Source: Podarcis liolepis (taxonomy: Eukaryota). From it: 64,000 nt of DNA. This document shows, piece after piece, positions 1 to 64,000 of this stretch. Position numbers and translations under genes: made by a program. The DNA is taken from NCBI GenBank assembly GCA_965112155.1, contig OZ218106.1; one strand, written 5' to 3'. The notes below the pieces were generated by a model. The model worked only from the letters and a program-made list of their open reading frames with translations. It made no database searches and had not been told where the DNA came from. Positions within the stretch are counted from its first letter, which is position 1; each line of letters starts with the position of its first letter.

Positions 1-38
1 TCTGTAACCTGAAGCGTCTGTAACCTGAGGTACCACTG
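1..38. mobile_element. End of a Tc1/mariner (Tigger/pogo-like) MITE, cut by the window edge
   Basis: Terminal repeat ...taacctgaggtaccactg followed by TA; same end as the other copies of this family in the window. Confidence 0.75.
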
Positions 39-276
39 TATTGTCTATGTCGACTGGTAGTAGTAGCTCACTAGGGCTTCAGGTGGGGAATCTTTCCCAA
101 CCCTACCTGGAGATGCCAGGGTTTGAACCTGAAACCTTCTGAATGCAAAGTAGATGCTCTACCAGTGAGCTGCAGCAACTTTCCCTCCAGTGACGCCACT
201 CCCCACCTTGCTTTCCGTACATGGAACAAGCAGGAATTGCACCCCAAAATAAGTAAGCAATGGCAATTAAGCATAC

Positions 277-493
277 CTGACATCCGTCAAGATATCTTTT
301 TTAACCACTTTTCGAAAGCCGTAGTGGCCAGTCTTCAAATGCACTCTGTAGCTGATGTGATGAAAGGTCATTGTGCTTCCTTCAGCAAACTCGGATCCTA
401 GAAAATTGATTTTCTTCTTCCGTAGGTAACCTGCATCTTCGTCATCACATATGCTTACATGCTTTTCAATTTGTCTGATTCTTGATGAAAATG
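277..493 (-). CDS. ABCG2-like paralog, exon 2 equivalent (gene continues beyond the left edge)
   Basis: Encodes ...AEGSTMTFHHISYRVHLKTGHYGFRKVVKKDILTDV, homologous to [33 protein letters not shown] at 29892-30073. Phase-2 donor AG|GTATGC at the homologous position; acceptor tcaccag| at 494. Confidence 0.85.
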
Positions 494-896
494 CTGGTGA
501 TGGCAATAAACAAATGAGTGATCAGAAAAGTCACTGTAGGTTTGTAACAAACGAGGAACCAGTAGCAACAGGTAGCAGAAGTATATCGTGAGCCCAATTC
601 TAATCTAACACCACCAGCAATAAAAATTTTACGAAGGCAATTTAAAGGAAACAAAATGAGGGCAGGGCATCCAAGTTTTCTAAATTAATTTTCTGTTACA
701 CTCTCTATTTGCGTGAGCTGTGGGGATTTCCAAGGGCACCGGTTATCAGGGTTTGGCTTCCTCTGATAGAGAGGGCTTATGGTGTTTCTGTAATATTTGT
801 TTAACTTAAGAAACACTGCCCCATCAGATCCCTAGAGAGGTGTTCCATCATCTTATGCCTTTCAGCCTTCTGGTAGCTGTCTGCCTCTCTATCTTG

Positions 897-1056
897 GCCT
901 ATGTTCACACCATACATTTAAAGCACCTGACTTTCCCCAAATAACTGCAGTTTGTTAAGCATGCTGGGAACTGTAGCTATGTGAGATGGTAAACTACAGC
1001 TCCCATAATTATTTGGGGGCAGTCATGTGCTTTAAATGTATGGTGTATATGCAGCC
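897..1056. mobile_element. Palindromic MITE, possibly PIF/Harbinger type
   Basis: Inverted ends caccatacatttaaagcac / gtgctttaaatgtatggtg; related copy near 56684-56850. Confidence 0.6.
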
Positions 1057-2410
1057 TCTGTCTCAAAAATGAAGTTGTCTCTTACAAACAACTTAAGATC
1101 CAGCTGTGCTTGGGGAGTGGGTGGGAGTGTGTCAATGTCCCTGAGCTCTCTTGGATTTCTCCATTCAGAATATTCTAGGGAATCTTCCAGTTATTTATGA
1201 GTGTCCAGCTGATGCACAACTGTACACACAAACATCATGCCGAACCAGAAGTGAATTTAATAATTGCAAAAACGGCTCTAGAAGAGCCCAGAAATGGGGG
1301 AAAGGAGTGAAAACAGCGCCTATCTATCCCAGGAGCCTTGTAAGAGGAATCCTAGGAGCCCTTGCGCTGACCATTGAGGCCTGTGGAGTTTGAGAAGGTT
1401 TGTAGGGAACAATTGTGGTGGAGTTTGGCATTGGGTAAGCACTGCTGGCTTTTTAAAGGGTTTACAGAGGTTTCAAGGGTGTGTTTGCAGGTTTTTCCAT
1501 GGTGCTTCAAATATACACAATTTCACTGGCGCGTACAGTGCCTCGAAACATAACCCCTGTGTAAATTAGTTTTGTATTTGGGAAAATATAGTTCTTCCTA
1601 CAGGCACAGAATTCATTGCTATTATCATTGCTCTGTGGACTATGGCTGCATGGATATCATGAGCACCTGCTGAATCCTGTCAGCAATTTCTGCCCTCTGT
1701 ACAATCCTTTAATTTTATTCTTTTAAATTCTTTAGGGAGCTATGTACTTCCCACTTCACAACGCCCACACAGGAATGCACATTTACCCAGATCTTTAAAA
1801 TGATGGCTAAAGGAAATAACTAGGTTGCCCATTTATCCCACAGCAAAGCTGGCACCAGTGTGCAAAACACCCATTTCCATTTTGCAACTGTGTTCCCCTC
1901 ATGCATTTAACAGAGAGAGAATGACAGGGATTTGGAGTAACAAATGCAACTTAAATTGTTTGTGTTTTGTTAGCCAATTTATGTACTCTGGAATAGAAAC
2001 ATTTTGACAAAATAAACAACCCGAGCCAGTTGTAGCTATTAAAAATACAAAATAAGAACCGAAAAAGACCTGTGCAACCAGTCACCACAGAGCACCTCCT
2101 AAAGGCACACCCTTGACAGCATCACCCTAAGTGCACAATTATTTGGGGCGTAGTTATGAGAAAATACATACATATATAATTGTCTCTCCCTCTGAGGTGA
2201 GCATGTGTTTTTAGGAAATATCTTACATGCAAATGATCTTATTGCACACTGCCACTATAGTTTTAATGCATCGGCAGTTTATAAATAGTCTTAGTTTTAG
2301 TTTTTAAAGCTACAACGAGCAGAGAAGGGTCATGGTTAGAATTTATGCCCCCCCTCCCTTATTTTTTTTCTTCAAACACCAGAGCCCTTCTTCTGCCCAC
2401 CCACCCCAAG

Positions 2411-2617
2411 CAGTGACGGAGCTTCATGCTCCAGCACCGGGGGGGGGGGGGGGGAGGCGGAGAGCGGGGGGGGGCTGGCCGGCCGCAGGGGCGTGGCGCG
2501 CATCTTGGGGGCGTGGTGCCCAGCGCAGGGGGGGGGCAACTGCGATGGCACCCTGCTGGGATCACGCTGTCAGGGGTGGTGCGCTCCCCCCCCCGCACTC
2601 CTCTTCCTCCGCCAGTG
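2411..2617. mobile_element. G-rich non-autonomous hAT element
   Basis: Imperfect TIRs cagtgacggag / ctccgccagtg; perfect 8-bp TSD accccaag (2403-2410, 2618-2625). Confidence 0.8.
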
Positions 2618-3479
2618 ACCCCAAGTTCTGGATTCAGGGTGCATGTAGCATCCCCAAACCAAAACATCTGAATGTTTTATTCAGTGCTTTTTTCCCTTTA
2701 AAAATGTTTAGGGATACTCTCATTTTGCTACTCACATTGAAATACTGCCCCTCAATGAGGCCAAGCAAAACATTCACAAAATGTTTAGGGGTATGCCCCA
2801 TCATTATGTTTTTTATGTGCTGGAAAGCCACCCAGAGTGACTGGGGCAACACAGTGAGATGGGCAAGGTATTATACCCATCACCATCATCAGGCCTAGAG
2901 GCATTTCAGAGCCACTGAACCTGCCTTGCCCCACCCTCCAGTCTCTGCTTCTCAATTTGTATTGTATTCTTTTATGCACTGTGGCTTGCTGTTGTTTTAT
3001 CGATTGTAGTTTAGAAACTATTGTACTTCTTAAGTGGATTTCTGTTAATTTTTATATGCTGATATTTAATATTATTCTATATTATTTGATGCAGGTTGCG
3101 TATTTTAACGTTATGTTTTATTGTCACGTTTTTGTATTGCATTAGATTGTTATAAGGTATACATTCTTTGTTTCTTCAGCTTGTAAACCGCCTAGGGTAT
3201 TGTAAGATAGAAAGACGGTATACAAATTAAAAGTGGTGGTGGTGATGATGATGATGAACGAGATTTGGAAATTCAACCCATTTTGAAGAGCGCCCTTTTT
3301 TCCTGAGGGATTCCACCCAACCCCAACCCCACCCCTCATGAAGATTCACTCCCCACCCCTCAAAACCACGGGATTACTAGAGGGCAGCCTCCCCTCAACT
3401 CACACACTTCCCCTCTTTTTCAAAACCTTTTCCAGCCACACCCTCCGTCCCTTTTGTTTTGTTTTGTTACCCATTCATG

Positions 3480-3750
3480 AAGGCGCCGGGGCGGGCGAAG
3501 TGCCGCGCATGCGCTAGCAGCAGTCCCTCCACTCCGACGGGCCGAAGGGGGCCCAGGTGAGCGCCTCGGCAGGTGAAGGCGGGAGAAAGAGAGAGCGCGC
3601 GCGCTGAGGTCCCGCTCCGGCTTCTTCTTCTCCCTTCCCCATCTCACCGCAAGCCAGGAAATAACGGCTCCGCCGGGGACGTTCCATCGCGGCCCATTCG
3701 CCCTCCCTCCACCGCGCGGCGGGGGTGGCGTGTGTGGCCCGAGCGTGGGA
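3480..3750. promoter_or_regulatory. CpG-island promoter, probably of the ABCG2-like paralog
   Basis: Dense CpG; NRF1-type palindrome GCGCATGCGC near 3505-3514; GC box ggggcgggcg near 3488; consensus splice donors on both strands. Confidence 0.7.
3648..3687 (-). CDS. Candidate first coding exon of the ABCG2-like paralog (MERPRRSRYFLAC, phase 1)
   Basis: gccgcgATGG Kozak context; 40 nt to donor GCG|GTGAGA; splices in frame (G|CA = Ala) onto exon 277-493. Confidence 0.6.
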
Positions 3751-4321
3751 GGAGGCAAAATGGGGGGGGGGACAAAAATAGACGTCATGGTCGGGGGGAT
3801 TAAGCTAGGATTTATGTTGGGGGGGGGGCAAGCTTCATGTTGTGGGTTGGGTGGGCAGAATCTCAATTAAGTTTTTTTTTAATTGATTGGGAGGCAGCCC
3901 CTCCCCCTTGGCTACACCAATGGGAGGGGGGGGCTCCTGTTTCTGGGTTACATGGGCTGCCCCCGCCCCCATGGGACAAGGTGAGGCGACAGGATCCCCA
4001 GGGTCAGCAGGATCTTTTTACAGTGGTACGTCAGGTTGCAGTTCATGAACCCAAGTCATCACCATTTGCTTTTCTAGACGGTTTAAATATGTCAATGACC
4101 CCTCTGGCTGTACAAATGAATATTCTTTCTTATGTGTCCATCTCTGAAAGAGCAAATCCAAGCGCTGGAAACACAGACCATTGTCCACGTAAGCTGTGGG
4201 AAGGAGCACTCACTGGCCGTTTGCAACAACGGGAGAGTTTTCTCGTGGGGAGCTGGAGCTTTTGGACAGCCGGGCACTGGAGAATTAAAAGAGCGTCTGA
4301 TTCCAAAGTAAGCAGCAAAAA

Positions 4322-4541
4322 CAGTGGTACCTCGGGTTACAGACGCTTCAGGTTACAGACTCCGCTAACCCAGAAATATTGCTTCAGGTTAAGAACTTTT
4401 CTTCAGGATGAGAACAGAAATCGTGCTCCGGCGGCACAGCGGGAGGCCCCATTAGCTAAAGTGGTACCTCAGGTTAAGAACAGTTTCAGGTTAAGAATGG
4501 ACCTCCAGAACAAATTAAGTTCTTAACCCGAGGTACCACTG
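4322..4541. mobile_element. Tc1/mariner (Tigger-like) MITE
   Basis: TIRs cagtggtacctcgggtta / taacccgaggtaccactg; multi-copy family in this window. Confidence 0.85.
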
Positions 4542-4551
4542 TGTTTTCTGC

Positions 4552-4768
4552 ATTTATATCCCCACCATTTTTCTCCATGCAGCTCCAAGGGGACTTGCCT
4601 AGTTCTCCTGCCCCTCATTTAATCCCCACAACGACCCTGTGAGGCAGGCTAGGCTGAGAGGTAGTGGATTAGCCCTCAAGGTCAGCTTCAAGGTTGAGTG
4701 GGGAATCGAACCTTCGTCTCCAAGGTCCAAGTTCAATTCTCTAACCACTGCACCACCACTGGCTCTCC
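4552..4768 (-). mobile_element. tRNA-derived core (MIR-like, Squam3-type) SINE, decayed
   Basis: cacaacgaccctgtgaggcagg core; reverse B-box ggaatcgaacc; ends ctggctctccc. Confidence 0.65.
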
Positions 4769-5059
4769 CTCCTTCTTTGTTTCTGGTTTAGATTTTCACT
4801 CATCCTTTCTTCTCCCGTGGTCAGGGAGGTAGTATTTTGTGGTTTGCCTCAGGCACCAAAATGGCTTGTGCCAGCTCTGCCCACCCCACCCCCCGTGCAT
4901 TGTTCTTTTTCACAATTAACATAATTAGTTATTATTTATTGAGTTTATTTTATCCGAAAGGAGGAAAGATCAAAATAATATGATATCCAGCAGTGTTGAT
5001 TAGGTATGTTACTGCAGCATTAATAAAAATGTGTTCTGTTTGCTCTCACAGTACATAAA

Positions 5060-5290
5060 GAGTTAAGCTACAGGGAACCAGGCAGAGGGCCTTCTCGGTA
5101 GTGGCACCCGCCCTGTGGAACGCCCTCCCATAAGATGTCAAAGAGATAAACAACTGTCTGACCTTTAGAAGGCATCTGAAGGCAGCCCTGTTTAGGGAAG
5201 TTTTTAATGTGTGACATTTTAATGTATTTTTAATCTTTATTGAAAGCCGCCCAGAGTGGGCGGGGTACAAATAATAAATTATTATTATTA
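5060..5290 (+). mobile_element. LINE (L2-like) 3' end
   Basis: Encodes RAFSVVAPALWNALP...TFRRHLKAALF, typical of the L2 ORF2 C-terminus; (ATT)n tail. Confidence 0.7.
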
Positions 5291-6613
5291 TATCTATATC
5301 TTTATTTATCTATCTATCCATGCTAAACCAAGGACAAAATCAGTCAGCACATAGAAGCTAACACTACAAGACAACCTCCAGTCAGGCTTACATGGTGGTG
5401 ACTGCTCTTTAAATGGTACTTCAAAATGTGGCAAACCCAACCTGGTGCTTTTTGGTAGTACTCTTGCTCATTTTGATGAGTAGGAAGCCCTGAACTTCCA
5501 CTCAAATGGCCAGAGCTTACAGCACCACTGTTTTAGGGAGCAGCAGTTTGCACTCATTCACTGGTCTTCATTTGGTGGGTCAGGACCAGCTACTGGGTCA
5601 TACATAGCCTGATCCAAGGTGGGTCGCAACAGGAGCACTTACCACCATATATGGTTTAAGATTAAAAAATGGGTCCCCAAACGTATGTATGTGTCTGAAA
5701 AGGCTGAAGCCAAAACACATTCACTGCATCTGATATTATTTGTTTGTTTATTTTCAGGGTACCTACAGAAACAAAATGCTGTACAAGTGTAAGATGACAG
5801 TCTGCCCTTGTTCCCTAAGGCCCACACTCATCAGTAAGAATATCAGCACACAGCAGAGATGAAAGTAGATTGAGGGTGAGTTGAAGTGATAAAGCTGTAA
5901 GCCATTCAGGGTCCAACTCAGCTCATGAGGTTCTGCCGCCTAACCTAAACTCAAAATGGGGCAAAGAGGCTACATAACAGAAAGGAAACATTTAAAAATT
6001 TTTTTAAAAAATCATTAACCATAATACTGGGTATCTGTAACCGATTGCACTTCAAGGAACACGATCCTTTTCATAAAGTGTATAATAAGCAGTTATTTTT
6101 CAACTATTTAGTTACAATTCGTATGCAAAACTTTCCCATTCATAGGATGCCCTAAATAAAAGCATTTCTAAATTAAATTTGAGATATGCTAATTTCTTGA
6201 CTAGCTCCTATTTGGGGCGGGGGGGGGGGAGAGAAAGAAGATATTTCACAAACTACATGCAATGAAATAATAGCTTGAATTCTGATTTAAATGAAAGTGG
6301 GCAAACTGATTCCAAACACTGTGGATGGGAAGCCATGGGGGGGGGGGCGTAACCTGCAGTGATGAAAATAAGGAGCATCCTTTGTCCCAGCTCCCTGCCC
6401 CACTTAATCTCTACACACATTCACCCCATCTCCCAAAGCTGCTTTTCTTTTTTAAAAAATGAAGCAAACCTTGTTGAGATCCTAGTATATGCTGCTTTGC
6501 GTATCTGATACACTGGCTTAACAGGTTTTCACATGACACTCTAGCACCACGTTCAATAAACGCATGAAGTCCTCCACTCTGAAGTCAATGTTTTGTGCAG
6601 TGTCTGAAAAGGA

Positions 6614-6615
<2 letters not shown>

Positions 6616-6658
<43 letters not shown>
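6616..6658. repeat. (GT)n microsatellite downstream of the ABCG2 stop, probably 3' UTR
   Basis: About 21 uninterrupted GT units. Confidence 0.95.
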
Positions 6659-6659
<1 letters not shown>

Positions 6660-7374
6660 AACAGTATGCATGACAGTCTCTACTTTCCAAACACCATGCT
6701 AACTGCATGGACACCAGGGGGACAGGGCCAGAAAGGGGATTTGGGGGGTGAAATTTCAATCATGTTCTTTCCTCCTTCCATTCATGCACCGAACATAAGG
6801 GAAGGTTCATGGGTGTAATGCTAATCTGTGTGACATGCTCCAAACACACCAAAAGTGCTATCAAAGCAGTAGCAGAAGTTGTATTCCAAAGCCTGTGAAC
6901 GAAAAGGGCTTCATTTTAAAAACCCAAGTTTCTTCCTAAGTTGAATCTGTTTGCCTTTACACACTTCAAAATGTGAGGGCAAACCTCTCAAAAACTGTTC
7001 TAATAAATATTCTTCCTTCCAAACTTTATATCCTATTGGTTTCTGTTGGAGAATTAAACACATGATGAACTCTCTCCCACTGAAATTTACAGAGCTTACA
7101 AGTCAGTCTTGATTGGATCAGGCTAGTTGAAAATAACTGTTCAGGCATTTGCCTGCCTGCAGTTGGAAGTGCCACTAAATAAGTATAGCAATATTAAAAG
7201 AGAATATTTTGGTGCACTACAAATGCAGGCGTTTGGCAATGTTTTTCTCCATCATGTGTTCTAAGAAAGAAATAAGACTGCCAGCAGAAGAGAATAGTTA
7301 TGCCTTTAGCTCTGCTACTTATGATACCCCCAGGGCAGCCTGGATCATAGATCTGTTTTCCAAGCTGTTGCTTT

Positions 7375-7522
7375 TTAAGAGAACTTTTTCATGAAACGCA
7401 GCTTCATGTATGAAATCGTAAGGAAAGTTACGGTCATGCAAGCAAGTGCAACATGGTTCTGCCACAGGCCCCATGCAGTTGGTTCGATCCCTTGGCTTTT
7501 GAGATACTGTTCTCCAGTGCAC
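7375..7522 (-). CDS. ABCG2: ABCG2 last coding exon (exon 16)
   Basis: [48 protein letters not shown]; acceptor ttgtag|; TAA at 7377-7375. Confidence 0.95.
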
Positions 7523-10081
7523 CTACAAAGAAGTACAAGTAGAGGTTTTGAGAATTATTCCTAGAATTGCAACGTATTATAAGTGTCCCCCTCCCCTCCA
7601 GAAGTAGCCAGTGACTTTGCAGCTTAGCACAGAAAGAGCACATAACCCTTTCCCAATGGTAGTAAAGGGTAAAGGGGGCCCTGGCCATTAGGTCCAGTCA
7701 TGACAGACTCTGGGGTTGCGGCGCTCATCTCATTTTATTGGCTGAGGGAGCCGGCATACAGCTTCCAGGTCATGTGGCCAGCATGACTAAGCCGCTTCTG
7801 GCGAACCAGAGCAGCGCATGGAAATGCCGTTTACCTTCCTGCCGGAGCGGTACCTATTTATCTACTTGCACTTTGACGTGCTTTCGAACTGCTAGGTTGG
7901 CAGGAGCAGGGACTGAGCAACGGGAGCTCACCCCATCGCGGGGATTCGAACCGCCAACCTTCTGATCGGCAAATCCTAGGCTCTGTGGTTTAACCCACAG
8001 CACCACCTAGAAAGTCCCAGTTTCAGTCCTGGGCATCTACTGTAGTGGAGCAGGAAAAGATTCCCTATCGTAAACTGAAGAGCCACTGCCATCAGTGTGG
8101 ACAGCACTGAGCTAGATGGACCACTGCTCTGATTCATTATAAAACAAGGATAGCTAAGCTTTTTGGCCTAAGGGTGCATCTATCCTTAGCCAATACTCTG
8201 GGGACCACATGGCAACAGCAGGTTGGGCTAAGAATGAAGGTAGACACCACACAGAACACAACCTCCATCCTCACTTGGTCAGCTGAAGAGGGGGGATAGT
8301 GACCCCTCTGCACTCCATGGATGATCAGTCTGATGACCAAGGAACTTGCCTTCCCATCAGGGTACTGGATTTGGCAGATTTAAAAACTTCTCCACCTAAC
8401 CCCAGTGCTGTATATAATTTTAACTTCTTTTTTTTGACATTACTGCAAAATTAGTAGGATCTTTTGGGGGAAGGGATCTGCTTGGGCAGTGGTGGTGAGA
8501 CTACATCAGCCCCACCCACCCCCAGCTATAAATCAACTTCCTATGTTCCATCGGGCCATCCAGCATGACCAAGATTAAATTCAGCACAGAAAAGCGTACA
8601 GACTATGCATGGATTTTCCATATGCCTCCGAGTGGGCAGTAAGCATGATCCTAGTTTCATGGTTATGAATTAACTTGCAATTAAGACAGCTGTTTTTTGT
8701 GTGTACTTAATGAAATAAGATATATACAGTATAGTGAAATGTCCCTCTGATTTGGCTCAGGGGTTTCCAGAATTCCTCATTTAAAGGGATTACGCTAAAA
8801 CCATTCATAGTGTCACTGCTATCATAAATAGTATAGTGTCAAAACAATAACATAGCAATTTCTTTCTAATGCCTTTCTTCCCCTGGGAGGCATCCAAAAC
8901 AATGACCATTTTTGGAGGGGACAGGGAAGTAAATTAAACCCGAGGCTCACCTAGGTCCATTCACATTGCATTAAACTATGGTTCAGTATGTCTGAATGCA
9001 GTCATCATATTAATGTGAACAGTACTCTTGTGGGGGTTTGTAGGTGCCTCCTGCTAAGTGGGTTAGATCTAGCTAGAATGAAAATATATTTCACTTACAT
9101 CTGTAATTTGCTGAGATCTGTACAGTTAGAATTGCTCCAATTTTCATTCATGCTTACGTTGCAGAAATTGAGATCAGCAAGTTCATTAACCTGCAGTGCC
9201 TTTGAAAGTAAAAAGAAAAAATGATATAAAGGCATAGTAACAGCAAGAGAGTTGTTGCAGCGTAGTTTCATGTAAAAATGTTGTAGTGTGCAGACTATTC
9301 TTTTCTAGCTAGTATAGGATAGAAAATGAGCTGTGAGTTTGTTTTGCTGATTTAGTCCTCACTTCCACTATGACATTTGTTGGGTGATATCAGACAAGCC
9401 ATTATCATTCAACATTCCCTCTTCCATTTGCAATATGGGAGTAATATTGTTGTAAGGAACACAAAGGTTGTATGTGAAATGCTCTGAGCATTTGGGGAGA
9501 GTGTCATATATATTTGCACGTTCATTATTATTTACAACCACATAATGGGGGTAAGGTGAAATTGGTGAAATTTGAAATTGGTGGCTCCCAGACTGTAGAC
9601 TTTTTTGTGGTGGTGAGTATAAAGGAAGCTATTCTTCAGCCCAGATTACTACAGCTGGAACAGCTCAATCGGTAGATCACGGGGCTCTTAATTTCAGGGT
9701 TGTGGGTTCAAGCCCCACATTGGGCAAAAGAATATTTTGCATTGCAGAGGGTTGGAGTAGATGACCCTTGCGGTCCCTTTCAACTCTCTAGATTCTATGA
9801 TTCTAAGTGACTTAGTATGCAAATGTTCCAGCAATCCATGAAGTGCTTCAGCCCAGGTCGACTTTAGGGGCAGCTGTTAACCGAGGCATTGCAGACGGCA
9901 TCAGGATTACGTTGAAAGTGATATGTCCTTTTGCTTTCAGTGGATCTTACAACACAATTCTATGCATGTTTATTCAGGAGTATGACCTACATTCAGTGGG
10001 TAGACTCTCTAGCAAGTATGTTTATGGCTGTAACCTTAGTCACAACTCACTTTAGCTGGATTGAGGGCAAAGCCTGTAAAA

Positions 10082-10121
<40 letters not shown>

Positions 10122-13100
10122 ATGCCTGTAATTATGGGGCAGAATTTCCAAGCGCTTGAGCTGACTAGTTTGTCTTTCACCAAGGCTCCATTATAGGTAG
10201 AATAGTTACTTTTGGGGAGGAAATGATTTTTGCATGAAGCACTTACTGTCATCCCATATCGAGGTATACTGAAGTATTGGAGCCAGGCAAGCCAAGGCAG
10301 TATACTGGTGAGATTTACCAACAACCCAGAGAAAATCTGCAGACAAAACCATAATTAAAAATTTAATCCGATGACGCTTTGTAGTCAACAATCTGGATTT
10401 GCATAATAAAGAATTAATGAGCCATTTTGTTACAAGGAGTGAGATGCAAGATACCCAGACAATGGAAAGACCTTGTACAATTGGTACAAAGCTGTTTGGG
10501 AATCAGCCCTTCTTGAAAGATTTAACAAATAAACTGCGGTTGACACACGGACAGATCAAGAAAGATGGCTTTACTCCAGTGTGGTTTCATTTCATAACAT
10601 ATGCCAGTACATTGGTACCTCGGTTTACGAACTTAATCCGTTCTGGAAGTCCGTTCTTAAACTGAAACCGTTCTTAAACAGAGGCGCGCTTTCCCTAATG
10701 AGGCCTCGGATTCTGTTCTTGGACCGAGGTAGAGTTTGCAAACCGGGACACTACTTCCTGTTTTGCAGAGTTTGTAACCAAATCGTTCGTAAACAGGACT
10801 GTTCTTAAATCGAGGTACCACTGTATTCCAGAAAACGAACCATCCCACCCATCCCAGCGAACCATCCCCGAACCATCCTAGCATTTGGCTCAATCTGATT
10901 GATCTAAATTTAAACATAAAGTATTAGCTTCACTTTGAAACCCCCTCTCACGTCCATCAATTTACCAACACTTTCTATTGTTTCATAGGTAACGTAAGAG
11001 TTAAAATGACCATTACTCATACTTAATCTAAGCACAACCACAAGGGCTCCTGATTAGGCGTTTAGTTATGTGATGTTGGATGTTATCTGTTAACTCTGTT
11101 TTATCCTGTTTCCCTGCTGTCTTTGTTTAAACCAATTCAGGAACCAAGAACTTACACACTGACCACTAATAATGAACCCTATGTTGTAGATCGTACTGCA
11201 AATTTATTATGCTAATTTTGTGATAGACAAATGACATGAGAAAACTTGGTCTGTTTATTTGTACTGTTTACTATTCCTGTGGTCCTTGTTTATAAAACTC
11301 AATAAAAAGCAATTCCGGCAATAAAGTTTTAGTTATTAAAAAAAAGGGGGCACCCACCTGATTCAGTTTCCTAGCTGCTGCAATGCCAGCAACTTCCTAT
11401 CAACCATTTAAGGATACTCACAATCATAAAAACAAAGGTGATGGTCATGAGTAGATTTGCTACAGCCACGACACTCTGTCCTGCGGCAATTGCTAGCGCC
11501 ATAGAAGTCGCTGTGTAAGATACCATCATCAGAGTAAACATCATGATAAAGAAGGCCTCTGGTGTTGCCTTTAGACCTTAGAGATCAAAAAGAAAATGCG
11601 TGTTTTTTGATGAAGAATATACAGTCAAATATTGTTACTAGTTTATTATGCATCATAGACTTTACATACACTTTATTTTCATGATGTTGCTTATTTAATA
11701 ATGTCTGCATGGGTGAAATGCTTTCTACTCCTTGTGCAGCTTTACAACAAATAATATGAGGTTGCTCATATTATTTTAGTTTTAGGTGGAAAGCTGAAAG
11801 AGCGTGACTTGCCAATGGCCCATTCAGACATTACCTGGCCTTTGGAACAGGCCTGGGCAATATATCGCCCTGGACCGATATAAGGGGCAGACAGCGACGA
11901 CAGCTTCACTCAGCAGTATATTCCGGATGAAACCGCTGCCTCCAGAATCCCTCTGCAACCAGCGCCTAGTGCACTGAGGGTGCAACAAGCTGCCAATGGG
12001 CACTGGAAGCAGAGTGGCCGCAGTTTGGGTGCCAGAGAGTGCTATTTTTCTTGAAAAAGAGGTGCCGGAACTCACCATTAACTCCTCCCTTGTTCTCTTA
12101 TAATGGCAATAGCGCCCACCTAAGAAGTGCAAGTTTTGGCAAGTTCCAGCTGAAAAAAAGCCCTGGTGACGGAGGGATGGAATATCCTAATGCGTAGGGT
12201 TGATGGGCTGGAAAGCGGAACAGGAGCATTTGCACATGAGAACATTTTGTTGCAGGATCCACCTGGCAAGCTCTGTTGCATAGCTTCAAGGACAACATAC
12301 TTACCTAACATGAAATAAACAATGCTGGTGAAGATAATGCTTGGTAAAGTCCTCATGGGTATTAAATCAGCCATTAGCTTTGAGAAGAAATATGCAGAAA
12401 TTCGGTAGTATCCACTGATGTACTCATGTCTATGAATATAAACAGTACAATATTACCAGGTAAAGTTTTAAAGTACTGAAATAATTTAACACAGTAAACA
12501 ACCGAGATACATTGTATGCAGTTTGACAAAACTTTGATGTTGCCATAATAAAATCATCCCCCCCAAAACTCTACATCCGTTCAGTCTTATTTATCAGTCT
12601 TTTAAGAAAATGTTATGCTAGGGATTAAATCGTTTTTTAAAAAAAAATTACCATAAAAATATACATTGGGGTCATGCAGACCAGAGATGTAAAACAGTTA
12701 GTTCCTCTTCTCAGGGGAGGCTGGAAATTGTAGTTTGTAGTTACACTGTAAGACTGTCTCCTTCTCTTTAGAACTTCTTGGGTGTTAAGATCAGCATAGG
12801 GTAGAACTCTTGGTAGTTCACTACCCTCAGAATTTATTTATTTTTTTGGGGGGGAGCAGCCTGGAAGAGGGTGGACCCTATGCTGTAATAATAATTTTAT
12901 TATTTGTACCCCACCCACCAGACAGGGTTGCCCCAGCCACTCTGCGACTTCCAACGGGTATAAAAACATAGTAAGACATCAAACATTAAAAAACCCTCCC
13001 TATACTGTAAAATTACCTCTCCACAGAGGTGTGTCCGGGACCTTTATTATGTAGTTTTGTCTCCTGGCCTTATATATTAGGACCCACTCTATTCCTGTGA

Positions 13101-16100
13101 CTCTTAATATGTTTTGAACTTGTTTTAATATTGCGTTTTTAAATTGCAACCTGCCCTGGGACCTTATGGTGAAGGGCGGGTAAGAAAGATGATTCTTGAA
13201 ATAAATAAATAAAATAAGCAAATAAATAAGGCAAATAATAATAATAATATACAGTGTTGCCTGTTCAGCAGTGTTCTACTTACATGAATATCTTCTTCTC
13301 CACAACAAAAAGCTCAATAGCGGAAATGCTGCTGAAACACTGGTTGGTGGTCATAAAGAACATAGCACCAATTCTATGGGGAGGAAATACGGATTGTCAC
13401 CATAAAGCCTTTGAAAAAATATTTGATATTCACAACAAGGATCCTCTTTCCTCCCCGAAACCCACTTTTTTAGCAAGCTCATCCTTGGACGATCCCATGT
13501 TCTCATCTTCACCACTGCCTCACCCACTGGGAAAAGAGCTATAAGGTCCATTTCTGGTAGAAAACAGGCATTTACAGTGTATGCCCTTGAGCAGCTGCCA
13601 ATTTATGTTAAAGATACTAGCCCCTTGGGAGGTGAGTGGAGGCAGAATGGGAGGGGACAGTACCCAGGCCCAGACAGAGGGGAGGGGCCATATGGGCCAC
13701 TTGGCCCGGGCCTCCGATTCCAAAGGGGGCCTTGGAATATTCACAATTCAGCATATTCACAATTGCAGGGGATGCACTGGGACAAACACGGAGGTGCAGC
13801 AGCGGTGGGCGGATTCCCTGGGGCCATGGCTGGCATAGAATCATAGAGTTGGAAGAGACCACAAGGGCCATCGAGTCCAACCCCCTGCCAAGCAGGAAAC
13901 ACCATCAGAGCACTCCTGACATATGGTTGTCAAGCCTCTGCTTAAAGACCTCCAAAGTAGGAGACTCCACCACACTCCTTGGCAGCAAATTCCACTGTCG
14001 AACAGCTCTTACTGTCAGGAAGTTCTTCCTAATGTTTAGGTGGAATCTTCTTTCTTGTAGTTTGGATCCATTGCTCCGTGTCCGCTTCTCTGGAGCAGCA
14101 GAAAACAACCTTTCTCCCTCCTCTATGTGACATCCTTTTATATATTTGAACATGGCTATCATATCACCCCTTAACCTCCTCTTCTCCAGGCTAAACATGC
14201 CCAGCTCCCTTAGCCGTTCCTCATAAGGCATCGTTTCCAGGCCTTTGACTATTTTGGTTGCCCTCCTCTGGACACGTTCCAGTTTGTCAGTGTCCTTCTT
14301 GAACTGTGGTGCCCAGAACTGGACACAGTACTCCAGGTGAGGTCTGACAAGAGCAGTATACAGTGGCACTATTACTTCCCTTGATCTAGATGCTATACTC
14401 CTATTGATGAGGCCCAGAATTGCATTGGCTTTTTTAGCTGCCGTGTCACACTGTTGGCTCATGTCAAGTTTGTGGTCAACCAAGACTCCTAGATCCTTTT
14501 CACATGTACTGCTCTCAAGCCAGGTGTCACCCATCTTGTATTTGTGCCTCTCATTTTTTTTGCCCAAGTGCAATACTTTACATTTCTCCCTGTTAAAATT
14601 CATCTTGTTTGTTTTGGCCCAGTTCTCTAATCTGTCAAGGTCGTTTTGAAGTGTGATCCTGTCCTCTGGGGTGTTAGCCACCCCTCCCAGTTTGGTGTCA
14701 TCTGCAAATTTGATCAGGATGCCCTTGAGTCCATCATCCAAGTCGTTGATAAAGATGTTGAATAAGACCGGGCCCAAGAGAAAAGCTTCCCTGTCCTGCG
14801 ATCGGCTCCACAGAGGAGTACGGAACGGGCCCCGGTTGGGTGGAGGCTACCAAGGCTCCAAGCAGCCAGCGTGATGGTGGACCATGTTTTTCATGCTATT
14901 AAAAGTTGGTGGGGTTTTTTTTAAAAAAAAAATCTTGTTTGCCAAACATTAAAACCACACGTACCTTAAAGATAAGTGTGTTGGCTTTCTTATCGCTAAA
15001 AGTTCTTTTGAAAATTATGAAAAATTGATGAAGATGTGGCCATTTGTTTAAAATTTTGTTGACTAGGCCTGGAATCCTTTCCCCAATGTATTTTTAAAAA
15101 GCACTACAGTGGTACCTCGGGTTAAATTCTTAATTCTTTCCGGAGGTCCGTTCTTAACCTGAAACTGTTCTTAACCTGAGGTACCACTTTGGCTAATGGG
15201 GCCTCCTGCTGCCGCGCCGCCGGAGCACGATTTCTGTTCTCATCCTGAAGCAAAGTTCTTAACCTGAGGTACTATTTCAGGGTTAGCAGAGTCTGTAACC
15301 TGAAGCGTATGTAACCCGAGGTAGCACTGTCTTGTATATCTATATTTTCCATTTTGTCTTTATATGCAGATACAGCTCAAGCCTTGAAATAACATTATTT
15401 GTCAGCATAACTTTTGTGAAAATTATTTATATACTTATTTATAAGACTTCAGTTATCCCCAGGGTAAAAAAGGGGGGGGCACATTATCTACCTGGCCCAG
15501 GCCTCTGCCTGGCTCTGCAAGGCGCTGCCAGTACCCTACAAATTGTGGGGGAAGGAGCTGTCATCGCCTGGTTTTACAAGATGGAACGCTAAGATACTGG
15601 CTGGTTAGCAGTTCTATCCAGTTAAAGAATAAAAGAGATGTATAAAGTCCAAGCAGAAGCTAGTATTTGTTTTACAGGCTGTGTTTTTCAATTGACAGGA
15701 GCTAAATTTCAAGCTTCAAAATGGGAGGCATCAATGCTTCTGAATGCTTCCAATTGCAGGAAACCACAGGAAGGGAGAATGGACTCTTGGGCTCAGATTC
15801 TGCTTGCTGGTTTCCCACAGGCGACTGTGGTGCTGGTATGAGATGGGCCATGGGCCTGATCCAGCCTGATCTTCTTATCTTCTTAAGAAGTCTGAAGATT
15901 TCTCTAGAATCAAAAACTGCCACCATTTTCTCATCACACAGCCACCGGATTCCTCACCTGTTCTGCAAACCAGTGGTATCATTCGTTACCCGAAAGAATA
16001 TGGCACCTACGACTGCCGCCAGGAAAACGGTAACACAGAGCTGAAACATAAACGAAATATACAGCAGTGTTATATCGCATACAGTCGAGTGCAAAAATCA

Positions 16101-19100
16101 CTAGCTGTCAACTACAAAATTGAAGACAAATACAAATCAAATTCCTTCTGAAAATTGGACTTGTCATTAGCAACGAAACACCCTCCAGCAGCTAAAAACC
16201 ACCGCAAGCTCCATATTAAGTTATCATGGTTTCATATAGAACTTTGGAATTTAGCAGGTTAAACCTGCTGCAGCCTGAGAAACGGCATACCAGACACGTG
16301 CCTTTTTCTTTAAGGAGGCATTTGAAATCAGCTCAAGCTGTTTATATTTTGCAATTGACTTTTATTTTTCGGATTATGGCTGTTTTACTGAGGTCTCATC
16401 TGCTGCTATGTATTTTGTGGGTGCACGATTGTTTTGGTGGTGTTTTTTTTTGGTATTCTTTTTTTTACAGTGCAATAGAATTCTATTCATATCTACTCGG
16501 AAGTAAGTTCCTGGAATACAAAGGGGCTTCCTCCCAAGCCTGGGACATAGAATTGCAGCCCCAGCGTGTTTTTATTATTTGGTTTCTTAGCATGATCTAC
16601 ATTTGAAATAAAATAATATTGATATCATTAATAAAATAATATTAATGATAAAATAAGTATCACAACTGGCAGTGGCCTGTGATGATGTATGCAGCAAACT
16701 TTGAAGAAGGGTGTTGATTCAAGGCAGCCCAAATAGGTTCAGAATAGGGTTTCCCAACTTGAGTCTCCAGCCTTTTTTTGGACTACAATTCCCTTCATCC
16801 TTGACCACTGGCCCTGCTAGCTAGGGATGATGGGAGTTGTAGTCCAAGTTTGGGAAACCCTGGTTGAGAAGGGTTTTTTATTATTAAAGTGGTACCTCTG
16901 ATTACGAACTTAATTCGTTCTGGAGGTCTGTTCTTAACCTAAAACCATTCTTAACCTGAGGTACCACTTTAGCTAATGGGACCTCCCGCTGCCGCCACAC
17001 TGCTACTGCGTGATTTCTGTTCTCATCCTGAGATAAAGTTCTTAACCCGAGGTACTATTTCCGGGCTAGCAGAGTCTATAACCCGAAGTGTTTGCAACCC
17101 AAGGTGTTTGTAATAAGGATACCAGATTTTTTTCAATGAATCCGGGGAAACTTTTCAACTTCAGTAGGAATGAGAGGATTTTATCAGGGGACTGATTTAT
17201 AAATCCGAGAACTGTCCCCGGGAAACGGGGACGTCTGGTAACCTTAGTTTGTAACACAAGGTACTCCTGTATTATAAAGTGTGATATATGGTAAACATTT
17301 TTTCTCTTTTTAGCTGATGAAGTATCTACTGGTATACTAATGTACTTGGAGCACACAAGGCTATACCAGGGGCGGAAGTGACAGCTGAAGGAAAGGATTA
17401 GTGTTTGAATGACCGAATGACTCCATGAAGGCTTCTCTAACCTGCCACCCTAATGTTGTTGGACTACAACTCCCATCATTCCTGGCCATTGGTCATGCTG
17501 GCTGGGGCTGATGGGAGGTTGGAGGTGCACCAGATTGACGAAGGATGCTTTCGACCATCGTGGGTAGGGCACCGTTTGGACTCAGAATGTATTGGGCTGG
17601 TACTGCCAGAATGGTTAAGACCGCATATCAAGCATTAAGTATGAATGATTAAAACCGCGGCCAATGTGATGGTATCAGGCAGTTTGGCAAGAGCAGCCCT
17701 CAAACGTAACAGAGGGCCCTCCATACATGGTACCGTGATGTTAAGAACCTGCCGAAAGGACCAAATGTCAGGGATAATCCAAGCACTAAGCCAATTGTAG
17801 TAGAAAACAAGGATCATAGCAAGGCCCAATTGAGAAGATTAAAAAAGAACTGTAGGGCATTTGGAGACCGCATTTCAAATCCATTCCTAATGAGGTTAGG
17901 GAGATCAAAACGATTGGAGGGGCTGGGGAGTCAGGACCGTTAACCCTGGAAGATTAAAAAGCTCTAAAAGGGCATTATTCTTGTCACAAGGTCAAGCTTT
18001 TACAAAGCAATTAAGAGAGATCTCCATAATATCAACATACACATGGAATCAAAGGCCGTAATTCTAGGATTCTGAGGAGATTTTTGGCTTGTGGACAGCA
18101 AAAGTTTAAGAAGGAATCAAATGGATCTAATTAGATGTTTTATAGAGCCCCAACCTCTAAGGGCCAAAGAGGTTTGCTGAACATCTGAAGCGCAAAGGTG
18201 GGAGAAACGTAAGCCTTCTCGTGGCCTTCCTCCTGCGCTCCCCTCCCCAAGATAATCTTCCTCCTTCAGGACACCCAGATGCATATTTGTTGGGGCTCAG
18301 AATAAACGCAGCTAGGGAAAATAAAGGCTTAAAGCTGATTTGGGATAAGCAACATTCCCTTGTTCACCACTTCAAATCTGACGCTCTTTTGACCAGATGT
18401 GGGGAACCTTTTTATTTTCTCCTTTTTTATGCATACCTTTATATAAACAATGAAGGGGAATGGCAGCAAAGCATGTCAATTCATCGTACCAGTTTAAAAG
18501 GTCGGGACTATGTGGTTAAAACCAAGTGGGGAACTTTTTTTTTCAGCCTGAGGGACGCTTTCTCTTTAAAGTACTCTTCCAGGGAGGAGTGATGGGCAAG
18601 AGCTACAGTCAGCTGAGTCAACTGCAGGTGCAGAAATCACATGCTCTTTGCTTCCAGCCCCATCTTAGCCTGGCCAGGCACAGCTGTGAACATTACCTCA
18701 GGCGTTCTCCACCTAGGTTCAGCTGTAACTCTCCCCGGCATTCCCTCAGACGTTCCCCACCTGTGTTTAGCTGTCATTCTCCCCAAGCTGCTATGTGCAC
18801 GCAGCCGAACAATGCCCTTCTTCCCTCCTTGCCTGCCTACGGGCTGAGGTGACAGTAATGGTGGAGAGGAGGGCATTTGGGCTCCTTTTTTGCTTCGATC
18901 AATTCTTCCACCGGTCCCATATTCATTCCACCAAGTCCCTGCTGCTGCTCTCTGCAAGGTCCCCCCAACCTCCGGCAATCTTCATCCTCCCTGTCACTTT
19001 CCCACTGAACAAGCCTCTTCCAGGTGATCCTCGCCCTCGGAGCCAGTCTCCTCTTCCCCTAAGGCAGCCTTTCTCAACCTGTGGGTCCCTAGATGTTGTT

Positions 19101-22100
19101 GGACTACAACGCCCATCATCCCTGAGCTCTGGCCTTGCTAGCTAGGGGTGATGGGAGTTGTAGTTCAACAACATCTGGGGACCCACAGGTTGAGAACCAC
19201 TGCCCTAAGGCTTCCTCGTATCCCCTGCTTTTGCCAACGCCCTCTTTCCCTGCCCTCTGTGTAGGCGCCAATCATGGGACACAGTATGTATTTTTGGCCC
19301 AATACGCAGGTCTCTTCAGTGAAATGGGTGTTGCTTCCCAATATGGAGCTGGAGACCAGGATAGCTACTACAGTGGTACCTCAGGTTACATACGCTTCAG
19401 GTTACAGACTCCGCTAACCCAGAAATAGTGCTTCAGGTTAAGAACTTTGCTTCAAGATGAGAACAGAAATCGTGCTCCGGCAGCACGGCAGCAGTGGGAG
19501 GCCCCATTAGCTAAAGTGGTGCTTCAGGTTAAGAACAGTTTCAGGTTAAGAACGGACCTCCGGAACGAATTAAGTACTTAACCTGAGGTACCAGTGTATT
19601 TAGTAATTAATTAATTAATTATTATTATTCTAAAGTCTATGAACAGAAAACCTTGTGGCAAGGTGGAAGGAGACAGAAAACAAGAAACTTAAGAGAGAGA
19701 GACTTCTGGTTATTCAAAAGAACACAGACAAAGGTAAAACAAGATAGGGCCTTCTCTGTGTTTGCCCCCCAGACTTCGGCATGCTCTTCCCCCAGAGGTA
19801 TGGATGACACCTACACAGGGCTTTTTTCCGCCGGAACTCAATTCTGGCACCACTCAGGTAGGCCCCATTGCCATTATAAGAGAACAAGTGAGGCGTTCGT
19901 GGTGAGTTCTGCCGCCTCTTTTTCTAGAAAAATAGCACTGCGCCTACACTACTGTTGTTTCAGCGGCAACTCAAAACATACCCGTTCCCCTAGGAATTTT
20001 AGTGGCTTGTGTGAATGTCATGGAACCTCTTGTTTCTGCTGCTGGTTTTTACTGGTTTAGATGCTGGTTATTTTAACCGCTTCATTTTATTGGTTCTGTT
20101 TTTTAATTCCATTGCAATATTTAATGGAAAGAGAAGGAAACAAATCTCATAAATAAAGAAATGGTTTAGGTGAGCATCTTCCAATATAGTCATGCAAACT
20201 ACCATCTCCAAAACAAAATGTGGGTGGTCATCATGGCTCCGGGTGAAATATTCCAGCATCTATGGAAAAACACTGGTGCATTCTGGTATCCATTTGTTAT
20301 TTCTGCCATTCTCTACACCTGGAAGCCCCCAACAGCTTAAGGTTATTTCTTGTGCAATCAACATGTGCACAGCAGTAACTCACTAGCTGCACAGGTCAAT
20401 GCAAGTATTGTATCACTGGGGCGTAGATTAATGAAGAAAGCATTTTAAATGACTAGTATTACCTGTGCTATGGAGGCTTGAGGGTTGCCTAGCAGATTTT
20501 TGAACGTGCGTTTAGAGACCCACTTGAGCTGGTGAAAGAAGGGAGTGGAGTAGGTGATTTCTCGGAAAGAGGTCTCCCTCTGGCTCCCCAAAGACAGCCT
20601 CTCTAATTCTGCTTTGGTTTCTTGGTAGTAAGTGGAACTGGAATACTTTTCTGCCAATTTCTCTGCCAGTGTCTGATCACGACTGATGTGTTCGTCAATG
20701 TTATCTTTGGAGAGATGGAGAAATACATTTAACATGGTCTTCTGGATCTATGGGAGTTGAGCTAGAGCACAAAACACAAAATGTAGCATAACATAAAGGC
20801 TGAGTACTGTATATGACGCAGGTAGCGCTGTGGTCTAAACCACAAAGCCTAGGGCTTGCCGATCAGAAGGTTGGCGGTTCGAATCCCCGCAACAGGGTGA
20901 GCTCCCGGTCCCTGCTCCTGCCAACCTAGCAGTTCGAAAGTACAAGTAGATAAATAGGTACCGCTCTGGCGGGAAGGTAAACGGTGTTTCCATGCGCTGC
21001 TCTGGTTCACCAGAAGCCACTTAGTCATGCTGGCCACATGACCCGAAAGCTGTACGCCGGCTCCCTCGGCCAATAAAGCGAGATGAGCGCCACAACCCCA
21101 GAGTCGTTCGTGACTGGACCTAATGGTCAGGGGTCCCTTTACCTTTACCTTTACTTTATATGACATAAGCTTTTGTGGACTAGAGTTCATACCATCCAAA
21201 GAGGTGCTTTGCTCTTCGCTTTCAGTTTGGTCCACTGTTTGAATGAAACGGACACAGGAAGAGCCTCAATTGCCCACCTAGTCCAACATCCTGTTCTCAG
21301 CAGATACCCATGGGAAACCCACAAGTAGGACTCAAGCACAAGAGCACGCTTCCCTCCTGCGGTTTCCAGCAACTGGCATTCAGAAGCATTACTGTGGAAG
21401 CAGAGCATGGCCATCATGCCTAGTAGCTGTTGATAAGTAGATCTTCCATGAATTTGTCTGCTAATGCAGCCTAAGACTGGAATAACTTCTTCTTTTTGCA
21501 GCCATCTTGCATTGGTGGCCCATGGTCATTTTGTGGTCAACTAAGACACCGAGATACTTTTCACATGTACTTGATCTCTCAGGTGACATTCCAAAGTTGG
21601 GACATGGTGACAGAGAAGAAGATCCTGTCCCATGTTCAGCCTGACCCCAAAACTGTGGTGGCCAAACTCGGCCCTCCAGATGTTTTGGGACTACAACTCC
21701 CATCATCCCTAGCTAACAGAACCAGTGATCAGGGATGATGGGAATTGTAGTCCGAGGGCTGAGTTTGGCCACCACTGCCCTAAAGGAATGACCAGAGTTG
21801 TATGATAGGAGCCAGTCCTCCAGGTATCCTGGTCCTAAGCCATTCAATTGCAATCCCAACCCTCTTTGTGCCAGGATGAGGTGGTTCTGGATTGAGTGGA
21901 GGCCTTTGGTGTCCTCCAACCACAAAGTAACACCAGAGTCACTCTACAAGGGCAGTTTCCCCTTTCCAAGCATGTGAGTGGGCAGAAGAACTATTAGCAG
22001 GTCCACATCACCAGCAGCAGCATACAGAAAGCACCAAAATGAGGCAGGGACCAGCTAAGCAGGCCCAGGATGTGCTAGCTCCCTAGCCAACCCAACTGCC

Positions 22101-25100
22101 ATCATTTGACAGCATCAGGTCCAATTCCTGCACCAACTCCAGGCTCGCACAGAGATTTATGCCTACTTATGCCCCTGCTAGCATGAGTGACAGGGGTCTG
22201 GATGCAGTGGTAGCTCGGCAAAACTTCACTGCTGCCTGGGCAGGGTTTGAGCTTCCTTGTCAGGCTGGTTTGAAACCAGCTCTTTGTTGCTCTGATCTAT
22301 AAATAATAACAGTTATTTATAGAATCATGGAACTGCAGAGCTGGAAGCGACCATGAGGGTCTAGTCCAACCCCCTGCTATGCAGGAATCTTTCGCCCAGT
22401 GTGGGGCTCTAACCCACGACCCTGAGATTAAGGGTCTTATGCTCTGTCGGATTGTAGGTGCTGAGACTTCACCGTGTGTCAGTACCAGTGGGAGGTAGGC
22501 GGTACGTTGAATGCACACGGATGCACAGCTGAATGCCGTAATCTGCACAACAGATGGGTATGATCTCTGAATAGATTGTTGTGCTGGCACCGGCACTATA
22601 CAAACCAGTGGTCTCTGTATGGTATCGTACAGGAGCGATTTCTCTATGGCAAAGCTAATCAACGCAGAATGACTCTAACAAAGAAACTGTGTTTTGCACA
22701 CCTATTTCAATTTCACCCGTCTTGTTTGAAGCCACAGCCGTCGAGTCTCCATTAATGACATCCAGAAAGAAGTCAGCAGGGTTGTTGTACGGTTCGCACT
22801 CATAACCTACAAAGAAATAAAAGGCTTGCAGGTCTTTCAATAAGCAGGTGGTGAAAATGTATTGCAAAGTACTTGGGGTCGTGTATTCAAAATCTTCAGA
22901 TTTGTTCCCAGCCCCCAAATTGTCTCCAGATTATCAAACAGCCTGCAGCCGTCCATGCTTTGGTAACTTCAAGACTAGGCCATTGTAATAAATACATCCA
23001 CCCGCTCCCCTGTAGCAAAGCCAAATTGAGCTGACTTTAACAAAACAACAACGGGGAGATATGCTCACATATAGCAGTCCCCACTATGTTCAGTAGAGAG
23101 TCTTCTGAAACCTTACCACTGGATTTGAAAAATTCTATGGCATTCTGAGCTGGTCCATGATAAAGCATCCTTCCTGCTGCCAGTAAGGTCAATTTATCAA
23201 ACAGTCGGAATATGGAGTAGCGAGGTTGGTGGATGGAAAAGATGATTGTTTTCCCTTGCCTGGCCATCCTGAACAGAGAAGGCAGTAAGAAAGGTGTCAA
23301 CCAGCTTAAGGTTTTGTAAAACATGGTGTTACTCATTCAAAATGTGCAAGCTAAAAAACCCCCTGCAATTTATCATAGGTCAAAATTCTCAACATACAGC
23401 TGTGCAAAGTGAAGAGACCACCTCTCTCTGTGCTGCCCCACCGCTTCTCTTCTCCATAGCCCAGTAGCTATGACTACTTGTATAATGGGCACTGAATTGA
23501 TGTTCTAGCTACCTGAGAAGCTGGTTTCACTCCCCGATTTGGCCCAGCAGATAGCTTCTGCCTTTTTTCCAGCTCTGCTCAGTGTTCAAAACTCCCATTG
23601 TTCTAGGCACATTTTGTGACAGGGAATTTCATGAGCACGAGCGGTTTCTGAGCTCTGGGTGCACTACTGCGCCTAAGATTTCAGATTAAAACTGCAGAGT
23701 GGAAGGAAAAGAGGACATTTTCCTGCCTCCCCACTTCCAGCTGCTCTCTGAAGGCTAAGAGACCCCTCTTAAGAATATTAGGGGAGTGGGCAGGGGAAGG
23801 ACTAGACCAGTGTTTCCCAAACTTTTTTGGGCAACGGCACACCTGTTTACTGAAAAAAAATCTCGCGGCACACCACCATTAAAGCCCCGCCCCGTGACGT
23901 CAGCGCGCAGCGTCACGCCGGGAGGGACGCACGAAAGTGAAAGTTTTTCCCCTCCCCCCTCAGTCCCTCGCTCGGAATTCAGCTCGTTTGGGGCATCGCT
24001 CCGGCTGCTCCCTCTCCCGCCGCGCAGGAGCGATGCCTCTCTCTGGCTCTTCCTCCGCGCAGGCTGAGGGAGGGAGGGAGGGGCGCGTGTGACCCGTCTC
24101 TGCTGGGAGACCAAACCCAGCGAGGCAGAGTCGCGCGGAGGCGCCCAGGCAGCGCTGCCGGCTGCGAGGAGGAGCGCCAGGCAGCAGCAGGAGGCGCGGC
24201 CTCTCCTCGCCGCCGCCGCCCCGCCTCTCGCCGACCGACTCGCCCGCCTCCCTCCAGGTATCTCGCGGCACACCAGCCGATGTCTCACGGCACACTCGTG
24301 TGCCGCGGAACACCGGTTGGGAAACACTGGACTAGACCATGTGAAAAATGGACATAATATTTTAGCTGCAGTTCATTCATTTTCAGCTTTGTATTCTTGT
24401 TATTAAAAAAGCATGCCTAGACATTCCGTTGTTGCGCCCATAACCTAGGTTTAAGGTGCCATTTTGCTCCTATCTCAGTTTCTAACACTGGATCTGCTGT
24501 ATGGCAAGCTAAACCTGGGAGTAGGCTGTCAGAAACGGCTTGGGAGTGGGGTTAGGGTTTTTAATATTGTTAGGTTGCTAATACTTCTTGAAGTGTGCCT
24601 GCTTCTGCACTTCCATAATACCTGCTCAACTGCATACCTGTGAAGGAAGAGATTATGAATGCATTGCACACCTCCAGGAAAATGAGACTTGTTAAAGGCT
24701 GGCTACAATTCCCCAATGTCTGGTGAGCCGCAGAAAAAAAAGGGACCTAGTCCATTCTTTCAGCAGCTACACAGTTTGCATTTATTATCACCGTACTTTC
24801 CCCTTTTGTCTTGTTATGAGGCTGGGAGTATTGTAAGTCCCATCAAAGAACTATTCAAAGAAAAAAATCAAGTGCTGTTACTGCACTTCAAGATTGATTC
24901 TCTGAAAAACACTAAACCTATTTAACCTCGTTTATTTACTGTACGGTATATGACTTTCCCCCAAAGTACCTCTGGAAAGCACAGATGGGTTCCCCTAGCT
25001 CAACAAAAACCTGTGAGTTGGGGCAGGCTCACAGGGAGTGACTGACCCAAATTCACCATGTAAGTCTAACCAGTTTGGGTCTCGATTATCTAGGGAGAAT

Positions 25101-28037
25101 GCCTCCTTCCATACAAAACTTCCCGGCACTTAAGATCTTCCGATGATGCCCTGCTCAGGATTCCATCTCACGGGGAAGCTAGGTTTGGCCCTCGTTTTTG
25201 CAATTGTGCCTTCCAAGAGAAGTTCTTGTCACTTTTCTGCAGAAAACTATTTGTCCCATCTGGCCTTTTAAAGCTGAAGTTGACTACCTCATCCTCTGTT
25301 TTCTGGCTGTTTTGCTATATTGTTTTTACTTTTTAGACTGGTTTTAGAGAAGTCTTGGTTTACTGTTGTGCTTTAATATTTTGGACTACTGTATTTTAAT
25401 ATTTTGTTGGAGGCCGCTCAGAGTGGCTGGGGAAACTCAGCCAGATGAGCAGGGTATGTATGTATGTATGTATGTATGTATGTATGTATGTATGTATGTA
25501 TAAATAAATAAATAAATAAATATTACATTTGGAAATCCCTGCAATACATTGTATGAACAGTGGCACATAAATCATTTTAAATAAATTGTGGTGTCTGGTA
25601 TATATTGCAGTGAAATGCAGAATTTAATAGTCAAGTAAGACTGATGGCTGGTTGAAAGACGAAAGCAAGGTTTATTATTTATGGCAAACAAAGCCACATA
25701 TCAGCTCAATCTTACATGTGGCCAACACGGAATCAAGAAGTTAACAATAACTGATTTGGAGAAGCAGGAAAGAAGTAAAGCATGAGAAACAATCTACATA
25801 TCAACAAGCAGTTCGTCAAGAAGGAATCAGGAAGGGAAGAATAGGTTGCCTTTCCGTCTACCTCCCCCCACCCTGGTTCAGGTAACTTATTGCAAGCATT
25901 GTTGTTTCCTAGCATAAATAACATGGCTAAGTAAAACTCTGGACACAGGTGGTCTCTCCATCCCAATTCCAGCCCTATCAACTAAATCCCCGTGGCTCAC
26001 ACAAGAATCGTACTTTGGGCATCACAGTTCGTTGCACCAGTGCTGAAGAAAGCGCTATTATTTCATCCCATGCACGGCCAAAGACACGCAGTACCTTTTC
26101 TAGCAATTACCTTTTCAGGAGTAGCAGGACAGCATTGGCTGTGCTGGCATCGAGCCCAGTGGTTGGCTCATCTAAGAACAAGATTGCAGGATCAGTAATC
26201 AGCTCCATGCCGATATTGGTTCGTTTCCTCTCTCCCCCCGATATGCCACGAATGAACTGGGTTCCAACCTAATGCAAAACAAGAACTTGAGCGATATTAT
26301 GTATGTCGATTGTGCCATATAAATAAACGTTTAAAATAATAAAGATTAATATTTCATTAGAAGAATTTCATTTATAATGATAGAGAAGGGGGAAAGAAAG
26401 TGAGAACGGAAAAAACCCCTTACATTACCATACATTAATATACAAATATGTATATTCTTATTATCCTAACACACATATAATTGTCAATAACCTAATATCT
26501 TCTGTGTAAACCCATTTCAAATATTGTATTCAAAGACAGTCTGTGTCTATAAGCTATCCATATTTTGCAAACATTGCCATGTTGTCAAGCCATTGATTAA
26601 GAGGAATCGTATCTCTATTCTTCCAATCCATCAGTATCAATCTCTTGCCCACCATTAGGGCATATAGAATCCATTTTCACTGTCCTGTTGTCAATTTCAG
26701 TGCAATGGGTATATTGTTCAAAAGAATATTCACCTCTGAAATTCTTAATTTTTTTCTGTAGTGTCTTGTTTGTATAGTTTTTATCCCGGAATTTAGTAAG
26801 TGTGGGACATAGTTTTGGAGAAGCAATGATGATACCTTTGAATCTGCCACTTTTGTCAAGCCCAGCTCCTTGAGGATCTGGTTGATCCTATCCTCCTTTT
26901 CCTGCTCCCTCACAGTCTTCGGTAATCGGAGGGCAGCTGAGAACTGGAAGTTCTCCCTCACGGTCAAGGTCCCCATGACCACATCATCCTGGACAAATCC
27001 AAAGGAAACAGATAGATACGCAACTCAAATCAGGAACTCCAGTTCACATACCAAAGCCACAAATCACGCGCACAGCTCCAGGCAAACCTTCTCTATTCCA
27101 TGCTCTGCAACATTCGCATAAAGCAAACGGGGACTGTGCATCGCACCGGGCAATCCTGGTTTTAACACTGGATTTTGTAAAGGGTAAAATAAATAGAGTC
27201 AGAGAAAATGGGTGGCTTACCTGCACAACATATCCAGAGATACATTTGAAATTGGCAGGTTGAGGGGCTCCATTGATTAGAACGTCTCCACTCAAGCCAT
27301 GGGGATCTTTCCTTGCGGCTAAAATATCCAGTAGTCTAGAAGAAAAAGGCAGAACTACATCACACAGGACTCCCCCCACCCACCCACACAATGTGTGTTT
27401 TTGTTGTTGTTGTTGTTAAAGCACACTGGGAGTCAAACTGGATTTGATCGTGCACAGTTTTAATGGAAATAACTCATCCCAACCCTTTCCAAAAGCAACT
27501 ATGTGGACAAGAGGAAAGCTTCTCTCCAGTGCAAAAGTGTAGCTGGGGAGGATTTTCATCAGGCCCAAGGTATGGAGGGGAAGGAGTTAAATCCTCCCCC
27601 ACCCCCCATGGTTCTGATCTGATTGCGCTTTTCCCTGGTGTGGCTGCCATTTAAGAGTTTTATTTTAAAAAGCACAGATCACCAAATTCATAGAACCATA
27701 GAATTGTAGACTTAGAAGAGACCACGAGGGTCATCTAATTCAGCCCCCTGCAACGCAGGAATCTTTCACCCAACGTGAGGCTTGAACCCACGAACTTGAG
27801 ATTAAGAGCCGATGGTGTTGGCTCCTGAAACCTATCATTCTAGTTGCCAAGAAAAAAAACTAATTTCTATTCATTTAACCAAAATATCTTTTGAATTCCC
27901 AAGCCATGTTACAACTTTTTAGCACCACTCATTTGGGGAAATTGAAAGCTGAAAATTTCAACACACCCTATTAACCGATGGGATGATCTCTCCTCCCTCC
28001 AGTGCTGTTCTGGGCAGCCTCCCAGTCCTCCATAAGA

Positions 28038-28077
<40 letters not shown>

Positions 28078-30073
28078 GAGGTGTACGGAGAAGAAAAGAA
28101 TCCCCATTATTTTAGCCGGAGTCATTCTGCCGGCTTCTGCTAGCAGAACAGAGTAGATGAATCCAGCCCTGTGTGTTGGACATAACTTGCAGTTTGTTCA
28201 CACAGATGTCTTGACTCAGTTTATAGACTGCTCTGCTCCTCTGTCTGCCTCTGTCAAGACCATAATAGCATAATCAGCATCGTTTAGCTAGTCCCACTGA
28301 GAAACGTAACTGAGGACATGCTCACAACATTATACCAGAATTGCAGGAAAGAGGCTGATCCTCCAGCAAAATTATTTTAGACCAGACTATGAACCCCTTC
28401 TGGGCTTCAATATATGAAGCCATGTTTTCTGCCTGGAGGGCTTTCTTTTAGTCAAGGGTAGGAATTGGAGCCAAGTTAACATGTAGCTGCTTTAGCTCAC
28501 TGCCACAAAACTTACGAAGACTTGCCACAGCCGGTTGGCCCCAGGATTGCGTTCAGTCCAGGCCGCATTATACCGCTGCAATACAAAACCAGCACATTTC
28601 TTGTGAGTTGTTTCGCCTTCAGTACATTGCATCTATTGGTCAAACTCAAGCTACAGACTGATTCGAAGCCTGGGTTTGAAAAGGCTGAAAGCCTTAAAAA
28701 GTGCATCCATACAATGGTCTCAAAAATGCCCCTGCGAGTTAACATTACAGCGGCAATCTGGACAAGCTGTCCTTCAAGATAGCATACATACATACTTTAT
28801 AATTATTATTACAGTTGTATTGCACCTTTACTTCAAGGAGCACAATGTGGTATAATTAAGTTCTCTCCCTCCAGCTGTGCCTCCGGTCTTTTCAAGGCTT
28901 CCTCTGTCCTCACTGAAGTACTCTTCGGGCTCCACAAGGACTCTCCAGTGCTCTGCTGCCAATTCCAAGTCTGAATCGATTTATTTATTCCCAGCACTGC
29001 ATACGTATGTGGTCATGCGCGAGTCAATCACACGCATGTTGTGGGGGGGATGCCTAGAGTTAATCCAGCACTGATCGCAGATCCATGGGGCATCCCTGAA
29101 ACTTACAAATCAACCCTATGGGTCCCTAGGGTTAATAGCGACTGCTTTCATAACACATTATTTCAGTTTATCTAAGGGCAAGCTACCAAATATTCCGTAG
29201 GGTGTGGTCCCCTGTTACCTTTCACACAGGGAACAATATAATTCGGTTAATTATTCATAGTCATATTACTGTCTGTTCTCATGTAGCATTGAACTTCACA
29301 GTCAATTACGCACCATTTGCAACCACCGCCGTGTTTGCTTGATCAATTTTTGTTCCCGACACAGGTCAATAAGCGAGCATTGGCAGATTTCCACAGCGGT
29401 GGCTGCCATTTTAGATCCAGCAATTCCCACAGAAAGTTTGCCACGCCATCTTAGGCAGAAGATCTGTTAGCACTGCCATCACGTACCTGCCAAAGGGCCA
29501 CCCTTCCTCCACCTATGCTTTCTAAGGCAAAAATTGTCCACTGAAAGGGCTTTGGATAGTGCAATGAACTCTGAAACCGTTTCAGTCTCCTCTTCCTAAC
29601 TTATATCACCCAAGTTCTCAGTGGATTTCGCAGGGTCTGGTCTTCGCTGACGCTAGGCCAGCAGATAAGGAACTTGGGTGTGGCTGGTTTATCAGAATAT
29701 TTGACACCCATCCTTCATGAACTCAGGCACTGCCCTTGATCTGTAATATGGGGATAATAATACTGGCCTACAAAACAGGGCTGTTGTAAGGATTACTAAG
29801 ATAATGTAGGAGAAACACAGGGGACCCTCTCAAAGTATACACACACATACATATGGAAAGTGAGTGCACATTCAGGCTGAGAAATACGTACTTGATGTCT
29901 CTCAAAATGTCTTTCTCAACTGTTTTTCGGCAACCTATGAAGCCAGACTTTGTCTTCACTCTGTACCAGATGTTGTGAAAAGTGACTGTGCTGGCTTTCA
30001 TCTGCTTCTTGCCTGGGATGCCGTTTGTACTGGTCTCGGACATGGGGATGCCAACTTGTGGGTTCTGAGCCAT
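7375..30073 (-). CDS. ABCG2: ABCG2 (BCRP) half transporter, complete spliced CDS of 15 exons, about 652 aa
   Basis: Walker [11 protein letters not shown]-loop GYVVQDD, signature ISGGERKR, Walker B/D-loop [12 protein letters not shown]-switch SIHQPR, NPADFF motif and TM domain. Exons sum to 1959 nt with the frame intact; adjacent to PPM1K as in human. Confidence 0.95.
7662..8007 (-). mobile_element. Sauria SINE
   Basis: Reverse complement of the family body seen at 37163; ggtaaa tail; tRNA B-box gggattcgaacc. Confidence 0.9.
9099..9199 (-). CDS. ABCG2: ABCG2 exon 15 (extracellular loop 3)
   Basis: [33 protein letters not shown]; acceptor ttcaaag|, donor AT|GTAAGT; 101 nt. Confidence 0.9.
9652..9805 (+). 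mobile_element. tRNA-Lys-derived SINE with a CR1-like 3' tail
   Basis: A box agctcaatcggtag, B box gggttcaagccc, tail ttccaactct...gattctatgattcta shared with CR1. Confidence 0.75.
10082..10121. repeat. (CTAT)n microsatellite
   Basis: About 10 tandem CTAT units. Confidence 0.95.
10247..10336 (-). CDS. ABCG2: ABCG2 exon 14
   Basis: [30 protein letters not shown]; 90 nt; ctgcag| and |GTAAGT. Confidence 0.95.
10610..10823. mobile_element. Tc1/mariner (Tigger-like) MITE, variant subfamily
   Basis: TA-flanked cattggtacctcgg ... cgaggtaccactg. Confidence 0.8.
11422..11576 (-). CDS. ABCG2: ABCG2 exon 13
   Basis: [51 protein letters not shown]; 155 nt; |GTGAGT donor. Confidence 0.95.
12305..12429 (-). 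CDS. ABCG2: ABCG2 exon 12
   Basis: [41 protein letters not shown]; 125 nt; Arg482 equivalent present. Confidence 0.95.
13284..13373 (-). CDS. ABCG2: ABCG2 exon 11
   Basis: [29 protein letters not shown]; 90 nt; ccatag| and |GTAAGT. Confidence 0.95.
13834..14777 (-). mobile_element. CR1 LINE, 5'-truncated, with an open 290-aa reverse-transcriptase C-terminal frame
   Basis: [13 protein letters not shown]...KFADDTKL...[19 protein letters not shown]; attctatg-type tail at 13834. Confidence 0.97.
15107..15329. mobile_element. Tc1/mariner (Tigger-like) MITE
   Basis: TIRs cagtggtacctcgggtta / taacccgaggtagcactg; opposite orientation to the copies at 4322 and 19371. Confidence 0.85.
15958..16040 (-). 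CDS. ABCG2: ABCG2 exon 10 (TM1)
   Basis: [28 protein letters not shown]; 83 nt; tttcag| and |GTGAGG. Confidence 0.95.
16887..17269. mobile_element. Tigger-like MITE interrupted by a hAT MITE
   Basis: Family body matches 15107; 3' terminal repeat resumes after 17246. Confidence 0.75.
17114..17246. mobile_element. hAT (Blackjack-like) MITE
   Basis: TIRs taaggataccaga / tctggtaacctta; perfect 8-bp TSD gtttgtaa. Confidence 0.8.
19065..19202. mobile_element. Palindromic hAT (Charlie-like) MITE
   Basis: Fold-back structure; perfect 8-bp TSD ccctaagg; near-identical copy at 60860. Confidence 0.9.
19371..19596. mobile_element. Tc1/mariner (Tigger-like) MITE
   Basis: TA-flanked TIRs cagtggtacctcaggtta / taacctgaggtaccagtg. 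Confidence 0.85.
19816..19940. mobile_element. hAT MITE
   Basis: TIRs cagggcttttt / aaaatagcactg; TSD cacctaca / cgcctaca; related inverted copy near 12036-12165. Confidence 0.7.
20463..20704 (-). CDS. ABCG2: ABCG2 exon 9
   Basis: [21 protein letters not shown]...[25 protein letters not shown]; 242 nt; ctccaaag| and |GTAATA. Confidence 0.93.
20815..21156 (+). mobile_element. Sauria SINE
   Basis: tRNA head ggttcgaatccc, family body, (accttt)n tail, flanking tatatgac repeat. Confidence 0.9.
21193..21234 (-). CDS. Candidate 42-nt in-frame cassette exon of ABCG2 between exons 8 and 9 ([14 protein letters not shown])
   Basis: Acceptor ctcttcctgtgtccgtttcattcaaacag|, donor ATG|GTATGA, phase 1-1 matching both flanking exons, no stop. 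Confidence 0.5.
21265..21605 (-). mobile_element. Old CR1 LINE fragments
   Basis: Decayed [16 protein letters not shown]...QCKMAAK resembling the young CR1 at 13834; CR1-type 3' UTR. Confidence 0.65.
21653..21777. mobile_element. Palindromic hAT MITE
   Basis: gtggtggccaaactc / gagtttggccaccac inverted ends; ggactacaactcccatcatccct core. Confidence 0.8.
22319..22447 (-). mobile_element. tRNA-Lys-derived SINE with CR1-like tail
   Basis: Reverse complement of the element at 9652; further copies near 27689-27810 and 37666-37782. Confidence 0.7.
22702..22806 (-). CDS. ABCG2: ABCG2 exon 8
   Basis: [34 protein letters not shown]; acceptor ttgtag|; donor AG|GTGTGC (alternative at 22717). Confidence 0.9.
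   Translation of the reverse strand, partial: VMSANRTTTLLTSFWMSLMETRRLWLQTRRVKLK
23117..23268 (-). CDS. ABCG2: ABCG2 exon 7
   Basis: [50 protein letters not shown]; 152 nt. Confidence 0.95.
23808..24329. mobile_element. Young CpG-rich non-autonomous hAT (Charlie-like) element
   Basis: TIRs cagtgtttcccaa / ttgggaaacactg; perfect 8-bp TSD gactagac; repeated subterminal cggcacac motifs. Confidence 0.92.
25454..25521. repeat. (GTAT)n(AAAT)n compound microsatellite at the tail of an L2-like LINE fragment
   Basis: About 12 GTAT units then AAAT units, following ggccgctcagagtggctgggg. Confidence 0.9.
25587..26003 (-). mobile_element. Possible solo LTR
   Basis: TG...CA ends and minus-strand AATAAA near 25670; TSD not convincing. 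Confidence 0.35.
26111..26268 (-). CDS. ABCG2: ABCG2 exon 6 (signature, Walker B)
   Basis: [53 protein letters not shown]; 158 nt. Confidence 0.97.
26330..26780 (-). mobile_element. Decayed L1/Tx1-like LINE 3' end
   Basis: ILLNNIP...[30 protein letters not shown] resembles the ORF2 C-terminus; contains a stop. Confidence 0.55.
26836..26988 (-). CDS. ABCG2: ABCG2 exon 5
   Basis: [51 protein letters not shown]; 153 nt. Confidence 0.96.
27221..27335 (-). CDS. ABCG2: ABCG2 exon 4
   Basis: [38 protein letters not shown]; 115 nt. Confidence 0.96.
28040..28075. repeat. (GT)n microsatellite
   Basis: About 18 GT units. Confidence 0.95.
28516..28575 (-). CDS. ABCG2: ABCG2 exon 3 (Walker A)
   Basis: [20 protein letters not shown]; 60 nt; ttgcag| and |GTAAGT. 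Confidence 0.96.
29892..30073 (-). CDS. ABCG2: ABCG2 exon 2, coding part (exon begins at 30094)
   Basis: [20 protein letters not shown]...[30 protein letters not shown]; aagATGG start 21 nt after acceptor ttcacag|; donor AA|GTACGT. Confidence 0.94.
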
Positions 30074-30169
30074 CTTTCCGGAGGTGCTTTATCCCTGTGA
30101 ACCACAAGATGAACACAGACAATATAAGCAACAAAATTCAGGTGGCTCCAAGGTGCCCCTCATTAACAG

Positions 30170-30870
30170 ACTTTTAAATTCTTTATTCAGGATAATTGTT
30201 TTTCTGCTTCTGTTGTTTTACTGGAAATAACGAATCCTAAAGAGAAGCTATATTTTGCTGCTTGGTAACAGAATACAGTACTAGGAACCACCACTCCTCT
30301 TTCTACTTTTTTAAGGAATATGATTTTTGCTGCTATTCTATGTGGGTTCTTTGACTATATAAAGTGCAATAAGCGCTTTTGCTATTTGTCTAAAATTATT
30401 AAAGAAAACGATAACAGGAATATGTTTTCACTTTTATCTATTTTTATCTGCAAATTTTAGAAAATAAAAGAAGGGGGAAATATTGGTTTTGCTTATAAAT
30501 ATTCCTTGAATAGAGGAATATTTATGGGCAAAAACAGGGTTTAGGGATGCATATTCATTTTAATTACTGATATCCTATCAATCCAGGATATACAGAGAGA
30601 TTTCCAACATTCCAAATATTTCTCAGTTTTTTAATATGTAATAGCTCTTGGTTTATTTTGAGAATTTCTGTTGAATCATTTGTGCCATATCCCTAGACAT
30701 TTTACTGATTTAGTTCCTCTGCCTTTGATATTTGTGTTAGTTTGTGTGTATGTGTGTGCTATCCTAGAGGTTTATCCCATCGATTCTGACTTGCTATAGC
30801 TTTTGTAACCAGAGAGTTTGTCATATTGATGCAGTGAATGCTATTTCTCCAGAGGAATTCCAGGAAAGAA
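30170..30870 (-). mobile_element. Decayed L1-like LINE ORF2 fragment
   Basis: AT-rich, with codon-like lysine-rich bias on the minus strand and broken frames. Confidence 0.4.
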
Positions 30871-32298
30871 ATAACACCGTTTGCAGGGAGGTTATATGGC
30901 AGCGAGCATTCATCCCAATTTGCTTGCACAAAGTTTATATCAGTTTTTGCAAGTCAGTGCATATCCCACACTTCTTAAGTGTACAGTATTTCCCCATCAC
31001 TCTCCTCCTTGCAAAAAGTTCATTTTTAAAACATGGATTTGTTGCATCAGGGCACTTAAATCCATTTTAGTTGCAGAAGCATAGATTTCCAGTATGAACA
31101 CAATCGAATCCCACAAAATAGTGATAATCAGTCCCACTAAGCTCATTGAGAGATGTTAGTCTGCTGCTTTTATTGACTAATGTTTGCTGGATAGTGCCAA
31201 TACTGAGAAAATATGCTGTACCCTAGTATTATTCATTTATTGTAGTGAAGGCACTGAAGCGCTTTATGTAAGATATGAAATATAGACACTGCCTGCAAGT
31301 TTGCTGCCTAAAGGAGACTGAAATTAGGGTGAATGAAATAAATGGGTATGGAAATGGGAGAGGCAGATCAGTGAGAAAATGCCCAGTTATTTCAACACAC
31401 TATGTAGGGCTACTCATGATGCCAAGCAAAACACAGCTATCCAACCAAAACAAAGTTTCGAAATTTGCACTTGTCCAAATTTGCTATGCAGTGCTCCAAC
31501 CAAACATTTTTTAAGGGGGAAATGAGTATTATTAGGAGAAGCTGTGCAAAAAAAGGATGAAATGTGTACATTAGTGAAAACTGCTGTTAAAGGAGAAATT
31601 TGCACTAAAATTTCCATAAGGATTTTTCTGATCGCAAATTGCTGCAAAATGTGGAGAACTGAATTTAATAACGGGACGAAAATACGGAACTAAGAGAACC
31701 GAGACTGACAGCCCCTTCTATCCTTCAGTCATCAGCAGCTGCCCACTTGTTTTTTAGTCCGAATTCAAGGCTTAGTCAATGACATATAAAGCCCTGAAAA
31801 CCTTGGGAAATGATGGTTCCACAGAAAAGACCTTCACTGTCGCCACTATAAGTCAACAGCAGAACCTCAACAGAGGATATCAGAGACCAGAATCAGCATA
31901 TTGGAGAAGGCACTGCTTTGGTTGCCCTGGGACAAAACAGTAAAAGACTGCAGCCTGCATAACTAAGGACCACATACTTCGTTGCATTAATCATAACGCA
32001 AGCATCCAGAAGAATGATGTGCGCATATAGCACATCAGATTTCAATAGCATATAGCACGCCTGCTTTTAAAAATATACAGAAGTAGCAGGCAGGACAGCC
32101 CGTCTCTCAACTATTTTAAATGGCCTATTAAAAACTGCTACACCTGCCCAAACTACAGATACGTTTTGGATGTAATATTAGGGGTGTGAGGAGCAATGCT
32201 AAATGGAGTTTTCTCATGTAATACTAAGAATGCTTTTCAGGCTGAAATCTTGTGCACACTTTCTTGGGAGAAAGCCCCGTTGAAAACAGTGGGACTTA

Positions 32299-32548
32299 CC
32301 GTATTTTTCTCTCCATAAGACGCACCTGACCATAAGACGCACATAGTTTTTGGAGGAGGAAAACAAGAAAAAAAATATTCTGAATCTCAGAAGCCAGAAC
32401 AACAAGAGGGATCGCTGCACAGCGATCCCTCTTGCTGTTCTGGCTTCTGGGATAGCTGTGCAGCCTGCATTCGCTCCATTAGACACACACACATTTCCCC
32501 TTACTTTTTAGGAGGGAAAAAGTGAGTCTTATAGAGCAAAAAATACAG
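32299..32548. mobile_element. Tc1/mariner Tc2-type MITE
   Basis: TA-flanked TIRs ccgtattttt...ataagac; internal 30-bp palindrome. Confidence 0.85.
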
Positions 32549-33109
32549 TACATGTGGGTCAACATGCATAGGATATAAGGAAGCTGTTCTCAAATGGTGC
32601 GACAGGAGCAAACAAATAAACATTTAAACATTTCAGTGTAGCACAGTTCAAAAATAATCGTTTTATGCTTTCTGGGTGTCTCACGATCACATTACAAAGT
32701 AGTTGTGTTCTATGTTATGAATCAAGAACTGCGAAGAGCTGTTTGTTTTTGTTTCCCCATGTATTTCTTATCAATAACATATTCAGTGTGGTGAGCAAAT
32801 TTCTATTCTGAAAGCATGACCCAGAAAAAAAAGTTCAGGAACCACTGGATGAGCCCAAAGGCCCAGCCAATCTATCATTGTCTTTGCCCAGTGGCCAAAC
32901 AGTTTCCTTTGGGAAACCTACAAACAGCTCATGAGCATTGCTGTTAGTTTTGTGTGTGTTACTTTTGAATGTTGTTGACAGGGAATTGGAAACAGATGGG
33001 CCATTTTCAAATTCAATATACATTTAAAGTCCCTGAAATATTTATGTTTGAATTACCAGCTTTTTTAAAAAAAGGCAAAAGCTCATTTAAATGACACTCC
33101 TGGTAGTTA

Positions 33110-33367
33110 CCGTATTTTTTGCTCTATAAGACTCACTTTTTCCCTCCTAAAAAGTAAGGGGAAATGTGTGTGCATTTTATGGAGCGAATGCAGGCTGCGC
33201 AGATATCCCAGAAGCCAGAACAGCAAGAGGGGTTGCTGCTTTCACTGCGCAGCGATCCCTCTTGCTGTTCTGGATTTTGAGATTCAGAATTTTTTTTTCT
33301 TGTTTTCCTCCTCCAAAAACTGGGTGCGTCTTGTGGTCTGGTGCGTCTTATAGAGCGAAAAATACGG
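33110..33367. mobile_element. Tc2-type MITE, inverted relative to 32299
   Basis: TA-flanked ccgtatttttt ... aaaaatacgg; reverse complement of the 32299 copy along its length. Confidence 0.88.
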
Positions 33368-34612
33368 TAGTTAAATCTACACTTTAGTGTCCACATTATT
33401 TAAGCAACAAATATATATATATATAGAGAGAGAGAAAGCAGCCTGCATTTCCAAGAAAATTCAAGTTGTTTCCCTCACAATATACCAGATATAATTTAGC
33501 CAAAAAATTCTTAAACTAATTCAGGGGAGCAGGGGGAATAATATCTCTTATGCTGCTTAGCTGCCCTCACATTGCTTTTATTTTTAAGATACATTAGATA
33601 AGCGCTGGTCGTCTCCCAGGGAAGTTGCTTAATTCTTTCTGACTTTAAAGAAATTGGAATCAGTCCATTAAAAAGAAAAATACTAATGTTTCCTATACTT
33701 AAAAGAATAGGTAAATCCTGTCGATTTCTGTTTCTCTGATTTCCCCACTCTTTGTCATATTTCTTATGTGAAAAGTCCTCACCAAAAAATAATCAGCGTT
33801 TTAGGGCACATTTCTCTTAAAGTAAATTTTAAAGCAATTTTGCCTACTGTGTACATTTTGCAAGGAATTTACAGCAACATAATACATTTCTCGTTGCCGT
33901 TGTCAGCAGCATATGCATTTCTATGCACATTTTACCCTACATGTAATATGTTCTTTGTTGGTTGAACAAGTGCATCATAAAATTCACAGTACCCCAGATT
34001 TTGAAGGATAGCTGTTGTTTGGCTCACATATTTTTTTGAAGAACTGTGAATCCACAATTCAAGAGTTTCTGTTATGATTCTATTTGTTAGTCCCCTAACA
34101 CAGGGGCATTTGCATCCAAGATTTTAAAAATTACAAATCAATCTAATGTTCATATTAGTACTGAATAGGTTTCAATCACCAAGACTTCTGTTTCTGCCCA
34201 GATTACACTCATTTGCACCCATTATATATTCCCGTCATTCTGAGAAACGTAGTGGATCCCTCCTGTATTTGCCACTTTCCGCCTTAGAGGCTGGTTTTAA
34301 GTCTCGGTTTCCTTTTAACCTCAATCTGTGAATCTCGTTCTTAGATTAAAATCTACCTTTCAGTCGGAATAATCGGCAAAGGCAATAGGCAACAGGTCCA
34401 AATTGCTCCAATTTCTACCTTGCTATCAGCTTGGAGCAGCTGTGAAACACGCCTGTTCTGTTTCGGTCGTGTAACTATAGCTCATAGTTAATATTCTCCC
34501 TTCTTCACCCATGGTGTGCTTGAGGGGAAAAAGCCCCACATTTAAAATAAAATTTTAAAAAGCAAGAAAGCTTTTTTGGAGAACTGTTCTCAGAAGTCAA
34601 CTTTGGACTTAC

Positions 34613-34850
34613 CTTTTGTGCGTAAGAGGCAGCAGCAGATAAGGATATTAAAAGCTAGAGAAGGTTGAAGAAACGCTGTCCGGTGAAGCTTCAATTCTAG
34701 TCTTTTGAACAGCTTGCAAGAAGGCAAAGTCTTCCCCCTGACTGGGGCACCCAAGGGACCACTTTCTGTGGCATAAAGTGCTAATCCACAGAGCCAGCTA
34801 GGTTCTCCCACTTCCTCTCTCTGTCTCCCAGGCAAGCCCTATTGTAGGGC
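34613..34850 (-). other. Candidate non-coding first exon of ABCG2 (5' boundary uncertain)
   Basis: Perfect donor AAG|GTAAGT at 34613/34612 in non-repetitive sequence 4.5 kb upstream of exon 2; vertebrate ABCG2 has non-coding first exons. Confidence 0.45.
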
Positions 34851-36351
34851 CTTGTAAAGGAGGCAGCTCACCCCTCCCCTTTCCAGCTGCAGTTAAGGGA
34901 GGGGTGAAAGGTCTGCTTAGGGAAGGGCGAGCCCAGAGGCTCACTTTCTCTTGTCTGAGAGCTGATAGTGCCGCAGGAGTAGCCCAGGATGCGTGGAAGA
35001 ACTTACTGGTATTCAATAACACACCCAATTCTGCCCTGTTGCTAAGCCAGGAGGACCCCAGCAGGACATGGCCTGAAGGTCCTCAGGCTGGAAGGCGGCA
35101 ACTGTGAAGGGGAAATTAAGGCTAAATGTATAACCATCCTCCTTCAGGATGCTTATGCAGACTTCTTTCCCTGCATCTCTGTGCCCAGATCCCGTGTGAT
35201 TGGGCTAGAGCCCAACAGAAGCAGGTGAGAATAAGCAATGCTTTGAACAGTGAGCTGGTGTTCCCCAAATGCTACAATGGAGCTTCTTCAAGATGGAGTT
35301 TGTGGTTTGAGAGACAAGAGAGAAGAGGGACATGCTCTCTCAAAAACGACAGATCCCAACATTCCTCCATGCACGTGCATCAGCAGGAGGAGGACCTAGC
35401 AGGGTGTCCCAGAGCAGGTAAGAGGACCAGGACCATATGAATAAGGAATTTTGCAATCCTAAGAAGTCTGTGCCAATTATAGGATTGACAGAACCCAGAA
35501 CATATGGAAGTAAATGAACTAGGCCTCTGGCCTCCAGAATGCGCAAAACAACCTGGGCTCCTCCAAACGTTTTGGACTACAACTCTCGGCCAGCATGGAT
35601 GATGGGAATTGTAGTCCCACATCAGAGGCAATTTTCTCCTAATGCCACAGATTTGTGCAAGCAATTTCTCCTGACATCATGCTTTTTTGCATGTTAACTT
35701 CACTATCATCATTTTAATGCACATTTACCCCCTGACATATGCCGTGCTGCAAACATTGGTTGGAGAACTAGATTGCAAAATTCAGAGAAGTGTGAATTTT
35801 GAAGAATGAATACGTTTTGGTTCTCATATTGTTTTGTACATAATCAAATCCCCTCCTCAGCTATGAGTACTTCATGGAATTAGTAACAGTTATTCCGGTT
35901 TCATTTATGTGTCACAAAGAGGCACGATTTTCTGTAAAAGAACTGAAGATATTCTTTTCCCTGTTAATAAAGCAGCGTTCTTTTTTGCTGATATGCATGA
36001 CAGCCACTTGTATAACCATAACTATACAGCCATGTAATAAAAATGGATTGTGCCCATCAATAGCTAGTTATATAAGTTTGACCTTTTGCATCAGGCATTT
36101 ATGATGATTTGTCCGTTGTATAACAGCTTTTCCCTCGAAAGGCATGACTGAGCTATGAAAACTATTCTGAGTGCCAACCAATTAGCATTATATGAAATGC
36201 TAATTTCATATAATGCATAAGATTTGAAGCCAAGATACTGCTCTTAAAAGTCGGCCAACCTAACATAGGAGGTATAGAATCATATCGGGGTCCACAATTT
36301 AGTATAAAGTTCTTTTAAGAGATTAGTGACTCCTTACAGTGCAATACTATA

Positions 36352-36577
36352 CAGTGGAACCTCGGGTTATGTACCATCCTCCTTATGAACGCTTTGGGTA
36401 ACGAGCTCTGCTAACCCGGAAGTAGATGCTCCCGGTTGTGAACTTTGCCCCAGGATGTGAATGGGAGTCATGTGGCGGCAGTGGGAGACCCCATTAGCGA
36501 AAGTGCACCTCATGTTAAGAACGGTTTTGGGTTAAGACCTCCGGAACGAATTAAGTTCGTAACCAGAGGTACCACTG
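36352..36577. mobile_element. Tc1/mariner (Tigger-like) MITE, diverged
   Basis: TA-flanked cagtggaacctcgggtta / taaccagaggtaccactg. Confidence 0.8.
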
Positions 36578-37162
36578 TACTACACATGTCTACACAGAAG
36601 TAAGCTCCAATGAGTTCAGTCGGAACTGCTCCCAGGACTGCAGCTTTAATGCATAACACTCACTGGGGGGGGGGGGAGATCCTGAGTGTCTTATGAAAGT
36701 GAACATTGGGTGTTAGCAATGAGTAAGAAAAACAATCTGAGAGTCGTGATGAGGATGAAGTGCCTACATACCAGCTAGACTGAGGCATGCCGAAGCCACT
36801 TCCCATTTAGATTACCACAATGTGTTCTGCGTAAGCCCTTGAAGAGTGTTCGGAAGCTGCACCTGATGTAAAATGTTTTATAGATTTAGGGCTTATCCAC
36901 ACTTCCTTTCCTCCACTCTTTTCAAGCACAGTCCACACTTTAAAGCTCCATATCCGAGAGCCCCTTTTCCTTTTCACTCCAGAGCTTTCCCCCTGCAGAA
37001 ACCCACTCTCTAAAGCTCAGTCGGAGCAAATGGCAGTCTGCAGAAAACCCGAATTGGTGCTTGCTACAATTGAGCGCTAAATAGGGGGGTGGGGGTGGGA
37101 AAGTTTGGAGGCAAAAAAAAACACAGACACAGAACTTTTATGCAGGAGCCTATGCCTGGAAA

Positions 37163-37514
37163 GGGACGCGGGTGGTGCTGTGGGTTAAACCACAGAGCCT
37201 AGGACTTGCCGATCAGAAGGTTGGCAGTTCGAATCCCTGCGACGGGGTGAGCTCCTGTTGCTTGGTCCCTGCTCCTGCCAACCTAGCAGTTTGAAAGCCC
37301 GTCAAAGTGCAAGTAGATAAATAGGTACTGCTCTGGCGGGAAGGTAAACGGCGTTTGTGTGTGCTGCTCTGGTTCGCCAGAAGCGTCTTAGTCATGCTGG
37401 CCACATGACCCAGAACCTGTACGCCGGCTCCCTCGGCCAATAAAGCGAGATGAGCGCCGCAACCCCAGAGTCGTCTGTGACTGGACATAATGGTCAGGGG
37501 TCCCTTTACCTTTA
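37163..37514 (+). mobile_element. Sauria SINE, full length
   Basis: gggacgcgggtgg head, (accttt)n tail, 14-bp TSD cctatgcctggaaa. Confidence 0.93.
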
Positions 37515-38218
37515 CCTATGCCTGGAAAGAGCAGGGCAATAGGATAAGTGATAAAGGTAAGCCCTTAGATTGGCAGGACATTGAGACTTGTATCCAAAAC
37601 ATCTGGAAGGCACCAGGTAGGGGAAGGTTGCTCTAGGGAATAAAGCCTCTTGATCACAGTGGGACATAGAATCAGAAGGGTCACAAGGGTCATCTAGTCC
37701 AACCCCCTGCAATGCAGAGATCTTTTGCCTGATGTTGGGCTCAAACCCATGACTCTCATGCTCTACCAGCTGAGCTATCCCAGACTTGCTTCCAAATATA
37801 CACACAGAAGCTCAGGCTATAAGTTTTTCTCATCACTGATGTGACAGCGGTCAGAAACAGTGTCCAGGTGAAAATCACTAAAATGCCCCAATCAGTTACC
37901 TTCATCATTCACACTATGAGTTCCAGTGGGGACCAGTAATCAAGGTCCACCATGTCTGTGAGAGGAATACCTGCAGCAGATTCAGCTACAACATGGTGAG
38001 TTGCGGGAGGTGAGACGGGAGATTTGCAGGAAGCCATGAGGTGTACACTACAGCGCCCAGAATGCTTTGCAGGAAATAATGTGCTTTAAATGTGCTTCAG
38101 AGGTATTGTGTGGACAAGGCCTAAGTACCTTTTGGGCACATAACGACCTATTAGTTTCCAGGGTATAGTGGTTGGTATTCAGCTGAGTTTTACTCAGAGC
38201 AGACACAGAGAAATTAGG

Positions 38219-39293
38219 TGTTATAGGAATTCCAAGGTCTCATATATAAAAATCCTATGTTCAAAAATCTACAAGGCAAACACATACATGAGTAAATGAA
38301 CCGTGTGTCTGAAATAGTACAGGAGAGCAGTCCTGAAACCATTTTGGCTCTCCCAAATTGACTTCAGATATTTCTCTGCAAGGAGGAAGGAAATGGGAAA
38401 GACTCTCCATTGTCTTTTGCTTACCTGTCTTAAGGGTATATGAATAGGGTGAGCTATTTAGCATCTCAAGAGGAATGGCCAGGTTGCCCAGGTGAAGCAA
38501 TCAAGTGACCATTATCAGTATCCTGCCAGACAGGATTTGTATTGTAGACGGCCCCTTGTGATGTCTTTCTACTGTAGCCCGCCTCTTTCTGTGATGTACG
38601 TGTGATGTTTTGGGGGGTGGTCTCTGGCTGAAGGGTGGGCAACTTCAAAAGTCTATATTAGGGTTTGTGCATCATTGTTCTGGGTCCCTCCTGCCTCCTG
38701 CATGTGGTTGTGAACACCCTGTTGCAACAGTTAATAAAGATCAGGCTTACTAGCTGCCTTGCGTCTCAATTTTCTCTGGTTGGCCTCTGTTCTTTTCTCC
38801 TACCAATAGAGAAACTACTCAAGGACTCTATACGGGCTCTTGTTGTTGTTGTTTAGTCATTTAGTCGTGTCCAACTCTTCGTGACCCCATGGACCAGAGC
38901 ACACCAGGCACTCCTGTCTTCCACTGCCTCCCTCAGTTTGGTCAATCTCATGCTGGTAGCTTCGAGAACACTGTCCAACCATCTCGTCCTCTGTCGTCCC
39001 CTTCTCCTTGTGCCCTCCATCTTTCCCAACATCAGGGTCTTTTCCAGGGAGTCTTCTCTTCTCATGAGGTGGCCAAAGTATTGGAGCCTCAGCTTCAGGA
39101 TCTGTCCTTCCAGTGAGCACTCAGGGCTGATTTCCTTAAGAATGGAGAGGTTTGATCTTCTTGCAGTCCATGGGACTCTCAAGAGTCTCCTCCAGCACCA
39201 TAATTCAAAAGCATCAATTCTTTGGCAATCAGCCTTCTTTACGGGCTCTTAGATACCCCATAAGGGAAAGGGAGCAGTATTTTTCTTATAACA
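38219..39293 (+). mobile_element. Solo LTR (about 670 bp excluding the nested BovB)
   Basis: Inverted termini tgttataggaa / ttcttataaca; TATA-like tctatatt near 38653; AATAAA 38733-38738; flanks tagg / tatg. Confidence 0.7.
38842..39239 (-). mobile_element. BovB (RTE-clade) LINE, 5'-truncated
   Basis: RVPWTARRSNLSILKEISPECSLEGQILKLRLQYFGHLMRREDSLEKTLMLGK...GRQRTRWLD; (CAA)n tail; 11-bp TSD tacgggctctt. Confidence 0.95.
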
Positions 39294-39294
39294 T

Positions 39295-39780
39295 ATGTTT
39301 TTGGGAATTATAGGGACAGAACTACCTAAATTGTATAGAAATTTAGTTAGGTATGCTACTACGTACAGCAGCAAGAATGCTACTCGCCCCAAAATGGAAA
39401 GAAGCAGAAGTCCCAGCAAAGGAAGAATGCATATGAAAACTTATGGAACATGTAGAAATGGCGAAACTCACCGGAAGAATGAGAAATCAAAATAACAAAA
39501 CCTTTTATAATATGATGAAAATGGTTTATTGAAAATTTTCAGATAAAGTACAATCAGATAAAAAAACATTGGCAGGATTATTGTAATAACCTGCATAACA
39601 GTTTGTATTTAAATTAGATAATTAAATGAATTTGGATATGCAGAAGATATTAAAAAATAAATTTAAGGAACTACAGAAAGAGGGGGAAAGATGTCAAGCT
39701 TTGAAATGTTAAAATGATTGTAAAATTAATGAAATGTATAAATTTGAAAAATATAAAAACTTTTTGTAAAAAAAAGAAGA
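39295..39780 (+). mobile_element. L1-like LINE 3' end with A-rich tail
   Basis: FLGIIGTELPK then, after a frameshift, AARMLLAPKWKEAEVP; A-rich tail near 39768. Confidence 0.6.
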
Positions 39781-40208
39781 AATTTATGTGCATGGCTAAG
39801 TTAGGCCCTTTCATTTCATTGGTCGGTCTACTCTGAGTAACACTGAGTTGAATACCACCCAGTGTATACACAGGGATTGTGACCCTCACCAGTCGGAAAG
39901 CCTGATGTTATCACCACCTGCTGCTGCTGAAGGCTGAAACTCAAAACTCCCAGTTCCCATTATAGCCGCTAGATGGAAGCATCTATTCTTATATTGCTGA
40001 GCGTTGAAAGATTACTGTGCTGTATCATGAGAATTATGAACAAGGGATGGGTTTTCCCCTCCCTTCTACACTATTGCTTAGTACAGATCCCTAGCACAAG
40101 AGAAGGTATGTTTCCTATCGAAGGGAGCTATATCCATGTGAATGAAAAGCTAACTCTCCCTTGGTCCCAATGAAATTAAAAGAATTAAAGGTGGTTATAA
40201 AATGCGTA

Positions 40209-40549
40209 TGGGACGCGGGTAGTGCTGTGATCTAAACCACAGAGCCTAGGGCTTGCCGATCAGAAGGTTGGTGGTTTGAATCCCCACGACGGGGTGAGCT
40301 CCCGTTGCTCAGTCCCTGCTCCTGCCAACCTAGCAGTTCGAAAGCACAAAGTGCAAGTAGATAAATAGGTAACACTCCGTCGGGAAGGTAAACGGCGTTT
40401 CCATGTGCTGCTCTGGTTCGCCATGCTGGCCACATGACCCGGAAGCTGTCTGTGGACAAACTCCAGCTCCCTCGGCCTATAGAGCGAGATGTGTGCGCAA
40501 CCCCAGAGTCATCCGCGACTGGACCTAATGGTCAGGGGTACCTTTACCT
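40209..40549 (+). mobile_element. Sauria SINE
   Basis: Family body; 14-bp TSD ttataaaatgcgta. Confidence 0.92.
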
Positions 40550-43499
40550 TTATAAAATGCGTAGGAATTTGACTGCTTTCTGTGTAACATATCTGTGACT
40601 TAACTTTCTCTGGATAACCCACATTTCCACTACATGCAGGCTTTATCTCCTGTTGGAACTGTGTGCTGTTGCTACTCGTGTTTTATTTTTATGTTGTGAA
40701 CCACCCTGAGATCTATGAATGAAGGGCAGTATACAAATCTTAATTAATAATCTTCTTCTTCTTCTTCGGCGGCGATCACCCGTAGCCAAGTAAGATTGTC
40801 TTCCATAAACACAGTTTTAACAATGAGTCCGTAAGTGACTGTGGAGACCAATTCTGGATCCACACGTGGGGACATTAATTTCTGGGTGGGAGTTGATCAC
40901 ACTGTGGATTTGGCCTTTTCCGTGGTGTTTCAGCTATACACAATTTCACTTAAACACACGGTGCCTTGGAACGTAACCCCTGAATAGATTGGGAGTTGCC
41001 TGTAAATAAATAATAATTATTATTAGATGAATTAGCAAATACATCCCTTTCCCTTTACTCTCCTAAGAGATAAAGTTTAAAGGAATCCTATGGATTTTTT
41101 TAAAAAAGAATAAAGGCCCATGGGTGCTAATGTGGAGACGATGTGTGCTCCATCATTCTTCCTCTCAGGTATATTTTGGCTTGAGGCAGCCATATTTGCT
41201 TGGCACCCGAAGGCTGGGATGCAGGAAAGAGGCAGGGCAGGCGGCAAAAGCTCTGATTGGACAGGAGAGCCCTCACCTCTCTTGCTGGTGGCTGAGCATA
41301 GTGTTGACAGTCAGATAAGTATACTTAAAGAGTCCCCACTGGTGAAGCACTGGTCTGTTTGCATTTGGCTCTGTTCCACCTCAGCTGCTGTGTAGGAGCA
41401 AGATAGAAAGAGTATTCTGAGAGGAATGCTTGTCAATGCCCAGAGGGAAGGGCCATCTGTTCCAGCTCTCTAGTGCTTAGAAAACAGTTATCTGTCCTCC
41501 AGCTTTTCCCTGCCGGCTCACATGACCCAGGCCAGTGCGCTTATGAGCATGGAGAGTGTGCAGAAGCGATGCTTCTACCACAGAGCCACAGTCCCTTTCC
41601 CCTAAAGTGCACACAACAATACAAGCGCTTGTTTGCAAATAAAAATATTCTTACATTCAAGACTTCTCTTCTCACTTCTGTCGTGCTCCAAATATATGGG
41701 TTGTTTAAGGATTTGGTATTTTACTAAGCAGTCTGTTTACCCAAAATAAAGCCCTTGTGGGCTATTATTTATATGGAAACAAGGGTGCTCGCTACAATAT
41801 TTTTGTTCCTCACACGGCACGATACAGTTTCAAGGATGCCTAGGAGCTGTTTTAGTCAGAAAAAAGTCCTGTATTTTAAAAAAGTGAGAGCTTTTCAAAG
41901 TGTATTTTTAAAATGTGAGAGCCTTCCTGCAGTCCAGTGGTGTAGCCCAAAGGCAGGTTGACCATCTTACCTCAGTAAGGATGAGGCCCATGAAGCCTTG
42001 CCCAAATCATAGGAACATAGGAAACCACCTCATACCAATGGGCCATGCTATTTAACATTATTGTTGTTAATAACATTAAGAACCATGGGTGTTTCTGTGA
42101 AAATGGAAATGCTTAAAAATTTAAGCAAAGGTTTAAAGCCCACCTGTGTTAAGAGTTTTGATTCTGATCAGGCCCTCTGCACCTGCAGTTTGCATGTGGA
42201 AAAACCTCCCACTGGAATGAATGGGAAGTTTTTTGTTTTATTTTAACTCCAGTGGAAATTGCGTATCTACATATACTTATTAATGGGCAGTGTGTGCAAA
42301 AAGACAATGAATGGACAAGTGTGGTGTGCAAGGATGAACCTGATCTTTGGATCACCCAAGCTGCTCTTCTACTGAACTGCAAATGTCTCAATGTGAAACT
42401 TTGCAAACAACTTCGGAAAAGCTAACTTTATAAATAGGGAAGGGGAACAACTTCTCCTTTTCCCCATGCCTAGTACCTGTAATGTAAGTACGGTAATCCA
42501 AAAACATAACCCAAATAGGATGGCATTGAAAAACCAATTCTCGCCAGTTACAAGAAAGTTCAGTGGATTAAACATTAAGACACTCCCCTCCCCCGCAGTG
42601 TGTCTTTGAGTGTCCACAACTTTGCCGCAGGTTTCATCAGTTTTCCTTTTCAGTCAAAAAGTATATCAAGGAGATGAGTAGACAACTTATTATATGCCTG
42701 TGCTTCGATATTTTGCACTTCCAGAGCAGAAACAACATATCCCTTTTGCACTCATGGTGCATACAGTAAGACCCCTCATTCAAGTTCAGCCAATAAATCC
42801 ACATTGAAAGAAATGATTGCCTTCAGCCTTGCCTGGAAAAACCGCCTTACTAAAGTATGTGTGACAAGATGGGGCAGGTGCTTTTCCAAGTGTGTCATAG
42901 CCAGTGGTGTCTTCTGACAGGAGCATTTTGGAAAGGATACAGATCCATTTATGGGTCACTGCACCTGCCACGAGAGCAAGAGCAATTTGGCTTCCGTGCC
43001 AATGCAGTTGGTCTGAACTTTTCACTGCAACTCCTGAAACCCATGTTGCATAAACCTGAGTTCATTCCGAAAGCAATGAGGTGCAGCCCATTTCTCTGGC
43101 TGTGTCCCATGAGTGATACAGGTCACCATGACATGCTTTTGAAGACTGTTGACTTCAATTACAGGCCCATTTGGCTGACACGTCTGGCTGCTACAGGAAA
43201 AAAATATCCTGGCAAGGGATTTGTGGTTCAACATCCAGTATAACATTTACTGCCAAGTCTCGCAATGGACTGGGCTATTTGCCTCAGCTGTCCAACCTAC
43301 CACCCCTCTAGGTAATGGATCCTCTTGTCTAAAAGACTGCAAGCATATTCTGTCTTCTCTTCTCCTGCAGGCTGAAACTTGCACAGCTCTGGCAGACTTT
43401 CCCGAAAGGATTTGTTAACTGAAGACACACATGATTTACTCAAAAGGTATCCAATGTCATCGGAACCAGACAATCGTTTGACTTGGTCCACCTAGCCTG

Positions 43500-43872
43500 A
43501 ATGACTGCCTCTCCCCATATAAATTGTCCCAGACTATGCGTTCATCCTCTGAGGCCCTTCTTTGTGTGTCTCCTCTATGTGAGGTTCCAGAGGGTGGCAA
43601 TACAAGAACAGGCCGTTTTCCTGTAGTGGCTCCCTTTTTGTGGAATGCTTTCCGCAGGGAGATTCACCTGGTGCCTTCATTATATATTTTTAGGAGCCAG
43701 GCGAAAACGTTCCTCTTCAGCCAGGACTGATTAATATTATACAGCATTTTAAATGTGTCTGTGGGAAGGGTGAGGGGTTACTGTTTTGCTGTTTTGTTCT
43801 ACTCATTTACTTGTTTTTATCCTGTATTTTATTCCGTGAACCACCCTGAGATCTTATGATTATAAATCTAAT
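43500..43872 (+). mobile_element. L2-like LINE 3' fragment
   Basis: Encodes RSSSEALL...FPVVAPFLWNAF...FRSQAKTFLF. Confidence 0.65.
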
Positions 43873-46147
43873 AAACAAAAGTCCAGAATTTTCTATAAAT
43901 CTCCCAAGCAGATCACGAAGACTTCAGGCAAGGGGCAGATTCCACCAATCTTTTTTAACTGGAGATTTCTGCATGCTCCACAACTAAGATATGGCACCCT
44001 AATAATAATAATAATATTTTTTTTTATTTATACCCCACCCTTCTTGGTTCAAAAACCAGGCTCAGGGTAGCTAATTAAAACACTTAATTGTAAAAGCAGC
44101 ATAAACTACAGTATAAAAACATGAACAACAATAAAATTCAAAGTTCAGAAATCAATTTAGGGGAAATCCATCTAATAAGAATTAGATAATCCCCAGGGCT
44201 AGCTGGCTGAATTAGTCCTACTTGGGCCAGGGAGGAGGCCAGGGGAGAATTAGCTGTGGGGTCTCAGAGTGGGTAATCTTCATAAAAGGGGAGAGGGAGG
44301 GAAGAGAAGGGGAATAAAAGATCAGGCTGAATATTTGGGAAATCTTCCACTCAGCATCGCAATGAGGCCCTCGAGAGCTTTATTCCAAGCACACAAGTAC
44401 CCTGGGCATGAAACTGGCTCATACTGGCCTACATGACATTATTAGCTTCCATTACACAAGGATGTCTTCCATTCTGACAGCTAGAAGGGAAAGCAGCCCA
44501 AGGCCTACAAGAACCCACAACCATCTGTGCCTTCCACCCATTGCTTGGCACCCTAAAAAGACATGTGAATACATTATCCGGGAACTTGCGTAGGCTGTTT
44601 TGTCTTTCCCTGAAAGGTCCAAAGGACACACCAGCCCAACTACCAGAGAGCAAAGCCCCAGAAAAATTCTACCATTCCTCACAGTGCTTTGATGATTATA
44701 TGACAAAATATTGCTCTAAAAAAGACATGCTAATATGCTTAAATTAAGAATGTAAATGCATCAAAACAACAAATTATCAATGACATATGTATGTATATAG
44801 AGAAAATAAAAACAATAAGAATGCAATGAGAAGGGTAAAACTGATTTTTGATAAGACGAGTAGTGGTGGAAGGAAGTTAAACAGGGTGGTGGGTTTATTT
44901 TATTTTGTTTATGTTTTTTCTTTTTGGATATTGTATGATTTAATGTATAATGATTTAATGTTTCTTTTCTGTTGTGTATTTTTTCTCTTTTTTAATTAAA
45001 TTCTATGACGGAAAATCTAACAAAAAATACAAAAAAAATATCCTACCATTCCTTGTAATTCGAATCAAAGGACATGCAGGTCAAGAAAAAGCGAGGGGGC
45101 AATTGTCCTTAGGAGCAAGCTGTTTATTAAAATACTCTTCCGTCTCCAACCTGCTTCCACATGTTTTTTTTTAAACAAAGCAACTGTTTAAAATGATGCA
45201 GCAGCTGTGCCACAGAATCCACAACAGAAATGTCCACATCCAGTCACAGCGACCATTAAGAAACTTTAATTATCATACACACTGCTGTTGATTTTTAAAC
45301 AGACGTGCTAGCAGACCGTGGTGTTGCCTTCGGCAGACATTCCTGACAGAGAGCAAGGGGGGTTTCTCATTAAGCCCCAGTGTGGAAATAGTTAACCATG
45401 GTCTGCCAACAGCCTCTGCAAAAATGCAGCAGGGGGGAGCCTGCATTTGGACTACCCAACAAGTTTGTATGCCCCACCCCCAAACCTGAACAATCAACAT
45501 TCAAATATCTACATTCTCGCCAAGGCAAAAAGTACGCAACACAATTTACACAAGTGCTCTTCAGTACTTCCAACAAGTCAGTTACAATGCATGAAGCTGC
45601 AAGTCACACTCTACATATGCAGGAATTTCCTTACACTGTCATCTCGCCTTTGGGGAGGGGCATTGCAACCTCCCAACTTTGACTCCCCAGGAGAGGGTCT
45701 CCCTCTCTCCAGTACATTCAGCAACGTGATAAAAGGATCTATGGTTTAGTAATATCAAAAGCAACTGAACTTCCCCCATCCCCAGTCTCAGAAACCCACT
45801 CACCCACCCTAAAAACTAGCACCTATTAATTCGGTTTGGTTGAATACTTTAAGTTTGCTCCCCACTGCCTACATTTAGTTTGATCAAATCCCTTGTAACC
45901 AAATCAACCACCCATTCGCTTACCAAAGCTCCAAGTTTTGTGCAAAATACAGGCAAAGTTCTTCCGGCACACAATGAAAGAAAAGGCATTTTCATTCAAC
46001 AACAAAAAAGCCCAGGGCGCGGTTTGTATACAGCACGGTCAAGGCCTCTCTGCAGGTAGCCACTGGTGGTTATTTCTGCGCAGTTTGGGAAATGCGACTG
46101 TTGCATTTATTCCATGACATGCTGGTACACATTCGTGAATCTTCAAT

Positions 46148-46854
46148 CAAGACGTAACTGGGTGTGTTCTTAGATAAATAAGGTATACTATTCATTGTCT
46201 CAAATTTTGAGTACAAAATTGTGCATCTGTGGATTGCTATTACTTTCAATCCAAAAATTGTTTACATTAATGTATGAGTTTGTATTAATGTTTATATGTA
46301 TAACATCTGAGCATGGATTAAATTTGTTTTACTTCTGCTGTGCCATATAGGTCACTTTAAGAAAGATATTCTGTAACTGTGGATTGCCAACATCTGTAAA
46401 TCAATATTGTGCTTGTTCATATAACCCTACTTTGTAACAGTTGCTGCTTACCGCAGCTACTACTATGCCATAAGATCCACTGTCCTGTAATATCACATAT
46501 GGTATATAGTTATTTATGGTTTTATATTATTTTTGCTGTAAAATGTGTGAGATCACAATATTGTATTTATTTGTATTACTTAGAGCTTTAACTACTGATG
46601 AAGCCCAGGATGGCAAAACAAGGTCTCTGTAACAACCTTTCATGTGGATTGTTTGGACCTTATGAACAGACAGGTGGAATACACTATTACACAAATGGAC
46701 CTTATGCAAAAACTGATTAGAGAATGATCTGATCTACTGGGTCTTCTGCTTTGTTCATTTGTTGAACTTTATGAGTTACTTCTGTTGAAATTTATGATTT
46801 GATACAATGAATAGTATACCTTATTTATCTAAGAACACAGCCGGTTACGTCTTG
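46148..46854. mobile_element. Insertion bounded by 58-bp inverted repeats, probably a Penelope-like element remnant
   Basis: 46148-46205 is the reverse complement of 46797-46854 (3 mismatches); interior has ctgatgaagcc...ggcaaaac...gtc resembling a minimal hammerhead core. Confidence 0.55.
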
Positions 46855-49653
46855 TGTGTTTATTGAGTATGCTTTACGTGACCATAGGTTTGTTTGTCGT
46901 TGTGTTGGTACACATTAGTGGGCTAGAAGACTTAAGTGCTGGTGGCAGAAACTTTATTAGGACTGTGACAAATATTTCTTCTTATGCAGCCTTTGATCCA
47001 ATGGAACAATCCCAGCCAATGAGGGATCATTCGATTAACACAATGCCACATAACTAGGTAGCCAAATTTGGAGACAGGCAGTGACCACTGGGGGGGGGCT
47101 CTCTCTGTTAATGGCCCCTGTGCATGTCGATGGAGTGAACATGAGCCCACCCTTCCGGATCCCAAATGACCCACGCTTCAGCGGCTGTGCATCAATTGGA
47201 CGCGCACAAAAAGGTTGCTGTTTTTATACAACAAGATCTCCAAAGGCAACAAACCCCAACAGAGACAGGTCAATGTTCTCCTCACATGGGATAATACATC
47301 ACCCTGACTCTATAGGGACATACACTTTAGCCCTTTCTCAGCCCAGGTCCCAACAACCTGGGAAGTAGGAAAGAGGGAAGCCGTTTTCATATGTGCCGTT
47401 GCGGGGACTAAGCGAAACAGCACTGGATGCAAATATTTTTTAACATATTCTTTTACTTATAAAGTAAGATATATCATTTCTCTCTATATATCATATATAC
47501 AAACATGTAGAATACACACAAGATAACACCAGAACAGGACCCAGGGCACCGTTTCCAAAGTACTTTGTGGTTTTCAACAGGTACATGGCCAAAGGAAGCT
47601 TTATGAGCAGCTGTGCAGAAGTGAAAGTGGAATGATTTATGCAAAAGGTGTGGCTCTAATTAGTACTGGCATCAAGCAGCAAGTCCACGGGTTCACATTG
47701 CGATCAGGGTTCAGCTAAAAGAGCTCAGCACTGCTACACCTCAGTGCCAGGTAACTTTATAGCGGCTTAATTCTGGGTTTTCATAGAATGACAGAATTGT
47801 AGAGTTGGAAGGGGCCTTGTGGGTCATCTATAGTCCAAACCCCTGCAATGCAGGAATCTCAACTAAAGCACCCATGTCTGAAGGCCCATACAACCTCTAC
47901 TTGAAAACCTTCAATGAAGGTCCACCACCTTTCCAGGGAGAACGTCCCACTGTGAAAGAATTCTTACTGCTTTGGGGTGGCAGTTTTCAATTCCAAGTAT
48001 TTATGTTCAAAGTATCTATGTCAGAAATGAAGAACTATTGTTGACAGCCTCTAGTACCAACGGTATATAGCAGTATATACCAAGTGTTCTGGGGCTCCAT
48101 CTTCCAGCAGTCCCAGCCAGCACGGCCAATTGTCAGGATTATGGGATCTGCAGTCCACAATACCTGCAGCTGCCATGTTGGCTACCCATGATCTAGAGGT
48201 GTGAATGGTCTCTGTGACACAACACTCTGGATCATATCCTTGGCCTCTATTACATGAAACCTATTGAAGTCCTGCCAAGGAATGCCGATTGTTCCCTTGG
48301 TCCCCCCCGTGGTAGATTTGAAGTGGGGGAGTGTAGAATTTCCTGGAGAAACTCTACTTACCTCATTTAAACCTTTTGCTTCCCTCCAGCATTTGCTTCT
48401 AAAGTGAAATTCTGACTAAGACGAGTGGCAAGTGCAAATATAACCCTACCCGTTCCCTTACAAAAATCTCCCTTCCAAAGCGTATCCTCAACTTTTTGCT
48501 AACTTGGGAAGAGGGAGAGAAATCCCTTAGGAACTTCAACCGTTGTGCAATCGAACACTGAATACCCACTGGGCAACATGTCCCCATCCAAGTTAACTCT
48601 GTGCATCTGTGACAGCATTTTTCAGTGGCTCTGAAAGAGAAGCAACATCTAAAAAAGAACTGAAGAACAAGATGTTCTTTGAAAGGGTTTAGCTCCTGAA
48701 AAGCAGTATTTTTTTTAAAAAAGGGGATTTCTTAGTATTGGTATATTTAAAGAAAAAACAAATAAATACAGAAAACCTACATTGCTTCTGCCTTTCGGAA
48801 GAAACGTGACGATTGCCACAATCCCTGTTAGTGTTGTGTCCACTTCTGCCTTGAGGGTTATGGAGGGGTTCTCCAATTATAAACCCACGGACAGAGGAAT
48901 AGACATGGGCTTCAGCCCAAGTGTAAAAGCCACATTCTGCTTATGAGAAATTGGACTTAAGAACAGGACATTACACACATACACACAGCTGATATTTTCT
49001 GTTTGACTTCCACTGAACGGAGTCTTAGCCCCGAGACCAAGATCCCTTTCTCTCCAGAACTGGACTAACCAAAACCAAAGTCAGCTTTGGTGGTTAACCT
49101 GGTGCCAGCAGGCTGAGCAGAGCAAAGCACAGCCAGCCACATTGCCTCCGAATCTCCTGGCTTTCTCTTACTTCTGTTCAAATAGGGAAGGAAAGACTTG
49201 TGAGAGCGGAGAAGATGAAACCCCACCTTTTCTCTCCTTGTGCGCTTGCTCCCTTTCGCACTGTGCAAATTAAGAGAGCCCCTTTGGCCTCTTCGCTCTC
49301 TCTCTCTCATCCTCTAAAAACATACGCTGTGCATAAGAAACACTTGGTTAAAAACCCCTTGAGAGGGTGTGTCACCCAGGTGCAAAGAGCCAACATCTTG
49401 TCTGTGCCAAAGAACCAGACAGAATTATCTACGTTGGACGGAGGGGGCGGAAATCACTGGCTCTGAGATTAAGCAGTAGCAGATGTGTTTGTTAAAGAGG
49501 CAACATCAAGTTAACGATGGTTTTCTACCCAGGCAGAAAGCACAAGGTGCTGGGAGAGAGAGAGATGGGCGCAACTATCTACAGATCTGCTCTCTGCCTT
49601 GCGAGGCCTCCTACAGGACAGTCCAGTCCACATCTCCTCGTAGCAGCAGCGAC

Positions 49654-49785
49654 TCAGGCCCATCTCCCGCTCGAGGCGAAGCTCCGGCTGAATGAGAAGT
49701 TGACCTCAGAGTTCTTGTATTTGCCCCAGGCTCCAAACGGCACGACGATGGCAGTGCTGTTATCTTCCGTTCCATACTGTATAGC
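49654..49785 (-). CDS. PPM1K: PPM1K last coding exon
   Basis: [43 protein letters not shown]; acceptor ctccctcag|. Confidence 0.96.
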
Positions 49786-52700
49786 CTGAGGGAGAGATTG
49801 CAAAAGGCACAAAGCTTTAGCCCTTCACTCTGTTCGGCTGTATTCTTTCAACTAAGAATTGATGCAGGCAATCTGGAGTTTTGAAATCCTACCAAAATCA
49901 GGGATGGGGGGAAACTGTGACCTGCCCAATGTTGCTGGAATACAATTCCCATCACCCCAATCATTGGCCATGTTGCCTGAGGCTGGTGGGAACTGGTGTC
50001 CACAAGCATCTAATGCATTCCCCAGATAATTCAAATTCAAGGGAAGTCCCACCCCCCAAATTGTGGCTACATTATAGCCTCCCATTCCAAGCACCTCCCA
50101 AAGGCGTAAAAGCAATTGGACTTCATTGCCTGTGATTTGGCAGGCTTTGCCTACACTGGAGGGCTTACCCCGCCTTCAAATTTTATCCACTTCTGTCAAA
50201 AGAGGAAATGTATGCATAAATACACAAGTTTCCCAATTGTGAATGACGAGCAGGAGAGAAATAAAATGGACTTAGATGGATCAGTCAAACTGGACAATCC
50301 ATAAAGTACCTTGCGCTGAGGTGGTCTGTTTTACAAACTACTAAAATCAGGATCTGAACCTAATCTTGTTATCAGTACATACTTTCTAGAAACTGAAGTC
50401 TGTGACTATTAATAAACAGGAACGGATTGAGAAGGGTGTTGATACAAAAGCTACCCACAAATTTCAGCCACTCTGCACATTTCTGCATGTTGGACCTTTT
50501 TAGAAGTCTGTGAATTTCAACATGGGGCAAATGCATCACAGGGTGGTGTGGGAGGAGAAAGAATAGCCCACAGAAGTTTTAACACGGGGTGGATACTGTT
50601 TAATAACAATCATCATAATGGCAAAATAAAATAAAATACAATTTTGTTCATCATCAGCTAATGCCACCACATTGTATACCTAGCTTAACACAGCTGCAGT
50701 TCCTACAACCTCTGACCATTGGCAATGCTGGCTAGGGCTGATGGGAGCTGGGGTCCAATAGCATCCAGGGGAGCCCCACATCAGTTACTCCTAAGTTACG
50801 CTATCAATAAATGTGGGGAACAGTGATCTTCAGATTTTGGGGGGGAAATAAAACAATGCAGACTGTAGTGTATGGATTTATTTTTTGGATTCCAGCTGAC
50901 TAGATATGGTAGTCATCCATTGACTGCCTGCGTTGTTCAAAATTAGTATCTTCTCGGTTTGAGTAAGAGAACCGTTCCCAGCAGGTAAACAGTTGCAGCA
51001 GCAGTTCTGTTGACTTTTTCAGCATCTGTTTTCGAAAAGCAACTCTTTATATCTGACAGTAAAGCAAGACTATGGGTCCCTGCTGTCCTTGAGCAAGGGC
51101 ACAACTGAAAGGAAAGTGATGTATCTGAGCTACACCAGCAACTTCCAATTAGCTGTTGAAGGCAATAAAACCTAATGGGAAAATTTTCCTTGCAGGAACA
51201 CAACCGCCATATACGTTTAACAAACTGGGCTTGTCTCATCACTGGTTTGTAGGAGGTTGTTCCACCCCAAAAGAATCAAGCGGACTTAACTGGCTTTGCT
51301 CAAAACTGGACAGTGGTGGTGTTTTCTGTGTTGGAAAGGCAGAAACGCCTACCTGCTCAGTTACAAGGTGAGCTGCTTCCGTGGGATCGTGACACTGGCT
51401 AACAAAGTCACAGATTTCTTGGCTGTTCACCATGAAGTTGATGCCGTCTGTGGTAAGGACCAGGAAGCTGTCGCTCGCATGGTGCAACTGAAATGACACG
51501 CCACACAAACAAAAGTATACTAAATGCCCAGCTTTGAGTAGTGATACAAACGTAAACATACTTATTTCCACAAGTGAGAGCTGCAACAAAGTGTTGCAGT
51601 GTGGCGTGATCCTCTTCAGGGTTCCATCAGCCCCCTCTTTCCATGAACCTCAATTTTATTACCCTTCCCTCTAGTTTTATATTACCCCTCCCCCCCAAAA
51701 AAAAGAACCCACACTTTGCATTCTGTGGCCAATCATGTTCAGTCTTCATAGGGCTATTTTTGGGATGAGGGCACCTAGTATATTTTTAATACAGTGGTAC
51801 CTTGGGTTAAGAACTTAATTTGTTCTGGAGGTCCATTCTTAACCTGAAGTTGTTCTTAACCTGAGGTACCACTTTAGCTAATGGGGCCTACCGCTGCCGC
51901 CACGCGATTTCTGTTCTCATCCTGAAGCAAAGTTTTTAACCCGGGGTACTATTTCTGGGTTAGCGCAGTCTGTAACCTGAAGCATCTGTAACCTGAAGTG
52001 TCTGTAACCCGAGGTACCACTATACTACTGCAAAATTTTGAGCTTCCTTCTCAGCGGCCCCAGTTACGCTACAATCCTGCTGGCCCTCACCTGCCGAGTT
52101 AACCATTAGAGGGAGGGCAAATACTTTTAACCTAGGTAGCATTCCGATCTTTTCCTCTCTCTCTCTCTGGCTCACCCTCATTAACCCTATAAGGAAAAGT
52201 GAGTAATACTGGCCAGGAACAGAGGTCAGTAGTGGCTCTCCCACCTCCCTCTCAAAGCCAGCTAGGCCTCAAGGGAAGAAAAGATTCCGAGATGCATAGG
52301 TATATAGCCAAAAATGCATCTCCCTGGAACTTGGCAACTCTGCAAAAGTGGCTTTATTGACACACACATTCTGTATGCTATCCAAGGCACAAATGCTTTG
52401 TTGAAAAAAATAAATTAGCCAGGAAACACCCCCCCCCCCGCCCCTAGGTCCAAATACTGTATAGACCAGGCCATAGCAGGCTCTGCCAGGGTACCACAGT
52501 CTGAAAGAGCAGTGATAGTGGGAAACACTTCTAAGGAATGGTAGCAGTGCCAGCTATTTTGTGCTGTGCCATCTTTACAAGAAAATGAGGTCAGGGTGTA
52601 GAAAAGGAAGATGCTCAGCCTCTTACCTGAAGCCGTTTTGTCTCTGGTTCTGCTATGACACCGTATTTCTTAAGGTCCAAATCTCCTATGCTGCGGGTCA

Positions 52701-55700
52701 TTGCAAGCCTGCCGTTTACGTGGGGCTGTCCCAGGCTGTTCCAGACTATGAAACCACCAGTTTTCTTGATTCTTCACATGCGCAAACACACAAAGTAGGA
52801 AAGGAAGAGAGGATGGAACGTTCACTATGGTTGTACATATCCAAGCAATAAGCACGGCCAATTTATGCAAGCGACGCCAACCACAGCTTTGCTGTGAAAG
52901 AGCTTAGTGTATTTTTGGTCTTTGTGGATGCCGCCCAGAGTGGCTGGGGAAACCCAGCCAGATGGGTGGCGTACAAATAATAAAATTTATTATTATTATT
53001 ACTATTACTATTATTATTATTATTATTATTATTATTTGCCCACAGCTGCTCGTTTTCATTCCTTAGCAGTCTTTGCAAGGGATACAAATTTTACATTCCC
53101 CCCCCCCCCCAAAAAAAAACAACAGCTCCAGCCCAAGGTTTCTGGTGAAGTACCTTTCCTTCTCATCCTTCCTTTCCGGAGTGTGGTCGATGGTCAGTTT
53201 CATGGCTTTCCCCTTGCGACACAGAAGGGCGCGGCTGTCTCCAACACTGGCCACAACCAGCTCAATCCCATCACGCAACAAGGCCACTGTCGCCGTGGTT
53301 CCGGCATTCAGCAAGGTAGCTACAAAACGTCATGCAAGGAGAGGCGGTCAAGGCCTGAGCACTACACACGAAGCTGCCACTCAACTTAAAAAACTTTAAC
53401 CACCCGTAAAGAGTCACTGCTGCATAGCTAAAACTACAAAGACAGGAAACAAGCAGCGTGGGGGCATGCACACAAAGCAGCAGCGTTTTGGCAACAAGAC
53501 TCCATGCAATGGGGAGAAAATGTGGCATGTTGGTGCTTGGGCTGGGTGAAGTCTGTGGCGAGTTCTCGTCTATTCTCATACTAGTAAAACAGGTGCAGCT
53601 ACAGAGCCTTAAAAGGGACGCGGGTGGCGCTGTGGGTTAAACCACAGAGCGTAGGGTTTGCTGATCAGAAAGTCGGCGGTTCAAATCCCCGCGGCGGGGT
53701 GAGCTTCGGTTGCTCGGTCCCTGCTCCTGCCAACCTACCAGTTCAAAAGCACGAAGTGCAAGTAGATAAACAGATACTGCTCCAGCAGGGAGGTAAACAG
53801 CGTTTCCGTGCGCTGCTCTGGTTCGCCAGAAGCGGCTTAGTCATGCTGGCCGCATGACCCAGAAGCTGTACGCCGGCTCCCTCAGACAGTAAAGCGAGAT
53901 GAGAGCCGCAACCCCAGCGTCGACCACGACTGGACCTTATGGTCAGGGGTCCCTTTACCTTTACAGAGCCTTAAACAAATGCCCTTACACAGTAGCTTTC
54001 TGAAGTACTTTAATTAAACTGGCATGTGCTTTACAGGGGCTGAAGTTCTACGAGTAGTGGGAAAGCCTTTTTCCTTACTCCCGGGTGATCAGTAGCAAAG
54101 CTGCATGGCGCTGGATCAGTTTCCTTTTTGGGTACAGATGCAGGAGAACTAAGCCAGTTGTGAAAGGTATGACAAGCCTTTCAGGGAAGGGGATCAGGCC
54201 AGGTCAGCGTTCGAAATTCACCAGGCGCATTTCACACCTGGCTATCTGCCACTATCCGTTCTGTTTTATCAGAATGAATTTCAGGAACCAAAAAGCCATA
54301 CTGAAAAATAGGGCTTTCAAGCCACCTGGTCCCAAAATGGCCGCCATGCATTCCGTTGGGCGAGTGTGACCCTGGTTTATGGACCCATATGGCGCCCAAC
54401 TTATAGAACTGAATTCCTAACACTGGCGCCAGGTCCTGAGTTATGCCTAGTTTTGCCCCTGAACTGAAATGCCAAGAGAATCTACAGCAATCTTTTAATA
54501 AGGGGGAGAGTTGAGTTACTGGTTCGTGTATTTTTGTTATTGTTTTTATCACATATTTAAAGTGTTTCTATATTGTGTTTCTTTGTTGTGAACCACCCTG
54601 AGATCTACGGATGAAAGGGCGGCATGCATTATAAAAAATATATATTAAAAAATAAAGAAGAACTGAACACTTGAGGGGCGGGGGGCGGGGAGACATCAAG
54701 CCTTGTTGTGAAGTGGAAGCACCACAGAATGGAGACGTTAGATAGGAAAACAAAAGGACAGCAACAGAAGAGGAATCTAAACTAGGCAATGAATTAAAAC
54801 AGGTATTCTTACTGCAAAGAGCTCGCTGACCAGCTGTTGAAAACTGCCTTTGTAAGGTTGCCCAACAATTTTTGATGGAATAATTTCCCCCCCTTCCTCC
54901 CATCTCTTCTTGGATGTTTTGTATCATTAGGAAATGTATTTATTTTCTTGCGTTCATATCCCACCTTTCCTCCAAAGAGTTCAAGGCGATATACGTGGCT
55001 TCTCTTCCTCCCCATTTTATTCCCACAAGAACCCTGTGAGGTAGGTCAGGCTGAAAGTGAGTGACTGGCCTGAGGTCACCCAGGGAGCTTAATAGATGAG
55101 TGGGGATTTGAGCCCTGGGCAGAATCTAGACACATATAAAAATACTTTTTAATTTAATTTTATTTTTGAAAAATATATTGAATTTGCCATAAGCTCACCA
55201 TCACTATGTAGTGTCAAATTTGTATAATGCAAATAAAATGCACTTAAAATGTGGCATTTGCAGCTTTATAGCCAAGTCCCTGGTCTCACGCCTTAAGTCC
55301 AACTCTCTAACCACAGAAAGCTCAATGTGGTCATGACATTATAGCACAATCAGCCTGGTATTATTTGTGTTTTGGAAGTACACCTCGTGGGCTTGGGTGT
55401 GCGACTTACTTCTAGGTCCACCTGCATAACATTCCTGCACACTCCAAAGCAGGTGCTTAAATAAGGAAAGGGTGGGAAAGGAGAAGCACTACACATGAAA
55501 TGGAGAGGGGCAAACCACACTTTTTAGCATTGCTCGTAAGATACCTGTTTTAAGTAGCAATATGAATAAAGCACAGCAAGGCGTAAAAGGTTGAGCTAAT
55601 TTTTGCCTTCTTTCCCAACTCCCCTCTAAATTTTAAAGGCCAGATCTGGAGGCCACCTCTAGTTCCCCCACCTCCCTCGCCCCAATTCAATTCCTTGCTT

Positions 55701-58700
55701 TTCGAACTGCAGTGCCACTTCAGGAAGAGACTACTATGAGTGCTTCTACATGGAGGTTTAATATGACAAATGGGTCATCGAATTCGGGGGGATGTTTGCA
55801 ACAGGCCTTTTTTCTTTAACTTGTTGGATTTCCTTGGCATTGACGCCAGGTGAATGCTGTGGAAAACCTCAGGAATCAGAGCACCCATCCCATAATGATG
55901 GAATCAGTCCGAGACATCAGATACAAATGTACAGTGGCAGGACATCTTGAATCAGTGGGTTTGTTTTTCCGCTCTTGGAAAGCACAAACTCCAGGGCAGT
56001 TTCGGACTTCATTTGGGATGGGAATTATCAGACATTGTTATTTTATTTTATTTTTACGCCCATAAAATTAAGGAAAGGCAAGTTGCACATTTTGGGATGT
56101 GCATCTGTAACCAAACGTTACCTTAGCATCACTGCTCTAAAAGGCAACGCCTTCCCTGAAACCCCATCGTAAGAGGCTGGCGTGATCTTGCCACCCAAAA
56201 TCAGAAAAGAGGCACAGCTTTGCTCCTCTTGCACAGTGTTAAAAGCCTGACGACATAGCTTTTTGGGATGAGCAATCTACAGCCCTTCTCCAAATACCAC
56301 ACTGAGATTTGTGTGTATGCACACACCCAATGTCTGAGGGTGTTGCAGCGAATCCCAGGGTCATAACTAAAAGCACTCAGGAGTGAATGCACAGAAATTC
56401 CTAGATAGCCTCTGCAAAAGGAGTTAAAGTAATTGACCTCTTATCCTGTTGGATAGGTAGATCCTAAAAGCCTGAGCTACTCAGCACTAAGAAATAACAC
56501 AGCCCTCAGTTTAACGTTCTCTTCCACTTCCTAAATGAATAGTGAAACTTTGTGGGAAGCCCTATGTTTTTTGTTCCTAAGCTTTGCTTCCAGGAGTACC
56601 ATGCCCAGTTGTGGGTGCCACATTTTAAGGCGGACGTTGACGAACTGTCCAGAGGACAGTGATCAAAACAATGAGTGGACTAAGCTGTGTACACACCATA
56701 CCTTCAAAGCATATTCGTTCCCTCAAAGAATTCTGGGCACTGTGGTTTGTCAAGGGTTGCTGGGAACTAACTCTGCGCGTGGCAAACTACAGTACCCAGA
56801 ATTCTTTGAGGGAAAGAACCTGTTTTGAATGTGCTTTAAAAGTATAATGTATATAATGGGAAGGGCCATTAGGATCAGATGATGCCAGACCACAACTCCC
56901 ATCATGCCTGACCATTAGCCATGTTTCCTGGGAAGAACAAAAATTTGAGTCAGACATCACTGATGGCCACAGGTTGCCCACCTCTGCCTAAATGCCTCAA
57001 GCTGGGCAATGCATTCATATCTACTGAAGTTTGTACAGGAGTCCTTTCCAAGTTTCACTGGAATGATGAGAGAATGTAAAAAGAAAAAAAATGCAAATAG
57101 GTGGATTTGTTCCGCAAGCGGTATTGCAGTTCCAAAATCAAGGAATCACACTATTCATAAAGTCACTAGCCATTTGCCACCATTTATTCCGAAGGTATCT
57201 AGCAGCATAAAAACACATTGGCTCAGAACACAAGTTAATTAACTTATTTTAAAACAAAACAAAAATTTGTTTGCTTCCTAGACAGCTACAGAAATTATGT
57301 TACTACAGAAATATTATCATCTAAAATCTTTCAAGAGGTATCTTAACACTCACTGGGCACCTTTTAGAGCATGTCGTCACAACTAATGTGACAAAGTGGT
57401 TGTGGGAACCTTCCGATGGTCCCGGCTAGGAACCCGCCAGACTCCTTCACCTGGGACCACATTAAGCAGATCTCTCTTTCCACTGAAGCCCAGCATAGAG
57501 TCCCGGGCCTCCAATTCTAGAGCTGTTGGTCAGGTACAGTGTCTGCCATAAATAACATGTACACAGAGGCAAATAGGAAATTCACCCAGGAATTTTGCTC
57601 AAAGTAAAGAGAGGAAACCTGCAACACTTGGGATGATCAGAGCTGCAAAAGAGAGCGAAGCATTCCCTCTTAACTCAAGGGCTCGGCTTAGAAATGCTAT
57701 GGGGGTATATTATTGCACCCAATTTTATTACGCATCCATCTCTGATAGCAACCATGGCTTGGTTACTAGGCCAATCCATCTGCACACCTCCTGCTGTTCA
57801 AACACTCGACGAGGGATTATGAAGTTTGGAATTGCACAGCTCTAAAAAGGCATTTAAAAGGAACATTTTATAAGGGGACTGGCCAAATAAGCGGTTTTAT
57901 TAGTTACACTGTGCACATCTGACCTGGGCAAATATAATCAATCACCAAGGAGGGGGGAAATACCGGGGTGGGTTTGTTTTTTGGCTTCTAGTTTTTAACT
58001 GAGTAAAACCCACTTACGCATTTGCCTAGCTGTTATTTGTCCAAAAGTCCCAACCATTTGCATTAGGCAAAGTTGGATACTTTAAAGGGCACTGCGGCTG
58101 TTGTGCTCCAACCAATTTTAACATTAAAAAACCACCATCTCCAGTAGCCTATAAGTACAATTCCCTGGGAATTTAGTTGCACAGCCACACTAAGACAGAT
58201 AGGACACGTGCAAGGCATAATTCCTGTTCACTTCAGAGCAATGGCCTGGTAGATAAATGTAGCAAATGCACCCAAGTTTGGTGTCACAAATCTGAACATA
58301 AAAACAGGCATGTTTCTGCAGCTCTTTCACTTCTTCAGTGTTGCAGGTTAACATATTAAAGAATTTAAAAATCATGGTTTTGATTGGCAACTTCTTAAGA
58401 CGAGGAAACAAAAATTACACCACACCTTTTTTTTATTACTAACTATACTGTCATTACTAAATCAACATTGTAAAACAAGACTCAGACTACCCAAACAGCG
58501 CATTAACTACAAGTCTGATTGTAATAAAGCATCTGTAAATTGATGGCCCAGGAACATATTTTAAACTTCTGGGGCAGGTAGGCAGTTTGAATGAAACTGC
58601 TTGCGAGGTGTAATTATGCCCCGTGGGCCAGAGGTTCACCATCACTGATGTATAGGCAGCAATAAAACTGCTAGTATATTTGCAAAGCTAAGCAGGTCCG

Positions 58701-61700
58701 GTATGGTTTCAAATTGGATGAGAGACCACGTGTTGAGATTCCTGCATTGCAAGGGGTTGGCCTCAGTGTCCCTTCCAACTCTACAATTCTATGATTGCAA
58801 CCATGCGGCCCAATCCCAAGCATACTTTCTCATAAGTAAGTCACATTGGGTTCAAAGGGCTCAGTCTCAACAGAATATGGGCAGAATTGTAGGCTAGATC
58901 TGTAGAAGTGTCCTTGCTGGCTATGCAAGATGTTCTCCATCCAAAAGACACGTACATCTAAAGATGGAACCGACCCAAATGTGAAAGAAAGGATACTAAG
59001 CCAAACAAATGCTTCCATTAAGATTGCTTTTAGTGCTATAAGTGAGATATACATTTAGTATATTTTTTGCATCAGGAAGTATCTATTTAATTTGGTGAGC
59101 AATAATAATTAATCCATGTAAAACTAAACAATACATTAGCAATAGATTAGGCGTTGGGCTGGCAGGCATGTTATATTTTATGAGAAAACAGGATGCAAAG
59201 AGCCACCAAGGATGAACTTATGAAGCTGTATTGGAACATCAGACCTAAGGTTAATCTTAATATTTTCTTATAAGCCAGCAGTCTCTCTCCAGGGTGTCAG
59301 ACAGGAGTCTTCCCCATCCTTACGGGAAAAGCCAGGGGCTGCTACATGTAAACATGTGTTCTACCCATCAAGCTAGATGTTGTGTTTGGGACGGTTATCA
59401 AAAGGTGATGGAAAAGCACATTGGCGTGTGTGTTTATTTTCATCAAGTTATTATCTACAGCCTGAGCCATAACATGAGGTTCACATTGAAGGCCTGTCTC
59501 CACTTAATTTAAAAACCTGAGTAAGTTGGATAGCACCTTGCATTTAACACAGAATTGGCACCCCATCAGTCCAACCGCTATTATGTGAAGGTACTGGAAA
59601 TCAATGGCCCTTGCTTTTAAGTAAGACTATAGCCTAGCCTTAAATAGCTTAATCCATGCCAATGACATTAACCAACATTACCTCTGTTAAGTGGAGGTCG
59701 GTGCATCAACACAGAGATTTTTTATCCAGTGGCAACGAATGGAAAGACTTTTTTGTTCATCACAACCTTCTAGATCCCAGTCATTGTAGCTCAACAGCTC
59801 AACATACCTTTTCAAAACTTAAGTCCCGCCGAGTTACACAGAAACTTCTGTATAGTCTCGCGGTGTAAAATCAGCTGTGGACAAATCTGCTTGAAGGTAA
59901 CATTTCAAATTATTTTAACATTATTTTAAGCAGCACAGGCTTATGAAGCCATGCTAACCTTGTAAAAACAGGCAAGTCCTTCTATATTTTACTTGGCGTT
60001 CTCTCTCTACAACTGCTAGCCTTAACTTTCAATAGAAAAAACAGTGGTTTCCACATGAATTTCTTTTTCTCCTGCCTTTCTTTTATGGCTGAACGGAAAC
60101 AAGCTTCTTACTTACCATCCGCGGACAACTGAGCATGCCTGGCGTACGCTTTGTCTATTTCTAAAAACGCTTTCATCAATACCAACTCCATGTTCTGCTC
60201 CTCAGTGAGAAAGCCGCTGGAAAAAACAAGGGAGAGTCTTAAAATTCTCCCCAAGGAAGGAAGTGCAAAAGCTCCAATCCAAGAAACCCTCTAACATCAG
60301 CTACTGAGATACAAGTGGCGGTAGTTGCAAAAGCACCAATATCATCCCCCTGGCCTTCTCATGGGTAGGCAACTGGTGTCGTCATATACAGCTGGAGGGA
60401 ATCTTGTAGACCAGCCTTCACCAATCAGCTGCCCTTCAGACGTTTGGGACAGCTTCCTTCAGCAGAGCTGGAAGGCCTATGGGGCAGGTTCCAGGTTCAA
60501 TCCCTCCCAGGTAGGGCTGGGAGAGACAGGTATACCTGAAACCCTGGAAGGCCACTGCTAGCCAGTGGAATGATGTAGAGCTACACAGACCAATATATAA
60601 GGCAGCTTCCTCTGTTTATATGAGGACAGCAGATTGGTGAATGCTGTCATAGGCCATCTAGCCTATGACTTTGTTTGCTTTTATGTTGTGTGTATTTTTG
60701 TGTTTTTATGCTGTTGACTGCCCTGTGATCCTTGGATGAAGTATATGTTTATCATATATATAAATAAATAGCTCTCCTGTCCACTCACTGGAGGAAATCC
60801 GAGCTAGACCACCCCAGTAGTCCAGCCTTTGTCTGAAGATCTCCTACAAGGTTTTAACCCAGCGGTTCTCAACCTGTGGGTCCCCAGATGTTGTTGGACT
60901 ACAACTCCCATCATCCCTGAGCTCTGGCCTTGCTAGCTAGGGGTGATGGGAGTTGTAGTCCAACAACATCTGGGGACCATCAGGTTGAGAACCACTATTT
61001 TAACCTTTAAAGCCCTATACGGCCCAGGACCCTCGTACTTACGGGACTACCTTTCCTGGTATGCCCCACGGAGGACCTTATGGTCCTCAAATAATAATAT
61101 ATTGGCGGTGCCGGGCCTCAAGGAGGTTAAACTGGCCTCAACAAGGGCCAAGGCCTTTTCGGCTTTGGCCCCAGCCTGGTGGAACACTCTATTGCAGGAG
61201 ACCAGGGCCCCGTGGGACTTGACATGCTTCCGCAGGGCCTGCAAGACGGAGCTGTTCCGCCTGGCCTTCGGTCTGGGCCCAGTTTGACCCCCCCCCCCAT
61301 CTATGGGACCCTGTAAGTTACCTTTTATCGGCTCATGTGGGACCAACATGGATAGCTGGCCCTGATGAAGAAGAGAAGAAGAGTTTGGATTTGATATCCC
61401 GCTTTATCACTACCCGAAGGAGTCTCAAAGCGGCTAACATTCTCCTTTCCCTTCCTTCCCCACAACAAACACTCTTGAGGTGAGTGGGGCTGAGAGACTT
61501 CAGAGAAGTGTGACTAGCCCAACGTCACCCAGCAGCTGCATGTGGAGGAGCGGGGAAGCGAACCCGGTTCCCCAGATTACAAGACTACCGCTCTTAACCA
61601 CTGCACCACACTGGCTCCCTGATGAATACTTGAGGTTCCCGACCCCTATGGTTGTAATTCATTGGCAGTCATTTAATTTTATCCTGATTCTAATTTTTAT

Positions 61701-63234
61701 GCTGTATTTTAATCAATTGTTTGATTTTGTTTTAATGCATTTGATATTTGATATTAGGCACCCTGAGCCCGGTCTTCGCCGGGGAGGGCGGGGTATAATT
61801 ATTTTTTTTACTTACTTACTACAAGCACTCATACACCCTCAGACCCCAGATAACCGATCCCACCACTGAACTGCTCTGAACCACTGTTTGAAATTCCCCA
61901 GGCCACCTGGTGCCTTTTGCTACTGGTGCAGGTCCAACTACAACTACGTGGAGATCTCTCGGCACCAGGTTGGCGGCTGACATCTCCATCGAGCCAGCTG
62001 ACTCATGTGAATCATGGGCCCCTTTGCTGGGCATCTTAGTCCTCAATTATCCCATCAAGGAAAGTAAGTGCAGCGCTGGGTACAGGTATATTTGACTGTG
62101 CTGCAGCCATTCCACAAGCCACCCAAACAGAACTCAGACCAGAGTTTGAGAACCACTGCCTTAGTGCATAGTTAATTCCATTTCCACTGTGTGTGTTTAT
62201 CCTTCTTGCATAGTGGGACAAGTGAAGTGTTGTAAGAGCAGGCTACAGCCAAGCAATGTAGCTGAGATCATAGAATCAGATTTGGAAGGGACCCTGAACA
62301 TCATCTCAACCAACCTGCCGGGCGAAAACATCCTGTTGTGGAGACTATAACCATAGTTCATTAATTATTATTATTATTATAAATTGAATTTATATACCAC
62401 TCTATACCTGGGGGGTCTCAGGGCTGTTCACAGAATAAAATCAAGATATAAAACCACAAAATACATAATCAAAAGAAAAACAACCCAATAACACCCCCCC
62501 CCAAAAAGCCATATTTTAAAAGGGCATAGGATGTAAACCAGATCAACCAAAGGCCTGGTTAAAATGGAACATTTTTGCCTGGCGCCTAAAGGTGTATAAT
62601 GAAGGCGCCAGGCGAACTTCCCTGGGGAGAGCATTCCACAGATGGGGAGCCCCTGCAGAGAAGGCCCTGTTCTTGGTTTAAGGTGCCATTGGGTGCCCAG
62701 CTTATACACATCAAGAGGTGTCTCCTACTCAACTGTGCAATATCCTCCACCCCACTATAATTTTAAAAAAAACCCCAAGGAGAATTCATGTACTCACTGG
62801 ATGAATTCCTGCATGTGCTTATGGCAGAAGTCCGCTACCGCCACCCCGCCGTGCCCATCGTAAACGGCAAAATACAGGACCTCATCGGTCAGCTGGGCGT
62901 AATCAAAGCGGTCTTCGTTTTCCTTCCGCTTCCCAATGTGGCTGGCGCAGCCCACCTTGGACAGGCTGACCTTGGGGATGGGCTTCCCATATTTTATGCT
63001 TGGCGGGAGGAGGATGGGCTCATCAATGCGGTTGTCCCAGATCCCGAAGGAGTCCCACGTGGCTGGGCGGCCGCTGCCGTCCAAGTCAAAGCGAGATGTT
63101 CGGCGTACGCTGGTGGAGCTAGGGCAGATAGCCGCCGCCCGCTTGTCGTCCTGCAACAGGCGCGATGTCAGCAGCGCTCTCCTCCTCACCTGGTGGCCTC
63201 CGTTTCTCACCAGATTAATTAGAGCAGTGGACAT
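49654..63234 (-). CDS. PPM1K: PPM1K (PP2Cm, mitochondrial BCKDH phosphatase), complete spliced CDS of 6 exons, 371 aa
   Basis: Arg-rich mitochondrial-type N-terminus; PPM metal-binding motifs ENEDR, YDGHGG, VGDSRA, LTTDGI, GTEDN; C-terminus [13 protein letters not shown]; exons sum to 1116 nt. Confidence 0.97.
51353..51487 (-). CDS. PPM1K: PPM1K coding exon 5
   Basis: [45 protein letters not shown]; 135 nt. Confidence 0.96.
51792..52022. mobile_element. Tc1/mariner (Tigger-like) MITE
   Basis: TA-flanked cagtggtaccttgggtta / taacccgaggtaccacta. Confidence 0.85.
52627..52771 (-). CDS. PPM1K: PPM1K coding exon 4
   Basis: [48 protein letters not shown]; 145 nt; donor CAG|GTAAGA. Confidence 0.95.
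52988..53035. repeat. (TAT)n microsatellite, tail of an L2-like 3' end
   Basis: About 16 TAT/TAC units after gccgcccagagtggctgggg. Confidence 0.9.
53154..53319 (-). CDS. PPM1K: PPM1K coding exon 3
   Basis: [55 protein letters not shown]; 166 nt. Confidence 0.96.
53614..53961 (+). mobile_element. Sauria SINE, full length
   Basis: Family body; 14-bp TSD tacagagccttaaa. Confidence 0.93.
60116..60216 (-). CDS. PPM1K: PPM1K coding exon 2
   Basis: [33 protein letters not shown]; 101 nt; ttttccag| and |GTAAGT. Confidence 0.95.
60860..60997. mobile_element. Palindromic hAT (Charlie-like) MITE
   Basis: Near-identical to 19065; perfect 8-bp TSD ttttaacc. Confidence 0.9.
60998..61810 (+). mobile_element. 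L2-like LINE 3' portion, interrupted by a SINE
   Basis: [18 protein letters not shown]...[16 protein letters not shown]...[14 protein letters not shown]. Confidence 0.75.
61370..61618 (-). mobile_element. tRNA-derived core SINE (Squam3-type)
   Basis: gggagccagtgtggtgcagtggttaagagc head on the minus strand; (CTT)n tail; flanking ctgatgaa direct repeat. Confidence 0.8.
62362..62672 (-). mobile_element. L2-like LINE 3' end
   Basis: Reverse of agggccttctct...tgtggaatgctctcccca...tttaggcgccaggcaaaaa; (AAT)n tail. Confidence 0.65.
62798..63234 (-). CDS. PPM1K: PPM1K first coding exon (likely acceptor at 63318)
   Basis: [22 protein letters not shown]...[25 protein letters not shown]...[10 protein letters not shown]; donor CA|GTGAGT. 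Confidence 0.97.
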
Positions 63235-63809
63235 AACTTGGGATCCGCAGGTGTTGGGGCGGAGAAGAGAACAGTGGGAAGCGGGTCTCAGAATATCCCC
63301 AAAATAAAGAGATCTGGTCTAGGGAGGGGAAACAAAAAAGAAAGTTTGCGTTGTTGTTTTCTACGGAGTTAGGACATATTAGCAGCTGGGGGAAAGTGCA
63401 TTGCCTGGGGGTCAATAGTCCGATCCCAATCTCAACACACAGCCCCCTATCTAACTTGAAACAGCACTGGACTCTACTTAGCTTTGCAAATGTGCTAGGA
63501 GTTTTCTTGCTAGACCAGGTCGGTCCCGTGACTCAGGAACCCAGTTTTAGGACTCCTGCGTGCCAGACATGTCTTTCCATTCTTTTCAATCAAAGCTGAA
63601 TAAAAGGAAAGGGAACTCATTTCCGTGTACCCTATCAAATGTCAACTCCCAACTGATGAAATGCATGTTTGCTCTTGTGAGTTTTGATAGTCAAATGCAC
63701 AACAGGCATGAGCCAGTCACAGCTGAGCACTTTTCATTCTCATTGATGTTTAACTTGCATTCACCAAAAAGAAATCAGACTGCAAATGCCCAGAATTTGC
63801 GCTAAATTT

Positions 63810-64000
63810 GCAGCGTACAGCTTCCGGATCATGTGGCCAGCATGACTAAGCCGCTTCTGGCGAACCAGAGCAGCACACGGAAACGCCATTTACCTTCCCA
63901 CCAGAGCGGTACCTATTTATCTACTTGCACTTTGATGTGCTTTCGAACTGCTAGGTTGGCAGGAGCAGGGACTGAGCAATGGGAGCTCACCCCGTGTTGG
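63810..64000 (-). mobile_element. Sauria SINE, partial (runs off the window)
   Basis: Matches 7755-7940 in the same orientation. Confidence 0.9.

Follow-up and report, generated by a model that had tools for sequence, protein, structure and literature searches.

An ABCG2 tandem paralogue in the lizard Podarcis liolepis belongs to an old reptile clade with an altered substrate pocket

The second ABCG2-type gene found directly behind ABCG2 in Podarcis liolepis, hereafter ABCG2-B (copy B, canonical ABCG2 being copy A), is best explained, with a probability of roughly 0.6 and judging from sequence comparison, as an old tandem paralogue that is likely still an active exporter, but one whose cargo range has changed and has probably become narrower and less aromatic. 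The existence of the gene is not new, since automatic annotation already lists it as "ABCG2-like" in many reptile genomes, and adjacent copies have been published for a turtle; what is new concerns the orthology of the copies and the change of the pocket.

The window, i.e., the whole stretch of 64,000 nucleotides that was analysed, covers the first two coding exons of ABCG2-B (85 codons), with exons 3 onward located outside it, leftwards; all statements on the membrane domain therefore rest on orthologues. Two related peptides had been singled out by the first-pass annotation, and a six-frame motif search placed both on the minus strand, that of ABCG2-B at 368 and that of ABCG2 at 29983. Exon 2 of ABCG2-B (277..493, minus strand, 217 nt) encodes the N-terminal tail and the first strands of the nucleotide-binding domain (NBD), and is bounded by a CAG acceptor and the phase-2 donor GTATGC. 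Over its last 100 nt it is 67% identical to the first coding exon of lizard ABCG2 (30073-29892), which ends in the same phase 2. The 70-aa peptide of exon 2 matched human ABCG2 in the PDB (E 1.8e-5) and three proteins out of nine candidates, with E down to 4e-35. Identity reached 93, 93, and 87% to the full-length "ABCG2-like" proteins of Podarcis muralis, P. raffonei, and Zootoca, respectively, and the "ABCG2-like" models of Podarcis, Zootoca, and other reptiles, such as XP_053260077.1, XP_028599418.2, and XP_034967933.1, are orthologues of ABCG2-B (87-93% identity over the exon). The clusters of "ABCG2-like" matches add P. lilfordi, bringing the intact models to three Podarcis species and Zootoca. 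The proposed second copy of the first NBD exon of an ABCG2-type gene, sharing phase-2 donor and strand with ABCG2, is thus real, being borne out at 493-277 by canonical splice sites and database matches.

Two alternative coding starts precede exon 2. Exon 1a (3648..3687, minus strand, 40 nt), retrieved through tblastn of P0003, the P. raffonei protein, begins with an ATG at 3687, ends with the phase-1 donor GTGAGA, and provides the start of a 677-aa isoform; the first 13 residues of P0003 are encoded at 3687-3649. Exon 1b, the coding end of which (3471..3474, minus strand) consists of an ATG and one G followed by the donor GTAACA, provides the start of a 665-aa isoform. Once spliced to exon 2, exon 1a yields 85 codons with zero stops, 80 of the 85 residues being identical to P0003, while exon 1b yields 73 codons, also with zero stops, and 69 of the 73 residues agree with P0010, the shorter annotated isoform. 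A third annotated isoform starts at a methionine within exon 2. A CpG island of the gene's own had also been reported, and one was located at 3450..3780 (GC 0.66, CpG observed/expected 0.94, 34 CpG). It is likely the promoter region of ABCG2-B and is also coding, since it contains both start exons, each matching an annotated Podarcis isoform. The GC-rich segment at 2400-2620 was discarded as a part of the promoter, presenting a CpG observed/expected ratio of 0.52 and a very high, repeat-like depth.

The stretch is absent from the sequencing runs on record as RNA. Run X1, one of four runs compared with the stretch, the RNA status of which is a guess and which has a small share of words, includes one contig that matches 441-277, ends its match at the exon-2 donor, and continues beyond it with 35 unlike letters; another X1 contig spans 3692-3557 across donor 1a unspliced, and unique intron bins lack X1 cover. 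This pattern is a weak hint of ABCG2-B expression and was not counted as evidence.

The neighbouring genes in the window lie on the same strand. Canonical ABCG2 (7375..30073, minus strand) was resolved by a splice-aware model into 15 coding exons encoding 652 aa, intact and with all introns GT-AG; its protein is identical to three Podarcis proteins at 646-648 of the 652 residues, to the Lacerta protein at 625, and to the Zootoca protein at 608, which marks the window as that of a Podarcis-type wall lizard. PPM1K (49657..63234, minus strand), the upstream neighbour, was traced as six coding segments by tblastn with the crocodilian PPM1K P0219. The gene order is therefore PPM1K-ABCG2-ABCG2-B, and the spacing of about 7 kb past the ABCG2 stop given in the first-pass annotation agrees with the 6.9 kb measured from the end of the stop, at 7375, to exon 2 (3.7 kb to the upstream ATG). 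To the left of ABCG2-B, beyond the window, PKD2 would be the expected neighbour.

The PPM1K-ABCG2-B order recurs in other reptiles. In Alligator mississippiensis, KYO38052.1 is a fused PPM1K and ABCG2 model and KYO38053.1 is copy B; the Pangshura model P0196 has A as its first half and B as its second, and the Chelonia, Ophiophagus, and Lerista models likewise run from A into B. In several species A and B derive from equally sized contigs, such as a 0.88-Mb Crotalus contig. In the part of the published work available, ABCG2 and an ABCG2-like gene are adjacent in Chrysemys picta, within the neighbourhood that ABCG2 occupies in birds, whereas Xenopus has a single copy and ABCG2 adjoins PKD2 in birds (Ma et al. 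2020, PMC7362505). The painted turtle pair is very likely the same A/B pair, although that source, as far as it is available, presents neither a reptile-wide clade nor the pocket residues, and the strings "reptil", "lizard", and "tandem" are absent from its main text (PMC7362505).

To delineate the spread of the gene, two protein searches, with Podarcis and crocodile queries, were considered for their best 120 matches each, which together with P0002-P0004 gave 166 distinct proteins; the removal of four fused models longer than 760 residues left 162 proteins for counts. Among these, 42 formed a single clade, designated B (FastTree support 1.0), composed entirely of squamates, turtles, or crocodilians. 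Among the matches listed, the tuatara protein, the amphibian proteins, and all 75 bird-named proteins fell outside the clade, this last figure being a tally from the two match lists with one name incomplete. With the crocodile query, turtle B proteins showed 75-80% identity (72% for one poor model), while birds showed 67-72%, as other A copies did. On the basis of these protein matches, B was likely lost in birds, which is not proven, since a strongly diverged bird copy could rank below the best 120.

The ABCG2-family tree that had been suggested as a check supports this arrangement: in an IQ-TREE analysis of 33 chosen rows, ABCG2-B was an orthologue group of its own (support 100/100), bird ABCG2 grouped with copy A (81/88) rather than with B, and both copies followed the reptile tree. 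ABCG2-B nests within tetrapod ABCG2, with amphibians as the outgroup to A and B. The sole usable mammal row, a long-branched bat fragment, joined A (86/81), although its placement outside A and B together was not rejected (p-AU 0.25). Because clade B spans squamates, turtles, and crocodilians, the duplication predates the split between squamates and the turtle/archosaur lineage, which dates to approximately 280 million years ago, and it may be older than mammals. A recent, lacertid-specific duplication was rejected, as the clade reaches turtles and crocodilians. The supposition, made from the window, that the gene arose by an old duplication in place and has kept its frame open is thus upheld, with full-length orthologues in the three reptile groups, a separate clade, and a tandem position behind ABCG2.

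Copies A and B share 65-75% identity. Squamate B evolves faster than A, with a Podarcis-crocodile identity of 70% for B against 84% for A; between turtle and crocodile there is hardly any rate gap (83% for B and 85% for A). Within squamate B, compared from Podarcis to gecko and crocodile, the NBD has drifted more than the membrane domain (70-72% vs. 80-82% identity).

The orthologue P0003 has the layout of an ABCG half-transporter, in which the NBD is N-terminal and precedes a single membrane domain of the ABC2 type. The domains ABC_tran (93-232), ABC2_membrane_7 (261-334), and ABC2_membrane (394-604) were recognised in it, as in human ABCG2 (BCRP). Residues 48-677 of P0003 align to human ABCG2 with an E of 7e-272, scoring 907 bits, compared with at most 251 bits against ABCG1, ABCG5, and ABCG8; human residue numbering was assigned through the alignment of P0003 to PDB 5nj3. 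The catalytic residues of the Walker A, Q-loop, signature, Walker B/D-loop, and H-switch are intact across B. Among the matches listed, the Walker A K86 occurs in 39 of 40 filled B rows, the exception being a poor Chelydra model, Q126 in 41/41, and E211 and H243 in 42/42, while S187-G188-G189-E190, D210, and D217 are all present in 42/42. Much of the pocket also remains as in ABCG2, since F431, F432, T435, N436, E446, and R482 are largely unchanged in B (T435 in 37/38, N436 in 36/38, and R482 in 42/42 rows among the matches listed), and the L554/L555 valve is retained in P0003.

What distinguishes copy B is a set of replacements within and around this pocket. Position 439, phenylalanine in 120/120 non-B proteins, is leucine in 35 and methionine in 3 of the 38 filled B rows (4 gapped), and position 542, threonine in 120/120 of the others, is asparagine or serine in 42/42 B rows; both counts refer to the matches listed, where rows comprise isoforms and related species and so reflect few events. 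The aromatic clamp of the canonical ABCG2 multidrug pump is consequently absent from B. Again among the matches listed, positions 443 and 444 are threonine in 38/38 B rows (S443T, A444T), and position 440 is asparagine in 32 and serine in 6, the latter being turtles, so that S440N is a trait of squamates and crocodilians. V401I is a further fixed change, and Q141 of the human protein is replaced by glutamate or methionine.

Diagnostic sites were defined on 90 rows, comprising 39 B and 50 others, with the squirrel row removed. Out of 373 sites conserved in A and the outgroups, 12 were changed throughout B (141, 394, 396, 401, 414, 439, 443, 444, 450, 514, 521, and 542), of which 11 fell among 149 sites of the membrane domain and one among 204 of the NBD (Fisher p 0.0005). 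Conserved cavity residues were changed more often than residues elsewhere (3/14 vs. 9/359, p 0.008), a comparison made post hoc, after F439 had been noticed, and the enrichment was weak within the membrane domain alone (3/14 vs. 8/135, p 0.07).

In human ABCG2, according to the portions of the sources available, the cavity residues include F439, S440, V401, and T542, and the F439 pair is called imperative for all ligands (PMC11957596, PMC12250437); the F439A mutant neither binds nor transports Hoechst 33342 (PMC10439158), while F439Y and F439W retain efflux, a result attributed to Gose et al. 2020 (bioRxiv 2022.05.18.492512). The counterparts of F439 are given there as F455 in ABCG1, Y432 in ABCG5, and F461 in ABCG8, all aromatic (bioRxiv 2022.05.18.492512). 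No mention of F439L was found in the literature searched, and leucine or methionine may be tolerated where alanine is not. Among distant ABCG proteins, 144 of 150 representatives cover the 439 helix and 59 of these 144 carry phenylalanine or tyrosine; in the shorter, closer representatives (at least 38% identity) the proportion is 37/45. A non-aromatic residue at this position, being common in distant ABCG proteins, is therefore compatible with ABCG-type transport, which fits a changed cargo better than a dead pump, although an unchanged cargo would also be compatible with it.

Alternative explanations were weighed against this evidence. That the copy in this genome is an orphan exon pair or a pseudogene is scarcely credible: the window holds two coding exons only, but their frame is open with canonical splice sites and near-complete agreement with the intact P. 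raffonei protein, intact models occur in the other Podarcis species and Zootoca, and exon 2 is free of indels among the rows listed for related sequencing runs. A second broad-spectrum pump handling the cargo of ABCG2, kept for dosage or for a tissue pattern set by its own CpG-island promoter, with leucine or methionine tolerated at 439, would account for the two start exons, for the retention of most of F431, F432, T435, N436, E446, R482, and L555, and for the non-aromatic residues of distant relatives. This is nonetheless unlikely, given that F439 was never restored in the 38 B proteins among the matches listed, that the diagnostic changes concentrate in the membrane domain, and that the human mutants, in the parts of the reports available, require an aromatic residue at 439 (PMC10439158, bioRxiv 2022.05.18.492512).

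Copy B could also act chiefly as a heterodimer partner of ABCG2-A, with an asymmetric Phe/Leu pocket tuning or dampening the pump in a manner comparable to ABCG5/ABCG8. ABCG proteins are half transporters, and the ABCG5/ABCG8 heterodimer is known from PDB entries; the adjacency of A and B, their level of identity, and the greater drift of the squamate B NBD are in keeping with such a partnership. Heterodimers often have one degenerate site, whereas the catalytic set of B is complete, and this role appears distinctly unlikely. A dedicated exporter of urate, or of another purine, in kidney or gut, as put forward in the first-pass annotation, is very unlikely. Uric acid is described as a physiological substrate of ABCG2 in the literature, as far as available, and a cavity made more polar by S440N and T542N would fit a cargo that is small and polar. 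Birds, however, are typical uric-acid excreters, and the apparent absence of B from them (0/75 among the matches listed) weakens this reading; aquatic turtles and crocodilians, which rely less on urate, keep the gene.

The preferred reading, an exporter with a changed cargo range, presumes that the downstream exons of ABCG2-B in this genome are intact, as in its Podarcis relatives, and that the protein would dimerise like ABCG2 and couple ATP hydrolysis to export. The pair of F439 phenyl rings, which sandwiches flat polycyclic cargo, would be replaced by aliphatic side chains, and flat polycyclic drugs, porphyrins, and flavins would stack poorly in a pocket deprived of the paired rings. The extra asparagine and threonine residues on TM2 and TM5 may raise the polarity of the cavity, so that an endogenous cargo of smaller size or greater polarity would be preferred. 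The specialisation anticipated from the window is supported indirectly, through the fixed pocket changes of the orthologues, while urate and pigment as cargo are guesses not supported so far.

A more speculative extension, to be regarded as a long shot, is that B is a reptile-specific ABCG2 without a clamp, converted at an early stage of amniote or reptile evolution into a dedicated exporter of some small polar metabolite, for instance a purine or a pteridine for the iridophores and xanthophores of the skin, comparably to insect white-family transporters, and lost in birds, perhaps also in mammals, along with these pigment cells. Non-bird reptiles possess iridophores and xanthophores in their skin, and the distribution of B fits such a role; amphibians share these cells, yet none of their proteins fell in B among the matches listed. 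No link between this gene and these pigment cells was found in the literature searched, part of which was available only in fragments. Likewise, no description of a reptile-wide B clade or of its pocket change was found in the literature searched, subscription papers lying mostly outside it.

As a paralogue retained without the clamp by all major groups of non-bird reptiles, B offers a natural experiment on what the F439 clamp provides, and the comparison of lizard A with lizard B could reveal endogenous cargo specific to reptile physiology. Since databases name the two copies interchangeably, telling them apart is relevant to annotation as well as to veterinary pharmacology: the automatic RefSeq and UniProt names do not tell A from B, which appears as plain "ABCG2" in Alligator, Pogona, and Anolis, and several database models fuse the two.

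Compared with the human system, copy B is additional to a normal ABCG2, behind which it lies in tandem, and in lacertids its coding start exon lies inside a CpG island. Other duplicates of the family need to be kept apart from it. Rodent Abcg3 is a diverged Abcg2 duplicate near Pkd2 with altered nucleotide-binding motifs, unlike B, which retains them. Among sauropsids, birds have a second ABCG2-family gene, too, likewise named ABCG2-like, the shared name being misleading; the bird gene is located on chromosome 6, in the order BLOC1S2-ABCG2-like-PKD2L1-SCD, and is under purifying selection, according to the part of the source available (PMC7362505). The identity of ABCG2-B with this bird gene was rejected on the basis of the PPM1K-ABCG2-B order in the window. 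The divergent squirrel piece P0024 grouped with a bat sequence, not with B.

Residue changes within clade B, which comprises the ABCG2-B orthologues of squamates, turtles and crocodilians (42 of the 162 proteins compared), were recorded at three positions (human ABCG2 numbering) that are all invariant across the 120 proteins outside the clade. D127, adjoining the Q-loop, is replaced by Asn or Glu in 14 of the 39 filled clade B rows, R191 by Lys in 9 of the 42 proteins, and the valve residue L554 by Val or Ile in 11 of the 42. Extracellular loop 3 is well conserved among clade B proteins, and since its end is closer to the axolotl sequence than is that of the lizard copy A (the canonical ABCG2), clade B may retain ancestral features in this loop.

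Further ABCG2 copies were found in other species. The worm lizard Rhineura floridana carries a third copy (P0178), with Leu at the F432 position and the ABCG2-A of the same species as its sister; P0178 represents an additional, more recent duplication. The squirrel P0024 and bat P0025 are fused models, each containing parts of two ABCG2-like units; as the pieces tested keep Phe at the clamp position 439 and group outside clade B, these models suggest separate tandem copies in mammals.

Several additional elements were detected in the window. A tRNA-like match in the second intron of ABCG2-B (108-179, minus strand; Rfam, 32.4 bits, barely over threshold) is probably the head of a tRNA-derived SINE. 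Within an ABCG2 intron, an open frame of 313 codons (13905-14846, minus strand) has a reverse transcriptase match (RVT_1, E = 3.8e-9) and resembles the 3' portion of a CR1-type LINE. A second frame of 131 codons (38853-39248, minus strand), for which no match was found in Pfam, is similar to a LINE 3' end, presumably of RTE/BovB type.

The first coding exon of ABCG2 copy A lacks a CpG island (30000-30600; o/e 0.32). The nearest candidate upstream, a weak one at 37000-37600 (GC 0.52, o/e 0.54), possibly marks a non-coding first exon of this gene. Candidate explanations for a strong CpG-rich stretch within an ABCG2 intron (23750-24450; GC 0.61 and o/e 0.89 at 24001-24500) are an internal promoter and a young element.

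Follow-up and report, generated by a model that had tools for sequence, protein, structure and literature searches.

Where does translation begin in a gene that seems to have lost its start codon? The 64,000-nucleotide stretch of Podarcis liolepis DNA analyzed here (contig OZ218106.1 of assembly GCA_965112155.1; G000:C9:15996001-16060000), hereafter the window, raises this question because it carries both the main ABCG2 gene and an ABCG2 paralog on its minus strand. In the main gene, the ATG lies 21 nt past the exon-2 acceptor at 30094 (exon 2, 29892..30094), whereas exon 2 of the paralog (277..493, 217 nt) has ATT at 468..470, 23 nt past its acceptor, and no in-frame ATG before 369..371, in STMTF. 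A sequence-only reading of the window had noted these features correctly and had proposed that the paralog lost its exon-2 start and gained a coding first exon, former 5′ untranslated region (UTR) thus becoming a new N terminus. The core of this proposal, i.e., that the exon-2 start was lost, that a first exon provides the ATG and that former UTR is now coding, is backed by a contig junction, gene models and orthologs. Two details of it changed: which codon is the relic of the old start and which first exon is best supported.

An intact second ABCG2-type gene

With 400 kb of flanking DNA added to the window for the gene model, the paralog extends ~18.4 kb past the window end, and the model that starts from ATG 3474 has 665 codons in 16 exons, with introns that are all GT-AG and zero internal stops. 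This intact frame rejects pseudogene status. The encoded protein shares 98.3-98.8% identity with three Podarcis "ABCG2-like" proteins, 93% with that of Zootoca and 62% with main ABCG2. It displays the full-length layout of an ABCG2 half-transporter, with the nucleotide-binding domain at the N terminus and a six-helix membrane domain behind it, and human ABCG2 chains match it over residues 36-665 in one stretch (phmmer against solved ABCG2 chains, E 6e-272). Its orthologs bear PF00005, PF19055 and PF01061. Walker A, the Q-loop, the VSGGERKR signature, Walker B and the H-loop are all found in the protein P0007, from which the window's model differs at 10 positions, none of them in the ATP-binding motifs. 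The predicted product is an exporter of the ABCG type that runs on ATP. The gene lies between PKD2 and HERC genes, which we named by domain and position: PKD_channel exons are found ~10 kb past the 3′ end of the paralog, and RCC1-repeat (HERC-like) exons ~97 and 190 kb away, beyond the main ABCG2 gene.

The ancestral start codon has become ATC

The sequence-only reading took ATT 470 (Ile10) for the relic of the lost start, but the ortholog alignment places it at ATC (477..479, Ile7), 14 nt into exon 2. A Met stands at this ungapped site, at a distance of 79 residues ahead of the GPTG motif, in Rhineura, Paroedura, Sphaerodactylus, Hemicordylus, Phrynosoma (where it is internal) and both sloth proteins, and Podarcis has Ile there. 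The protein of the amphisbaenian Rhineura, which is the sister of the lacertid rows in our tree (SH-aLRT 99), starts MKQFEKHLNI and aligns without a gap to Podarcis IRQIEKHVSI. Query residue 36 pairs with residue 30 of the 655-aa human chain, so that human Met1 falls on Ile7 by extrapolation. An aligned Met at ATT 470 is found in snake orthologs only, and the GPTG distance together with the Rhineura alignment rejects this codon as the relic. It had been misassigned because its distance from the acceptor was matched to that of the main gene, whose lacertid protein is shorter than the paralog in the N-terminal region.

In Zootoca, the residue at the old start is encoded by a Leu codon. Met in the outgroups (Rhineura, two geckos, Hemicordylus and Phrynosoma) versus Ile or Leu in lacertids is, as judged from predicted proteins, the pattern of a start-codon turnover, and a substitute in-frame ATG, at 3474, is present on the spliced transcript of one relative (3471>493, below). 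The Met was likely lost after the amphisbaenian split and before Podarcis and Zootoca parted, i.e., on the lacertid stem, a date that compares Rhineura with two lacertid genera and relies on ortholog N termini that are automated models, with "exon 2" outside the window assigned by alignment. No paralog N terminus was found for Lacerta or any teiid. The N terminus is labile more widely in this family, since models start 4 residues earlier in iguanians, 3 later in some snakes and 3 earlier in bovids, with optional upstream extensions in Hemicordylus and Anolis. In Rhineura, three accessions encode one identical paralog protein, as expected with alternative non-coding first exons.

A first exon provides an in-frame ATG

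Two first-exon donors lie in a CpG island (3401..3800; GC 0.61-0.67, CpG observed/expected 0.85-0.89), and both were read correctly from the sequence. The proximal first exon ends in ATG plus one G (3471..3474, minus strand) before the donor GTAACA; spliced in phase 1 across a GT-AG intron of 2977 nt (494..3470) to the acceptor at 493, it starts MAFSSRIRQ, with AFSSR encoded through the first 14 nt of exon 2, presumably former 5′ UTR. The distal first exon has its ATG at 3687 (gccgcgATGG) and runs for 40 nt, 13 codons plus one base, to the donor GCG|GTGAGA at 3648, so that its coding part (3648..3687, minus strand) corresponds to MERPRRSRYFLAC plus G; joined to 493, it is also in frame and gives MERPRRSRYFLACAFSSRIRQIEKHVSI... 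While ATG 3474 sits in a middling context (T at -3, G at +4), ATG 3687 sits in a strong one (G at -3 and +4), and donor 3648 is closer to consensus, with 4 of 7 matches. The sequence-only reading preferred the distal form and called 3471 the weaker donor.

We compared eight of 13 available sequencing runs (X1, X3, X4, X5, X6, X7, X10 and X12); those treated as RNA were classed so by guess. When four such runs were aligned to 100-5000, the junction 3471>493 was found in two of them, X1 (depth 107.3) and X4 (depth 78.5), with 2977 nt skipped and GT-AG ends; the two contigs, 4211 and 1829 nt long, are continuous across it. Both runs belong to one study and one relative, which shows 6 differences over 217 nt. 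In the X1 contig, exon 2 is preceded by 69 bases, 6 of them an insertion, which takes the proximal first exon to 3471..3533, the upper coordinate being an estimate. The junctions 3648>493 and 3471>493 had both been put forward as checks of the proposal, and the former is not among the joints listed for these four runs over 100-5000. In a second set aligned to 3270-4315 (X3, X5, X10 and X12, of which X10 and X12 are genomic-depth contigs), there are no joints, and no loose end at 3648 is listed. X3, from the same study as X1 and X4, has no first-exon piece, and no first-exon junction was seen in X5, X6 and X7; we counted these runs neither way.

Conservation of the ATGs, donors and frame had been named as another check. 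X10 and X12 represent two further relatives, in which neither ATG (3474, 3687) nor donor is touched by any listed difference. For X10, both substitutions are listed, both away from ATGs and donors, along with at least some indels; for X12, the listing covers 12 of the 13 substitutions and every one of the 21 gap letters, and it includes a C13R change (3651) in the long extension. Frame agreement had been given a 1-in-3 chance expectation, which is too low. Among 1,000 dinucleotide shuffles of 3900-3400, 77% contained at least one GT donor (matching the consensus at 3 or more of 7 positions) that had an ATG upstream of it, in frame and open, and 49% contained at least two; in the real sequence, this is true of three of five donors. 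Because the chance level is this high, it is the contigs and orthologs, rather than frame agreement, that support a first-exon start.

Database models contain three N termini for this gene: MERPRR (677 aa), MAF (664-665 aa) and MTFHH (623 aa). The records of P. muralis (XP_028599418, -419, -421 and -422), P. raffonei (XP_053260077-079), P. lilfordi (CAI5784686.1) and Zootoca vivipara (XP_060134421) are the same gene, 93-99% identical. They are protein models; where the lost ATG lay, when it was lost and how the isoforms rank are new here. The MAF form is shared by models of Podarcis (P. muralis, P. raffonei and P. lilfordi) and Zootoca, but the MERPRR form is limited to RefSeq isoforms of P. 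muralis and P. raffonei (XP_028599418, XP_028599421 and XP_053260077). An older Zootoca model starts MQPSAF, perhaps because it extends into the intron. The 665-aa MAF form is thus better supported than the longest, 677-aa form.

Taken together, these findings make it likely that the paralog, which has ATC at the ancestral start, splices an exon ending in ATG-G at 3471 to exon 2 and is translated from ATG 3474, with six additional residues (MAFSSR). The idea of a new coding first exon therefore holds in that exon 1 provides the start, but the supported form takes from it only an ATG and one base. Initiation may moreover be leaky. An 11-codon in-frame uORF (3475..3510, minus strand) ends in a TGA that adjoins ATG 3474 and is overlapped by an out-of-frame ATG at 3478; given the middling context and these weak ATGs (3478 and 3510) just upstream, it is plausible that some initiation passes to ATG 371.

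Competing explanations for the N terminus

We weighed three other ways in which this protein might start. The main product could come from ATG 3687 through donor 3648, with N terminus MERPRRSRYFLACAFSS. The sequence features of this form are good, as described above; it is present as RefSeq isoforms in two Podarcis species, and neither its ATG nor its frame shows a listed break in the contigs of two relatives. It nevertheless appears improbable as the main form. The X1 and X4 contigs pass unbroken through 3471>493, and the RNA-type pieces that cover 3648 are all unspliced (X6, 3563-3722, depth 3; X5, 3557-3692, depth 2.9, with an adapter at each end); these pieces may derive from DNA or from unspliced RNA. 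The form is missing from both Zootoca models and the P. lilfordi model, one relative carries C13R in the extension, and an ATG-donor pair of this kind arises in most shuffles. It is likely a minor isoform, which contigs could miss, as they drop rare forms. We considered an ER-retention role for RPRRSR in the long isoform but set the idea aside, since CpG-rich DNA can be expected to encode Arg-rich peptides anyway.

Alternatively, the first exons could be effectively non-coding and the protein start at ATG 371 (MTFHH), the first 36 ancestral residues being lost. This ATG has A at -3, it starts the 623-aa RefSeq isoforms of two Podarcis species, and the same Met is the annotated start of Eublepharis, Sceloporus, Euleptes, Tiliqua and Notechis orthologs. 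However, it is preceded by four out-of-frame ATGs in exon 2, and the frame before it is open and alignable between Podarcis, Zootoca and Rhineura, with an indel of one codon in Zootoca. Since the open frame and the one-codon indel imply coding constraint upstream of 371, we regard this as equally doubtful as an account of the main product.

Finally, the old site could still initiate at the near-cognate ATC (or at ATT 470), so that the N terminus would be barely altered. Near-cognate initiation is known in general, and both codons are one base off ATG, but the spliced RNA carries an in-frame ATG 18 nt ahead of ATC, and the Zootoca residue at the old start is Leu instead of Ile, which makes this the least credible of the three by some distance.

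The origin of the first exons was considered separately. Capture of a promoter or first exon from HERC or PPM1K is rejected, as 3380-3870 has no second genomic copy except for short matches to query 408-491. An element with inverted-repeat bounds is found nearby (4020..4542, plus strand). In it is a copy (~4149-4307) of one RCC1-repeat exon from the HERC-like gene that lies 97 kb off. This HERC-like piece, a 500-bp copy at 4040-4543, lies outside both first exons and is not their source.

The paralog belongs to an old reptile clade

How old is the gene in which this start codon moved? In quick trees without bootstrap, the paralog falls in one clade (SH-aLRT 100) with proteins of crocodilians, turtles, tuatara and squamates, and the main lizard ABCG2 gene groups with bird and turtle ABCG2; seven rows, fused models and redundant isoforms, were omitted from one of these trees. 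Among the proteins sampled (the best 120 of 1,099 matches plus an earlier set), no bird or mammal row falls in the paralog clade. The paralog is therefore not a canonical ABCG2 in the sense of a one-to-one ortholog of human BCRP, given its separate clade (SH-aLRT 100), nor does it have the canonical combination of an exon-2 start and non-coding first exons. Canonical ABCG2 works as a homodimer with broad efflux of drugs and urate. A recent lacertid duplication is rejected by the trees and by the 62% identity to the main protein.

The sections of Ma et al. 2020 (PMC7362505) that we draw on report two adjacent ABCG2-family genes in the painted turtle Chrysemys, in the neighborhood of bird ABCG2, and a separate "ABCG2-like" gene on chromosome 6 in birds; squamates, start codons and F439 are not treated in those sections. 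Turtle proteins share a clade with the lizard paralog, which recalls the adjacent turtle pair. Bird proteins of the Pavo/Phaethon type, which we take as the chromosome-6 gene, fall outside that clade, and identity of the paralog with this bird gene is not supported by the trees. We found no paper on the ABCG2 paralog in lizards, in a search that covered few subscription journals.

Loss of the F439 clamp throughout the clade

In the consulted parts of PMC12250437 and PMC11957596, stacking on F439 is called imperative for all human ABCG2 ligands. The paralog lacks this aromatic clamp, having Leu445 at the site; by alignment to the human chain, it also has Asn for T542, Asn for S440 and Ile for M549. 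We counted residues at two of these sites in 210 distinct proteins between 400 and 800 aa long, a set that excludes a fused model as well as records above this length; its rows are not independent, as isoforms are included. At the F439 site, the 105 paralog-like proteins have Leu in 81, Met in 20, a gap in 3 and Phe in 1, the sole Phe belonging to a chimeric Lacerta model whose TM2 comes from the main gene; in the other ABCG2 set, all 105 proteins have Phe. At the T542 site, the paralog-like set shows Asn (100), Ser (3), a gap (1) and Thr (1), and the other set Thr (101), Ser (2), Asn (1) and a gap (1).

A re-tuned transporter is one way to read this pattern. A second ABCG2 would have been kept since the reptile stem, with F439 replaced by Leu or Met and T542 by Asn throughout, as an exporter for different, probably less flat or aromatic substrates (reptile excretory or lipid compounds). 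We advance this tentatively, as a possibility that falls somewhat short of an even chance, and the residues themselves suggest an altered substrate range.

Discussion

Start-codon turnover and alternative first exons are general sources of N-terminal proteoforms. The lizard paralog resembles other cases of turnover in that the place of a lost ATG is taken by another, upstream and in frame, and a short stretch of UTR turns coding; it differs in that the new ATG lies in another exon and the second codon is split by an intron. As the most plausible course of events, an ATG in the last four bases of a non-coding first exon would by chance have lain in frame with exon 2. The 14-nt leader without a stop would then have let ATG 3474 initiate into the exon-2 frame, and once it did so the old ATG would have been redundant and free to decay to ATC (a Leu codon in Zootoca). 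ATG 3687 with donor 3648 likely yields a minor isoform 12 residues longer; where donor 3648 is skipped and 3471 used, the same ATG would open a 57-codon upstream ORF (3514..3687, minus strand), a reading with which the shallow, unspliced X5 and X6 pieces across 3648 would agree. Lacertids may thus tune output by the choice of exon-1 donor, ATG 3687 providing either an Arg-rich extension or a repressive uORF.

The paralog is like human ABCG2 in having 16 exons, the ATP-binding motifs and several first exons joined to one exon-2 acceptor, and unlike it in where it starts: according to the portion of PMC3777471 used here, human ABCG2 has its start in exon 2 and several 5′ UTR first exons, whereas the paralog starts in exon 1. 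The contrast drawn by the sequence-only reading between the paralog and canonical ABCG2 is thus real, but it is not unique to this gene, as several paralog lineages have shifted their starts. The shift is an ordinary kind of event, with both N termini already in RefSeq and similar shifts in iguanians and snakes, and six extra residues ahead of the nucleotide-binding domain are likely of little consequence. It is minor for the protein, concerning a variable tail already captured by automated annotation, and at the same time a clean, datable case of UTR turned coding.

The clade-wide loss of F439 is a stronger lead than the moved start codon. An intact ATPase machinery has been kept without F439 across non-avian reptiles, which points to a possible reptile-specific transport function. 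If the paralog is indeed re-tuned, it would be a natural experiment on whether every ligand requires F439, as has been claimed.

An RCC1-repeat exon copy beside the paralog's CpG island is probably part of a spliced transcript

Beside the CpG island that contains both first-exon donors of the paralog (the second, ABCG2-like gene) lies a copy, on the + strand at 4020-4542, of one RCC1-repeat exon with its intron flanks. It derives from a HERC-like gene at a distance of 97 kb and matches that source at 92% identity across 515 nt. A common inverted-repeat element occupies 4321-4542 within this piece, and at 4020-4037 the window copy has one further repeat end, absent from the parent locus; because of these two, inverted repeats enclose the whole piece, as they would an exon-capturing transposon. 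The left edge of the element is spanned by contigs from three relatives.

Contigs of three runs (X1, X3, and X4), all from one study, span the stretch from 3883 or 3933 to 4308 and then continue. The continuation of the X3 contig matches 5762-5781, with an AG acceptor just ahead. The join of 3883-4307 to 5758 onward is likely to represent a spliced transcript leading away from the paralog's CpG island, on the + strand as judged from its splice sites, and its donor is likely the captured exon's own. Since the reading frame of this exon hits a stop shortly past the join, the transcript is likely noncoding.

Main-gene introns and paralog coding sequence

Introns of the main ABCG2 contain a long open frame on the - strand (13908-14846), which we take to be like the C-terminal portion of a LINE reverse transcriptase, and a CpG-rich stretch (23941-24500; GC 0.61, observed/expected 0.89).

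In Lacerta agilis, one RefSeq isoform (XP_033016508.1; P0086, a chimeric model) consists of the main ABCG2 through TM5 followed by the last three paralog exons, and reflects either splicing that reads through from one tandem gene into its neighbor or the merging of two gene models during annotation. Among the protein matches listed (including the best 120 of 1099), there was no separate Lacerta paralog model.

The paralog's residues 445, 446, and 548 are encoded by exons past the window's left end. Aligned to human ABCG2, the F439 position is Leu or Met and the T542 position Asn across the paralog clade, the S440 position is Asn too in squamate and crocodilian paralogs, and the C438 position is Val in those of snakes and Rhineura.
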